Shown here: in pieces, positions 1-53,260 of the stretch
How the letters are laid out: each line of letters starts with the position of its first letter
How positions within the stretch are numbered: position 1 is the first letter of the stretch
NCBI GenBank assembly: GCA_017523305.1
Contig: JAFWWV010000071.1
Location: 1 to 53,260, forward strand
Origin: Clostridia bacterium
GTDB lineage: Bacteria; Bacillota; Clostridia; Christensenellales; UBA1242
Reading direction: 5' to 3'
Length of the DNA stretch: 53,260 nucleotides
Made by a program: the position numbers and the translations under genes
The notes under the pieces: model-generated
What the model was told of the DNA's origin: nothing
The model's input: the letters and a program-made list of their open reading frames with translations, nothing else
Database searches by the model: none

Positions 1-1
1 T

Positions 2-1321
2 TCGCAAGTGGATGGCCATCAATATATCGATAAGGCTGTAGAGCTGGGAGCTACAGTGGTGGTTTGTGAAGAGTTGCCGGTGTCGTGTGCATCGGGTGTA
101 GCTTATGTCAGGGTGGCAAACACTGCCGAGGCATTGGGTCGTCTGGCATCGCAATGGTATGGCAATCCTTCGGCTGCACTCACACTTGTGGGTGTTACCG
201 GCACCAATGGAAAAACCACTACAGCCACACTGCTGTATGAGATGTTTCGACTCTATGGTTACAAGGTAGGACTGCTCTCGACAGTGTGCAATTATGTCGA
301 TGATGAGGCCGTACAAGCAACCCACACAACCCCCGACCCTATATCGCTCAATGCGCTATTGCGCCGTATGGTAGATGCCGGTTGTACTTATGCCTTTATG
401 GAAGTAAGCTCGCACTCGGCACATCAGCACCGTATAGCCGGATTGCAATTTGCCGGAGGTATCTTTAGCAACCTTACTCGCGACCACATGGATTATCACA
501 AGACCGTCGATGCTTACCTGCAAGCCAAGAAAATGTTTTTCGATGCTCTTCCGGTCGGCTCCTTTGCCCTCACCAATATAGACGATAAGGTAGGAGAGGT
601 GATGTTGCAGAATTGTCGCGCTCGCAAGTATACATATTCATTGCGTGCAATGGCCGACTTTAAGGCTCGTACCATTGAGAGTCGCTTGGATGGTACCTTG
701 GTGGCTTTTGATGGGCGTGAGGTAGAGACACATTTTGTGGGTCGATTCAATGTATATAACCTTCTGGCAGTATATGCGGCAACATGCTTGTTGGGGCAAG
801 ACAAGGAACAAACATTGATAAATATGAGCCTGCTAACACCTGTAGCTGGTCGTTTCCAGACAGTATATTCGCCTCGTGGATATGTGGCTGTTATCGACTA
901 TGCCCATACGCCCGATGCACTAACCAATGTGTTGTCGACCTTGCGTGATGTTCTGAGTAAAGATGGACATATCATTACAGTAGTGGGTGCCGGAGGTAAT
1001 CGTGACAAGGGTAAACGCCCGATAATGGCGCGAGAAGCTGCCAAGTTGAGCGATGAATTGGTGCTGACATCCGATAATCCCCGCTTTGAAAATCCCGATG
1101 AGATACTTGCCGATATGCAAGCAGGACTTGATGTGGAGGCAATGAAACATACGCTCGCTATAACCGATCGTCGTCAAGCCATACGTGCAGCTGTGCGGCT
1201 GGCACAACCCGGCGATGTGATATTGATAGCCGGTAAAGGTCATGAGGATTATCAGGAGATACAGGGTGTGAAGCATCACTTTGATGATCGAGAGGAAGTA
1301 GAGATGATTTTTGCCGAATAA
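2..1321 (+). CDS. murE: UDP-N-acetylmuramoyl-L-alanyl-D-glutamate--2,6-diaminopimelate ligase (5'-partial, runs off window start)
   Basis: Mur ligase P-loop [20 protein letters not shown], and TSDNPRFE (the DNPR motif typical of meso-DAP-adding MurE). It is the first gene of a murE-mraY-murD-ftsW-murG-murC order. The GTG at 8 in the ORF track is probably internal. Confidence 0.9.
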
Positions 1322-1339
1322 TAAATAAAAAACAGAATT

Positions 1340-2593
1340 ATGCTATATCACTTTTTTCACGATTTAAATATAGAAATGCCCGGCGTGGGACTATGGAATT
1401 ATATCTCGTTTCGTGCCGGTTTGGCTCTTATATTATCGCTTTTCATATCCACTATTATAGGTAAGCGTATTATAGACTATCTCCGACAAAAACAGATGGG
1501 CGAGTTGGTGCGTAATTTGGGTCTTGAAGGCGAAAATACCAAAAAAGGAACTCCCACAATGGGTGGTATTATCATTATTATCTCTATACTGCTCCCCTGT
1601 TTTCTGGTAGGTCGTTTCGATAGTCTGTATATGATATTGATGCTCATCACAACCGTGTGGCTGGGCTTGCTTGGATATGCCGATGACTATATCAAGGTTG
1701 TCAAGAAAGACAAAGAGGGTATGCATGGCAAATTTAAGATTATCGGTCAGGTGGGATTGGGTCTTATCGTAGGTCTTACACTATACTTCAATCCCGATTT
1801 CGTTATAAGAGAAAATGTTGAAGTTGTAGGAACCAATGGCACTGAGATAGAGTATCAGAAAGAAGATATCAAGTCTATTACAACCACAATTCCTTTTGTG
1901 AAAAATCACAACTTTGATTATGCCGACTTGGTTCCTTTCATGGGCGAGTATCAAGAGATGGCGGGATGGGTTATCTTTATATTGGTTATTATCTTGGTGG
2001 TAACTGCCGTATCGAATAGTGCCAACCTCACCGATGGATTGGATGGTCTTGCTACCGGAACCTCGGCTATAATAGGTGTGGCTTTGGGTATATTGGCTTA
2101 TTTTTCGGGTCACATCGAATATGCTTCTTATTTCAACATCATGTATATACCCGGCAGTGGTGAGTTGGTAGTATTTATGGCAGCCTTTATTGGAGCAACA
2201 ATAGGATTTCTTTGGTACAACTCGGCTCCGGCGCAAGTTTTTATGGGTGATACCGGCAGCCTTACGTTGGGTGGAATTATTGCAGTATTTGCAATACTTA
2301 TACACAAAGAATTGCTTATCCCTATTTTGTGTGGAGTGTTTTTTGTGGAGGCTCTGTCGGTAATTATTCAAACAACCTATTTCAAGATAACCAAGAGACG
2401 TACCGGTGTGGGGCGTCGTGTGTTTAAGATGTCTCCTTTGCATCACCATTTTCAAAAACCCGGCAATGCCGGTATAGATGCTTTGATACAGAAACCCATA
2501 CAAGTTATTCCCGAGACCAAGATTGTTGTCCGATTTTGGATTGTGGGTATAATATTGGCTGTAATTACATTGGTAACCTTGAAGATACGATAA
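1340..2593 (+). CDS. mraY: phospho-N-acetylmuramoyl-pentapeptide transferase
   Basis: Polytopic membrane protein with MraY motifs NLTDGLDGLA, FMGDTGSLTLGG and SPLHHHF. Sits between murE and murD. Confidence 0.92.
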   Translation: MLYHFFHDLNIEMPGVGLWNYISFRAGLALILSLFISTIIGKRIIDYLRQKQMGELVRNLGLEGENTKKGTPTMGGIIIIISILLPCFLVGRFDSLYMILMLITTVWLGLLGYADDYIKVVKKDKEGMHGKFKIIGQVGLGLIVGLTLYFNPDFVIRENVEVVGTNGTEIEYQKEDIKSITTTIPFVKNHNFDYADLVPFMGEYQEMAGWVIFILVIILVVTAVSNSANLTDGLDGLATGTSAIIGVALGILAYFSGHIEYASYFNIMYIPGSGELVVFMAAFIGATIGFLWYNSAPAQVFMGDTGSLTLGGIIAVFAILIHKELLIPILCGVFFVEALSVIIQTTYFKITKRRTGVGRRVFKMSPLHHHFQKPGNAGIDALIQKPIQVIPETKIVVRFWIVGIILAVITLVTLKIR

Positions 2594-2603
2594 AGAAGAA
2601 GTT

Positions 2604-3944
2604 ATGAAAAAAAACAAAATAGTGGTACTGGGTGCCGGAGAGAGTGGAGCCGGAGCAGCCGTGTTGGCCAAGGTAAAAGGCTTTGATGTCTTCGTGTCGG
2701 ATATGTCTTCAATCAAAGACAAGTATAAACAAATGCTTGATGAGTATGATATTGCATGGGAAGAGGGCAAGCATACTCCCGAGCGTATTATGGATGCCGA
2801 TGAGGTTATAAAGAGTCCCGGTATCCCCGATACAGCACCGCTTATAGTGGCACTTGTAGAGAAGGGAGTGCCTGTCATATCGGAGATTGAGTTTGCCGGC
2901 AGATATACCAATGCCCGCATGATATGTATTACCGGAAGTAATGGCAAGACTACCACGACATTGCTTACATACCACATCCTCAAGAGTGCAGGACTCAAGG
3001 TGGGATTGGCCGGTAACGTAGGTCAAAGTTTGGCCTATCAAGTAGCTACCTGTGACTACGAATATTATGTGGTTGAGTTGAGCAGTTTTCAGCTCGACAA
3101 TATGTATGACTTCAAGGCCGATATAGCTGTGTTGCTCAATATCACACCCGACCATCTCGATCGTTACGATCACAAGATGGAGAACTATATAGATGCCAAG
3201 TTCCGCATTACACGTAACCAAACAGCCGATGATGCCTTTATATATTGGAATGATGACCCCATTATCAACGAGAAGTTGCACTCTTTGCAACTCCACTCGC
3301 AACTATATCCTTTCTCAGAGGCACCCCAGCCACAATCAAGGGCCTATACGCACGACCGCAAAGTGGTGATAAATACACCCGATGATGTCTTCACGATGGA
3401 GGAGGATGAGTTGGCATTGCCCGGTCGACACAATCTATACAACTCGTTGGCTGCGGGTATATCGGCCAACTTGCTTCATATCGAGAAGGAAGAAATAAGA
3501 CGAGCTTTAAGTGACTTCCAAGCTGTCGAGCATCGTCTTGAGCCGGTAGCCACCGTACGAGGTGTACGTTTTATTAATGACTCAAAGGCTACCAATGTCA
3601 ACTCTTGTTGGTATGCCTTGGAGAGCATGGTGACACCGGTAGTGCTCATATTGGGCGGAAAAGACAAGGGTAATGACTATACCGAGATAGAACAACTTGT
3701 ACATGATAAAGTGAAAGCTATTGTGTGTATGGGTGTAGACAATAGTAAGTTGCATACCTTCTTCGATGGTAAGGTGTCGCATATAGAAGATGCCCGGTCG
3801 ATGCAGGAGGCTGTTACTAAGGCTTATGCCGTAGCCGAGGCCGGTGACACCGTCTTGCTTTCGCCTTGTTGTGCCAGCTTCGACCTTTTTACAAGTTACG
3901 AAGACCGTGGTGCGCAATTTAAGGAATGTGTGCGCAATTTATAA
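2604..3944 (+). CDS. murD: UDP-N-acetylmuramoylalanine--D-glutamate ligase
   Basis: N-terminal GAGESGAGAA fold and Mur ligase P-loop GSNGKTTT. Sits between mraY and ftsW. Confidence 0.9.
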   Translation: MKKNKIVVLGAGESGAGAAVLAKVKGFDVFVSDMSSIKDKYKQMLDEYDIAWEEGKHTPERIMDADEVIKSPGIPDTAPLIVALVEKGVPVISEIEFAGRYTNARMICITGSNGKTTTTLLTYHILKSAGLKVGLAGNVGQSLAYQVATCDYEYYVVELSSFQLDNMYDFKADIAVLLNITPDHLDRYDHKMENYIDAKFRITRNQTADDAFIYWNDDPIINEKLHSLQLHSQLYPFSEAPQPQSRAYTHDRKVVINTPDDVFTMEEDELALPGRHNLYNSLAAGISANLLHIEKEEIRRALSDFQAVEHRLEPVATVRGVRFINDSKATNVNSCWYALESMVTPVVLILGGKDKGNDYTEIEQLVHDKVKAIVCMGVDNSKLHTFFDGKVSHIEDARSMQEAVTKAYAVAEAGDTVLLSPCCASFDLFTSYEDRGAQFKECVRNL

Positions 3945-3950
3945 TGAACT

Positions 3951-5288
3951 ATGGCTGCAATAGAAACAAATAGAACTCCTAAAAAGAAGGTAAAATACAC
4001 CTCCGATTGGACATTGTGGGCGTGCTATATCATATTGTGTGCGGTGTCGGTGGTAGAAGTATTCAGTGCTAGTAGTCTTGAACTCAAGAATGGTAATGTG
4101 TATCTACCCATTACATCGCATGTACAATGGTTGGGCTTGGGCTTCTTATTGGTTTTCGGGCTGGAGCATCTGCACTATAAGTATACCAAGGCAATAATGG
4201 TATTGGTTGCCGGAGTATCTATCTTGTTGGCTATTCTCACGCCATTGATAGGAGAGAATGTCAATGGTGCTGTGCGTGCAATCAACTTGGGCTTTATTTC
4301 TGTACAAGCAGCCGAGCCATGTAAGTTGGCAAGTGCCATGTTGCTGGCCTATGTATTGTCGCGCATGCAGAAACCCGATGGAACAGGATTGTCGAGCAAA
4401 GGTGTATGGCTGGGTATAGGTATAATATTCATGTTTGTATTATTGCTTATTACCCAAGGAGGCTCCAATGCACTTCTTGTGCTGTTGGTGGGTGGTACGC
4501 TAATGATACTCTCTGTATTGCCACGTAAACTTGTGTGGGGTGGTATAATATCACTTGTTGTGTTGATAATAGCAGCTGTGTCGCTTGTAATCATAACCCA
4601 GACAAGCGATGAGAAGGAGCAAGACTCAGAACAGCTTGCATCGACGATAGTTGTTAAGGAGGAGAAATCAAATAGTGGTATTACGAAAATGTTTCGTGCC
4701 GGAACGTGGAAAAATCGCATAGATGATTGGTTGCCCGACTCTGTTCCCGAGTATGAAAAGCCAACGAGTTATGCCGCTGGAGGAAACTCGCAGAAGCATC
4801 ACGCCTTTATGGCTATTGCCCATGGCAAAGGTATAGGTGTGATGCCCGGCAACAGCCGTGAGTGTTCACGATTGCAATTAGCTTTCTCGGATTATATATA
4901 TGCTATAATTCTCGAAGAGTTGGGACTATTGGGTGGTGGTATTGTCTTGTTGTGTTACTTAGGTATTATCATACGAGCCTGCATGATAAGTAAGAAGTGT
5001 AAGAGTGCCTATGCTTCGTTGCTTATCATGGGTATGGCTTTGGTAATTGTATATCAAGCATTTTATCACATGTGTATATCGGTGGGTGTATTGCCTGTAT
5101 CGGGTCAGACACTGCCTTTCATCAGCAAGGGAGGTACGTCTATCCTTGTTATGAGTATGGCAATGGGCATGATGTTGAGTGTGAGCCGATTTGCTGTAGA
5201 ACGTACCGACTCGGGCTTGAAAACCATCGACGACGATGACGAGTTGCCCGATGATTTGAGAGCCGACAATCCTGCCGGAGGATTTTAA
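3951..5288 (+). CDS. ftsW: SEDS-family peptidoglycan glycosyltransferase FtsW
   Basis: Polytopic membrane protein with the C-terminal SEDS signature GQTLPFISKGGTS. dcw cluster position. Confidence 0.85.
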   Translation: MAAIETNRTPKKKVKYTSDWTLWACYIILCAVSVVEVFSASSLELKNGNVYLPITSHVQWLGLGFLLVFGLEHLHYKYTKAIMVLVAGVSILLAILTPLIGENVNGAVRAINLGFISVQAAEPCKLASAMLLAYVLSRMQKPDGTGLSSKGVWLGIGIIFMFVLLLITQGGSNALLVLLVGGTLMILSVLPRKLVWGGIISLVVLIIAAVSLVIITQTSDEKEQDSEQLASTIVVKEEKSNSGITKMFRAGTWKNRIDDWLPDSVPEYEKPTSYAAGGNSQKHHAFMAIAHGKGIGVMPGNSRECSRLQLAFSDYIYAIILEELGLLGGGIVLLCYLGIIIRACMISKKCKSAYASLLIMGMALVIVYQAFYHMCISVGVLPVSGQTLPFISKGGTSILVMSMAMGMMLSVSRFAVERTDSGLKTIDDDDELPDDLRADNPAGGF

Positions 5289-5306
5289 TTTCAAAATGTA
5301 AGGTCT

Positions 5307-6422
5307 ATGAAAGATAACTTGAGAGTATTGATAAGTGGAGGAGGAACGGGAGGTCATATTTTCCCGGCTCTCTCTATAGCCAATGAGATAAAAATACGTT
5401 TTCCGCAGGCCGAGATTCTCTTTGTGGGCGCGGAGAGTCGTATGGAGATGGAAAAAGTGCCGGCAGCCGGATATAAAATAGTAGGCTTGCCGGTGTATGG
5501 TTTTGACCGTCGCAACATCCTTCGCAACTTCAAGGTGCTGTGGAATTTGGGCAAGAGTATTACTATGGCTCAAAAGCTGATCAAAGAGTTTTGTCCCGAT
5601 GTTGCAGTGGGCGTAGGTGGATATGCAAGTGGCCCTACACTATGGGCTGCATCGCACAAGGGTGTACCTACTCTCTTGCAAGAACAAAATGGATATGCCG
5701 GCGTTACCAATAAATTGTTGGCACATAGGGCCAATGTTATATGTGTGGCATACGAAGGAATGGAACGTTTTTTTCCTGCCGATAAAATCGTAATGACCGG
5801 TAATCCGGTACGTCAAGATTTGCTCAACCCTATGCTCACACGCAATGCAGCTGCCGAGTATTTTGGTCTCGATATGTCCCAAAAAACAATATTGGTGGTT
5901 GGCGGTAGTTTGGGTGCACGCACTATCAATGAGAGCATTGCACAGCAACTCGATGTTATCAGGGAGAGCAATGTGCAGGTAATATGGCAGACCGGAAAAC
6001 TCTATGATAAGCAAGCGCAGGCTCTGCTTGAAGCGCAACCCTCTCCCAATGTGAAACAGATGCCGTTTATATCACGAATGGATATGGCATACAAGGTGGC
6101 CGACCTTGTTATTTCGAGAGCAGGAGCCAGTTCGATATCGGAATTGTGCTTGCTGGAAAAGCCTGTGATTTTGGTGCCTTCGCCCAATGTGGCCGAAGAC
6201 CATCAGACGAAGAACGCCTTGGCATTGTCTTCGCGCAATGCCGCACTTCTTATTACCGATGATAAGGCGCGAGAAGAGCTTGTGCCTCAAGCCCTGCGCT
6301 TGATAAACGATGATGTGCAGCTCTTGTCTATGTCAAATAATATTTCTAATATGGCACAACACAACTCGGCACAGCGCATAGTCGATGAGTTGTGTCGCGT
6401 AGTAGAGGAGAATGAGAAATGA
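5307..6422 (+). CDS. murG: undecaprenyldiphospho-muramoylpentapeptide beta-N-acetylglucosaminyltransferase
   Basis: SGGGTGGHIFPALS N-terminal glycine loop, GGSLGA, and AGASSISE near the C-terminus. dcw position. Confidence 0.9.
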   Translation: MKDNLRVLISGGGTGGHIFPALSIANEIKIRFPQAEILFVGAESRMEMEKVPAAGYKIVGLPVYGFDRRNILRNFKVLWNLGKSITMAQKLIKEFCPDVAVGVGGYASGPTLWAASHKGVPTLLQEQNGYAGVTNKLLAHRANVICVAYEGMERFFPADKIVMTGNPVRQDLLNPMLTRNAAAEYFGLDMSQKTILVVGGSLGARTINESIAQQLDVIRESNVQVIWQTGKLYDKQAQALLEAQPSPNVKQMPFISRMDMAYKVADLVISRAGASSISELCLLEKPVILVPSPNVAEDHQTKNALALSSRNAALLITDDKAREELVPQALRLINDDVQLLSMSNNISNMAQHNSAQRIVDELCRVVEENEK

Positions 6423-6844
6423 AAAGATTGGAGTTGTATAAATCGGTATATTTTGTGGGTGCCGGAGGTATAGGTATGAGTGCGTTGGTGCGCTATTGTT
6501 TGTCGAAAGGCTTGCGTGTGGCAGGCTACGATCGTACGGCTACACCGCTTACGGCACAATTGCAACAAGAGGGAGCAGAGTTGTTTTTTGATGAGTCGGC
6601 TTCGCTCATACCCTTGTATTGTCGCAATGCCGAAGATACACTGGTTGTATACACACCCGCAATACCCAGCAATCATGAGGGCCTGAACTATTTTTTAGAG
6701 AACCACTTTGAAGTTATCAAACGAGCCAAACTGTTGGGACTTATTACTCATTCACTCAGAGGATTGTGTTTTGCCGGTACACATGGCAAGACAACAACGT
6801 CGAGCATGGCGGCACATATATTTGCCCAGTCGCCAGTATGCTAG
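6419..6844 (+). pseudogene. murC: UDP-N-acetylmuramate--L-alanine ligase, 3'-truncated at a composition break (only about 140 codons)
   Basis: GAGGIGMSAL and P-loop GTHGKTTTSSM are present. The ORF ends a few codons after AHIFAQS, exactly where G+C collapses. MurC proteins are normally about three times this length. Confidence 0.85.
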
Positions 6845-7316
6845 ACATTTTGCGTATTAAATCAAAGTTCATTTCGTTTAATATTCTAGCCCCGTAACAA
6901 TGCAAGAAAAAGTTTACATTACCAAAGTTTTGTTTTGCTTTTTCTAAACCCAGTCTTTTACCCCTTGAGTTAGTTGCTAGTGGTAAAAGTAGGGTATCTA
7001 CTAAATCACCAATTTCTTTCATAGTAACTGCTGTTGTGCTATATTTTGGGGCATCTTCTATATGACCATAAGCTACGCCTATAATGTCTACATCGTTATA
7101 AGTTGCCATTTCGTCGCCTATTTGTTGTTTTAAACCTATTAGGTTTTCTGCCATTTTGCATATAGCATTTGCGTCACTTTCGTCTTTTGTGGTGTTTCCA
7201 CCTAAACAAATAACAGTAGGTTTGGTTATTTTAAACTTATTAAAAAATAGTCGTTGCCAGTGGTTTGGTTTAGTTAAATCTCTTTTACCAAAACTTAAAC
7301 TAACACTTTTTTTCAT
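6845..7316 (-). CDS. hypothetical protein, 3'-truncated at the junction (ORF-track 6756..7316 reads through into the murC antisense)
   Basis: AT-rich codon usage. AGGAGA RBS 10 nt upstream of the ATG at 7316. No family recognised. The last roughly 30 residues of the listed ORF are encoded by the high-GC segment and are therefore artefactual. Confidence 0.5.
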
Positions 7317-7393
7317 TTAAACTTAGTCTCCTAAATATTATTATACCATATAACGATAACTTTCTCAATACCTAAAGGTTTTTAAAAAGCGTA

Positions 7394-7436
7394 TAAAAAA
7401 GCAACCCCCTTTTAAAATAAAAAGGAGATTGCCTTA
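7394..7436 (-). terminator. rho-independent terminator downstream of the PHP gene
   Basis: On the minus strand, AAGGCAAUCUCC...GGGGGUUGCUU forms a hairpin (with G-U pairs) followed by a U-run. Confidence 0.5.
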
Positions 7437-7462
7437 TTTTTTTTGATTTTATTTAGTTAAGT

Positions 7463-8308
7463 TTAAATGGTTTTTTGTTTTAAATCTTGCAAAAACTTAT
7501 ATGGAATTTTTAAATTTCCTTTACCTACACCCAGCATAGTATCTGGTTTGTTTTCGCCGTGAAAATCACTTCCACCACTTTGTAAAAGGTGGTATTTTTT
7601 TGCTAAAAACTTAGCATATTCTGTTTCAGCGTCGGTAAAAGTTGAGTATATAGTTTCTATTCCGTTTAAGCCGTTTTCTATAGCAAGTGGTAAAAGTTTG
7701 TTAAGGTCACTTTCGTCGTGCTGTAAAAGTGGGTGGGCAAGAATAGAAACAGCCCCTATATCTTTTATAAATTTTATGGTGGATAAGGTGTCCAGTCTAC
7801 TAGGCTCAACATACAATCCGTAGTCTTTTGAAAGCACTGTTTTAAAGGCTGCGTCCATACTTTCAACATAACCCTTTTTTACTAGTTCGTTTGCTATATT
7901 TGCTCTGTTTAACCTGCCGTTTGGGGTAGAAGATTTTAAACGCTCATAATCAATAACCATACCAATTTGAGATAACTTTTTAACTAAATCAAGGTTGCTT
8001 TCTTCTTTTAAATCGTCAAACTTTTTAACCATTTGGGTTATTTGGTCATAATATTCTTCTTTTATAAAAAGGGCGACAATGTGATACTCTTTATTTTCAA
8101 AGTGGGTAGAAAATTCTATACCGGGTATGGCTTCAAAATGATGTTCTTTTGCTGCCTTTAAAAAACTAGGTAAACCTGTTATTGTGTTGTGGTCGGTTAG
8201 GGCAATAGCCTGTAAACCACACTCTTTTGCCTTTAAAACAAGTTCTTCAGGTGTGCAAGTTCCATCTGAATAATTTGAGTGTGTATGTAAATCACAAAGT
8301 TCTTGCAT
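7463..8308 (-). CDS. PHP-domain metal-dependent phosphoesterase
   Basis: Motifs CDLHTHSNYSDG, ALTDHNT and GGSDFHG. Start moved to the ATG at 8308, preceded by an AAGGGGG RBS; the ORF track starts 14 codons upstream. Confidence 0.8.
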   Translation of the reverse strand: MQELCDLHTHSNYSDGTCTPEELVLKAKECGLQAIALTDHNTITGLPSFLKAAKEHHFEAIPGIEFSTHFENKEYHIVALFIKEEYYDQITQMVKKFDDLKEESNLDLVKKLSQIGMVIDYERLKSSTPNGRLNRANIANELVKKGYVESMDAAFKTVLSKDYGLYVEPSRLDTLSTIKFIKDIGAVSILAHPLLQHDESDLNKLLPLAIENGLNGIETIYSTFTDAETEYAKFLAKKYHLLQSGGSDFHGENKPDTMLGVGKGNLKIPYKFLQDLKQKTI

Positions 8309-8587
8309 TTTTTTAAGCCCCCTTTTGTTTTTATATTTGAAATCTAACAAAAATTTTTAATATAGTCAAACGGTAAATTTGTTTTAAAAAAACATAAACA
8401 TTTTGTTGAGTTTTAGTAAGGTGTTTTTAACTTTTTTAAAAATTTACTATTGTTGTTTAAAACCTAAAAAAAACAATCTTTTAAAAAACTTTTGCTTTTT
8501 AACAATTATCCCCACCTTTAAAAAACTGCAGTAAGTATATTATATATATATTAATTATTGTGAAATACAAAAATTTAAAAATATTAC

Positions 8588-8617
8588 TTGATAAATAAAA
8601 ATAAATAGTGTATTATA
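8588..8617 (+). promoter_or_regulatory. sigma-A type promoter upstream of the Asp23 gene
   Basis: TTGATA, 17 nt spacer, TATTAT, with a TG just upstream of the -10. Confidence 0.45.
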
Positions 8618-8674
8618 TGGTCGTAGTGTGAGAAAAGTCTATGCGACTGTCTAAACTACATTAAGAGGAAAATT

Positions 8675-9025
8675 ATGTCAGTTAAAACTTCAAACGCATT
8701 TGGAAATATTACTATTGATAATGATGCTATAGCAGTTGTAGCAGGTTATAATGCTTTAGAGTGCTATGGTGTAGTAGACCTTGTAGCTCGTAATACAAAA
8801 GAAAGTTTTAACGAATTATTTAAAAGCAAATCCCTTACTCGTGGCGTTAAGATAACAAGCGTGGGTAATCGTATTACAGTTGATTTAAACCTTATACTTA
8901 AATATGGCGTTTCAATTAATGCTGTCGCCGAAAGCGTTAAAAACACCGTTAAGTATAGTGTTGAAAAATTTACTGGTATGATTGTTGATGCTGTTAACAT
9001 TAAGGTCATTGGTGTAAGGGTTTAA
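8675..9025 (+). CDS. Asp23/Gls24-family stress protein (YloU-like)
   Basis: About 116 aa with an Asp23-like pattern (IAVVAGYNALECYGVV, GVKI...V.V.L). Followed by a DAK2 gene, as in the Bacillus yloU-yloV pair. Confidence 0.75.
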   Translation: MSVKTSNAFGNITIDNDAIAVVAGYNALECYGVVDLVARNTKESFNELFKSKSLTRGVKITSVGNRITVDLNLILKYGVSINAVAESVKNTVKYSVEKFTGMIVDAVNIKVIGVRV

Positions 9026-9207
9026 TTTTTATATACTAATACTTAAAAGTCTAAAAAAAGCAAATTGCCTTTAAAGGGCAAGGGTGTTTTTGTTTTTGCT
9101 TGTTTTACTAAAAACTGGAGAATTAAAAAAAGCACCTAAAAAAAACTAATAATACCAATTAGTTTAATACTTACGAAAAAAAATAAAGTGATAAACCACT
9201 TTAACCA

Positions 9208-10863
9208 ATGTGGAGGAATGTTAAATTGCAAAAAACAGTAAACGGAGCAATGTTTAGAAAAATGGTTTTAGCAGCCGCTAACTTGCTTGAAGAAAATAGA
9301 AAATATGTAGACTCATTAAACGTATTCCCAGTACCTGACGGAGATACTGGTACAAATATGAACTTAACCTTTAAATCAGCTACTAAAGAAGTTAATGAAT
9401 GTTTAAACAACAACTTTGATACTTTAGGCGAAGCAATTTCAAAAGGTGCTTTAAGGGGTGCAAGGGGTAACTCTGGTGTTATACTTTCACAAATTTTAAA
9501 AGGTATGGCTTCAGTTATTTCTCAATGTACAGAACTTAAAACAAAAGATTTTGCTAAAGCTATGAAGGAAGGTGCTGATATTGCTTATAAAGCAGTTACA
9601 AAACCTAAAGAAGGTACAATTTTAACTGTTATTAGGGTTATGGCAGAACACGCACAAAGCTCATGCAAAAAACACTCTGACTTTGAAGAATTCTTAAAAG
9701 ACGTTCTTGATAAGGGTGAAGAAATATTAATGGAAACACCAGAAATGTTACCTGTACTTAAAAAAGCAGGCGTTGTTGACGCTGGTGGTAGGGGCTTACT
9801 TGTAATCTTCTCAGGCTTCTACAGAGCATTAGTTAATGATGATTCTGTAAGTTTTGACTTTGTTGATGCAGCAAGTGCTTATGAAAAAGATAAAGAATTC
9901 CACGCAAACTTAGTTGACTTAGCTGAAATTCAATTTGGCTATTGTACAGAATATATGGTTATTAATATGCACAAGAAAACTACTCAAAGTGATATCGAAA
10001 AACTTAGAGAAAGACTTTGTGAAATTGGTGACTCAGTTATTTGTATTGGCGACTTAAGTTTAGTTAAAGTTCACGTTCATACAAACGAACCAAACAGAGC
10101 TCTTGGTTATGCTTTAGAACTTGGCGAAATTACAAATGTTAAAATCGAAAATATGTTAGAGCAAAATAGAGAACTTTTAAAAGCTCAAACACAAAAAGAA
10201 CCACCAAAAGCTATGGGTATGGTTTCAGTTTCAGCAGGTGATGGCTTTGCACTACTTTTCAAAGACTTAACTGTTGACTATGTTATTCAAGGTGGCCAAA
10301 CAATGAACCCAAGTGCAAACGATATTGCACAAGCTATTGATAAGGTTAACGCAGATACAGTTTTTGTTTTACCAAATAACAAAAATATTATTTTAGCTGC
10401 TGAACAAGCTCAAGCTTTAACTAAAAAGAACGTTGTAGTTATTCCTACTCGTAGCGTTCCAGAAGGTATTTCAGCTTGCTTATCATTTAACCCAGAAGCT
10501 ACTATTGAAGAAAACGTAGAAGCTATGAAAGCTTCAATGCAAAGCGTTAAAACAGGTAACGTAACTTACGCTGTAAGAGATACTCACATCGATGACTTTG
10601 ACTTAAGCGTTGGCGAAATTATTGGTTTAGATAATAGCTCTATCTTAGCAAAAGGTAAAGAAATTCCTGAAACTGTTGATGGTTTAGTTGCTAAACTTAT
10701 TGACGAAAACACTGTAAACGTTACACTTTTCTATGGTGAAGAAGTTACTGAAGAAGATGCTATAAAACTTCAAGACGATTTACAAAAGAAATACCCACAA
10801 TGCGAGTTCAACGCTGTTAGTGGTGGACAACCAGTTTACTATTACATTTTATCAATTGAATAA
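9208..10863 (+). CDS. DAK2 domain-containing protein (YloV-like)
   Basis: LNVFPVPDGDTGTNM DAK2 motif and about 550 aa length. The true start may be the TTG at 9226, 9 nt after GGAGG (9212-9216). Confidence 0.85.
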   Translation: MWRNVKLQKTVNGAMFRKMVLAAANLLEENRKYVDSLNVFPVPDGDTGTNMNLTFKSATKEVNECLNNNFDTLGEAISKGALRGARGNSGVILSQILKGMASVISQCTELKTKDFAKAMKEGADIAYKAVTKPKEGTILTVIRVMAEHAQSSCKKHSDFEEFLKDVLDKGEEILMETPEMLPVLKKAGVVDAGGRGLLVIFSGFYRALVNDDSVSFDFVDAASAYEKDKEFHANLVDLAEIQFGYCTEYMVINMHKKTTQSDIEKLRERLCEIGDSVICIGDLSLVKVHVHTNEPNRALGYALELGEITNVKIENMLEQNRELLKAQTQKEPPKAMGMVSVSAGDGFALLFKDLTVDYVIQGGQTMNPSANDIAQAIDKVNADTVFVLPNNKNIILAAEQAQALTKKNVVVIPTRSVPEGISACLSFNPEATIEENVEAMKASMQSVKTGNVTYAVRDTHIDDFDLSVGEIIGLDNSSILAKGKEIPETVDGLVAKLIDENTVNVTLFYGEEVTEEDAIKLQDDLQKKYPQCEFNAVSGGQPVYYYILSIE

Positions 10864-10947
10864 TTGTTAAAATTATATTATGCAATTTAACTAAAGTTAA
10901 AAAATCAAAATTTAACGTTTGTTATAATTTAATAACTTTAATACTTT

Positions 10948-10986
10948 AAAAACCTAGCGAATATCGTTAGGTTTTTATTTTTTTAT
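10948..10986 (+). terminator. rho-independent terminator after the DAK2 gene
   Basis: AACCTAGCG-aatat-CGTTAGGTT hairpin followed by a T-run. Confidence 0.6.
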
Positions 10987-11032
10987 ACTTTTTTTAATTT
11001 AAAAAAATGTCGAAAACCACCTAAAACCCATA

Positions 11033-11061
11033 TTGACTTTTGTTAAAACCCGTGCTAGTAT
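11033..11061 (+). promoter_or_regulatory. sigma-A type promoter for the orphan gene pair
   Basis: TTGACT, 17 nt spacer, TAGTAT. Confidence 0.45.
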
Positions 11062-11093
11062 TTTTTTAAAAGAGAAAGGGGGGAAAGGTGATT

Positions 11094-11639
11094 ATGCCAA
11101 ATATTATTGAAAATAACATTCCAACAGTATATTTGTTAGGAAAAGACCAAACTGTTTACATCTATTTAAACGGTGATGGTTCACTTGTAAAAGCAGAAAA
11201 TAAAGTAGTAAGACGTGAAGGTAGCGAAAGACTTGTAAAATCTGCAAAAACTTTTAGTTTTGCCGATAGTATTAACAAAATTGTTAATCCAAGCGCTATT
11301 GAAAACGCAGTAAACGTTCAAACAATTTATTCAAGGTCAGAAGAAATTGAACAAGCAGAAGATAGTTTAATTATTGATGTTCACCAAGGACAAAACTGCA
11401 TTTTAGGATTTTTAGATAAAAATAACGAAAATGTAATGGGTGGCTATATGTTAAGCACTTTTTCCGAACCAGTTTCTTACAGCGATAAAGGTTTTTGGGA
11501 AAACACATTAAGCGCTGCTCAAACTGAAAATTATTTACAAAGATATGGTCAAACAGACTTAACAAAAGTTAACCAATATTTTGCTTCAGAAAAAATTGAT
11601 ACTATGACAACAACAGCTCTTCAAAGTTTTGAACCATAA
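11094..11639 (+). CDS. hypothetical protein (no family recognised)
   Basis: Clean ORF in host-like codon usage. G-rich RBS (GGGGGGAAAGG) just upstream. The start is either the ATG at 11094 or the GTG at 11088. No signal peptide or TM segment. Confidence 0.6.
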   Translation: MPNIIENNIPTVYLLGKDQTVYIYLNGDGSLVKAENKVVRREGSERLVKSAKTFSFADSINKIVNPSAIENAVNVQTIYSRSEEIEQAEDSLIIDVHQGQNCILGFLDKNNENVMGGYMLSTFSEPVSYSDKGFWENTLSAAQTENYLQRYGQTDLTKVNQYFASEKIDTMTTTALQSFEP

Positions 11640-11742
11640 AAGTTTAATTATATAGGATATATATTATATATATAATTATATAAAAAATATAAAGGCATAA
11701 CACAAATAAAAAAAATAAATAGTTAAAGGAAATACATAAAAA

Positions 11743-12474
11743 ATGAAGAAAACAGAAGTAGAAAGTTTTGAAAAATTACCTTTTTTAAACCCAAAGTTCA
11801 CTAACTTTTTTCAAGGAAGAAAGGGTATTAGTGCTGATTTAAAAAGAATTTTTGAATTAAACAGTATTAAAAATGAAAAATTTAATGAATTGCCACATAA
11901 TTTGTATTTTGGTGAAGATATAACAGAAGTTTTTTCAAACGATGGTTTAATTGATTTTGTATGTCAATTTGATAACTCAGGCGTAGCTAAAGTTATTTTA
12001 GGTTCATTTTCACACAGAGATTTAGATGCTTCTGTTAACTATAACTTTACAATTACTGATAATCCTGCCGAAAGTGATTATTCAATTGCTTTTACAAGAT
12101 ATGAACAAAACTTAGATTTTGTAAAATCAACTTCAGGTGTAGAAAATTATTCTCAAGCTGGTATAAAATCAACATTTTTTAATACAATTGTAAGTTCAGC
12201 TTTAACTGGCGAGTCACTAGAAGCAAGAAGTACTTATGGTTATTATGATGCTGAAGGGGCACTTTGTACTGAAACTTTGTTGTTAGATTATCCAACTCAA
12301 GTAAAAAGTTCTCAATCAAGTTTAGTAGATTTTAGGCAAGATATGCTTGATGCTGGTGCATCTGTAGTTCATATGGTTGATGGTAAAAGGGCAGAACCAG
12401 ATAAAGTTGACGATATTATTAGAACAACTGAGCAAGTATTTGGTACACAAACTACCGAATTTTTGCCTAATTAA
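11743..12474 (+). CDS. hypothetical protein (no family recognised)
   Basis: 243-aa ORF with an AAAGGAAA RBS. No signal peptide or TM segment. Followed by a hairpin at about 12494-12545. Confidence 0.6.
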   Translation: MKKTEVESFEKLPFLNPKFTNFFQGRKGISADLKRIFELNSIKNEKFNELPHNLYFGEDITEVFSNDGLIDFVCQFDNSGVAKVILGSFSHRDLDASVNYNFTITDNPAESDYSIAFTRYEQNLDFVKSTSGVENYSQAGIKSTFFNTIVSSALTGESLEARSTYGYYDAEGALCTETLLLDYPTQVKSSQSSLVDFRQDMLDAGASVVHMVDGKRAEPDKVDDIIRTTEQVFGTQTTEFLPN

Positions 12475-12577
12475 AAATTTTTTAATAAAAAAAAAGGAAA
12501 TAATCAATTAGCGTAGTATATATAGGTTAGTTGATTATTTTTATTTAACTTGTGCTTAAATAAAAAATTTATTTGGA

Positions 12578-14392
12578 GTGATAAAAAGTTTGCAAAACAA
12601 AGGATATCCAACCAGATTTATCGAAGAGTTAAAACAAAAGTGCGATATAGTTTCAACTATTTCTCGTTTTTTAACTTTGCAAAAAAAGGGTAAAACTTAT
12701 TGGGCTTGCTGTCCATTTCACTATGAAAAAACCCCTTCATTTGCAGTAAACGAAGTTGAACAATATTACCATTGTTATGGCTGTGGCGAAAGTGGTGATG
12801 TAATTAAATTTATTGAAAAATATGAAAACTTAACCTTTATGGAAAGTGTTAAATATCTTGCCGATAGCGTAGGGTTAAAGTTGCCAGAGTTAGAGCAATC
12901 TAACCAAGACTTAAAACAAATGAAGTTAAAAGCCGAAGTTTTAAGAGCAACTAATTTGGCAATGAATTTTTATAAAGAATGCCTAAAAACCCCAGTTGCT
13001 TCTCAAGCAAGGGAATATTTAAACCGTAGAGAAATGAACCAAACTATAGTTGATTACTTCAACATTGGTTTCAGTCCAGACTGGACAAGTTTAATTTCTT
13101 ACCTTGAAAAAAACAATGTTTCAAGAGAAGTTATGAAAACTGCTGGGCTCATTGAATTTAACGATTCAGGTAGAGCATATGATGTTTTTGGTACAAGACT
13201 TATGTTCCCAATTCTAAACAGTTTTGGTGATTGCATTGGTTTTACTGCCCGAACACTTGACCCAAACAGCAAGTTTGCTAAATACAAAAATTCTACCCAA
13301 ACTTTAATATTTGATAAAAGTAGAACAATTTATAACATTAATAGTATTAAGCAACTTAAAAAAGAACAAAAAATTGATTACATAATTATTTGTGAAGGTA
13401 CCATTGACGTAATTGCAATGTACAAAGCAGGTTTTAGAAATACCGTTGCTTGTATGGGTACAGCAATAACAAATTATCACGCAAGTCAACTTAAGCGTTA
13501 TAGCGATAAAATTATTTTGTGTTTAGATGGCGACGACGCTGGTCAAAATGCAACCTATAAAGCAATAGATGTTTTAAGCGAACAAGGTTTAGAAGTTAAA
13601 GTTGTAAAACTTAAAGAAAACCTTGACCCAGACGAATTTTTAAAGAAGTATGGGGCAGAAGAATTAAAGTCTACACTTTTAAACGCTGAAGACTGTATTG
13701 AATACAAATTAACAAGCCTAGCACAAAAATATAACTTAAATGATAGTTATCAAAAAAACAAATACATAACAAACGCCCTTGAAATTATTTCAAAACTTGA
13801 TAGTAACGCAGAAAGGGAAATTTATTTAAAAGTTTTATCAAAACGGGTTTTTATTTCAGTTGATGTTTTAAGAAGAGATTTAAGTGGTAGCAAACTAACT
13901 AAACCTTCAAACCCTTTAAAAGCTGAAGCAACCCCAGAAAAACCTTTTGTTGTAAGGCAAGAAGGTAACACAAAAGCAACTAAGTTTATAATAGCAAGCA
14001 TTATTCACAAACAACCTTATGCAGTTGAAGATGTAAGAAAAAACTTTAAATTCAAAAACTCAAGTTATCAAAACTTGTACGATTTTGTGGTTAAGTGTGA
14101 AAGCGAAGGCAAAACTTATACAATAAGTTCATTGTTCGATTATTTTGATGTAGATAATAACCCAGATATAAAGGAAATTATAGACTTCAACTTTGCTGAG
14201 TATGGTGATACTGCTGAAATATATTATAACGAGTGTACAAAAAAAGGTGACTTACCAACACTTGAACAGCAAAAAAAGGAACTTTTAAAATTATATAGTC
14301 AGGCTAGAGAAAATAGTCAAAAAATAGAAATTTTAAGAGATATACAACAAATAGATAAAAAAATAAATAATATAAAGGATAAAAAACAATAA
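12578..14392 (+). CDS. dnaG: DNA primase
   Basis: CHC2 zinc finger ([12 protein letters not shown]...[11 protein letters not shown]) and TOPRIM motifs ([18 protein letters not shown]). The GTG at 12578 overlaps the GGAG, so the in-frame TTG at 12590 is a plausible real start. Confidence 0.92.
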
Positions 14393-15450
14393 TGTATAAC
14401 GAAAAATTCCAACCAGAAATTAATAAACTTGCAGATATAGCAAAAGCAAAAGGCAGTTTAAATGAAGAAGAAATTATTTTAAGACTGCTTAAATATGATG
14501 CTTCTGCACAAGATATTGAAGAAGTTGTAGAGTACTTTGCAAAAAATAAAATTAAAGTTAACAAACAAAGCGAAAACTTTGAAGAAATTGAAGACTTAAG
14601 TAAAATTGCAAGCCAAGTACAAGTTGACGACCCAGTTAAAATGTACTTAAAAGATATTGGTAAAGTTCCATTGCTTACCAGTGATGAAGAAGTTGAATAC
14701 GCAAAACGTATGGCTGATGGCGACGAATATGCACGTAAGAAACTTTCTGAAGCAAACTTAAGGCTTGTTGTAAGTATTGCTAAAAAATATGTAGGCAGAA
14801 CAAGTATGCAATTTTTGGATTTAATTCAAGAAGGTAACTTAGGTTTATTAAAAGCTGTTGAAAAATTCGACTATACAAAAGGCTTTAGGTTTTCAACTTA
14901 CGCTACTTGGTGGATTAGACAATCTATCACTCGTGCTATAGCTGACCAAGCAAGAACAATTAGAATTCCTGTTCATATGGTAGAAACAATTAATAAACTT
15001 ATTCGTGTTTCACGTCAATTACTTCAAACATTAGGTCGTGATCCAACTGCTCAAGAAATTGCAGAAAAAATGGGTATTTCTGAACAACGTGTTTGTGAAA
15101 TTCAAAAAATTGCTCAAGACCCAGTTTCACTTGAAAACCCTGTTGGTGAAGAAGAAGATAGCAAAATTGGTGACTTTGTTGAAGACGAATCAATTAAATC
15201 TCCAGTTGAAAACGCAGCTCAACTTATTTTAAAAGAACAACTTCTTGCTGCTATTGACACTTTGACCCCTAGAGAACAAAAAGTTATTAGACTTCGTTAT
15301 GGTTTAGACGATTCACACCCAAGAACTTTGGAAGAAGTTGGTCGTGAATTTGATGTTACTCGTGAAAGAATTAGACAAATTGAAGCTAAAGCTTTAAGAA
15401 AATTAAGGCACCCAAACAGATGCAAAAAATTAGAAGGTTTCTGTGACTAA
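14392..15450 (+). CDS. rpoD: RNA polymerase primary sigma factor
   Basis: Region 2 ([29 protein letters not shown]) and region 4.2 ([30 protein letters not shown]). TAATG overlap with dnaG. Confidence 0.95.
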
Positions 15451-16120
15451 AGATAAGCGCATTAAAACTATTTGTAATATGGTTTTTACCCCTGTGGTTG
15501 CTGAAATTGGTGCCGACCACGGTTATATTACAAAAGAGTTGTTTGAACAAAACAAAATTACAAACGCATTTTTAACTGATATAAGTTCAAAATGTTTGCA
15601 AAAAGCGTTAACTAATTTTAAAAATTCTAGTTACAACCAAAACTGCACCTTTTTAGTAGGCGATGGTTTACAAGCACTAAGCCAAGTAGAAAACAAACAA
15701 AATATCGGTCAAATTATTATTGCTGGTATGGGTGGGCTAGAAATTATTAAAATTTTAAAAGATGAGCAAGCAAATTTTTACAACCAATTTGTTTTGCAAC
15801 CACAACGAAATGTTGTAGAATTAAGACAATTTTTACAAGATAATAATTATTTTATTTGCTCAGACCGTATGGTTAAGGAAGGTAAAATTTATTACAACGT
15901 ATTAAAAGTAAAAAAAGTTGATAAGCAAGTTTTGTTAACTCAAGATGAAATTCTTTTTGGTAAATCAAATTTAGTAGAGTTTAATCCTGACTTTGTAGAT
16001 TATTTAAAATTTGAAATTGCAAAGTTAACCGAAATTCTATCAAAAAAAGATATGCCAGAAAAATTAACTTATTTAAAACAGTTACAAAACATACTTACTA
16101 ACAAAACTAAAGGAGTATAG
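15443..16120 (+). CDS. trmK: tRNA (adenine(22)-N(1))-methyltransferase
   Basis: TrmK-like motifs ([19 protein letters not shown]). dnaG-sigA-trmK synteny as in Bacillus. GTG start overlapping the rpoD stop. Confidence 0.75.
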
Positions 16121-16126
16121 GCTTAT

Positions 16127-16819
16127 ATGTTTGAAAAAATATTAGAGTATCAAAAATTAGATGGTAAATTACGTAACCTTAAAAGAGAACTTGATAATAA
16201 TCCAGCAAAGCAAAATTTAGAAAAAATTAAAGCAATTGGAAAAGACTCTCAAAATAAATTAATCGAGTTAGAAAATAAAGCAAAAACAGCTATTGCAGAC
16301 CACGCTAAGTATAAAGCTGAATATGAAAAAGTTGTAACTCAATTAAATGCTATTAATAAAACAAGTGTTGATAGTATGACAGAAGAACAAATCAATGATA
16401 ATTTAGAAAAAGCAAATGCTTTAGTTAATGTTTTAGTTTCTCTTGAAAGAAATTTATCTTCACAAGCAAAATTAGTAGAAGATATTCTTAAAAACTTTGA
16501 AATTTGCCGTAACAACATTGTTATTAATAAACAAAAATATACACAATGCAAAGCAGAGTGCGATAAATTTGAAGAAAATTCAAAACCACAATTTGAAGAA
16601 ATTAAAAAACAAATGTTGGAAATGGAAAAAGATATTGATAAAAACTTGCTTGCTAAATATAAACATTGCAGACAAGATAAAAAGTTCCCAGTATTTGTTC
16701 CACTTAACAATAACTCTTGTGGTGGTTGCAGTATGGAAATTTCAGCAGCTCTTATGAACAAACTAAAAGCTGATGGCTACCTTGAATGCGAACAATGTAG
16801 AAGATATATCTATCTATAA
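16127..16819 (+). CDS. coiled-coil zinc-ribbon protein (COG1579-like)
   Basis: Long coiled coil followed by a C-terminal CGGC...CEQC zinc ribbon. Confidence 0.65.
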   Translation: MFEKILEYQKLDGKLRNLKRELDNNPAKQNLEKIKAIGKDSQNKLIELENKAKTAIADHAKYKAEYEKVVTQLNAINKTSVDSMTEEQINDNLEKANALVNVLVSLERNLSSQAKLVEDILKNFEICRNNIVINKQKYTQCKAECDKFEENSKPQFEEIKKQMLEMEKDIDKNLLAKYKHCRQDKKFPVFVPLNNNSCGGCSMEISAALMNKLKADGYLECEQCRRYIYL

Positions 16820-16833
16820 AAAAAAATAAAAAG

Positions 16834-16862
16834 GTGATGAGTAAAATCTCGTCACTTTTTTT
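16834..16862 (+). terminator. rho-independent terminator
   Basis: GTGATGAG-taaaat-CTCGTCAC hairpin plus a T7 run. Confidence 0.6.
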
Positions 16863-17098
16863 ATATCTAAAAACAAAGTTAATAAAAAATAACACACATA
16901 GAACTCTTAAAATAAAACACTAAAATTAAGAAATTAAAAATAACTAAAAGAATAAAGTTTTTAAAATCTTTTTCAGCGTAAAATTAAATTAATAAAACCA
17001 AAAACACTTGTTTATTTTGTTTATTTTGTTATACTAATTTTATAAAAGATTATTACTTTTTGTATTTTTTTGTAGGATAAGAGAATAAGTTTAGTTAT

Positions 17099-18757
17099 AT
17101 GGATAAAGATAAAAAAGTTATACAATTTAATCAAGATGATGAATTTTATTTTGAGTTAGGCAAAAAATATTTACAAAATGGCGAGTTAGTAAAGTCTATT
17201 AGGTCTATGCATACAGCAATTTCTAAAATAACTGTACGAAACGAAATTTTACTTTCAAGTTATCACTTAGTTTTAGCTCAAGCATATTCAATGGTAAATA
17301 ATTTAGAGTTGTCTAATTATTATTACTATTTATGTTTAAATGATGGCGACCTATTTGCTCAATTTGCTTTTAGGGGTTTAGGCGAAAATTTTGCATTGCA
17401 AAAAGATTATATGATGGCAAGGTTCTATTTAAACCAATGCGTAAATATAATGGAAAACTCTCAACTTGCTGATAGTGCTAAACAAAAATTAAAACAAATA
17501 GGAAAGGGTAACACCAAGGGTTTTAAAATTGTAGGGCAGGAAGATAAGTTATTGCAAGAAAAAAAATTAGCACAAGCCGAAAACTATATGTCAAAAGGCA
17601 AATTTGAAAAAGCCATTGATGTTTTAGAAAAAATTGGCGATTATACCGACCCACGTGTTAGAGCAGAACTTGCGTTAGCATACTTTTTTACAAATGAAAG
17701 TCAAAAAGGTGTAGAACTAATTAAAACTTTTGGCGAAGATAATATTTTAGACCTATGCAACTTGCTTTTAATTTATTTTGTGGAAGAAGATAAAGAAAAC
17801 TACGCAAAAATAAAAGAAAAGTTAAGAAGTTATAAAGTAGAAAAAGAAGAAGATAACTTTAAAATAGGTTTAGCTTTTGCTCAAACTGATGAACTTACAT
17901 TAGCAAAACTTTATATGGAAAAGTTTTTAAGTCAAGCAAAGCACGAACCTGAACTGGAATTTTTATATTGTCTTGCTTGTATTAATAATAAAGATTATGA
18001 CATAGCAAAAAATAAGTTGTTAGATTTAAAATCTCTTGACCCATTTAACAATTATGTTTTTGATTATTACCTTAATATGTGCGAAACAAAACCTGACCAA
18101 AAAGTAGAGTACTTGTTTAATTTGCCTATGAATAAGTTTTTAGAAGTTCAAAACCAAGTTAAACACTTTTTAGTTAAAAAAGATGAAGATTTAAAACAAG
18201 ACTTTTTAAACAATAAAGATTTGTTTTATTTTATAGCAAACCTACCAGAAAGCAATGTAAAAAGTTTATTACTTTTAAAACTTGCAAAAATTGAGAGTAA
18301 AGAGTTAAATGACTTTTTTAACTATATTTTGCTTCAAAATGGTGTCAAACCAAAATTAAAAGAAAACTTAGCATTAAGTAGACTTAGTTTAGATAAAGTT
18401 ACTTTAATTAGTTTAACAAGAGATAATTTCTTTACCAAACTAATTATTCCTAACAAAAAAGCAACTAAATTAAAAAGTGAAAAGTTAAACAAAGCAACCT
18501 TAAATTGTTGTGAATTTTTACTTACAAAAACAGCAACAATGAAAATAAACATAAAAAACAAAGTTATTTATATCGAGCGAAAAGAACTTCCAGAAGATGA
18601 AATTGACGAAAATGTTTTGTCAGCATACCTTACATGGACAGTTGTAAGCGTAAATAAACTAGCAACTTTAAATGATGTTTGTTTATATTTTTCAGTAACT
18701 CAAGCACAATTTTATGACTTTATTAAAAAATATCAACTTGCTGATTATATGCAATAA
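17099..18757 (+). CDS. helical-repeat (TPR-like) protein, function unknown
   Basis: 552-aa ORF. The N-terminal half has TPR-like periodicity (e.g. AENYMSKGKFEKAIDVLEKI). No specific family recognised. Confidence 0.45.
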   Translation: MDKDKKVIQFNQDDEFYFELGKKYLQNGELVKSIRSMHTAISKITVRNEILLSSYHLVLAQAYSMVNNLELSNYYYYLCLNDGDLFAQFAFRGLGENFALQKDYMMARFYLNQCVNIMENSQLADSAKQKLKQIGKGNTKGFKIVGQEDKLLQEKKLAQAENYMSKGKFEKAIDVLEKIGDYTDPRVRAELALAYFFTNESQKGVELIKTFGEDNILDLCNLLLIYFVEEDKENYAKIKEKLRSYKVEKEEDNFKIGLAFAQTDELTLAKLYMEKFLSQAKHEPELEFLYCLACINNKDYDIAKNKLLDLKSLDPFNNYVFDYYLNMCETKPDQKVEYLFNLPMNKFLEVQNQVKHFLVKKDEDLKQDFLNNKDLFYFIANLPESNVKSLLLLKLAKIESKELNDFFNYILLQNGVKPKLKENLALSRLSLDKVTLISLTRDNFFTKLIIPNKKATKLKSEKLNKATLNCCEFLLTKTATMKINIKNKVIYIERKELPEDEIDENVLSAYLTWTVVSVNKLATLNDVCLYFSVTQAQFYDFIKKYQLADYMQ

Positions 18758-18860
18758 TTTTTAAATTTTTATTTGTTAATTTTAAACATAAAATTGCTAT
18801 TGTATTTTTATATAATATTTGTTATAATAGTTTTAGAAATTTATAAAGGGGTTTATCCTT

Positions 18861-19118
18861 ATGATTAATTTATTAGGTGTTTCATTACTTCAATTTTTAC
18901 ACAAACCATTAATTATTATTGGTTTAATTTTACTTGCTTTTGGTATTGCAACTTGTGTTTTAGCAAAAAGAATTACAAGGGTAGCAAGGCAACAAAACGA
19001 AATTGACCCAGAAGATAGAATGTATACAGCATTTAAAATTATTGGTTTATTATTAATTCTTGCTGGTTTTGTATGTATTGCAGTTGATATTGTTTTATAC
19101 ATCAACGCAAGGGGTTAA
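18861..19118 (+). CDS. small membrane protein (two predicted TM helices)
   Basis: 85 aa with two hydrophobic stretches. AAAGGGG RBS. Followed by a strong terminator. Confidence 0.5.
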   Translation: MINLLGVSLLQFLHKPLIIIGLILLAFGIATCVLAKRITRVARQQNEIDPEDRMYTAFKIIGLLLILAGFVCIAVDIVLYINARG

Positions 19119-19130
19119 AATTAAAAAATA

Positions 19131-19163
19131 AAAAAGTTAAGAAAATTTTCTTAACTTTTTTTT
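19131..19163. terminator. bidirectional terminator between convergent genes
   Basis: Perfect palindrome AAGTTAAGAAAATTTTCTTAACTT flanked by A- and T-runs. Confidence 0.65.
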
Positions 19164-19227
19164 ATTTTTTTTTTTAATTTTTAAAGGCAATTAAACTAAA
19201 AAAAGTTTAATTGTTTTTTTTGTTATT

Positions 19228-20622
19228 TTAAAAGTTTTCTACAATTTTTTCTAGCCATTTATAAGTTCGGTTAATAGATTCTTTTTCCACTCTTTCTTTA
19301 GGGGAGTGTGCGTCATAAATATTTGCTGCAATAACGCAAATATCAAGTGTAGGTTTTTTAGAAATAAACACACCACCTTCAAGCCCAGCGTGAACATCTT
19401 GAAGTTGGGCAGGGGTTGTGTATAACTCGCCATAAGTTTCACAACATAATTTTTGTAGGTAAGAGTTTTCTCTTCTTTCAAAAAATGGTGCACGAGAAGT
19501 TATTTCAAAATTCAAGTCGTATTTCTTTGATAAATTTTCAAGTTCTTCAAGTTTTTCTGCTTCATACCTTATAACGCTACTTCTAAGCGAAATTATTATT
19601 GTTAATTCGCCGTCAACTAGTTTTATATTTGCAAAGTTGTTTGAAGTTAGCGGAAAGTTTTTCTTTTCAGGTGAATAAATTAAAACCCCGTTTTTGTGTT
19701 TATTAACAAAACTTATTAATTTTTTACTATCGGTTTTTGTTAAAACATTATTGCATTTTTTAGCTAAAGATTTAACTTCGCTAAAAATTTCAGGTTCTAC
19801 TTTATTAAATTTTTTGCAAAACTCTTTTAAATTTTTTCTTACTTCAGTTGCTGGTACACAAGTTTTTACTATGCAAAAACATTCTCTTGCAATAGCGTTT
19901 GATTTGCCACCACCAGTAATTGAAACAAGTTGAACATCTTTTATTGTTTTTAAAAATTTAAATAGTAATTTAATAGAATTCAATCTTTTTGTGTTGATTT
20001 CTAAGCCAGAGTGACCACCTTTTAAACCTTTAATACCAAGGCGTAGAGTGGTGGTTTTTTCTTTTATTGTTTTATGTTTTTTTGTAAGTTTAGCTACAAC
20101 CATACCAGCGCAAGAAGCTTCAATTTTGCCTTCGTCTGTTCCGTCTAAAGAAAGCAAATGTTCGCCTTTTATAAGTGAAAAATCTAGGTTTAAAGCGCCG
20201 TTCATAGTTGTTTCTTCTTGTGTGGTAAACACGGCTTCAAGGTTAGGAATATTTAATTTTTCGTCGTTTAAAATACTTAAAATCATACTTAAACCAATGC
20301 CGTTATCAGCCCCCAGTGTTGTGCCTTTTGCAAAAATATTTTTTTCGTCTTCATCTAACAAAATTGGGTCAGTATCAAAGTTAATTATGGTATCTTCATT
20401 TTTTTCGCAAACCATATCGGTATGTGCTTGCAAAATTAATGTTTTATCGCAGTTATCTCGGTTGGAATTCTTTTTTATTATTACATTGTGGGTATCGTCA
20501 AAAAAGTACTCAAGATTATGTTCTTTAGCAAAATTTATTAAATAATTTTTAATTTTTTCTTCTTTACCAGATGGACGTGGTACAGTAGAAATTTCTTTAA
20601 AATATTTAAGTGTGTTATTCAT
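19228..20622 (-). CDS. pepD: aminoacyl-histidine (Xaa-His) dipeptidase, M20 family
   Basis: The N-terminus FKEISTVPRPSGKEE, LQAHTDMV and GTTLGADNGIG are typical of PepD. Confidence 0.85.
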   Translation of the reverse strand: MNNTLKYFKEISTVPRPSGKEEKIKNYLINFAKEHNLEYFFDDTHNVIIKKNSNRDNCDKTLILQAHTDMVCEKNEDTIINFDTDPILLDEDEKNIFAKGTTLGADNGIGLSMILSILNDEKLNIPNLEAVFTTQEETTMNGALNLDFSLIKGEHLLSLDGTDEGKIEASCAGMVVAKLTKKHKTIKEKTTTLRLGIKGLKGGHSGLEINTKRLNSIKLLFKFLKTIKDVQLVSITGGGKSNAIARECFCIVKTCVPATEVRKNLKEFCKKFNKVEPEIFSEVKSLAKKCNNVLTKTDSKKLISFVNKHKNGVLIYSPEKKNFPLTSNNFANIKLVDGELTIIISLRSSVIRYEAEKLEELENLSKKYDLNFEITSRAPFFERRENSYLQKLCCETYGELYTTPAQLQDVHAGLEGGVFISKKPTLDICVIAANIYDAHSPKERVEKESINRTYKWLEKIVENF

Positions 20623-20802
20623 TTTTTTCTAGTCCTTTAACAATAGTTTTTAAATACTTTTATATTGTATATGTTTTGTAAAAAAAATAAAAATAAACTT
20701 TTAAAGTTTTTTGTGTTTTTCCTTAAAAGTTTATTTTTTTTACATTTTATTGAGCTTTGTTTTTTTTTGTTAAAAAGTGGTTAAGTAACTTTTTTACATA
20801 TA

Positions 20803-21366
20803 TTATTTTACTGATTTTGTGCCATAAAATCCGTTATAAACTGATTTGCTTTCGTTAACAGAAATAAATGCTTTTTCATCTTTTTCGTCAATAAGTGCTT
20901 TTAATTTTTCAAGTTTATCTGAATCTGTTTCAACAAAAATCATATATGTTTCAGTGTTCTTTTTTGCACCTTTTGCTGTGATAATTGTTTGGCCATAACC
21001 ATTTTCAGTTAAAGCTTCAACAAGTTCGTCATTTTTTGAACTAAGTACAATTTGAACGTGAATTTTTGATTTAACAAACTTCTTTGATAATAATCCACCA
21101 AGGAAAGTTCCAAGTGCAAAACCAAGTGAGTAAGCTACAGCAAGTAATAATGTATCGCTTACTGGGTTAGTAATTACATAATCAAGTGCTGCTTTAACAA
21201 TTAAAAACCAAAAGAATGCTTCAATAAAGCCAATTGGGGCAGCAATTTGTGGTTTGCCTTTTACTGTAAAAACTGTTCTTATTGTTGCAAGGGCCATATC
21301 TACAATTCTGCCTAAAACAACAATAAAACATACTAAAATTAGGTCGAGTTCTGTTCCAAAAAACAT
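20803..21366 (-). CDS. UPF0316/DUF2179-family membrane protein
   Basis: N-terminal TM helices plus a C-terminal DUF2179-like domain. Start moved to the ATG at 21366, 10 nt after an AAGGAG RBS; the ORF track starts 25 codons upstream. Confidence 0.65.
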   Translation of the reverse strand: MFFGTELDLILVCFIVVLGRIVDMALATIRTVFTVKGKPQIAAPIGFIEAFFWFLIVKAALDYVITNPVSDTLLLAVAYSLGFALGTFLGGLLSKKFVKSKIHVQIVLSSKNDELVEALTENGYGQTIITAKGAKKNTETYMIFVETDSDKLEKLKALIDEKDEKAFISVNESKSVYNGFYGTKSVK

Positions 21367-21536
21367 AAATAAATTACTCCTTTTTTCTTGTGTATAAATT
21401 GAATTTAAAATAAAAAAAATACATTTATTTATAACCCACAAATAAAAAAAAGTAAAGGAAAGTAGGGTAGTTAAAAATTAAAAAAGAAAAAATTTAAAAA
21501 TATAAAAATTTTTATTGTAAAATACAAATTTTTTGC

Positions 21537-21565
21537 TTGATATTTTTAGGTTTTATATATAATAT
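21537..21565 (+). promoter_or_regulatory. sigma-A type promoter of the V-ATPase operon
   Basis: TTGATA, 17 nt spacer, TAATAT. Confidence 0.45.
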
Positions 21566-21662
21566 AAATACATAGTTTATTTGTGAAAGTTTGCGCTTTT
21601 TAGTATTTTTTTTACCATAAAAAGCCCAAAGTTTTTTAAAAGTATTGTTTTTAAGGAGTGCT

Positions 21663-21968
21663 ATGAAAAATAAAATTATTGAATCTATTTTGAAAGCAGA
21701 AGCCGAAGCTGATAAAAAAATAGTTGAAGCAAGAGAAGAAAGTATAAAAATAATTGCTAAAGCTGAAACTCAAGCAGAAAAAATTAAAAACGACGCTTTA
21801 GAAAACTCAAAAAAATATTTAAAAACAAAAATTTTGGAAGCAGAAAATAAAGCAGAAGAAGATTTTAAATCAATGCTTGAAACTTACGAAGCAAATGCTA
21901 ATGAAATAGAAATTAAAGCAAAACAAAATTTTGAAAAGGCAATTAAAATAATAAATAAAGGGATTTAA
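21663..21968 (+). CDS. V-type ATPase small peripheral-stalk subunit (G/H-like)
   Basis: A 101-aa, A/E/K-rich single helix, first gene of the operon. The ATG at 21663 follows AAGGAG; the ORF-track TTG at 21645 is unlikely. Confidence 0.6.
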   Translation: MKNKIIESILKAEAEADKKIVEAREESIKIIAKAETQAEKIKNDALENSKKYLKTKILEAENKAEEDFKSMLETYEANANEIEIKAKQNFEKAIKIINKGI

Positions 21969-21980
21969 GGTAAAAACACA

Positions 21981-23918
21981 ATGGCAATAGTTGAAATGCT
22001 AAAACTAAAACTATATGGCGCCAATGCTGATAAACAAAAAGTCTTAGACGGATTGTTTCAAACCAGGTTGGTTCAACTAAAAGATGTTGAAGATATAGAC
22101 AACACCAGTGTTTTTTTTAACGACCAAAATTATACAAACCTTGATCAAAAACGTGCAAAACTTGAAAAAGCAATTACTTTAATTGAAGATAAACTTGATC
22201 AACAACCTAAAAAAGAAAAACAAAAATATGACCCTATAGTTGATGTTTCAACTCAAGAGTTTGAAGAAATTGTAAACCAAAAAGATAAACTCAATTTGGT
22301 TTTAGAGCAAATAGAAGAGTTGTTAAATCTTCAAGCAGATATTAAAAAAGAAAAAACAAATTTACAAAATAAAATAAATCAACTTTTACCATTTAGTGAA
22401 GTTAAAGAAAATTTTAGTGATTTTAAAAATACAAAACATACAACTATTTTACTTGGAACAATACCATCTACATCACTTAAAACTTTCGACCAATATTTAG
22501 AAGAAGAGTGTACTCTTACTACATACGAAGTTGTGGGTAATGAAGCAAATATTATTAAATTGTTTTCACACAACGCCGAAAGTGTAAAAGTTATAAAAAA
22601 ATTAAACGAACTTGGTTTTGTTAAAGTAAATATTGAAATTGATTCAACTGCAAGTGAAACTATTTTTGAGTGCGAAAAAGAGTTAAAAGAATGTGAAAAA
22701 AAGGAAGTTGAAGTTTCAAATAAATTTTTAAATTTTAAAGAATATTTAGCAGACCTTAAAGTTATGCATGATTATTTAAAATTCTGTATGGCTAAAGAAG
22801 ATGCTGAAAATAAATTTAGATGTACTTCACAAGCCTTTGTGTTAGAAGCATATTTACCAAAAGATAAAAAAGAAAAGGTAGATAAAAAACTTCAAAAGGT
22901 TAGTGACAGCATTGAATATGAATTTGTTGAACCAGAAAAAGACGAAATTCCACCAACTATTACTAAAAATAATAAAGTAATTAGTCAGTTTGAATTTGTT
23001 ACAAATATGTATTCAGCCCCACATTACCGTGAGTTAGACCCTAACGCTTGGATAGCATTATTCTTCTCAATTTTCTTTGGTTTTGTTATGGCTGATATTG
23101 GTTACGGTTTATGTTTAATAGCATTTGGTTTTATAATGGCTTTAAAACAAAAACGTGCAACGGGCTTTAAAAAATTAATGAACGTTGTAGGTATTGGGGG
23201 AATATTTACGGTTATATTTGGTATTCTGTTTGGTTCCTTCTTTGGTGTAGGTCACGACACATGGTCATTTATTCCACCTGCAGTTATGCCAGACCCAGTT
23301 AACAATGTTATAACTTTACTTGCTGCTTGTTTAGGCGCAGGTGTTGTTCAAATTATGGTTTCGTTTTTATTAAAAGGTATTTTACTTATTAAACGCAAAC
23401 AAGTTGGCGCTGCAATTTTTACTGCTTTTATGTGGGATTTTTTCTTTGTAGGACTAATTCTTTTTGTATTAGAATTTGCAGGTATTTTTATAGGTCTTGG
23501 TACAATTGGTATTTATATTGCTGTAGGTAGTGTATCTATAAGTCTAATTGGTATTGCTTGTATTAATAAAGGTTTTGATAGATTTACAAAAGCGTTTGGT
23601 TCGCTTTATGGTATTATTAACATTGCTTCAGATATTTTAAGTTACGCAAGACTTTTTGGTTTAATGCTTAGTGGTGCTATTATCGGTTCTATTTTTAACG
23701 ATTTAGCTGCAGGATTTTTAACTAGTCCTATAACATTTATTATAGGTGCTGTAATTTTAATTGTTGGTCATTCCTTCAACATTGCTATGGGTGCTCTTGG
23801 TGGGTATATTCACGTAGCAAGACTTCAATATATTGAGTTCTTCTCAAGATTTTATGAAGGGGAGGGTGAATTGTTTGTTCCGTTTGGTACAGATTTTTCT
23901 TATGTTAACCTAATTTAG
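21981..23918 (+). CDS. ntpI: V-type ATPase subunit I (membrane a-subunit)
   Basis: Soluble coiled N-terminal half plus a polytopic C-terminal half containing LSYARLFGLML. Operon position. Confidence 0.88.
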   Translation: MAIVEMLKLKLYGANADKQKVLDGLFQTRLVQLKDVEDIDNTSVFFNDQNYTNLDQKRAKLEKAITLIEDKLDQQPKKEKQKYDPIVDVSTQEFEEIVNQKDKLNLVLEQIEELLNLQADIKKEKTNLQNKINQLLPFSEVKENFSDFKNTKHTTILLGTIPSTSLKTFDQYLEEECTLTTYEVVGNEANIIKLFSHNAESVKVIKKLNELGFVKVNIEIDSTASETIFECEKELKECEKKEVEVSNKFLNFKEYLADLKVMHDYLKFCMAKEDAENKFRCTSQAFVLEAYLPKDKKEKVDKKLQKVSDSIEYEFVEPEKDEIPPTITKNNKVISQFEFVTNMYSAPHYRELDPNAWIALFFSIFFGFVMADIGYGLCLIAFGFIMALKQKRATGFKKLMNVVGIGGIFTVIFGILFGSFFGVGHDTWSFIPPAVMPDPVNNVITLLAACLGAGVVQIMVSFLLKGILLIKRKQVGAAIFTAFMWDFFFVGLILFVLEFAGIFIGLGTIGIYIAVGSVSISLIGIACINKGFDRFTKAFGSLYGIINIASDILSYARLFGLMLSGAIIGSIFNDLAAGFLTSPITFIIGAVILIVGHSFNIAMGALGGYIHVARLQYIEFFSRFYEGEGELFVPFGTDFSYVNLI

Positions 23919-23956
23919 TTTAATAAATAATTTTAAGGAGGATAAAAAAAATTATT

Positions 23957-24400
23957 ATGAATTTAGGAAGTGTTATTGGTTTATTTGGTGTTGCTCTTTG
24001 TGTTTTTCTTTGTGGTATGGGCTCAGCTATTGCTCTTAAAAAGACTGGTCAAGCTGCTGCTGGTATCTTATCAGAAGACCCAAAGAAATTTAGTAAAGCT
24101 TTAGTATTGGTTGTTCTTCCAGCTACTCAAGGTATTTACGGTTTTGTTTTTGGTATTATTGGTATGGATAGTGCACTTGCTGCTACAACAGTTTTTGAAG
24201 GTTTACAAGTTCTTTTAGCTGCTTTACCTTTAGCTATTGTTGGTTATGTTTCAGCTATTCAACAAGGTTCTACTGCTGTTAGTTGTATCCATGCTGTTGC
24301 TAAAAAAGAAAGTTTATCAGGTAAACTTATTTTATTCCCAGCTATGGTTGAAACATATGCTATTTTAGCTCTTGTTATTTCACTTTTATTAATTGCTTAA
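23957..24400 (+). CDS. ntpK: V-type ATPase proteolipid subunit K
   Basis: Four-helix c-subunit with LPATQGIYGF, AIQQG and PAMVETYAIL motifs, matching Enterococcus hirae NtpK. Confidence 0.9.
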   Translation: MNLGSVIGLFGVALCVFLCGMGSAIALKKTGQAAAGILSEDPKKFSKALVLVVLPATQGIYGFVFGIIGMDSALAATTVFEGLQVLLAALPLAIVGYVSAIQQGSTAVSCIHAVAKKESLSGKLILFPAMVETYAILALVISLLLIA

Positions 24401-24511
24401 TTTTTATAAAAGAGAAAAAAATAAACAAAAAAAATATATAAAAAACTTAAAAAAATTTGTTTTTAAAACAGATTTTACTTTTTACACAACTTTAAAAGGA
24501 AAACTTAACTT

Positions 24512-25075
24512 ATGCAAGGTCAAGCTATTGTAAATAGAATTTTACTTGATGCACAAGAAAAAGCTAAAGAAATTATTGAAACAGCTGAACTTAAAGCAAG
24601 CGAAATTTTAGCTGACGCTAAAGAGTTTGAACAAACAAAACAAACTAAAGCTGAAGAAAAAGCGCAAGAAAAAGCAAGTGAAATTGCTGAAAGAAATAAC
24701 ACTTTAGCAAAAATTGAAGGCAGAAAGATTATTTTAAATAAAAAACAAAACATATTAAAGGACTTAAAACAACAAGCCCTTGATGTTTTGTTGCAATTAG
24801 AAAAACCAAAAATGTTAGAACTAGTTGAAAAACTTTTAAAGAAAAACGCCGAAAAAAATGAAACTTTATTTGTTAACATTAAAGGCTTAACTAATAAAGA
24901 TATTGAAGGTTTAGAAGTTGTTAAAAAGTTAGGTTTAAATGTAAGTAAAGCAGAGTTTGACTCTGTAGGACTTGTTTTATCAAACGATAGTTGTGATAAA
25001 AACTTGTTGTTTGAAGATTTAATTTCAGCTTCTTTTAGTGAAGTAGAAGATGAAGTTAACGCAATTTTATTCTAA
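24512..25075 (+). CDS. ntpE: V-type ATPase subunit E
   Basis: 187 aa with a long N-terminal A/E/K helix and a globular C-terminus. Operon position. Confidence 0.8.
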   Translation: MQGQAIVNRILLDAQEKAKEIIETAELKASEILADAKEFEQTKQTKAEEKAQEKASEIAERNNTLAKIEGRKIILNKKQNILKDLKQQALDVLLQLEKPKMLELVEKLLKKNAEKNETLFVNIKGLTNKDIEGLEVVKKLGLNVSKAEFDSVGLVLSNDSCDKNLLFEDLISASFSEVEDEVNAILF

Positions 25076-25113
25076 AAAAAAATTAAAAATTTAAAAGAAA
25101 AGGAGAGAAAAAA

Positions 25114-26091
25114 GTGACTAAAAATATTTTGTATGCAAACAGTGTTGTTGCAGCACTTTCAAATAGTTTAATTACAAAAGAGTGCTTAAACCGTTTAGTT
25201 GAAGCGCAAAACGCAAAAACAGCACTTGCTACTTTGCAAGAAACAAACTTTGGTTCTGGCGTAAGCATTGATTCTCCTTTTGAAATAGAAACTTTACTTA
25301 ATTTTGAAACTAAAAAACTTTTAAAGTTTATAACTCAAGAAACACCTTCAACTGCACTTGAACAATATTTCTTACTTCAATATGACTACAACAATATTGC
25401 AAGTTTTTGTAAAGGGTTGTTGTTAGAGCAAGATACCACTGATTTTGTTCAAGCAGAAGGTAATTATGACTGGGTTAAAATTAAAGACTTAATTAGTTCT
25501 AAAAACTTTAAAGATTTTAATAACTCTTATATTGAAAAAGCGTTAAACGAGTTTCAAGATTATGTTGGTAAAAAAGAAGTTAATGGTTATGAAGTAGACT
25601 TTTTATTTAAAAAGTATATGTTCGAAAACCTAAAAGACATTGTAAAAAAAGATAAACTTCTTGCTGAAATTGTTTCTCTTAAAATTGATATTGAAAACAT
25701 TTCAGTTGCAATGCGTTCTTCAACTCAATACACAATGGACGCTCAAAAACTTAAAAATGCAACATTAAGTAATGCAGTTTTACTTAAAATATTTAACAAA
25801 GATAGTTCTGTTTTAAGTGAAATAAAAAATCCAATTTTACAAAAATTTGCAAAACTTGCTTTAAGTAACGAAACAGAAAATAGTTATGTAAAGTTTGAAG
25901 TTTTAAAAAATAGTTTTATTTTTGACTGTTTAAAACCAAAAAAATTTGATGTAAACACTATAGCCCCATTTGCTTATTATTGCTTTCAAAAGGAAAGTGA
26001 AATTAAAAATATAAGACTTATAATGTCTTATCAATGCAATAATTTAAAAGATAAAATCAAAGAAAGATTTTTGGAGTATTATGGTGGATAG
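25114..26091 (+). CDS. ntpC: V-type ATPase subunit C (d-type)
   Basis: 325 aa, with operon position between E and F. GTG start after AAAGGAGAG. Confidence 0.75.
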   Translation: MTKNILYANSVVAALSNSLITKECLNRLVEAQNAKTALATLQETNFGSGVSIDSPFEIETLLNFETKKLLKFITQETPSTALEQYFLLQYDYNNIASFCKGLLLEQDTTDFVQAEGNYDWVKIKDLISSKNFKDFNNSYIEKALNEFQDYVGKKEVNGYEVDFLFKKYMFENLKDIVKKDKLLAEIVSLKIDIENISVAMRSSTQYTMDAQKLKNATLSNAVLLKIFNKDSSVLSEIKNPILQKFAKLALSNETENSYVKFEVLKNSFIFDCLKPKKFDVNTIAPFAYYCFQKESEIKNIRLIMSYQCNNLKDKIKERFLEYYGG

Positions 26092-26413
26092 TAGTGATAA
26101 AATAGCCGTTATTGGTAGCAAAGATAGTGTTTTGGTTTTTAAAGCAGTAGGGTGTGATGTTTTTGGCGTAGATAGCGAACATAAAACTCGTGTAGCCCTA
26201 AATAAAGCAATTAGTCAGTATAAAATGATTTTAATTACTGACGACTATGCAAAATATGTTGAAGATATAATTTCCGACACAAAAACAACTGCTTATCCTG
26301 TTGTATTGGTAATTCCAAGTGGAACAAGGAAAAGCAATTATGCATTAAACAAAATTAACGAAGATGTTGAAAAAGCCTTAGGCGTTAACATTTTAAAAAA
26401 TAATAAGGAGTAA
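26081..26413 (+). CDS. V-type ATPase subunit F
   Basis: 110 aa, starting [18 protein letters not shown]. Lies immediately upstream of the A subunit. Confidence 0.8.
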
Positions 26414-26420
26414 GAAAACA

Positions 26421-28190
26421 ATGGAAGGAAAGGTAGTTAAAGTAGCTGGCCCACTTATTGTGGTTGAAAATATGCAAGACGCTAAAATGTTTGATGTTGT
26501 GCGTATTGGTTCAAAAGGTCTTGTTGGCGAAATAATTGAAATGCGTGGCGACAAAGCATCAGTTCAAGTTTATGAAGAAACTGGTGGTTTAGGACCTGGC
26601 GATAAAGTTGTTTCTACTAACGAACCACTTTCTGTTGAACTTGCACCTGGTCTTATTGAAAGTATTTTTGATGGTATTCAAAGACCTTTAAACAGAATTC
26701 AAGAAAAATATGGCGACAAAATTTCAAGGGGTATTGAAATTAATAACCTAGACCACGAAAGAATTTGGCACTTTTATCCAACTGCTAAAGTTGGTCAAGA
26801 AGTTAGTGCTGGTGACGAACTTGGTTATGTTGACGAAACTGTTGCTGTTAAACACAAAATTTTAGTACCATTTGGTGTTAGTGGTGTAGTTGAGTCTTTA
26901 GAAGAAGGCGACTATAACATTACACAAGTTATTGGTACAATTAAAACAAATAAAAACAAAAAAGTTGAAGTTAAAATGCTTCAAAAATGGCCTGTTAGAA
27001 AGGGCAGACCTTACTATAAAAAATTAACACCTGATCAACCTATGGTTACTGGTCAAAGGGTTATTGATGCACTATTCCCAATTGCTAGGGGTGGTGTTGC
27101 TGCTGTTCCTGGTCCTTTTGGTAGTGGTAAAACTGTTGTTCAACACCAACTTGCTAAATGGGCTGACGCAGATATTATTGTTTATGTTGGCTGTGGTGAA
27201 AGGGGTAACGAAATGACTGACGTTTTAAACGAGTTTCCAAACCTACTTGACCCAAAAACAAAACAACCTTTAATGAAAAGAACTGTACTTATTGCAAACA
27301 CTTCAGATATGCCTGTTGCTGCTGGAGAAGCATCAATTTATACAGGTATAACTATTGCAGAGTACTTTAGAGATATGGGCTACAATGTAGCTATTATGGC
27401 TGACTCAACTTCTCGTTGGGCTGAAGCACTAAGAGAAATGAGTGGCCGTCTTGAAGAAATGCCTGGTGAAGAAGGTTACCCTGCATATCTATCTAGCCGT
27501 TTAGCAGAGTTTTATGAAAGAGCTGGTATTGTTAAAACTCTTTCTAGCGATAAAAAGCGTGTAGGTTCTGTTACTGCTATTGGTGCTGTTTCACCTCCTG
27601 GTGGCGATATGTCAGAACCTGTTAGCCAAGCAACTTTAAGAATTGTTAAAGTTTTCTGGGGTTTAAGTTATAGTTTAGCTTATAAAAGACATTTCCCAGC
27701 AATTGACTGGCTTGTAAGTTACTCACTTTATGCTGATAAACTTAAAGATTGGTATAGCGATAACGTTTCAAGCAAATTTAACGATTTAAAACAATTTGTT
27801 TCTACCATTTTACAAGAAGAAAATGAACTTTTAGAAATTGTTAGACTTGTTGGTTCCGATTCACTTTCTTATGAAGATAGAATTACTATGGAAACAGCAA
27901 AAATGATTAGGGAAGACTTTTTACACCAAAATGCTTTCCACGAAGTTGATACATATACTTCAATTCAAAAACAATTTAAAATGTTAGAACTTATTTATAA
28001 TTACCACCACTTATCAAACGAGTTTTTATCTCAAGGTGTGGGTATTAAAGAAATTTTAGATTTAAAAACTAAAGAAAAAATTAGCAGATCAAAATTTATT
28101 GAAGAAAGTGAAATTCACGAATTTGATAATATTTTAAAAGAAATGAACAAAGAATTTAAAGCTTTAAGAAGCGAAGGTGAGGAGGTCTAA
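26421..28190 (+). CDS. ntpA: V-type ATPase catalytic subunit A
   Basis: Walker [40 protein letters not shown], and [12 protein letters not shown]. Confidence 0.97.
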
Positions 28191-28198
28191 AAACAAAA

Positions 28199-29584
28199 AT
28201 GATAAAAGAATATAAAACTATCAAAGAAGTTGTTGGACCTTTGATGCTTGTTGAAAATGTAGAAAATGTAAAGTACGACGAACTTGTTGAAATTGTTCAA
28301 TCAAACGGCGAAATTAGACGTGGTAAAGTTCTTGAAATCAACGGCGACAAAGCTTTAGTTCAATTATTTGAAAGTTCTCACGGGTTAGAAATTTCTACTG
28401 CAAAAGCAAGGTTTTTAGGTAGAAGTTTACAACTTGGTGTTTCAGAAGATATGTTAGGTAGGGTATTTGATGGCCTTGGTTCTCCAAGAGATGATGGTGC
28501 TCCTATTATTCCTACAAAGCGTATGGATATTAACGGCGAACCTATTAACCCTTCAGCTAGAGATTATCCTAACGAGTTTATTCAAACAGGTATTTCTGCT
28601 ATCGACGGACTTAATACTCTTGTTCGTGGTCAAAAACTTCCTGTGTTTTCTATGAACGGTTTACCACACGCAAACTTGGCCGCACAAATTGCTCACCAAG
28701 CAAAAGTTTTAGGTAAAGACGATAAATTTGCTGTTGTTTTCTGTGCTATTGGTATTACCTTTGAAGAAGCAGAATTCTTTATGGAAGACTTTAAGAAAAC
28801 AGGCGCTATTGAAAGGTCTGTTATGTTTATTAACCTTGCAAACGACCCTGCTATTGAAAGAATTGCAACTCCAAGAATGGCTTTAACTTGCGCTGAATAC
28901 TTGGCTTTTGACCTAGGTATGCACGTTCTTGTTATTATGACAGATATTACAAACTACGCTGAAGCTTTAAGAGAAGTTTCTGCCGCAAGAAAAGAAGTTC
29001 CAGGCAGAAGGGGTTATCCAGGTTATATGTATACTGACTTGGCTTCACTTTATGAAAGGGCTGGTCGTATTAAAGGCAAAAACGGTTCTATTACTCAAAT
29101 ACCTATTCTTACTATGCCTGAAGATGATAAAACACACCCAATTCCAGACTTAACTGGTTATATTACTGAAGGTCAAATTTTACTTTCAAGAGAATTGTAT
29201 AAAAAAGGTATTAATCCACCTATTGATGTTTTACCATCACTTTCTCGTTTAAAAGATAAGGGTATTGGTAAAGGCAAAACTAGAGAAGACCATAGTGACA
29301 CTATGAACCAATTATTCTCAGCTTATGCTAGGGGTAAAGAAGCAAAAGAACTTGCTGCAATTTTAGGTGAATCAGCTTTAACCGAAAGCGATAAAATTTT
29401 TGCTAAGTTTGCAGGCGAGTTTGAAAAGAAATATATAAATCAAGGCTACGAATCAAACAGAAGTATTGAAGAAACCTTAAATATTGGTTGGGAATTACTT
29501 GAAATGCTACCTGTTAGTGAGTTAAAGAGAATTAGACTTGAATACATTACAAAATACTTAAAAAAAGAAGTTAAAGAAGATTAA
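28199..29584 (+). CDS. ntpB: V-type ATPase subunit B
   Basis: [42 protein letters not shown] and [13 protein letters not shown]. Confidence 0.97.
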
Positions 29585-29646
29585 TTTATCTTTTTTAACC
29601 TAAATAAAAAAAATAAAAGTCGATATAAAAAAGGAAAAGTTTTATT

Positions 29647-30279
29647 ATGGCAAGACTTAACGTTAACCCAACAAGAATGCAATTAAAAACCTTAAAGGGT
29701 AGACTTAAAATTGCAGTTAGGGGTCATAAATTATTAAAAGATAAAACTGATGAAATGATAAGAAGATTTTCGGTTTTAGTAAAACAAAACTATGCTTTAC
29801 GTGTTGAAACTGAAGACGAAATACGCAACCTTTTGCAACAATTTTGTATTTCAAAAGCATATTTATCTAGCCACGAAGTGTTGTCAATGTTTGCTTTTCC
29901 TGTATCATCTTTTATGGCGCATTTTGGCGAAAAATCAGTTATGAATGTTCCTACGCCTGAAATTGAATTAACTGAAATCTCTTCAACCGAACTACCATAT
30001 TCATTTGTTAACAGTAGTGCAGAAATGGATATTTTAGTACAAAAAATTAAAGATATTATGCCAAAAATTATGAAACTAGCAAGCGTTGAAAAAACTTGTC
30101 AGGTTTTGGCTGGTGAAATTGAACGAACAAAAAGGCGTGTAAATGCTCTTGAATTTGTTATGATTCCACAACTAAACGAAACAATTAAATATATTGCAAT
30201 GAAGATTGAAGAAAACGATAGGGCATCTCGTATAAGACTGATAAAAGTAAAATCTATGATTGAAGAAAGAAACTCTTAA
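29647..30279 (+). CDS. ntpD: V-type ATPase subunit D
   Basis: N-terminus NVNPTRMQLKTLKGRLKIAVRGHKLLKDK and C-terminal RRVNALE. Last gene of the operon. Confidence 0.9.
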   Translation: MARLNVNPTRMQLKTLKGRLKIAVRGHKLLKDKTDEMIRRFSVLVKQNYALRVETEDEIRNLLQQFCISKAYLSSHEVLSMFAFPVSSFMAHFGEKSVMNVPTPEIELTEISSTELPYSFVNSSAEMDILVQKIKDIMPKIMKLASVEKTCQVLAGEIERTKRRVNALEFVMIPQLNETIKYIAMKIEENDRASRIRLIKVKSMIEERNS

Positions 30280-30408
30280 ATTTTATTTAAGGGTTTTTTA
30301 TTTTTTTACTTAAAAATTTTATTGAATTTTTATGTAAAAACTATGGTTTTATTTTTTTAAAATATAAAAAATTTTGCTTAAAAATTTTAGCAAAAAATGT
30401 GTAAAAAG

Positions 30409-30437
30409 TTGACTTAATTATATACTATATATATACT
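30409..30437 (+). promoter_or_regulatory. sigma-A type promoter of the giant surface-protein gene
   Basis: TTGACT, 17 nt spacer, TATACT. Confidence 0.45.
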
Positions 30438-30465
30438 TTTAATAGTAGTTATAAAAGGTGGAGTT

Positions 30466-33400
30466 ATGACAAAATTTGCAAAAAGTATAAAAAATAGTTT
30501 TGCCAAGGTGTTTAATATACCTTTTTTGTTTGCTGTTTTGTTTGTTTTAGTGTTTTCTGCATCTTTTGTGTTTACTTTTCAACCAGCAAAGGCAACAACT
30601 GTTGAAAATTCAACAGTTGCTTTAAACCAAAAATATACTGAAGACTATTTAAAATATCTTGCACTTACTGATGAAGAAAAATCAACCTACGCAACAACTC
30701 CACGTATGTATGAAGTTGAGTTTGAAACTCTTTACGCAAGTGATGCTTATAAATCTTTAAGTGGTACAGGTTCACTTCCAACTGAATATGTTTTATATAA
30801 TATAAATTCAATCATCAACAATTTTGATGAAGCAAATAAAAATAATTATGAAAATTTAAATCAAAATATAGGCGACCAACGTAGTACAGATATTTGTTGG
30901 ACTTTTGCTACAAATACTGCGCTTGAAACAACTATTTATAAAAGTGATGTTTATACACCAGGCGAAACATTAAACTTTTCAGAACTTCACTTAGCATATA
31001 CCACACTTGTTTTAAACAGTGGTTTAAGTGAAATTTCTGGTGGTACTTTTGAACTTGCTTATGAATATCTTTCTCGTGAAGAAGGTCCTGTTTTAGAAGC
31101 TACTGGCGAAGGTTATACTTTTGGTAATTCACTTAATTGGGCTAGCAATAGTGCTGCAACCGACAATTATAGAGATAACTTTTATAACAGTGCTGTTAAA
31201 GCAGATTATACTGCACTTGAATCTTTTAGTTATCCTTCAAGGTCACAAGCAGGTACTCAAGAAGAAATATTAGATTTAAGAAATTCAATTAAAAACCACA
31301 TTAAAACTTATGGTGCTGTTACATCTTCTATTTACTGGGACGATGCTTATTACAATAACATTGCTTATTATTATCCAGGTACTAAAACTCAAAACCATAT
31401 GATTACTCTTGTGGGTTGGGACGATAATTATTCTGCACCTTTTATTGATGGTACACATACTGGTGCTTATATTGCTCAAAACTCTTGGGGTACAGGTAGT
31501 TCATACCACGGTGGTTACTTTTATTTGATGTATGATGATTTTAATGCTGAACAAAATGTAAATGGTTTTGTAAGAGTAGGTAAAACAAATACCGATAGCA
31601 TTACTTACAACAATATTGATGGTAATGATGATTTTGTTGATTATATTGTTGATGGTTCATCTTCATACGTTTCATATCAATCAAGACCAATATCTTCTAA
31701 TTATTATGTAGCAAACGTTTATAAAAATGAAAATATTGCAAACCAATATATTTCAAGACTTAAAATGCCTACAACTTTAATTAGTAACGAAACAAATTTT
31801 TATGTTTATTATCTTGATGGTTTAACCGAAAGTAATGTTAGCATTGAAGCAAACTTAACAAACTCTTTAAAAAATAAATTTTCTAGTGCTGTTAAAATTG
31901 AAAATAAACACGCAACTGGTGCTGATAAATATTTATTTACTTCAAACCAAACAGGTTATTATACAATTGATGTAAAAGAACAACTTAATGTTACAGGCGA
32001 TTATTTTGCTATTTATATGCAAATTACAAGTGGGGAGTTATTGTTTGATGATAACGCATCAACTATTTCTCAACCATATAAATTTACATATAAATCAACA
32101 GGTTCTGACTGGACTCCATATTACATTTTATCTCCAGTAGAAAACAATCCTGGATATTATTTTGAAGATACTTCCAAAAGATGTGTTTTACCTATGGAAG
32201 TTCAAACAAAATATGTTTTAGGCGAAATTAATTATTCTTCTAGCAGTTTTAATGGTACTTACGACGGTGGCGAACACAGAATTAATGTTAATGTTACCGA
32301 ACCAAGTTCTTACCAAATAAGTTACAGTTTAACAGGGTTGGAAAACTCTTGGCAATCTACAAACTTTAGTTTTAAAGACCAAGGAAACAGAACAGTTTAT
32401 TTTAAAATTGAATCACCTTTCTATGAAACCGTAATTGATAGCGAAGTTGTTAATATTGCTAAAAAAGAAATTGTAATTACTCCATACGCAAACCAATCAA
32501 AATTGTATGGTAGTGCAGAACCTATTATTTCTTACCAAAGTTCTGGGTATTATGAAACACCTGAGTTTGTAGGTAGACTTTCAAGGGTAACTGGCGAAAA
32601 TGTTGGTACTTATAAAATTATTATGGGTTCTTTGGCTATTCAGTCAAAAGGCGACTTTAACGCAGATAACTATTACTTAGTTTTTAGTGGTACAGTTGTT
32701 AACTTTACAATTCATAAGCGTCCACTTTTAATTGTTCCTGATGCTGTAGAAATTACTTATGGCGAAACATCTCCAGCAACTTTAACTTACCAATATATGA
32801 ACCAAGCTACTGGTGAAACACCATTATTTAGTGGTTCTTTAGTAAGAGAAAATGGCGAAGATGCTGGTAGTTATGATATTAACTTAAACGATTTAACTAT
32901 GCTTAATAACGACGCTACTGGCTTTAGAGTAGATAATTATGAGTTGCAAATTACAAATAATACAAATGCTTTTACAATTTTAAAACGTGATTTACTTGTT
33001 ACACCTGATGATGACCAAGAAAAAGATTATTTGGCTCCAGACCCAGTTTTAACTTATACATATTCAAACAATCTTCCTGGTCAAACTCCTTTATTTACAG
33101 GTACTCTTTCTAGAGAAAGTGGTGAAGACTCTGGTATTTATAAAATTACAGTAGGTTCTTTAGCACTTGCAAATAACGGTAGTTTTAAAGCAAGCAACTA
33201 TATTTTAACATTTAATACAAACCCTGTTTACTTCTTAATTACTCTTGGTCAACTTACTGGTTGCGAAGTAGAAGATGTTGTAACAGGTTATACAGGTACA
33301 AATCATTATTTAAATCCTGTTTGCACAGATTTCCAAGGCGTTTATTTTAAATACAGTTTAGATAACACAAATTGGCAAGATGATCCAATAGGTTTTAAAG

Positions 33401-35517
33401 ATGTAGGCGTATACACCGTTTATGTAAAATTTTTACAAAACAATTATTCTGCAGATTATGGCCAAGCAAAAATTACAATTAATAAAGTTAATTTAATTGT
33501 TATGCCAAACGCAAACCAAAGCAAAATTTATGGCGAAACAGAACCAAACATTGAATTTAATGTAAGTGGTTATGTTTCAAACGAAACTCCTGCTTTTACA
33601 GGAAGTCTTGGCAGAGTAGTTGGTAAAGATGTTGGCGAGTATTTAATTAATCAAGGTTCATTAGCCCTAACAGATAATAACAACTTTAAAACAACTAACT
33701 ATAACTTAGTTTTTAACAATTCAAATCAAGTTAAATTTGCAATTACTCCAAGAAACCTTATTATTACTCCAGACCAAAATCAAGGTAAAACTTATGGTAA
33801 AAGCGATAACGCTTATACATATTCTTATTCAAACCATATAGAAGGCGAACAACCTATGTTTACTGGTAGTTTAGTTAGAGCTGCTGGTGAAAATGTAGGA
33901 AATTATGTTTTCAGCAAAGGTACTGTAGAAACAATCGATAACGGTATTTTTGAAAAAGCAAATTACATATTGTTGTTTGATGTAAGTCCTGTTTATTATC
34001 AAATTACAAAAGCAGATATTATAATTTCTATTATTGATGTTAATGCTAATTATAACGGCGAAACTTATGTTTCAGAATTCCAAAGCGTTGTAACTGGCGA
34101 TTATGTTGAAGGCGACGAATTAAATATTAATTATTATTGTTCAGTTGATAAGAAAACTAAAAAAGGTCAATATGAAATTACTGCAACAGCAAGTAATGAT
34201 AATTATAATATTCAAATAATTGACGGCGTTTATACAGTTACTTATTTAAAATATGATATTCAATTTTCTGTTTTAGGCGAAATTGTTTATACAACAAAAG
34301 TTGAACACTTTTCAATGGTTTCAGCTCAAGAAATTCCTGTTGTTGAAGAAGATGGTTATACATTTAAATATTGGGCTTTAGCAACTGCAACACCTGGTGT
34401 TTATTTACCAGTAACTCCAAGTCAATATCAAATTGAAAAACCACTTACATTTATTGCTGTTATGGATTTAAATTTGTATTCAATAGAATATAATTTAAAC
34501 GAAGGAAAGTGGAAAACTGATGAAGTTGAACAAACATTAAAAAGAACTTACACTTATATTGATAGTACTTTTGAACTTGACGACCCTATAAGAGATGGTT
34601 ATACATTTATGGGTTGGTTTAGTAATAACGAGTTTACTGGCGAAAAAATTGAACAAATTGAAACAGGAAGCACAGGTAATGTAACAGTTTTTGCTAAGTG
34701 GAAAATAAATACATACTACGCAACTTTACCTGAAACAAACACTGATTCATACTTGTTAATTTATTCAGGCGAACTTGGTATTGAATATTTAGGTTCATTT
34801 AGTTTTAGTATTTCTTTAACAAAAGCTTATAGTCAATCAACTTCAACTTTAAAAGTTTATGTTAAATGGCAAACTTCTCAACAAATTGAAGAAATTGCTA
34901 TAGACGAACAAAAAAATTATGTTGTTAAAAATATTTTTGATAACTTCGAAATTATTTTAGATGGTATTAATATTAACGTTTATACTGTTACTTTTGTAGT
35001 AGATGGTGACGTATTTACAACTATTCAAAAACAATATGGTCAAAGTTTAAGCGAAACTGACTATCCAATTATTCCAATGGAAGGTAAAGAAAATTTTAAT
35101 AACACTCCACCATACTGGGATAAAAAACCACTTGAAAATATTGTTAGCAACGAAGTTGTTACAGATGTTTTTGTACCAAATATTTATACAATTACTTTTG
35201 TTATGCAAGATGGTAAAGAAATTGTAACTTCTGTAACATACGGCGAAAAGGTTAGTGAAGCAGTTTTAAAAGAAAAATATAACTTAGGTCTTTTTGAATA
35301 TTTTGTTTATGATTCTTCACTTGATAACATTTCTTCACACAAAACAATTAATGTTAAAATAGAAAGTAACATTTATATTTTATATATTGTTTTAGGTGTG
35401 TTAGGTGGTTTAATATTCTTACTTATTGTTGCTAGAATTGCTAAACGTAAAAAGAGAAATAAATTTAGTTGGTGGTTCTACGCTGGTAAAGAAGATATTG
35501 AAAAAAGAAAGAAATAG
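30466..35517 (+). CDS. giant surface protein: signal peptide, papain-like (C1) cysteine peptidase, MBG-type repeats, Listeria-Bacteroides repeats, C-terminal TM anchor
   Basis: Signal-like N-terminus ending PAKA. Papain triad context: DICWTFA (Cys144), NHMITLVGWDDN (His311), AQNSWGT..GGYFY. At least five repeats of YG..P..Y......P.F.G.L.R..GE.VG.Y.I..GSL......NY.L.F. GYTF.GW...F.AKW repeats. Ends with IYILYIVLGVLGGLIFLLIVARIAKRKKR. Confidence 0.8.
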   Translation: MTKFAKSIKNSFAKVFNIPFLFAVLFVLVFSASFVFTFQPAKATTVENSTVALNQKYTEDYLKYLALTDEEKSTYATTPRMYEVEFETLYASDAYKSLSGTGSLPTEYVLYNINSIINNFDEANKNNYENLNQNIGDQRSTDICWTFATNTALETTIYKSDVYTPGETLNFSELHLAYTTLVLNSGLSEISGGTFELAYEYLSREEGPVLEATGEGYTFGNSLNWASNSAATDNYRDNFYNSAVKADYTALESFSYPSRSQAGTQEEILDLRNSIKNHIKTYGAVTSSIYWDDAYYNNIAYYYPGTKTQNHMITLVGWDDNYSAPFIDGTHTGAYIAQNSWGTGSSYHGGYFYLMYDDFNAEQNVNGFVRVGKTNTDSITYNNIDGNDDFVDYIVDGSSSYVSYQSRPISSNYYVANVYKNENIANQYISRLKMPTTLISNETNFYVYYLDGLTESNVSIEANLTNSLKNKFSSAVKIENKHATGADKYLFTSNQTGYYTIDVKEQLNVTGDYFAIYMQITSGELLFDDNASTISQPYKFTYKSTGSDWTPYYILSPVENNPGYYFEDTSKRCVLPMEVQTKYVLGEINYSSSSFNGTYDGGEHRINVNVTEPSSYQISYSLTGLENSWQSTNFSFKDQGNRTVYFKIESPFYETVIDSEVVNIAKKEIVITPYANQSKLYGSAEPIISYQSSGYYETPEFVGRLSRVTGENVGTYKIIMGSLAIQSKGDFNADNYYLVFSGTVVNFTIHKRPLLIVPDAVEITYGETSPATLTYQYMNQATGETPLFSGSLVRENGEDAGSYDINLNDLTMLNNDATGFRVDNYELQITNNTNAFTILKRDLLVTPDDDQEKDYLAPDPVLTYTYSNNLPGQTPLFTGTLSRESGEDSGIYKITVGSLALANNGSFKASNYILTFNTNPVYFLITLGQLTGCEVEDVVTGYTGTNHYLNPVCTDFQGVYFKYSLDNTNWQDDPIGFKDVGVYTVYVKFLQNNYSADYGQAKITINKVNLIVMPNANQSKIYGETEPNIEFNVSGYVSNETPAFTGSLGRVVGKDVGEYLINQGSLALTDNNNFKTTNYNLVFNNSNQVKFAITPRNLIITPDQNQGKTYGKSDNAYTYSYSNHIEGEQPMFTGSLVRAAGENVGNYVFSKGTVETIDNGIFEKANYILLFDVSPVYYQITKADIIISIIDVNANYNGETYVSEFQSVVTGDYVEGDELNINYYCSVDKKTKKGQYEITATASNDNYNIQIIDGVYTVTYLKYDIQFSVLGEIVYTTKVEHFSMVSAQEIPVVEEDGYTFKYWALATATPGVYLPVTPSQYQIEKPLTFIAVMDLNLYSIEYNLNEGKWKTDEVEQTLKRTYTYIDSTFELDDPIRDGYTFMGWFSNNEFTGEKIEQIETGSTGNVTVFAKWKINTYYATLPETNTDSYLLIYSGELGIEYLGSFSFSISLTKAYSQSTSTLKVYVKWQTSQQIEEIAIDEQKNYVVKNIFDNFEIILDGININVYTVTFVVDGDVFTTIQKQYGQSLSETDYPIIPMEGKENFNNTPPYWDKKPLENIVSNEVVTDVFVPNIYTITFVMQDGKEIVTSVTYGEKVSEAVLKEKYNLGLFEYFVYDSSLDNISSHKTINVKIESNIYILYIVLGVLGGLIFLLIVARIAKRKKRNKFSWWFYAGKEDIEKRKK
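32461..34245 (+). repeat. tandem MBG-type domain repeats within the giant ORF (diverged at the DNA level)
   Basis: Protein-level periodicity of about 85-90 aa, with the conserved YG/GE.VG.Y/NY pattern repeated at least five times. Confidence 0.7.
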
Positions 35518-35538
35518 TATTTTATTTTTGATGTTTTT

Positions 35539-35572
35539 AAGAGTTAAGATTTTTATATCTTAACTCTTTTTT
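35539..35572 (+). terminator. rho-independent terminator
   Basis: Perfect 12-bp stem AAGAGTTAAGAT/ATCTTAACTCTT plus a T-run. Confidence 0.7.
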
Positions 35573-35703
35573 ATTTTGTCTTGTTATATGTGAAAAACAA
35601 AAATAGTAAAAAAGTTGACAAAAAAATTTTATATAATTAAACTTTTTAGTAGAGAATTGCTTTTAACAAGTGGTTTTTTATAAAAATAAAAAGGGGTGAA
35701 ATT

Positions 35704-36201
35704 ATGAAAAAATTATCGAAAATTTTAGGGCTTATTACTTGCACTTTTGTTTTAGCACTTTCTTGTGTATTGCTTACTGCTTGTGGTGGTAATGACCCAA
35801 GTCCATATTCTGTTGCAGGTGTAACATTAAAAGGTACAGATAATTGTTTTATTGTATGGGATAGTGATGCAACACAACAAGATAAACAAGATTTGTGGGA
35901 CGCTTTTGAAGTAACAAACGAAAGCGAATTTTTACAAAAATATTCACAAGAATCGGGTTCATTTTATAAAGCATTTAATTTTACTTTTAAAAATGATGGA
36001 ACAGTTGTTTTAGCAAAAACTGGGCAAGAACAACAAACTCTTTATTATTCACAAACTAACGATTTAAAAACTATTAGAATTTATAAAGATGAAGGTCACA
36101 CAAACGGGTATTGTATTTTAAGTTATAATAATGGCGAATATTGTGTGGCTGAAGTTACTGATTATAATTCTACAATTTATTTTAAATTTCAAAAAGTTTA
36201 A
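35704..36201 (+). CDS. lipoprotein, function unknown
   Basis: Signal peptide with lipobox LLTAC|GG. 165 aa. Confidence 0.7.
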   Translation: MKKLSKILGLITCTFVLALSCVLLTACGGNDPSPYSVAGVTLKGTDNCFIVWDSDATQQDKQDLWDAFEVTNESEFLQKYSQESGSFYKAFNFTFKNDGTVVLAKTGQEQQTLYYSQTNDLKTIRIYKDEGHTNGYCILSYNNGEYCVAEVTDYNSTIYFKFQKV

Positions 36202-36214
36202 GTTTTAATTTAAT

Positions 36215-36252
36215 AAAAAAACAAACCAAATTTTCTTGGTTTGTTTTTTTTT
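36215..36252. terminator. bidirectional terminator between the lipoprotein gene and PFOR
   Basis: AACAAACCAA-attttc-TTGGTTTGTT flanked by A- and T-runs. Confidence 0.7.
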
Positions 36253-36302
36253 GTTTTATTTAAAATTTAAATTTTATTTGTTTTAATTTTAGTATTTAGA
36301 AA

Positions 36303-39300
36303 TTAATCAAACTTTTTTTGTGAAAGTTCAAGATATTTTTGATATCTTTCTTCAGCATACTTTTTGCTTTCTTGATATAAACTTTCAGCAAATTGTGGAG
36401 CTATTTTTTGAAGTGCTGCATATCTGCTTTCGCCTTTTAAGAATTCTTCATAATCTTTTGTAGGTTTAGCACTATCTAACATAAATGGATTTTTGCCTTC
36501 TTCAATAAGTCTTGGGTCATATCTATATAAATGCCAGTAGCCACATTCAACTGCTTTTTTAATTTCTTCTTGAGCACCATTCATATTAATACCGTGGTTA
36601 ATACATGGGGCATAAGCAATAATTAAACTTGGTCCGTCATAACTTTCAGCTTCGCTTAATGCTTTAACTGCTTGAGCCATATTTGCACCTAAACCAATTT
36701 GTGCTACGTAACAGTTTTTGTAACTCATAGCAATCATACCAAGGTCTTTTTTAGGAGTTCTCTTTCCAGCAGCTGCAAATTTTGCTGTAGCTGATAGTGG
36801 GGTAGATTTTGACATTTGTCCACCAGTGTTTGAGTAAACTTCAGTATCAAGTACTAAAATATTTACATTTTCGCCACTAGCAACAACTTGGTCTAAACCA
36901 CTAAAGCCAATATCATAAGCCCAGCCGTCGCCACCAATAATCCAAACAGATTCTTTTGTTAAATCACTTTCTTTACCTTCTAAACTTGTTCCTTTAAGTA
37001 GTGGAGCAATTTGTTTTGAAAGTTCGTATGTAACTTCGCCGTCTTCAAAATTTTCAAGCCATTTATTTAATAAATCTGTAAGTTCGCCAGTTTGGTTTTC
37101 GCTTACATATTTTTCTACATCAACTTTAAGTTGGTTTCTAGCTGCTTTTTTAGCTAGTTTTATGCCAAGACCAAATTCTGCGTTATCTTCAAATAAACTG
37201 CTTGCCCAAGCTGGACCCCTGCCATCTTTGTTTTTAGCATATGGTGAAGTTGGTGCACTGCCTGCATAAATACTGCTGCAACCTGTTGCGTTTGCTATAA
37301 CCATACGTTTACCAAACAATTGTGTTGCAAGTTTAATATATGGTGTTTCACCACAACCAGCACAAGCACCACTAAATTCAAAGTAAGGTTTATTAAATTG
37401 GCTACCTTTTAGTGTGTTTGGTTTAAATATTGTTGTTGGGTTTTCAATATCTTTTGAGTAATTGTAATTTTCTTTTTCTGCTTTTGCATTTTCAACTGAA
37501 GATTTCATTTGTAATGCTTTTTGTTTAGCAGGGCATACTTTTACACAGTTTTCACAACCTGTACAGTCTGCTACATTTATTTGCATTCTAAAGTTATGGT
37601 TTGGTACGCCAATAGCTTTAACTGTTTTAAATGATTCTGGAGCATTTTTAAGTTCTTCATCACTAACTAAAACTGGTCTAATTGCTGCGTGTGGGCAAAC
37701 TGCTGCACACATATTACATTGAATACAATTTTCACTTAACCAGCATGGACTTTCAACTGAAATACCACGTTTTTCAAATTTTGCTGTATCTGTTGGTACA
37801 ACGCCACTTGCGTTAAAACTTGAAACAGGTAAGTTGTCGCCGTGTTTGTGTTCAATAACTTTAATAAAGTTTTTAGCATAATCGCTTTCGTATTCAGGAG
37901 CAACTGTTTCGCAACCTATAACGTTTGTTAAATCAACTTCAACTAAATGTTCTGTTGCCATTTTAATTGCTTTTACGTTAGCATCAACAATTTTTTGACC
38001 TTTTTTAGCATATGTTTTTGAAGCTGCATCAATAAGTAAATTTTCAACTGTGTTGTAGTCAATAATGTTTGTTAATTTAAAGAAGCATGCTTGCATAACA
38101 ACGTTAATTCTTTTGCCAAGGCCAGCTTCAACAGAAACTTTGTTGCCATCAACTATATAAAGTTTTGCATTTTTTTCTTTAATAGTTTTAAAGAAAGTTG
38201 CAGGTAAAATGTTTTTAATTTCTTTTTCATCATATGGGCTATTTAGTAAGAAAACACCATTTTCTTTTAAATCATTTTCCATATCATATTTACCAACAAA
38301 ACTAATGTTATGGCAAGCAACAAAATCTGCTTTTGTAATAAGGTATGGGGCATTAGTGTGTTCTTTACCAAATCTTAAGTGAGAAATAGTTACACTACCA
38401 GATTTTTTAGAATCATATTCAAAATAACCTTGAGCGTTAAGTTCAGTGTTGCTACCAATAATTTTAATTGAGTTTTTATTAGCGCTAACTGTTCCGTCAC
38501 TGCCTAAACCAAAGAATTTGCATGAATAGTTTTTATCTTCAATATCAAAAGAGTTATCTACTGCTAGGGAAGTAAATGTTACATCATCATTAATACCAAC
38601 TGTAAAGTTGTTTTTCATTTCAGTTTCTAAGTTATCAAAAACTGCTTTAACCATATTTGGTGTAAATTCTTTTCCACCAAGGCCGTATCTACCACCAACA
38701 ACTTTAATGTCTGTTCTAGCGTTTTCAAGTAGAGAAGTTACAACATCTTTGTATAATGGTTCGCCACCAGCACCACTTTCTTTTGTTCTGTCTAAAACAG
38801 CAATTCTTTTAACTGTTTTTGGTAATGCTTCTGTGAAAATTTTTGAAGCAAATGGTCTGAAAAGTCTTACGTTTAATACACCATATTTTTTACCATATTT
38901 GCTGTTTAAATATTTAACTGTTTCAAGTGCTGTTTGTGTTCCACTACCCATAAGAACTACAACGTCAGTTGCGTTTTCGTCGCCGTAATAATCAAATAGG
39001 TTGTATTTTCTGCCTGTAATGCTTTCAACATCTTTAAGTGCGTTTTGAACGCATGTTACAGCGTCAGCATAATATTTGTTGCAACCTTCACGGTTTTGAA
39101 AGTATATATCTGGGTTTTGTGCTGTACCTTGTTGGTGTGGGTGATAACTTGATAATGCACGGGCTTTAAAAGCAGCAATTTCTTTTGTTGGTAGAACTTT
39201 TAAAAGGTCTTCATTTGAAATTGCGTCAATTTTTTGAATTTCGTGTGAAGTTCTAAATCCGTCAAAGAAGTGCATAAATGGTACAGAACTTTTAAGTGTT

Positions 39301-39767
39301 GCAATATGAGCTACTGTTGCCATATCCATTGCTTCTTGAACTGTGTTTGAGCAAAGCATTGCAAAACCTGTGCTTCTGCAAGCCATAACGTCAGCATGGT
39401 CACCAAAAATTGATAAAGCATGGGTTGAAAGTGCTCTTGCGCTAACATGGAAAACGCATGGTAAAAGTTCGCCAGCAATTTTGTACATGTTAGGAATCAT
39501 AAGAAGTAAACCTTGGCTTGCTGTAAATGTTGTGGTTAAAGCTCCAGCTGTTAAACTGCCGTGAACTGCGCCTGCAACACCAGCTTCTGATTGAAGTTGT
39601 GTTACTTTTACAGTGCTACCAAATAAGTTTTTAACACCTTTAGCTTGCCATTCGTCAGCATTTTCAGCCATTGGTGTTGAAGGTGTAATTGGGTAGATAG
39701 ATGCTATTTCGGAAAAAGCATATGCTATCTGTGCTGTGGCTGTATTGCCATCAACTGTAATTTTCAT
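36303..39767 (-). CDS. nifJ: pyruvate:ferredoxin (flavodoxin) oxidoreductase
   Basis: 1154-aa single-chain PFOR. N-terminal IASIYPITPSTPMAE, two 4Fe-4S motifs (CIQCNMCAAVCPHAAIRP, CTGCENCVKVCP), and TPP-binding GGDGWAYDIG. Confidence 0.95.
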   Translation of the reverse strand: MKITVDGNTATAQIAYAFSEIASIYPITPSTPMAENADEWQAKGVKNLFGSTVKVTQLQSEAGVAGAVHGSLTAGALTTTFTASQGLLLMIPNMYKIAGELLPCVFHVSARALSTHALSIFGDHADVMACRSTGFAMLCSNTVQEAMDMATVAHIATLKSSVPFMHFFDGFRTSHEIQKIDAISNEDLLKVLPTKEIAAFKARALSSYHPHQQGTAQNPDIYFQNREGCNKYYADAVTCVQNALKDVESITGRKYNLFDYYGDENATDVVVLMGSGTQTALETVKYLNSKYGKKYGVLNVRLFRPFASKIFTEALPKTVKRIAVLDRTKESGAGGEPLYKDVVTSLLENARTDIKVVGGRYGLGGKEFTPNMVKAVFDNLETEMKNNFTVGINDDVTFTSLAVDNSFDIEDKNYSCKFFGLGSDGTVSANKNSIKIIGSNTELNAQGYFEYDSKKSGSVTISHLRFGKEHTNAPYLITKADFVACHNISFVGKYDMENDLKENGVFLLNSPYDEKEIKNILPATFFKTIKEKNAKLYIVDGNKVSVEAGLGKRINVVMQACFFKLTNIIDYNTVENLLIDAASKTYAKKGQKIVDANVKAIKMATEHLVEVDLTNVIGCETVAPEYESDYAKNFIKVIEHKHGDNLPVSSFNASGVVPTDTAKFEKRGISVESPCWLSENCIQCNMCAAVCPHAAIRPVLVSDEELKNAPESFKTVKAIGVPNHNFRMQINVADCTGCENCVKVCPAKQKALQMKSSVENAKAEKENYNYSKDIENPTTIFKPNTLKGSQFNKPYFEFSGACAGCGETPYIKLATQLFGKRMVIANATGCSSIYAGSAPTSPYAKNKDGRGPAWASSLFEDNAEFGLGIKLAKKAARNQLKVDVEKYVSENQTGELTDLLNKWLENFEDGEVTYELSKQIAPLLKGTSLEGKESDLTKESVWIIGGDGWAYDIGFSGLDQVVASGENVNILVLDTEVYSNTGGQMSKSTPLSATAKFAAAGKRTPKKDLGMIAMSYKNCYVAQIGLGANMAQAVKALSEAESYDGPSLIIAYAPCINHGINMNGAQEEIKKAVECGYWHLYRYDPRLIEEGKNPFMLDSAKPTKDYEEFLKGESRYAALQKIAPQFAESLYQESKKYAEERYQKYLELSQKKFD

Positions 39768-39938
39768 AATTTACTATTTCTCCTAATAAATAAATTCGCA
39801 CATTTAGTATACAAAAAAAAACCTAAAAAATCAATGGTAAACGCCTTATTTTATGTAAAAATTTTTACCTATTTTTTATATTAAAACTTTAAAAAAATAG
39901 TTAGTGCTTTTTAATTTAAAATATGTTACTATATTTGT

Positions 39939-40673
39939 ATGAAAAATATTTGTTTAATTTTAGAGTATTTGGGTACAAATTATTGTGGCTTTCAAAGGCA
40001 AAAAAATGGTTTAACTATTCAAGAAGTTTTAGAAAATACTATTGAAGAGTGCTTGGGTGAAAAATGTAAAACTTATCCTAGTGGAAGAACAGACGCTGGC
40101 GTTCACGCTTTAGGACAAGTGGTAAACTTTTTTACTTCAACTACTGTGCAACCAGAAAAAATTTCAGTTGTTTTAAACTTAAAACTTCCAAAAGATATAA
40201 GAGTAGTTAAAAGTTTTGAAGTTGATAGTAATTTTAATAGTAGAAAAAGTGCAAAATCTAAAACATATATATATAAGATATTTACTGGCCACGAATTAAG
40301 CGTTTTTGACCACGGAAGAGTCCTATTTTGCTATTATAAACTAGACCTTGATAAAATGCTTAAAGCCTGCAAATTAATTGAAGGAGAACACGATTTTTCG
40401 TCTTTTGTAGCAAGCAACGCAACAACAAAAACCACAGTTAGAACCATTTATAAAGCAACGCTTGAAAAAACTGGTGACTGGCTAACTTTTAGTGTAACTG
40501 GTAACGGATTTTTGTATAATATGGTTCGCATTTTAGTGGGAAGTCTAATTGAAATAGGTAGGGGAAAACTATCTTTAGAAGAGTTTGAAAAAGTTTTACT
40601 TGGAAACGCCCGACATAAAGCTGGTAAAACAGTAAGCCCAGACGGGTTGTACCTAAAAGAAGTAGAGTACTAA
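39939..40673 (+). CDS. truA: tRNA pseudouridine(38-40) synthase
   Basis: GRTDAGVHALGQV catalytic Asp motif and FLYNMVR. Confidence 0.9.
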   Translation: MKNICLILEYLGTNYCGFQRQKNGLTIQEVLENTIEECLGEKCKTYPSGRTDAGVHALGQVVNFFTSTTVQPEKISVVLNLKLPKDIRVVKSFEVDSNFNSRKSAKSKTYIYKIFTGHELSVFDHGRVLFCYYKLDLDKMLKACKLIEGEHDFSSFVASNATTKTTVRTIYKATLEKTGDWLTFSVTGNGFLYNMVRILVGSLIEIGRGKLSLEEFEKVLLGNARHKAGKTVSPDGLYLKEVEY

Positions 40674-40734
40674 GTATAAAAAAAACACTTTTTACAACTA
40701 TAAAATTGTAAAAGAAACCAATAAAAAACATAAA

Positions 40735-40788
40735 AACACACGGGGAAGTGGAAAAACTTTAAAAAAGCCACTTTTAGTGTGTTTTTTT
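40735..40788 (+). terminator. terminator after truA
   Basis: Two-part stem (AACACAC/GTGTGTT and AAGTGG/CCACTT) followed by T7. Confidence 0.5.
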
Positions 40789-40811
40789 AGTATAAAAACT
40801 CAAAAAAGCAC

Positions 40812-40840
40812 TTGACAAATTGCACTAAACCTACTATTAT
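40812..40840 (+). promoter_or_regulatory. sigma-A type promoter of rplM-rpsI
   Basis: TTGACA, 17 nt spacer, TATTAT. Confidence 0.55.
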
Positions 40841-40979
40841 ATTTACTAGCAAAAATTATGTTTGTCGATTAGCCCCGATAAATAATATGATGCAAACACA
40901 CTTTTTTAGCTGTAAAAACTAAATTGCAGCAGTAAAATTATTATTTATTTAGTAAAAGTTTGAAGGAGAAAGATATAAT

Positions 40980-41423
40980 ATGAAAACATTTATGGCAAAA
41001 CCTCAAACTGTGGAATCAAAATGGTACATTGTTGATGCAACAAATATGCCTCTTGGTAGACTTCCAAGCCAAGTAGCAACAATTTTAAAAGGCAAAAACA
41101 AACCAGAATATACTCCGCACGTTGACACAGGAGACCATGTTATTGTTATAAACAGTGATAAACTTGTTTTAACAGGTAATAAATTAAGAGATAAAAAACA
41201 CTATCATCACACAGGATTTGTCGGTGGCTTAAAGACTGTTGGTTATGATGAACTTATGAGAACAAAATCAGATTTTGTTGTTAGCGAAGCTGTTAAAGGT
41301 ATGCTTCCAAAAAATTCTCTTGGCAGAAAAATGATTAAAAAGTTAAGAGTTTATAAAGATGCTAACCATAACCACGAAGCACAAAAACCAGAAGTTATTA
41401 CATTAAAAGGAGTTAGAGAATAA
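40980..41423 (+). CDS. rplM: 50S ribosomal protein L13
   Basis: KWYIVDA..MPLGRL, and about 147 aa length. Followed by rpsI. Confidence 0.95.
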
Positions 41424-41950
41424 TGGCTGAAGAAGTTAAAAATACAGAAGTTAAAGAAAAAGCTCCTAGAAAACCAAGGACTGTTAAAAAAGAAGCAGTT
41501 GCTACAGAAGTTAAAGCAGCTCCAGTAAAAAGAGTAAGAACTTCAAAGAAAAAAGGTGTTGCAGGACAATACATCGCAACAGGTAGAAGAAAAGATGCTG
41601 TTGCTAGAGTAAGACTTATTGCAAATGGTACAGGTAAAATCACAATCAATAATAGAGATATTAACGAATACCTTTTACTTGATACATTAAAATTAGTTGT
41701 ACGCCAACCATTAGTTTTAACAGAAACTCAAGATAAATATGATGTTATTGCTAACGTTTATGGTGGTGGATACACAGGCCAAACAGGTGCTATCAGACAC
41801 GCTATTGCACGTGCACTTGTTAAAGAAAACGAAAACTTTAAACCAGAACTTAAAAAAGCAGGTTTCTTATCAAGAGATTCAAGAATGAAAGAAAGAAAGA
41901 AATATGGTTTAAAGAAAGCAAGAAAAGCTCCACAATTCTCAAAGAGATAA
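41423..41950 (+). CDS. rpsI: 30S ribosomal protein S9 (with a basic N-terminal extension of about 45 aa)
   Basis: The core ([16 protein letters not shown]...[19 protein letters not shown]...[17 protein letters not shown]) is canonical S9. TAATG coupling to rplM. Confidence 0.93.
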
Positions 41951-41992
41951 TCTTTGGAAGTTTTGGAAAAAAACTATTTTCAAAAATCAAAA

Positions 41993-42022
41993 AGAGCATA
42001 CAGTTTTGTATGTTCTTTTTTT
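41993..42022 (+). terminator. rho-independent terminator after rpsI
   Basis: AGAGCATACA/TGTATGTTCT hairpin plus a T-run. Confidence 0.6.
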
Positions 42023-42314
42023 ATTTTCTTTTTAAGGTTAAATAAAGTTGTATGCTTTTTAATATAGACTTAACTTTAAAAAATATTAAAACTTTAAAAA
42101 TTTAAAACTTAAAATTGTAAAAGCCTTATAAAAATTAAAAACTAAAAAATTTAAAAAGTTAAATAAAAAAAATTATAAAAAAGTTTTATAAAATTAATCA
42201 TTTTTTACTTGTCATTTTGCACAAAATAATTTTATAATAGAATCATAAAAAATGTTTGAGTTCTTAATAAAAAGTAACAAAAACTTATATGCAAACTAGG
42301 AGGAGTTATTTAAA

Positions 42315-43238
42315 ATGGATAAAATTTATGATATTGCAATATTAGGTGGCGGCCCAGGAGGTATGACAGCAGCAATTTATGCTAAAAGAGCTGGTCTTGA
42401 TGTTGTAGTCATTGAAAAAAGTGTTCCAGGTGGAGCAGTTGCTACTACTTATGAAGTAGCTAATTATCCAGGATTTACAACAATTTCTGGTATGGATTTA
42501 GCAACAAAAATGTTTGAACATACACAAAGTTTAAACATTGAATTTGCTTGGGACGAAGTTAAAAAAGTTAAAGTTGAAGGCGAAGTTAAAGAAGTTGAAT
42601 GTTACCAAAGTTCATACAAAGCAAAAACTTTAATTTTAGGTTTTGGCGCTAGTGTAAGAAAACTTAACCTTGAAAACGAAAAAAGTTTTATTGGTAAAGG
42701 TATTAGTTACTGTGCAACTTGCGACGGCAACCTATTTAAAGGCAAAACAGTTGCTATTGTTGGTGGTGGTAATACAGCACTTGAAGATTGCTTTTATTTA
42801 AGCAACCTTGCTGAAAAAGTTTATTTAATTCACAGACGTGACGAATTCCGTGGCGACCAAATTTTAGCAGAACAAGTAAAAAATAAAGAAAATATTGAAA
42901 TTGTTTACAACAGTACAGTTTCAAAAATTTCTGGCGACACTGTTTTAAAATCAATTGAAGTTTTAAATAAAGTTACAAACGAAACAACCGAAATTAAACT
43001 TGATGGTTTATTTGTATGTATTGGCCGTGGCCCAGATACAGAAATGGTAGATGGTAACTTAACTTTAAGCGAACAAGGTTATATTGTTACTGATGATTGT
43101 ATGAGAACAAATTACGAAGGTGTTTACGCAATAGGCGATATTCGTCAAACTCCATTAAGACAAATTGTTACTGCTTGTAGCGATGGTGCTATTGCAGCAA
43201 CAAAAGCATTTGAATATATTAAAACACACAAAAAATAA
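42315..43238 (+). CDS. trxB: thioredoxin-disulfide reductase
   Basis: GGGPGGMTAA FAD motif, CATCDG redox centre, GGGNTALED and HRRDEFR NADPH motifs. Confidence 0.92.
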   Translation: MDKIYDIAILGGGPGGMTAAIYAKRAGLDVVVIEKSVPGGAVATTYEVANYPGFTTISGMDLATKMFEHTQSLNIEFAWDEVKKVKVEGEVKEVECYQSSYKAKTLILGFGASVRKLNLENEKSFIGKGISYCATCDGNLFKGKTVAIVGGGNTALEDCFYLSNLAEKVYLIHRRDEFRGDQILAEQVKNKENIEIVYNSTVSKISGDTVLKSIEVLNKVTNETTEIKLDGLFVCIGRGPDTEMVDGNLTLSEQGYIVTDDCMRTNYEGVYAIGDIRQTPLRQIVTACSDGAIAATKAFEYIKTHKK

Positions 43239-43250
43239 AAAGAAGTACAT

Positions 43251-43921
43251 ATGTTTTATATAACAAAAAATTGGTATGAACTGTTAAAAGACGAGTTTGA
43301 AAAAGATTATTTTAAATCGCTTCAAAAATTCTTAAAAACAGAATATGCAACAAAAACTATTTATCCACAAGATAAAAATGTTTTTAATGCACTTAATCAA
43401 ACAAAATATGAAGATGTTAAAGTTGTTATTATTGGTCAAGACCCTTATATAAATGAAGGTCAAGCCCACGGACTATGCTTTTCAGTTGAAAAAGTAGACG
43501 CTCCACCAAGTTTAGTTAATATCTTTAAAGAGTTAAATAGCGAACTTGGTTTGTATATTCCAAATAACGGCAATTTAACAAAATGGGCAAAACAAGGTGT
43601 TTTACTTTTAAACAGTGTTTTAACTGTTGAAAAAGGTAAAAGTTTAGCCATAAAGGTAAGGGGTGGGAAACTTTTACTAAAGAAGTAATTAATAAAATTT
43701 CACAAAAACAAACTCCAGTAGTATTTTTGTTGTGGGGAAACGGTGCAAGAAGTATTGTTAAAGATATTGATTTATCTCGTCATCACGTTTTAACTTGCGC
43801 ACACCCAAGCCCACTTTCAGCATACAATGGATTTTTTGGTTGTGGACATTTTAAAAAATGTAACGAAATTTTGGTGTCTTTAGGTAAGGAACCAATTGAT
43901 TGGCAAATAGAAAATAACTAA
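43251..43921 (+). pseudogene. ung: uracil-DNA glycosylase, family 1, interrupted by a 1-nt frameshift
   Basis: Frame 1 carries GQDPY and [12 protein letters not shown] second frame continues [14 protein letters not shown]...VVFLLWGNGA...HPSPLSA...GCGHF. The shift maps to 43629-43645, which contains A5 and A4 runs. Confidence 0.85.
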
Positions 43922-43923
43922 AT

Positions 43924-43958
43924 AAAACAGCAAGTTTAAATACTTGCTGTTTTTTTTG
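43924..43958 (+). terminator. rho-independent terminator after ung
   Basis: Perfect 10-bp stem AACAGCAAGT/ACTTGCTGTT plus a T-run. Confidence 0.7.
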
Positions 43959-44070
43959 CTTGCTACTATTGATTTATTTTTAAATTTAAATATAATAGGT
44001 TGTAGTAATTAAATTATTTATATACATATATATAATAAAAACTTTAAAAAAATAAAAAATTTTATTTAAA

Positions 44071-44109
44071 GTACTATGCAAACTTTAGTTTAGTACTATG
44101 CAAAGTTTA
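44071..44109 (+). promoter_or_regulatory. tandem 17-nt motif (candidate operator)
   Basis: GTACTATGCAAACTTTA at 44071 and GTACTATGCAAAGTTTA at 44093, 22 bp apart, about 70 bp upstream of the Wzy-like gene. Confidence 0.3.
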
Positions 44110-44178
44110 AAATGTATATTGGCAATAAAAAATAATATTTTTTGCCTAAAAAACAAAATAAAAAGGTGATACAAAAAA

Positions 44179-46047
44179 ATGACAGAAATAGCTGTAAATA
44201 AAAACACAAATAAAAATAGCACTTTTTCAAACCTAAAACCAAAAATTGCAAACGCATTAAACAGTGTTTGGATGATGGTTGTTATTTCACTTCTAATTGC
44301 TGGTTGCTGGGGAATTAATTTTCCTTATGTTTCAATTGGCTTTTTAGTTTTATACGAAATTGCTGTTTTTGTTTTTTGTCCTGAAAATCCAAAAGCAACA
44401 TTACTTCCACTTTTATCTGTTTCATATATGATTAACAGTATTTTTGGTGTTTTTAACTGGATTTATTACGGAACTTGTATTGGTATTTTTATTATTACCG
44501 TTGTAACTTATGTTCTTTTACAAAAATTTAAGTACAAAAAAACTTTTGTAAAAGGCAAAATGTTTTGGTTTTTTGTTTTATCAGCTCTTGGTAACTGTTT
44601 AGCAGGTATTATAGGTCATTTTGGTTGGTTAGAATTTATTATTACCGTTGCTTTATCAATTATTGTTTATGGTATTTATTGGTTCTGCTTAAACTTTATT
44701 AAAGACTATAAAAAATATTTAGCTCAATGCTTTATATTCTTAGCAGTTATTATTACTTTACAACTTGTTATTGCTTATGTAAAAATTGGCGACTTTGCTT
44801 ATGCTATTCAAAATAAAGTAGTTAGAGTAGGTACTGGCGAAATTAACACAGCTGCAATTTTTATGCTCAGTGGCCTTTGTGCTTGTTTTTACCTAGCATT
44901 AAAAAATAAATTTGATTATTTATTTGTTTTACTTGCTATTGTTTTTGATATTGCTATTTATTTTACTTTTTCAAGAATCGCTCTTTTACTTGCAGGAATT
45001 ATTAGTTTAGTATACTTTTTTGTTGTATTTAGATATTCTTCAAACAAAAAATTATTTTTAATTTGTTTAGCAATTGCTATTGTTGCATTAACTACACTTG
45101 TAATTGTTTTTTACGATAAAGTTGTTAACTTGCTTTCATATTACATTAACTTAGGTTTTAAACCTAATGGCAGAAAATCTCTTTGGACTTGGTGCTGGGA
45201 ACAATTTAAGTCTAGTCCAATTTTTGGTATTGGCTATATTACTCGTGATCCACAAGCGTTGGCTGGGGCATATCCAGGACTTACCGATTTAGGTGGTTTT
45301 TCACTTGTAAATTGTCATAACTTCTTTTTACATTACTTAACATGTACTGGTATTGTAGGATTTGTTTTAAATATTCCATTGTATGTTAAAAAATATATGA
45401 TGACATTTAAAAACTTCAACCATTTTAAATTTTTTGCTTTAGTTAACTTTATTGCAATATTTGTTTCAGCATTATTTGATTCTTCACCAAATATGAGTAT
45501 TTTTAATATTACTCCAGTTTTATTACTTTTTGCTTGCATTGAACAAGATAATAATCAAATTGACTTAGAAAAAGAAAAATCAAATAAACCTGAGTTTGAA
45601 AAACTTAATAAAAAAGTTACAAAACAAGAAGAAACACAAACAACTCAAGAAGAACCAGCAGTTAAAGAAACTAAAGAAAAAGAACCAAAACCTAAAAAAT
45701 CAAAGGACAAAAAAAATAAAGACTCTAAAGATTTAAAAGAAGATAAAACTGAAGTTAAAGTTGAAGAACCAAAGGAACAAAAAGAAGAAAAACCTAAAAA
45801 GTCTTCAACTAAAAACCAAAGTTCAAAAAATACTGCTACCAACGAAGAAAAGGAAACAAAACCAAAAACAAAAAAGGCAACTGGTACACGTAAAACTTCT
45901 AAACCAAGTTCAACACCAGCAAAACCAAAAGTTGACGAAACACCTAAAGCAAAATCTTCAAATGTTAATTATGATGACGATACAGAAGCAAAAAAACTAA
46001 CAAGAAAAATTATTGAACTTTCAAGAAGAAACAACAGAAATTATTAA
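44179..46047 (+). CDS. O-antigen ligase/polymerase-like (Wzy_C-type) membrane protein with a Lys/Glu-rich C-terminal tail
   Basis: About 10-12 TM helices. FSRIALLLAG and VNCHNFFLHYLTCTGIVGF resemble the Wzy_C/WaaL loop region. The last roughly 165 aa are low-complexity K/E/T/P. Confidence 0.55.
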   Translation: MTEIAVNKNTNKNSTFSNLKPKIANALNSVWMMVVISLLIAGCWGINFPYVSIGFLVLYEIAVFVFCPENPKATLLPLLSVSYMINSIFGVFNWIYYGTCIGIFIITVVTYVLLQKFKYKKTFVKGKMFWFFVLSALGNCLAGIIGHFGWLEFIITVALSIIVYGIYWFCLNFIKDYKKYLAQCFIFLAVIITLQLVIAYVKIGDFAYAIQNKVVRVGTGEINTAAIFMLSGLCACFYLALKNKFDYLFVLLAIVFDIAIYFTFSRIALLLAGIISLVYFFVVFRYSSNKKLFLICLAIAIVALTTLVIVFYDKVVNLLSYYINLGFKPNGRKSLWTWCWEQFKSSPIFGIGYITRDPQALAGAYPGLTDLGGFSLVNCHNFFLHYLTCTGIVGFVLNIPLYVKKYMMTFKNFNHFKFFALVNFIAIFVSALFDSSPNMSIFNITPVLLLFACIEQDNNQIDLEKEKSNKPEFEKLNKKVTKQEETQTTQEEPAVKETKEKEPKPKKSKDKKNKDSKDLKEDKTEVKVEEPKEQKEEKPKKSSTKNQSSKNTATNEEKETKPKTKKATGTRKTSKPSSTPAKPKVDETPKAKSSNVNYDDDTEAKKLTRKIIELSRRNNRNY

Positions 46048-46051
46048 AAAT

Positions 46052-46089
46052 AAAAAAGAGCAGTTAAATAAAAAACTGTTCTTTTTTTT
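46052..46089 (+). terminator. rho-independent terminator
   Basis: AGAGCAGTT/AACTGTTCT hairpin plus a T8 run. Confidence 0.6.
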
Positions 46090-46266
46090 GTTTTAAAAAC
46101 ATTTTATTTAACAGAATTTTTAATGTAAAAACAAATAAAAAAAGTTATATATTTTAAAAATTTTGTTTTTTATTTTGTTTATATTTTTTAATGTGTTATT
46201 ATAATAAAAATAGTGTGAAAATTGCGCTATTTTTAAAAAATAAAATTAAAAAACAAAGGGGAATAA

Positions 46267-47430
46267 ATGAGTAAGAAAGCTATTGTAGTAGGTGCAGGTT
46301 TTTCTGGTGCTACTTGCGCAAGGTTACTTGCTGATAACGACTTTGATGTAACAGTTATTGAAAAGTTTAATCATATTGGTGGTAACGCTTATGATTATTT
46401 AGATAAAAATATTTTAGTTCATAAATATGGTCCACATATTTTTCATACAAATTTAGATGAGTCTTTTGAGTTTTTATCAAGATTTACAAAATGGTACCCA
46501 TACGAGCATAAAGTTTTAGCAAATTTAAGGGGAAATTATGTTCCTGTTCCATTTAATATGGAAAGTTTAAAAAGATGCTACCCAGAACAAGAGTACCAAG
46601 AAATTAAAAAAATTTCATACGAAGAGTATGGTGAAAATAAAAAAGTTAGCATTTTAGAACTTCGTTCAAACGCAAACCCAAAAATTAAAGATTTTGCAGA
46701 GTTTGTTGTTAAAAACATTTTTGTAAATTATAGTGAAAAACAATGGGGAACAACTATTGATAAACTTGACCCTAATACAATTAGTCGTGTTCCTGTTTAT
46801 ACTTCTTATGAAGATAGATATTTTACTGATAAATATCAATTTCAACCAGTTGATGGTTATACAAGAATGTTTGAAAATATGCTAGCACATAAAAACATTA
46901 AAATATTATTAAATACACAAGCAAAAGATGTTATAACTCTTGTAGGTCATCAAGTTTATTATAATAACGAACCTTTTGATGGCTATGTTGTATTTACTGG
47001 CCCTATTGACGAGTTTTTAGATAATAAATTTGGTAAACTTCCTTACAGGTCTTTAAGATTTGATTTTGAAACTCACGATGTTGATTCTTATCAACCTGCA
47101 GCTGTTGTTAATTATACTGTTGACCAAGATTTTACTCGTATTAGCGAGTTTAAAAAATTTACAACAGTTACACCACCAACAGGCGAAACCATTATTATTA
47201 AAGAATATTCTTTAGAATATAAACAAAACGAAGGTATGATTCCTTATTATCCAATTATTAATGCTGAAAACCTTGAAATGTTTGAAAAGTATAAAAAATA
47301 TTGTTCAGAAATTAAAAACTTTTACTTATTAGGCAGACTTGGCAATTATAAATATATTAATATGGACGTTGCAGTTAAATCAGCAATGGATTTAGCTCAA
47401 GAAATTATAAATAAAGAAAATGGTAGGTAA
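46267..47430 (+). CDS. glf: UDP-galactopyranose mutase
   Basis: VVGAGFSGATCA FAD fold, GGNAYD, HKYGPHIFHTN, and C-terminal GRLGNYKYINMD. Confidence 0.92.
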   Translation: MSKKAIVVGAGFSGATCARLLADNDFDVTVIEKFNHIGGNAYDYLDKNILVHKYGPHIFHTNLDESFEFLSRFTKWYPYEHKVLANLRGNYVPVPFNMESLKRCYPEQEYQEIKKISYEEYGENKKVSILELRSNANPKIKDFAEFVVKNIFVNYSEKQWGTTIDKLDPNTISRVPVYTSYEDRYFTDKYQFQPVDGYTRMFENMLAHKNIKILLNTQAKDVITLVGHQVYYNNEPFDGYVVFTGPIDEFLDNKFGKLPYRSLRFDFETHDVDSYQPAAVVNYTVDQDFTRISEFKKFTTVTPPTGETIIIKEYSLEYKQNEGMIPYYPIINAENLEMFEKYKKYCSEIKNFYLLGRLGNYKYINMDVAVKSAMDLAQEIINKENGR

Positions 47431-47436
47431 TTACAA

Positions 47437-48459
47437 ATGAAATATATCTCTTTTTGTGTTCCTTGCTACAACTCAGCAGCTTATATGGAACATTGTATCG
47501 AAACACTTTTAACAGGTGGCGAAGATGTTGAAATTATTTTAGTAAACGATGGTTCAACTAAAGATAACACAGCAGAAATTGCTGATAAATATGCAAAAAA
47601 ATATCCAACAATTATTAAAGCTATTCATCAAGAAAATGGTGGACACGGTTCAGGTGTAAACCAAGGTATAAAAAACGCAACAGGTTTATACTATAAAGTA
47701 GTTGATAGTGACGATTGGGTTAATGAAGATTCATTAAAAAATGTTCTTAACCAAATTAAAACTTTCCATAAAGAAAAAAATCTTGTAGATATGATTATTT
47801 GTAATTATGTTTATGAGTATACCGAAACAAATACTCAAAGAGTGGTTAACTTAAAAAATGTTTTCCCACAAAACAAAGTTTTTACTTTTGACGAAGCTAA
47901 AAAGTTTAAAAAATCTCAATTTATTGCAATGCATACTGTAATTTACAGAACACAAATTTTAAAAGATATTAAACTTGAACTTCCTAAACATACTTTCTAT
48001 GTAGATAACGTTTTTGTTTATGTTCCACTTCCATATATTAAAACAATGTACTATATGAATGAAGATTTTTATAGATACTTTATTGGTAGGGCAGATCAAT
48101 CAGTTAACGAATCAGTTATTATGAAGCGTATTGACCAACACTTAAAAGTAACTAAAATTTTAATTGATGCTTACGACCTTGACGAAGTTGAAAAACAATC
48201 TAAAAAATTAGCAAAATATATGTCAGATTATGTTTCTATCTTAATGGCTATTACTTCAATTTACCTTATTAAAATTGGCGATAAGGAAGCCTTAGAGAAG
48301 AAAAAAGAATTATGGAAATATCTAAGAGATAAAGACGAAAAACTTTGGAAGAGATGTAAACATAATATCGAAGGCTTAACTGCAACAGATAGCAAATTTG
48401 GTATGGGCCTTTGCAAATTTATTTATAAAATCGCAAGAAAAATTATAAAATTTAATTAA
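47437..48459 (+). CDS. family 2 glycosyltransferase
   Basis: ISFCVPCYNSAAYM, ILVNDGSTKDNT and VVDSDDW (DxD) motifs. Lies 6 nt after glf. Confidence 0.85.
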   Translation: MKYISFCVPCYNSAAYMEHCIETLLTGGEDVEIILVNDGSTKDNTAEIADKYAKKYPTIIKAIHQENGGHGSGVNQGIKNATGLYYKVVDSDDWVNEDSLKNVLNQIKTFHKEKNLVDMIICNYVYEYTETNTQRVVNLKNVFPQNKVFTFDEAKKFKKSQFIAMHTVIYRTQILKDIKLELPKHTFYVDNVFVYVPLPYIKTMYYMNEDFYRYFIGRADQSVNESVIMKRIDQHLKVTKILIDAYDLDEVEKQSKKLAKYMSDYVSILMAITSIYLIKIGDKEALEKKKELWKYLRDKDEKLWKRCKHNIEGLTATDSKFGMGLCKFIYKIARKIIKFN

Positions 48460-48476
48460 TATCAACAAAAAAAAAC

Positions 48477-48511
48477 ACCAAAATCAATTTGGTGTTTTTT
48501 TAATGTTTTGT
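48477..48511. terminator. bidirectional hairpin terminator, copy 1
   Basis: A9-CACCAAA-ATCAA-TTTGGTG-T7. Shares an identical 33-nt core with 49038..49071. Confidence 0.7.
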
Positions 48512-48565
48512 TTATTAATTTAAAATTTTTTATTCATAAGTTTTTATAATTATCTTTAAGTGACC

Positions 48566-48594
48566 TTGACTTTAATTGATTTTTATTTTATAAT
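48566..48594 (+). promoter_or_regulatory. consensus sigma-A promoter
   Basis: TTGACT, exactly 17 nt spacer, TATAAT. A GAAGGGG RBS follows before the ATG at 48629. Confidence 0.6.
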
Positions 48595-48628
48595 AAAATA
48601 AAATTAAGGTAAAAAGAAGGGGAAAATT

Positions 48629-49030
48629 ATGAGTGAAGATAAAAAACAAGAACCAAAAGAATATAAATATCAACATTTTTCGGGTGTAATTGATGTGTTT
48701 CATAAAGAAGATACTAAAGGTCTTAATGAAGAAGATCTTAAAGGTCTTAGAGAACATCCGGTTATACAAACACCTAGTTCTTCAGCTAGTGCAGAAATTA
48801 TAGAAGGAATTATAGCTAATCATTCTTCTAAAAGTTCCAGTTCAGAAGAAATGGCGGCTACTTATGGAAGTGTAGATACATCTGTTTTAGGTTCACATGA
48901 ACTAAAAGATATAGATGTTTTGCCACCACAAGATGTTTTAGATCAAATGAAAGCAATTCACGCAAGTAAAGAAGGCTCTACTGAAGATACACAAGTAGGT
49001 ACTCCACCTGTTGTTAATCCAGAAGCTTAA
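48629..49030 (+). CDS. small acidic Ser-rich protein, likely disordered, function unknown
   Basis: 133-aa ORF with a strong promoter, RBS and terminator. No TM segment or signal peptide. Internal KEDTKGLNEEDLKGL duplication and SSS runs. Confidence 0.55.
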   Translation: MSEDKKQEPKEYKYQHFSGVIDVFHKEDTKGLNEEDLKGLREHPVIQTPSSSASAEIIEGIIANHSSKSSSSEEMAATYGSVDTSVLGSHELKDIDVLPPQDVLDQMKAIHASKEGSTEDTQVGTPPVVNPEA

Positions 49031-49037
49031 TATAAAC

Positions 49038-49071
49038 AAAAAAACACCAAAATCAATTTGGTGTTTTTTTT
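49038..49071. terminator. bidirectional hairpin terminator, copy 2
   Basis: Same AAAAAAACACCAAAATCAATTTGGTGTTTTTTT core as copy 1. Serves the convergent small ORF and the IlvD-like gene. Confidence 0.7.
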
Positions 49072-49096
49072 ATTGCTTTTTAATATAAAAACTTAA

Positions 49097-50644
49097 TTAT
49101 TTTTGTAAGTATTTAGGTAAAATACGTTTTTCTTTAATAAATTTCTTTTGTCTTAAAGTCATTTCTTTTGAATTAATTTCTAAGTTAATTTTACCTTTTA
49201 CAAAATCAATTTCAATTTCGTCGCCATCTTTAACAAATCTAATGTTACCACCGTTGCTATCTGGGTAAACACAACTAATGCAAAGGGCAGTAGTGTCATC
49301 AGGAACAAATCCGTCTGTTACAACAATATGTTTATTTGTAAGGCCCATTGATTCAAGCGCTAATGTTGTTTGGCAAATTGTTGAAGCACCAGTTTCAGTA
49401 GTTTTGCCACATTCTTTAATAACAATAACACTATTATCTGTTAAAGCTTTATTTAATACAGCGTTGCAAGCTTCTTGGTCGCTACTAAATACTTGAGTGT
49501 TGCCAATAACTTTTGTTTTATCTTCACTAATATTAATTGTTTTTGCAATAGCAAATCTTTCTGCAATATTGCCACGAAGAACAACTAAACTTTCTTTTTT
49601 AACAGTAGTAAAGTTTTCATAATTTGTAACTTTTTTAGTTTCTTCACTTAAAGTTGTGTCAGCAAATGTTTTGTAATTTCCGTCAATAATTTTGTTTTTA
49701 ATCATTGCTTTAATTAAACCCCAAGTGCTACCAAACTCAATAAATTGTTTTAAACCAAGTGTTGTATTATATAAAACAGGAATGTTTTTTGCACTGCCTA
49801 AAACTTTGTTTGCATCCATATCAAGTTCAGCTTCTTTTGATAAATACATTAAAGCATCAATAATAACTGGGCTACCACCTAAGCAGAAGTTAAGTGTAAG
49901 TGCGTTACCAACTGATTTTTTGTTTATCATACGTTTAAGTGGTAATCTATTTTTTGCTAAACTTACAATTGTTTGACCTGTTAGGACTGCTTCAGCATCT
50001 TTTTCGTGTGTTTGAGCATATGTTGTAGCAGAATTTTTTAAAGTTAACTCCATAACTTCTAAAATTAAATTTAAAATAACTTCGCTGTTAAATGTTGAAC
50101 CACAACCGTATGTTTCGCCAAAACTTTTTTGTTTTTCTTCAAGGTCAAAAACACTTTTTTCTCCAGTTGCAATTTTGCCTGGGTAGGAAAGTATATCTTC
50201 TAAACTATTTTCATTTTCAACTTTTGTTAAACCTTGTGGTAAAACAAGTGTAGGTAAGTTAAGTCTAATAGAACTTGCTAAGCAACCAAGTGTTGAGTTA
50301 AAACCACTAGGAATAAATACAACACCATCAAGGTTTTTATCAAAAAGCATAAGTTCTAAAAAGTTTGCTATTTGGTTTTTGTAAGCAGAAACAACATAAT
50401 TATCGTTATTAAAATTTCTAAACCTTTCGTTTAGGCTAGGCAATAAAATTATTTCAGCTTCTACACCGTTTTTTATAACTTCTCTTTCAACAACTTGGGC
50501 AAGGGCATAGGCATAATTTTTTGTTGTTGTATTATCGCAACAAGCAACAATACCAATTTTTAATGAAGAATTGTAATTTCCATTAAATTTATTTTTTAGT
50601 TCTGTTGCTAAATTATCTATATTTTTTAACTTTAATTTTGCCAT
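49097..50644 (-). CDS. IlvD/Edd (dihydroxy-acid/6-phosphogluconate dehydratase) family homolog with degenerate active site
   Basis: Collinear with IlvD: GNIAERFAIAKT ~ GNLAP.GA..K, VVTDGFVPDDT ~ ITDGRFSGGT, FVKDGDEIEIDF ~ V.DGD.I.ID. The CDK, DDGIAMG and GPGMPEM motifs are absent. Start at the ATG at 50644 (AAAGGAT RBS), not the ORF-track TTG at 50689. Confidence 0.7.
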   Translation of the reverse strand: MAKLKLKNIDNLATELKNKFNGNYNSSLKIGIVACCDNTTTKNYAYALAQVVEREVIKNGVEAEIILLPSLNERFRNFNNDNYVVSAYKNQIANFLELMLFDKNLDGVVFIPSGFNSTLGCLASSIRLNLPTLVLPQGLTKVENENSLEDILSYPGKIATGEKSVFDLEEKQKSFGETYGCGSTFNSEVILNLILEVMELTLKNSATTYAQTHEKDAEAVLTGQTIVSLAKNRLPLKRMINKKSVGNALTLNFCLGGSPVIIDALMYLSKEAELDMDANKVLGSAKNIPVLYNTTLGLKQFIEFGSTWGLIKAMIKNKIIDGNYKTFADTTLSEETKKVTNYENFTTVKKESLVVLRGNIAERFAIAKTINISEDKTKVIGNTQVFSSDQEACNAVLNKALTDNSVIVIKECGKTTETGASTICQTTLALESMGLTNKHIVVTDGFVPDDTTALCISCVYPDSNGGNIRFVKDGDEIEIDFVKGKINLEINSKEMTLRQKKFIKEKRILPKYLQK

Positions 50645-50829
50645 AGTTGTTTTATCCTTTTGTTTGTTTTTTTTATTTATAAAACGCAAAAATTTATTTA
50701 AAAATGGGGTTTATAACCACAAAAAATGCATTTAATTTTTCATCAAATACATTTTTCTAGACACAAAAATTCTTGCATTTATTTACAAAAAACTTTAAGA
50801 ATTTTTCTTAAAATTTTTGAATAGTTAAA

Positions 50830-51101
50830 AAAAGAAAGCACAATCAATTTTGTCAAATGATATTAAATAGTACTCTTTACTTCTAGCTCTGCCAAAGCTA
50901 CCTTATGGCACATCATTAGGTCTACTTAATGCTGCTACCGTCAGGTCCTGACATGGTTCATAGTTAACAATTGCATAAGACCTTGACTTCATCACTAAAA
51001 ATAAAGCACTTGTTTAATAAACATTTGCCGAGATTGATGTTCAGCCCTACTGTAGTGGATTGTAGGTACAGGGCACCACTAGCTCCCCGCTTAGTGCTTT
51101 C
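50830..51101 (-). ncRNA. ffs: signal recognition particle RNA, long (Bacillus scRNA-like, Alu-domain-containing) form
   Basis: The minus strand reads GAAAGCACUAAGCGGGGAGCUAGUGGUGCCCUGUACCUACAAUCCACU... (cf. B. subtilis GCUAAGCGGGGAGGUAGCGGUGCCCUGUACCUGCAAUCCGCU) and ...CUAUGAACCAUGUCAGGACCUGACGGUAGCAGCAUUAAG (cf. UCAUGAACCAUGUCAGGUCCGGAAGGAAGCAGCAUUAAG). The 5' GAAAGCAC can pair with the 3' GUGCUUUC, followed by a U-run. Local G+C island, about 272 nt. Confidence 0.9.
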
Positions 51102-51108
51102 AAAATGT

Positions 51109-51137
51109 ATTATATACAAAGTTAATTAAAATTGCAA
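51109..51137 (-). promoter_or_regulatory. consensus sigma-A promoter of the SRP RNA
   Basis: On the minus strand, TTGCAA, 17 nt spacer, TATAAT. The -10 ends 7 nt before the predicted 5' G at 51101. Confidence 0.6.
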
Positions 51138-51221
51138 CAATTAAAATAAATAAATGTTATATTTGTTTTGTATTTTTGATAAAATATGATAATATTTTCT
51201 AGTAATTAGGAGAATTTTTTA

Positions 51222-51956
51222 ATGACAAAAGCTGTTAAAACTAAATCGAATAGTGAAAGATTTATAATTGCCTATAATAGCATTGATTATTCACTTCGTA
51301 CAATTTATGGTTTTAAACGTAGTATCAGTTATGCTGATTTAATTAGAAAAACTGTTCCACTTAACAGTGTAGTGAGAAAGTATGAAGATGACCTTATTGA
51401 TTATGGCAGATTAAGAAACTCAATTGTTCACAAAACAAACCCAAATTATGTTATTGCTGAACCACATGATGAAGTTGTTGATGAGTTTGAAAAAATTGCA
51501 AAACTTATTGCAACACCACCAACAGCATTTAACAAAGTTTGTAATAAAGAAGTTGTTATTTGTGGCGAACACACAACTGTTAAAGATGTTTTAGAAATTA
51601 TGGCAAGAACAGGTTATCATAATATTCCTGTTTATATGAACGACGTTTTACAAGGTGTTGCTATTAGTTCAAAATTAATTGAAGTTATTGGTAGAAAATT
51701 AATTGAAGGTCAAGATATTTCAACATACCTTGCAAACACAAAAGTTTTAGATGTTATTACTAAAGATGATGAAAGTAATTATTATAGGGTAGCAGATAAA
51801 AATATGACAATTGAAAAAGCATTAAACTACTTTTATATTAATCGCAAACTTTCACTTATTATTATTACCGAAAAGGGTACTTATAACGAAAAACCAATAG
51901 GTATTATTACAACTGCTGATATTTTAGATATGAACGCAGTTTTAGAAAACTATTAA
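51222..51956 (+). CDS. HEPN-like (Rx4H) N-terminal domain fused to a CBS pair
   Basis: N-terminal helical module of about 100 aa ending DYGRLRNSIVH (R at 51414, H at 51429-51431), which is the HEPN Rx4-6H motif in a Swt1-like context. Followed by two CBS repeats (VKDVLEIMARTGYHNIPV..., IEKALNYF...PIGIITTADIL). Confidence 0.65.
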   Translation: MTKAVKTKSNSERFIIAYNSIDYSLRTIYGFKRSISYADLIRKTVPLNSVVRKYEDDLIDYGRLRNSIVHKTNPNYVIAEPHDEVVDEFEKIAKLIATPPTAFNKVCNKEVVICGEHTTVKDVLEIMARTGYHNIPVYMNDVLQGVAISSKLIEVIGRKLIEGQDISTYLANTKVLDVITKDDESNYYRVADKNMTIEKALNYFYINRKLSLIIITEKGTYNEKPIGIITTADILDMNAVLENY

Positions 51957-52075
51957 TTTATTTTTTAACTCTGGTATTAATTTTGTTTTTATAATTAATT
52001 TAACACAATGTTAACATACTAAATATAAAAACAATTTTATTATAAAAAAAATTTTAAACTAAAAGGATAAAAATT

Positions 52076-53260
52076 ATGATTAGAACAAAAACAACTTATT
52101 CAAAAGAAGTATTTAATGATTTTGCTAAACATAATATCAAAACAAGTGGTTCAATGAAGGTTATATACGGTTGTGCAGTCATTATTTTGGCTTGTGCGCT
52201 CGTTATGGCTGTTTTGGGCTCAATAGTCGAAGCTATTGTGTATGGCATTCTAGGCTTGATTTTTGCTGGATATTCACCTTTAATGAAAGCAATTATCAAT
52301 GCTAACAACAAACGTAATATCGGCACAACCGATGAGTACGAATTTTATGATGATAAATTTTATGTTACAGCATACGATAAAAATGGTGTAGAAATGGCAT
52401 CATCATCAATTATGTATTCAAGACTTTACAAAGTTAAAAAGAACTTTGGTTATGGTTACATTTATGTAAACAAACAAGTAGCATATATTATTCAAAGAGA
52501 AAACTTTGAAGATAAAGCTGAGTTTGATATCGTACTTGATAAAATTCAAAAAGCAATTAGACAAAGCAAAATTAAAGGTACAACTCCAGCAGTGTTTGGT
52601 AGCCAAAACGTAACCCCTGCTAGTGAAGAAGGAGAACAAGATTTAGGCGAACCAGTACCACCACCAGAAACAGAAGAAGATATCTTGGCAAGAAAAGCAC
52701 TCGAAGCACAAAAAGCAGCAGAAGAAGCAGCAAAAACTGAAGAAGAAAATGCTGAAGAAAATAAGGAAGAAGGTGCTGAAGGCGAAGACGAAAACGCTCA
52801 AGATGTTGCAAATGAAGATGGTGTAGAAGAAGAAAAAGAAATCTTAAATGAAGATACTCCAGCAAAAGATAGCGAACTTGACGAAACTGCAGAACAACCT
52901 GAAACAGAAGAAGTAGAGCCAGAAACTGTTGCAGATGAAGACCCAGCTGTTGTTGAAGCTGAAAAAGCTTTAAGTGAAGCAGACGAAGTTTTAGCTAATG
53001 CTGTTGAACTTGACGAAACTGCTGACGAAGTAGATTCATTACCAACAGACGGAGATGACGACGATAACGACGCAGCAGAGCAACAACCAGTTGACGAAGT
53101 TGTTAATAACTTTATTGTCAACGAAGTTAACGATATGGAGTTAGCAGACGAAGCTGAAAACGTTGAAGAAGATTCTAATCAAAATAATCCTTTTGAAAAT
53201 GAACAACCAGAGTTTGTAGATAATTATGAAGATTTACCTGAACCAGTAGATCCATATCAA
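52076..53260 (+). CDS. YcxB-like membrane protein with a long acidic low-complexity tail (3'-partial, runs off window end; absent from ORF track)
   Basis: ATG at 52076 after AAAAGGAT. Open for 395 codons to the window end. Two TM helices (VIYGCAVIILACALVMAV, AIVYGILGLIFAGY), then a small domain, then an E/D/A-rich tail. The minus-strand ORFs listed here are its shadows. Confidence 0.75.
   Translation, partial: MIRTKTTYSKEVFNDFAKHNIKTSGSMKVIYGCAVIILACALVMAVLGSIVEAIVYGILGLIFAGYSPLMKAIINANNKRNIGTTDEYEFYDDKFYVTAYDKNGVEMASSSIMYSRLYKVKKNFGYGYIYVNKQVAYIIQRENFEDKAEFDIVLDKIQKAIRQSKIKGTTPAVFGSQNVTPASEEGEQDLGEPVPPPETEEDILARKALEAQKAAEEAAKTEEENAEENKEEGAEGEDENAQDVANEDGVEEEKEILNEDTPAKDSELDETAEQPETEEVEPETVADEDPAVVEAEKALSEADEVLANAVELDETADEVDSLPTDGDDDDNDAAEQQPVDEVVNNFIVNEVNDMELADEAENVEEDSNQNNPFENEQPEFVDNYEDLPEPVDPYQ

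Follow-up and report, generated by a model that had tools for sequence, protein, structure and literature searches.

A compositional switch within a 53-kb contig is very probably a misassembly of Bacteroidales and Clostridia DNA

The DNA analyzed here, a 53,260-bp contig (hereafter, the window), consists of two segments of different origin joined at positions 6837/6838, and this join is very probably an in-silico misassembly that represents the genome of no organism. The abrupt switch is a data-quality problem, in which 6.8 kb of Bacteroidales DNA and 46 kb of Clostridia DNA from a ruminant-gut metagenome stand side by side, and it has no biology behind it. The original prediction, made from the window alone, had named a chimeric assembly, a binning error, and a contig concatenation as possible causes. 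The first of these stood; a binning error and an N-padded concatenation were rejected, as the window is a single gap-free contig without any N, the join included.

Composition of the window and position of the join

The GC content was 45.4% over positions 1–6836 and 29.7% over positions 6839–53260, and the maximum-likelihood single GC change point of the whole window was placed at 6836–6854. When chunks of 3.4 kb were compared, tetranucleotide correlation was about 0.3 across the join, 0.84 within the left side, and 0.85–0.97 within the right side. Mean GC3 was 0.46 on the left and 0.17 on the right. Codon choice on the left side was 0.38 for GCC, 0.42 for CGT, and 0.44 for CCC, and the favored codons on the right side were GCA/GCT, AGA, and CCA. 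The 34 right-side genes ended in TAA (30 genes) or TAG (4 genes), and none ended in TGA. Composition, codon usage, and tetranucleotide signature all change at one base, the join. A switch near position 6840 had been predicted, with GCC/CGT/CCC codons upstream and AT-rich genes with nearly all-TAA stops downstream; the exact breakpoint lies within 3 bp of that position, and the codon counts and the 30 of 34 TAA stops agree with this description. GC and tetranucleotide profiles, which had been proposed as a check and were run here, both shift at the join.

The crossover point (6837..6838) is a TA dinucleotide that is present in both parents, with native murC contigs matching the window up to 6838 and native Clostridia contigs matching it from 6837. 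The homology of the two parents at the join is limited to this dinucleotide, and the join position is ambiguous by 2 nt. According to our own calculation, in which equal base frequencies were assumed, a chance overlap of at least 2 nt occurs in about 16% of random joins, and the TA overlap is therefore uninformative on the mechanism. Repeat-mediated collapse was also considered and was rejected, as the parents share only 2 nt.

Origin of the left side

The left part of the window (1..6838, plus strand) was assigned to a Bacteroidales parent on the basis of NCBIfam equivalog matches and 100.000% identity with nine contigs of other assemblies (L097–L099 and L101–L106). This dcw segment carries, all on the plus strand, murE without its 5′ end (8–1321), mraY (1340–2593), murD (2604–3944), ftsW (3951–5288), murG (5307–6422), and the first 140 codons of murC (6419–6838). 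The nine native contigs were reached via the identical MurG protein, which is present on many contigs of other assemblies. Their 100.000% identity to the window persists until exactly 6838, where they diverge; past this position, they read GGGTGCAAT..., which yields a 458-aa murC followed by ftsQ, ftsA, ftsZ, yqeY, and serS. Two short contigs, L003 and L004, agree with this native murC continuation. The N-terminus of MurC shared 60–64% identity with MurC fragments from MAGs of Muribaculaceae, Bacteroidaceae, and Tannerellaceae, and the 90% cluster of the left-side MraY contained names of Bacteroidales and Bacteroidaceae MAGs.

Two further observations were made on this organism. Across ten assemblies, whose accessions have several different prefixes, the Bacteroidales segment was 100.000% identical, without a mismatch in up to 6838 bases, whereas the co-occurring Clostridia genome differed by 0.14–0.8% between samples, which indicates that the Bacteroidales population is unusually clonal. 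In addition, L003 (SAMN15830033 scaffold_521891; positions 715–717) and L004 (ERZ28018977 k141_1124063; positions 705–707) have an in-frame TAG at murC codon 172, which is GAG (Glu in a conserved EADE motif) in the nine other contigs of the same organism. This TAG looks like a G-to-T error or variant in data of very low depth.

Origin of the right side

The right part of the window (6837..53260; 46,424 bp) was identified as a Clostridia (Christensenellales-like) chromosome segment by family annotation and by collinear native contigs. Its gene order starts with a 186-aa ORF on the minus strand, a PHP phosphoesterase gene, asp23, yloV/fakA, two unknown ORFs, dnaG, rpoD, and trmK. Farther to the right are genes for V-ATPase subunits I, c, A, and B, a 1683-aa surface-type protein, PFOR, and then truA, rplM, and rpsI; the last genes are a thioredoxin-reductase-like gene and glf with glycosyltransferases. 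The sole Rfam match in the window was a large bacterial SRP RNA (50836–51099, minus strand). All of the core genes that had been expected downstream of the switch, namely rpoD, dnaG, rplM, rpsI, SRP RNA, and V-ATPase, were found, as were trmK, PFOR, and truA.

FakA was 92% identical to that of a "Clostridia bacterium" MAG, 85% identical to that of an "uncultured Christensenella sp." MAG, and 57–65% identical to those of many Christensenellales, Onthoplasma, and Pumilibacteraceae MAGs, and the RpoD cluster includes Clostridia and Christensenellales MAGs. With a Bacteroidales MraY cluster on one side and Clostridia/Christensenellales relatives of FakA and RpoD on the other, the predicted union of Bacteroidota with Bacillota DNA was confirmed. 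Exact look-ups of the 551-aa and 545-aa forms of FakA found neither on record. The nearest GTDB relatives (L010–L013) lack the neighborhood formed by the PHP gene and the native 329-aa form of the first ORF, and they are uninformative on the join. A 39-mer adjoining the join had 0 exact matches among GTDB species representatives; therefore, neither the genome of the window nor an identical strain is a GTDB species representative.

Native contigs of this parent were reached via the PHP and RpoD proteins in SAMN15830001, -03, -06, -08, and -33, in ERZ28018841, and in Logan SRR13872444, SRR32129109, and SRR31077522. The eight of them that reach the breakpoint (L005–L009, L090, L091, and L093) align with the window from exactly 6837 at 99.2–99.7% identity. 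Leftward of 6837, native contigs complete the 329-aa ORF with its remaining 169 codons, which in the longer contigs are followed by rpe, a radical-SAM gene, fmt, def, priA, and rpoZ. The 6837–53260 segment was 99.2–99.9% identical to and collinear with native contigs (L005–L009, L090–L093, and L107–L109), collinearity being compared over 6837–25451 and 45222–53260.

The stop codon usage noted above extends beyond the window. In the Clostridia genome (window 6839–53260 and L005 10993–18799), none of 42 genes ends in TGA, 38 ending in TAA and 4 in TAG, and in-frame TGA is also absent from these 42 reading frames. The missing TGA probably reflects the strong TAA bias of a genome with 30% GC; alternatively, TGA may be an unused or unassigned codon. 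In the 1683-aa protein (30466–35517, plus strand), a C1 peptidase domain of the papain family occurs together with five MBG domains (YGX-type) and a Listeria-Bacteroides repeat; the protein presumably serves the Clostridia organism as a large protease or adhesin on its surface.

Genes cut at the join

The breakpoint cuts two genes inside their reading frames, including the normally essential murC. The murC gene as called in the window (6419..6844, plus strand; 141 aa) consists of 140 native codons, a spurious Cys codon (6839–6841), and a TAG stop codon (6842–6844), the last two of which come from Clostridia DNA. Its product matches TIGR01082 over positions 2–124 of 449 and equals the native 458-aa MurC (...AQSPVGCNAFLGG...) over 140 residues. 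The expectation that murC stops after about 140 of some 450 codons was thus accurate, with 140 of the 458 native residues kept, and the missing part, for which a search had been recommended, is intact in nine other assemblies.

The second gene is a chimeric 186-aa ORF (6756..7316, minus strand), which was delineated by comparison with L005 10993–11982. Codons 1–160 (7316 to 6837) are the N-terminal half of the native 329-aa ORF of the Clostridia genome, and codons 161–186 plus the stop codon (6836 to 6756) are antisense murC. Residues 1–160 differ from the native form in L005 by three substitutions. A convergent ORF with an antisense murC tail had been described correctly; the tail has 26 residues and not about 30, and 169 of the 329 native residues are lost, not only the tail. 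The 329-aa orphan ORF had no Pfam, NCBIfam, or PDB match, and tblastn gave only matches of 23% identity at two related MAG loci (L044 and L049). A word-index homolog search with the 186-aa ORF gave no matches and missed even the native 329-aa protein, whose ORF was found through the neighboring PHP gene; an exact look-up likewise located no record of the 186-aa ORF.

No repeats, inverted repeats, or target duplication were present at the join, with only short chance repeats nearby, and no att sites, tRNA, or mobility genes were found there. No tRNA genes were found in the window, and no integrase, recombinase, or mobility genes were found in the Pfam and NCBIfam annotation, which covered 33 of the 40 ORFs of at least 110 aa and was supplemented by precomputed Pfam results for five more on native contigs. 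These results bear on a genomic island or a horizontally transferred block, either Clostridia DNA in a Bacteroidales chromosome or a dcw fragment gained by Clostridia. The sole observation in favor of such a block is the abrupt compositional boundary within one contig. However, integrase, tRNA, direct repeat, and a second boundary are missing, both boundary genes are destroyed, and the "cargo" would be core housekeeping genes in native synteny. Moreover, the join is absent from other assemblies with identical or near-identical parents, and the Bacteroidales part matches free-living Bacteroidales contigs at 100% identity, with no amelioration. We consider the probability of an island to be negligible. 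An insertion of real Clostridia DNA is implausible because murC is disrupted and because the insert would be native, collinear core chromosome. The original prediction had likewise argued against an island in a Bacteroidota genome, and its view is upheld by the different native continuations of the two parents elsewhere, the lack of mobility genes, and the native order of the core genes.

Recurrence of the join and contig ends in related assemblies

The truncated 141-aa MurC was on record on only two other contigs, one from an ENA re-assembly (ERZ28653805 XIEF21-1_SAMN15830031 scaffold_2985; 29,112 bp; L001) and one from Logan (SRR12529280_2440976; 1,120 bp; L002). Both were 100% identical to the window and ended at 6891 and 6866, respectively, thus containing 53 and 28 Clostridia-specific bases past the join. 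The Clostridia scaffold_517 of this ENA assembly (75,140 bp; L092) stops at window position 6837, and scaffold_2985 and scaffold_517 share a terminal 55-mer (6837..6891) as an exact 55-base suffix/prefix overlap. Likewise, the last 30 bases of the Logan contig exactly overlap the first 30 bases of the end of scaffold_517. All other assemblies found with either parent had the native arrangement, and a junction 34-mer had no match in JGI metagenome contigs. The join is restricted to two assemblies, the ENA re-assembly of SAMN15830031 and Logan SRR12529280, and the latter is probably the same library as this BioSample.

Logan assemblies are built with k = 31, k-mers seen once are discarded, and each 31-mer is kept once (PMC12424806). 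Because each 31-mer is kept only once, neighboring Logan contigs overlap by 30 bases (k − 1). Because singleton k-mers are dropped, each junction 31-mer was seen at least two times, indicating that a physically fused molecule was sequenced. The overlap of 55 bases suggests that 55 was the largest k of the ENA assembler. As unbranched edges would be merged, two contigs that end on a shared k-mer point to a third edge and thus to a branching de Bruijn vertex, and this third edge is presumably the native continuation of the 329-aa ORF. On the murC side, neither the ENA contig nor the Logan contig has a branch at 6838; therefore, the native murC continuation was kept in neither graph, and low depth or tip clipping would account for this loss.

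Both ends of the window also correspond to features of the ENA re-assembly. A 10-N gap in scaffold_2985, in which 40 native murE bases are missing, immediately precedes base 1, and a 100-N gap in scaffold_517 begins directly after base 53260 (gap positions 2685–2694 in L100 and 8040–8139 in L107, respectively). The window length equals that of the two pieces merged at the 55-base overlap (6891 + 46424 − 55 = 53260). At its right end, the window stops within an E/D-rich low-complexity ORF that extends from 52077 to beyond 53260, and contigs of two other samples stop at the same base. The Clostridia part of the window differs from scaffold_517 by 0.14–0.34%. The window is therefore no simple fusion of these two ENA contigs but the product of a different assembly, or of a co-assembly, with another resolution of strain bubbles.

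The coincidence of both window ends with contig boundaries and the length of the merged pieces would also fit a purely computational join made without any bridging read, through a shared repeat, a chance overlap of ends, or concatenation during binning or scaffolding. Nevertheless, the parents share 2 nt only, and no repeat could have linked them at k = 31 or k = 55; were it not for the 53 Clostridia-specific bases already contained in scaffold_2985, there would be no 55-base overlap; and the window is free of N. Furthermore, the independent Logan contig, which was built straight from the reads, has 28 Clostridia-specific bases, and as this contig contains the junction, the junction k-mers must be in the reads. 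A join of this kind is very improbable.

The presence of a fused molecule in the reads raises a different explanation, namely that Clostridia DNA was really joined inside murC of a Bacteroidales cell or of free DNA in the sample by illegitimate recombination. Each junction k-mer was seen at least two times, no rival native branch exists on the murC side in the ENA or Logan contig, and the 2-nt TA overlap is compatible with illegitimate recombination. On the other hand, an overlap of at least this length arises by chance in about 16% of random joins, the normally essential murC is cut at codon 140 of 458, and mobility genes, att sites, and repeats are absent. The Clostridia side is collinear with native contigs where compared and carries rpoD, dnaG, rplM, rpsI, SRP RNA, and V-ATPase, and every other assembly with either parent has the native arrangement. 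The halt of the Clostridia scaffold of the same assembly at the vertex, moreover, implies a competing native edge. A real recombinant molecule is accordingly very unlikely, and even if present, it would represent no genome, only a dead-end by-product. The narrower case, in which the fused molecule formed in vivo in the ruminant gut by inter-phylum recombination between Clostridia and Bacteroidales, e.g., after DNA uptake, is more doubtful still; such a molecule would have had a very low abundance and would have become a contig only through the low depth of the Bacteroidales organism.

Discussion

The evidence points to a chimeric assembly, and we infer an in-vitro chimera as the source of the bridging reads, a low depth of the Bacteroidales organism, and a third, native edge at the vertex. 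The events may have taken the following course. The Bacteroidales organism would have been present at low depth in the SAMN15830031 library, and its dcw region would have been broken into a 6.9-kb piece between coverage gaps; an N-gap in scaffold_2985 bounds the Bacteroidales piece on its other side, and the N-gaps of this scaffold are no more than an indirect hint of low depth. A few reads would have carried murC fused to the interior of the 329-aa ORF of a co-resident Clostridia species. Their source was possibly both mates of one short chimeric library fragment, since overlapping mates of a single short insert would yield a k-mer count of 2. With the native murC continuation lost through a coverage gap or tip clipping, the chimeric fragment would have been the only surviving extension, and the k-mers of the fused reads would have connected the Bacteroidales contig, at its dead end, with a vertex in the Clostridia de Bruijn path. 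The ENA re-assembly and the Logan assembly halted at this branching vertex, and the assembler of the present contig would have passed it by pairing the chimeric edge with the Clostridia edge and dropping the true Clostridia continuation.

Both the sample label (XIEF21) and the BioSample range are consistent with the study of ruminant gastrointestinal metagenomes by Xie et al. 2021 (PMC8199421), which suggests that the library derives from that study. Its libraries were prepared with a TruSeq PCR-free kit with 350-bp inserts and sequenced as 2 × 150 on NovaSeq, and MEGAHIT and IDBA-UD were used for single-sample assemblies and MEGAHIT for co-assemblies (PMC8199421). A PCR-free library rules out PCR template switching as the source of the chimera; fragment-to-fragment ligation is a possible source. 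Judging from the contigs, the present join resembles chimeric inserts produced by such ligation during library preparation in its unrelated parents with 0–2 nt of homology, its low-multiplicity junction k-mers, and the occurrence of both donors in the same sample. It differs from library-preparation chimeras in general in that, with a PCR-free kit, only ligation-type or cluster-level artefacts apply.

The window also has the characteristics of the chimeric contigs that arise in metagenome assemblies. Phylum, GC, codon usage, and tetranucleotides all switch at a single base, the breakpoint interrupts genes, each side continues differently elsewhere, and the join is confined to two assemblies that probably stem from the same library. 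Inter-genome chimeric contigs in short-read metagenome assemblies and MAGs are the target of GUNC, metaMIC, and DeepMAsED. Nothing essential distinguishes the present case from such contigs, and it is unusually well documented: other assemblies stop k (55) and k − 1 (30) bases past the breakpoint, and the termini of the window lie at scaffold gaps, so that no reads are needed to reconstruct the graph topology.

Genomic islands and integrative elements are the usual biological cause of abrupt GC shifts, and the window shares with them the abrupt compositional boundary. In contrast to such elements, it has no integrase, att/tRNA site, or flanking repeats, and what it contains is core chromosome whose gene order is native; no other sample has the join, and the normally essential murC is destroyed.

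As a consequence of the misassembly, a public Clostridia-type MAG probably carries 6.8 kb of Bacteroidales cell-wall genes, an artificially truncated murC, and a broken orphan ORF. The contig, which is complete at its recorded length of 53,260 bp in a GenBank genome record, and its protein products are listed in NCBI and nr. NCBI and nr are also among the recorded sources of the 141-aa MurC fragment; therefore, the misassembly has already placed a spurious protein in public databases. Taxonomy, synteny, horizontal gene transfer, and pseudogene calls based on the whole contig would be wrong, an example being the statement that "Clostridia acquired a Bacteroidales dcw cluster." The remedy is to split the contig between 6838 and 6839, or equivalently between 6836 and 6837, before any downstream inference. 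Misjoins of this type can be diagnosed without reads by seeking contig ends that overlap by k or k − 1 bases in public assemblies of the same or related data. There is no real genomic feature at the join, and the value of this finding lies in data hygiene, not in biology.
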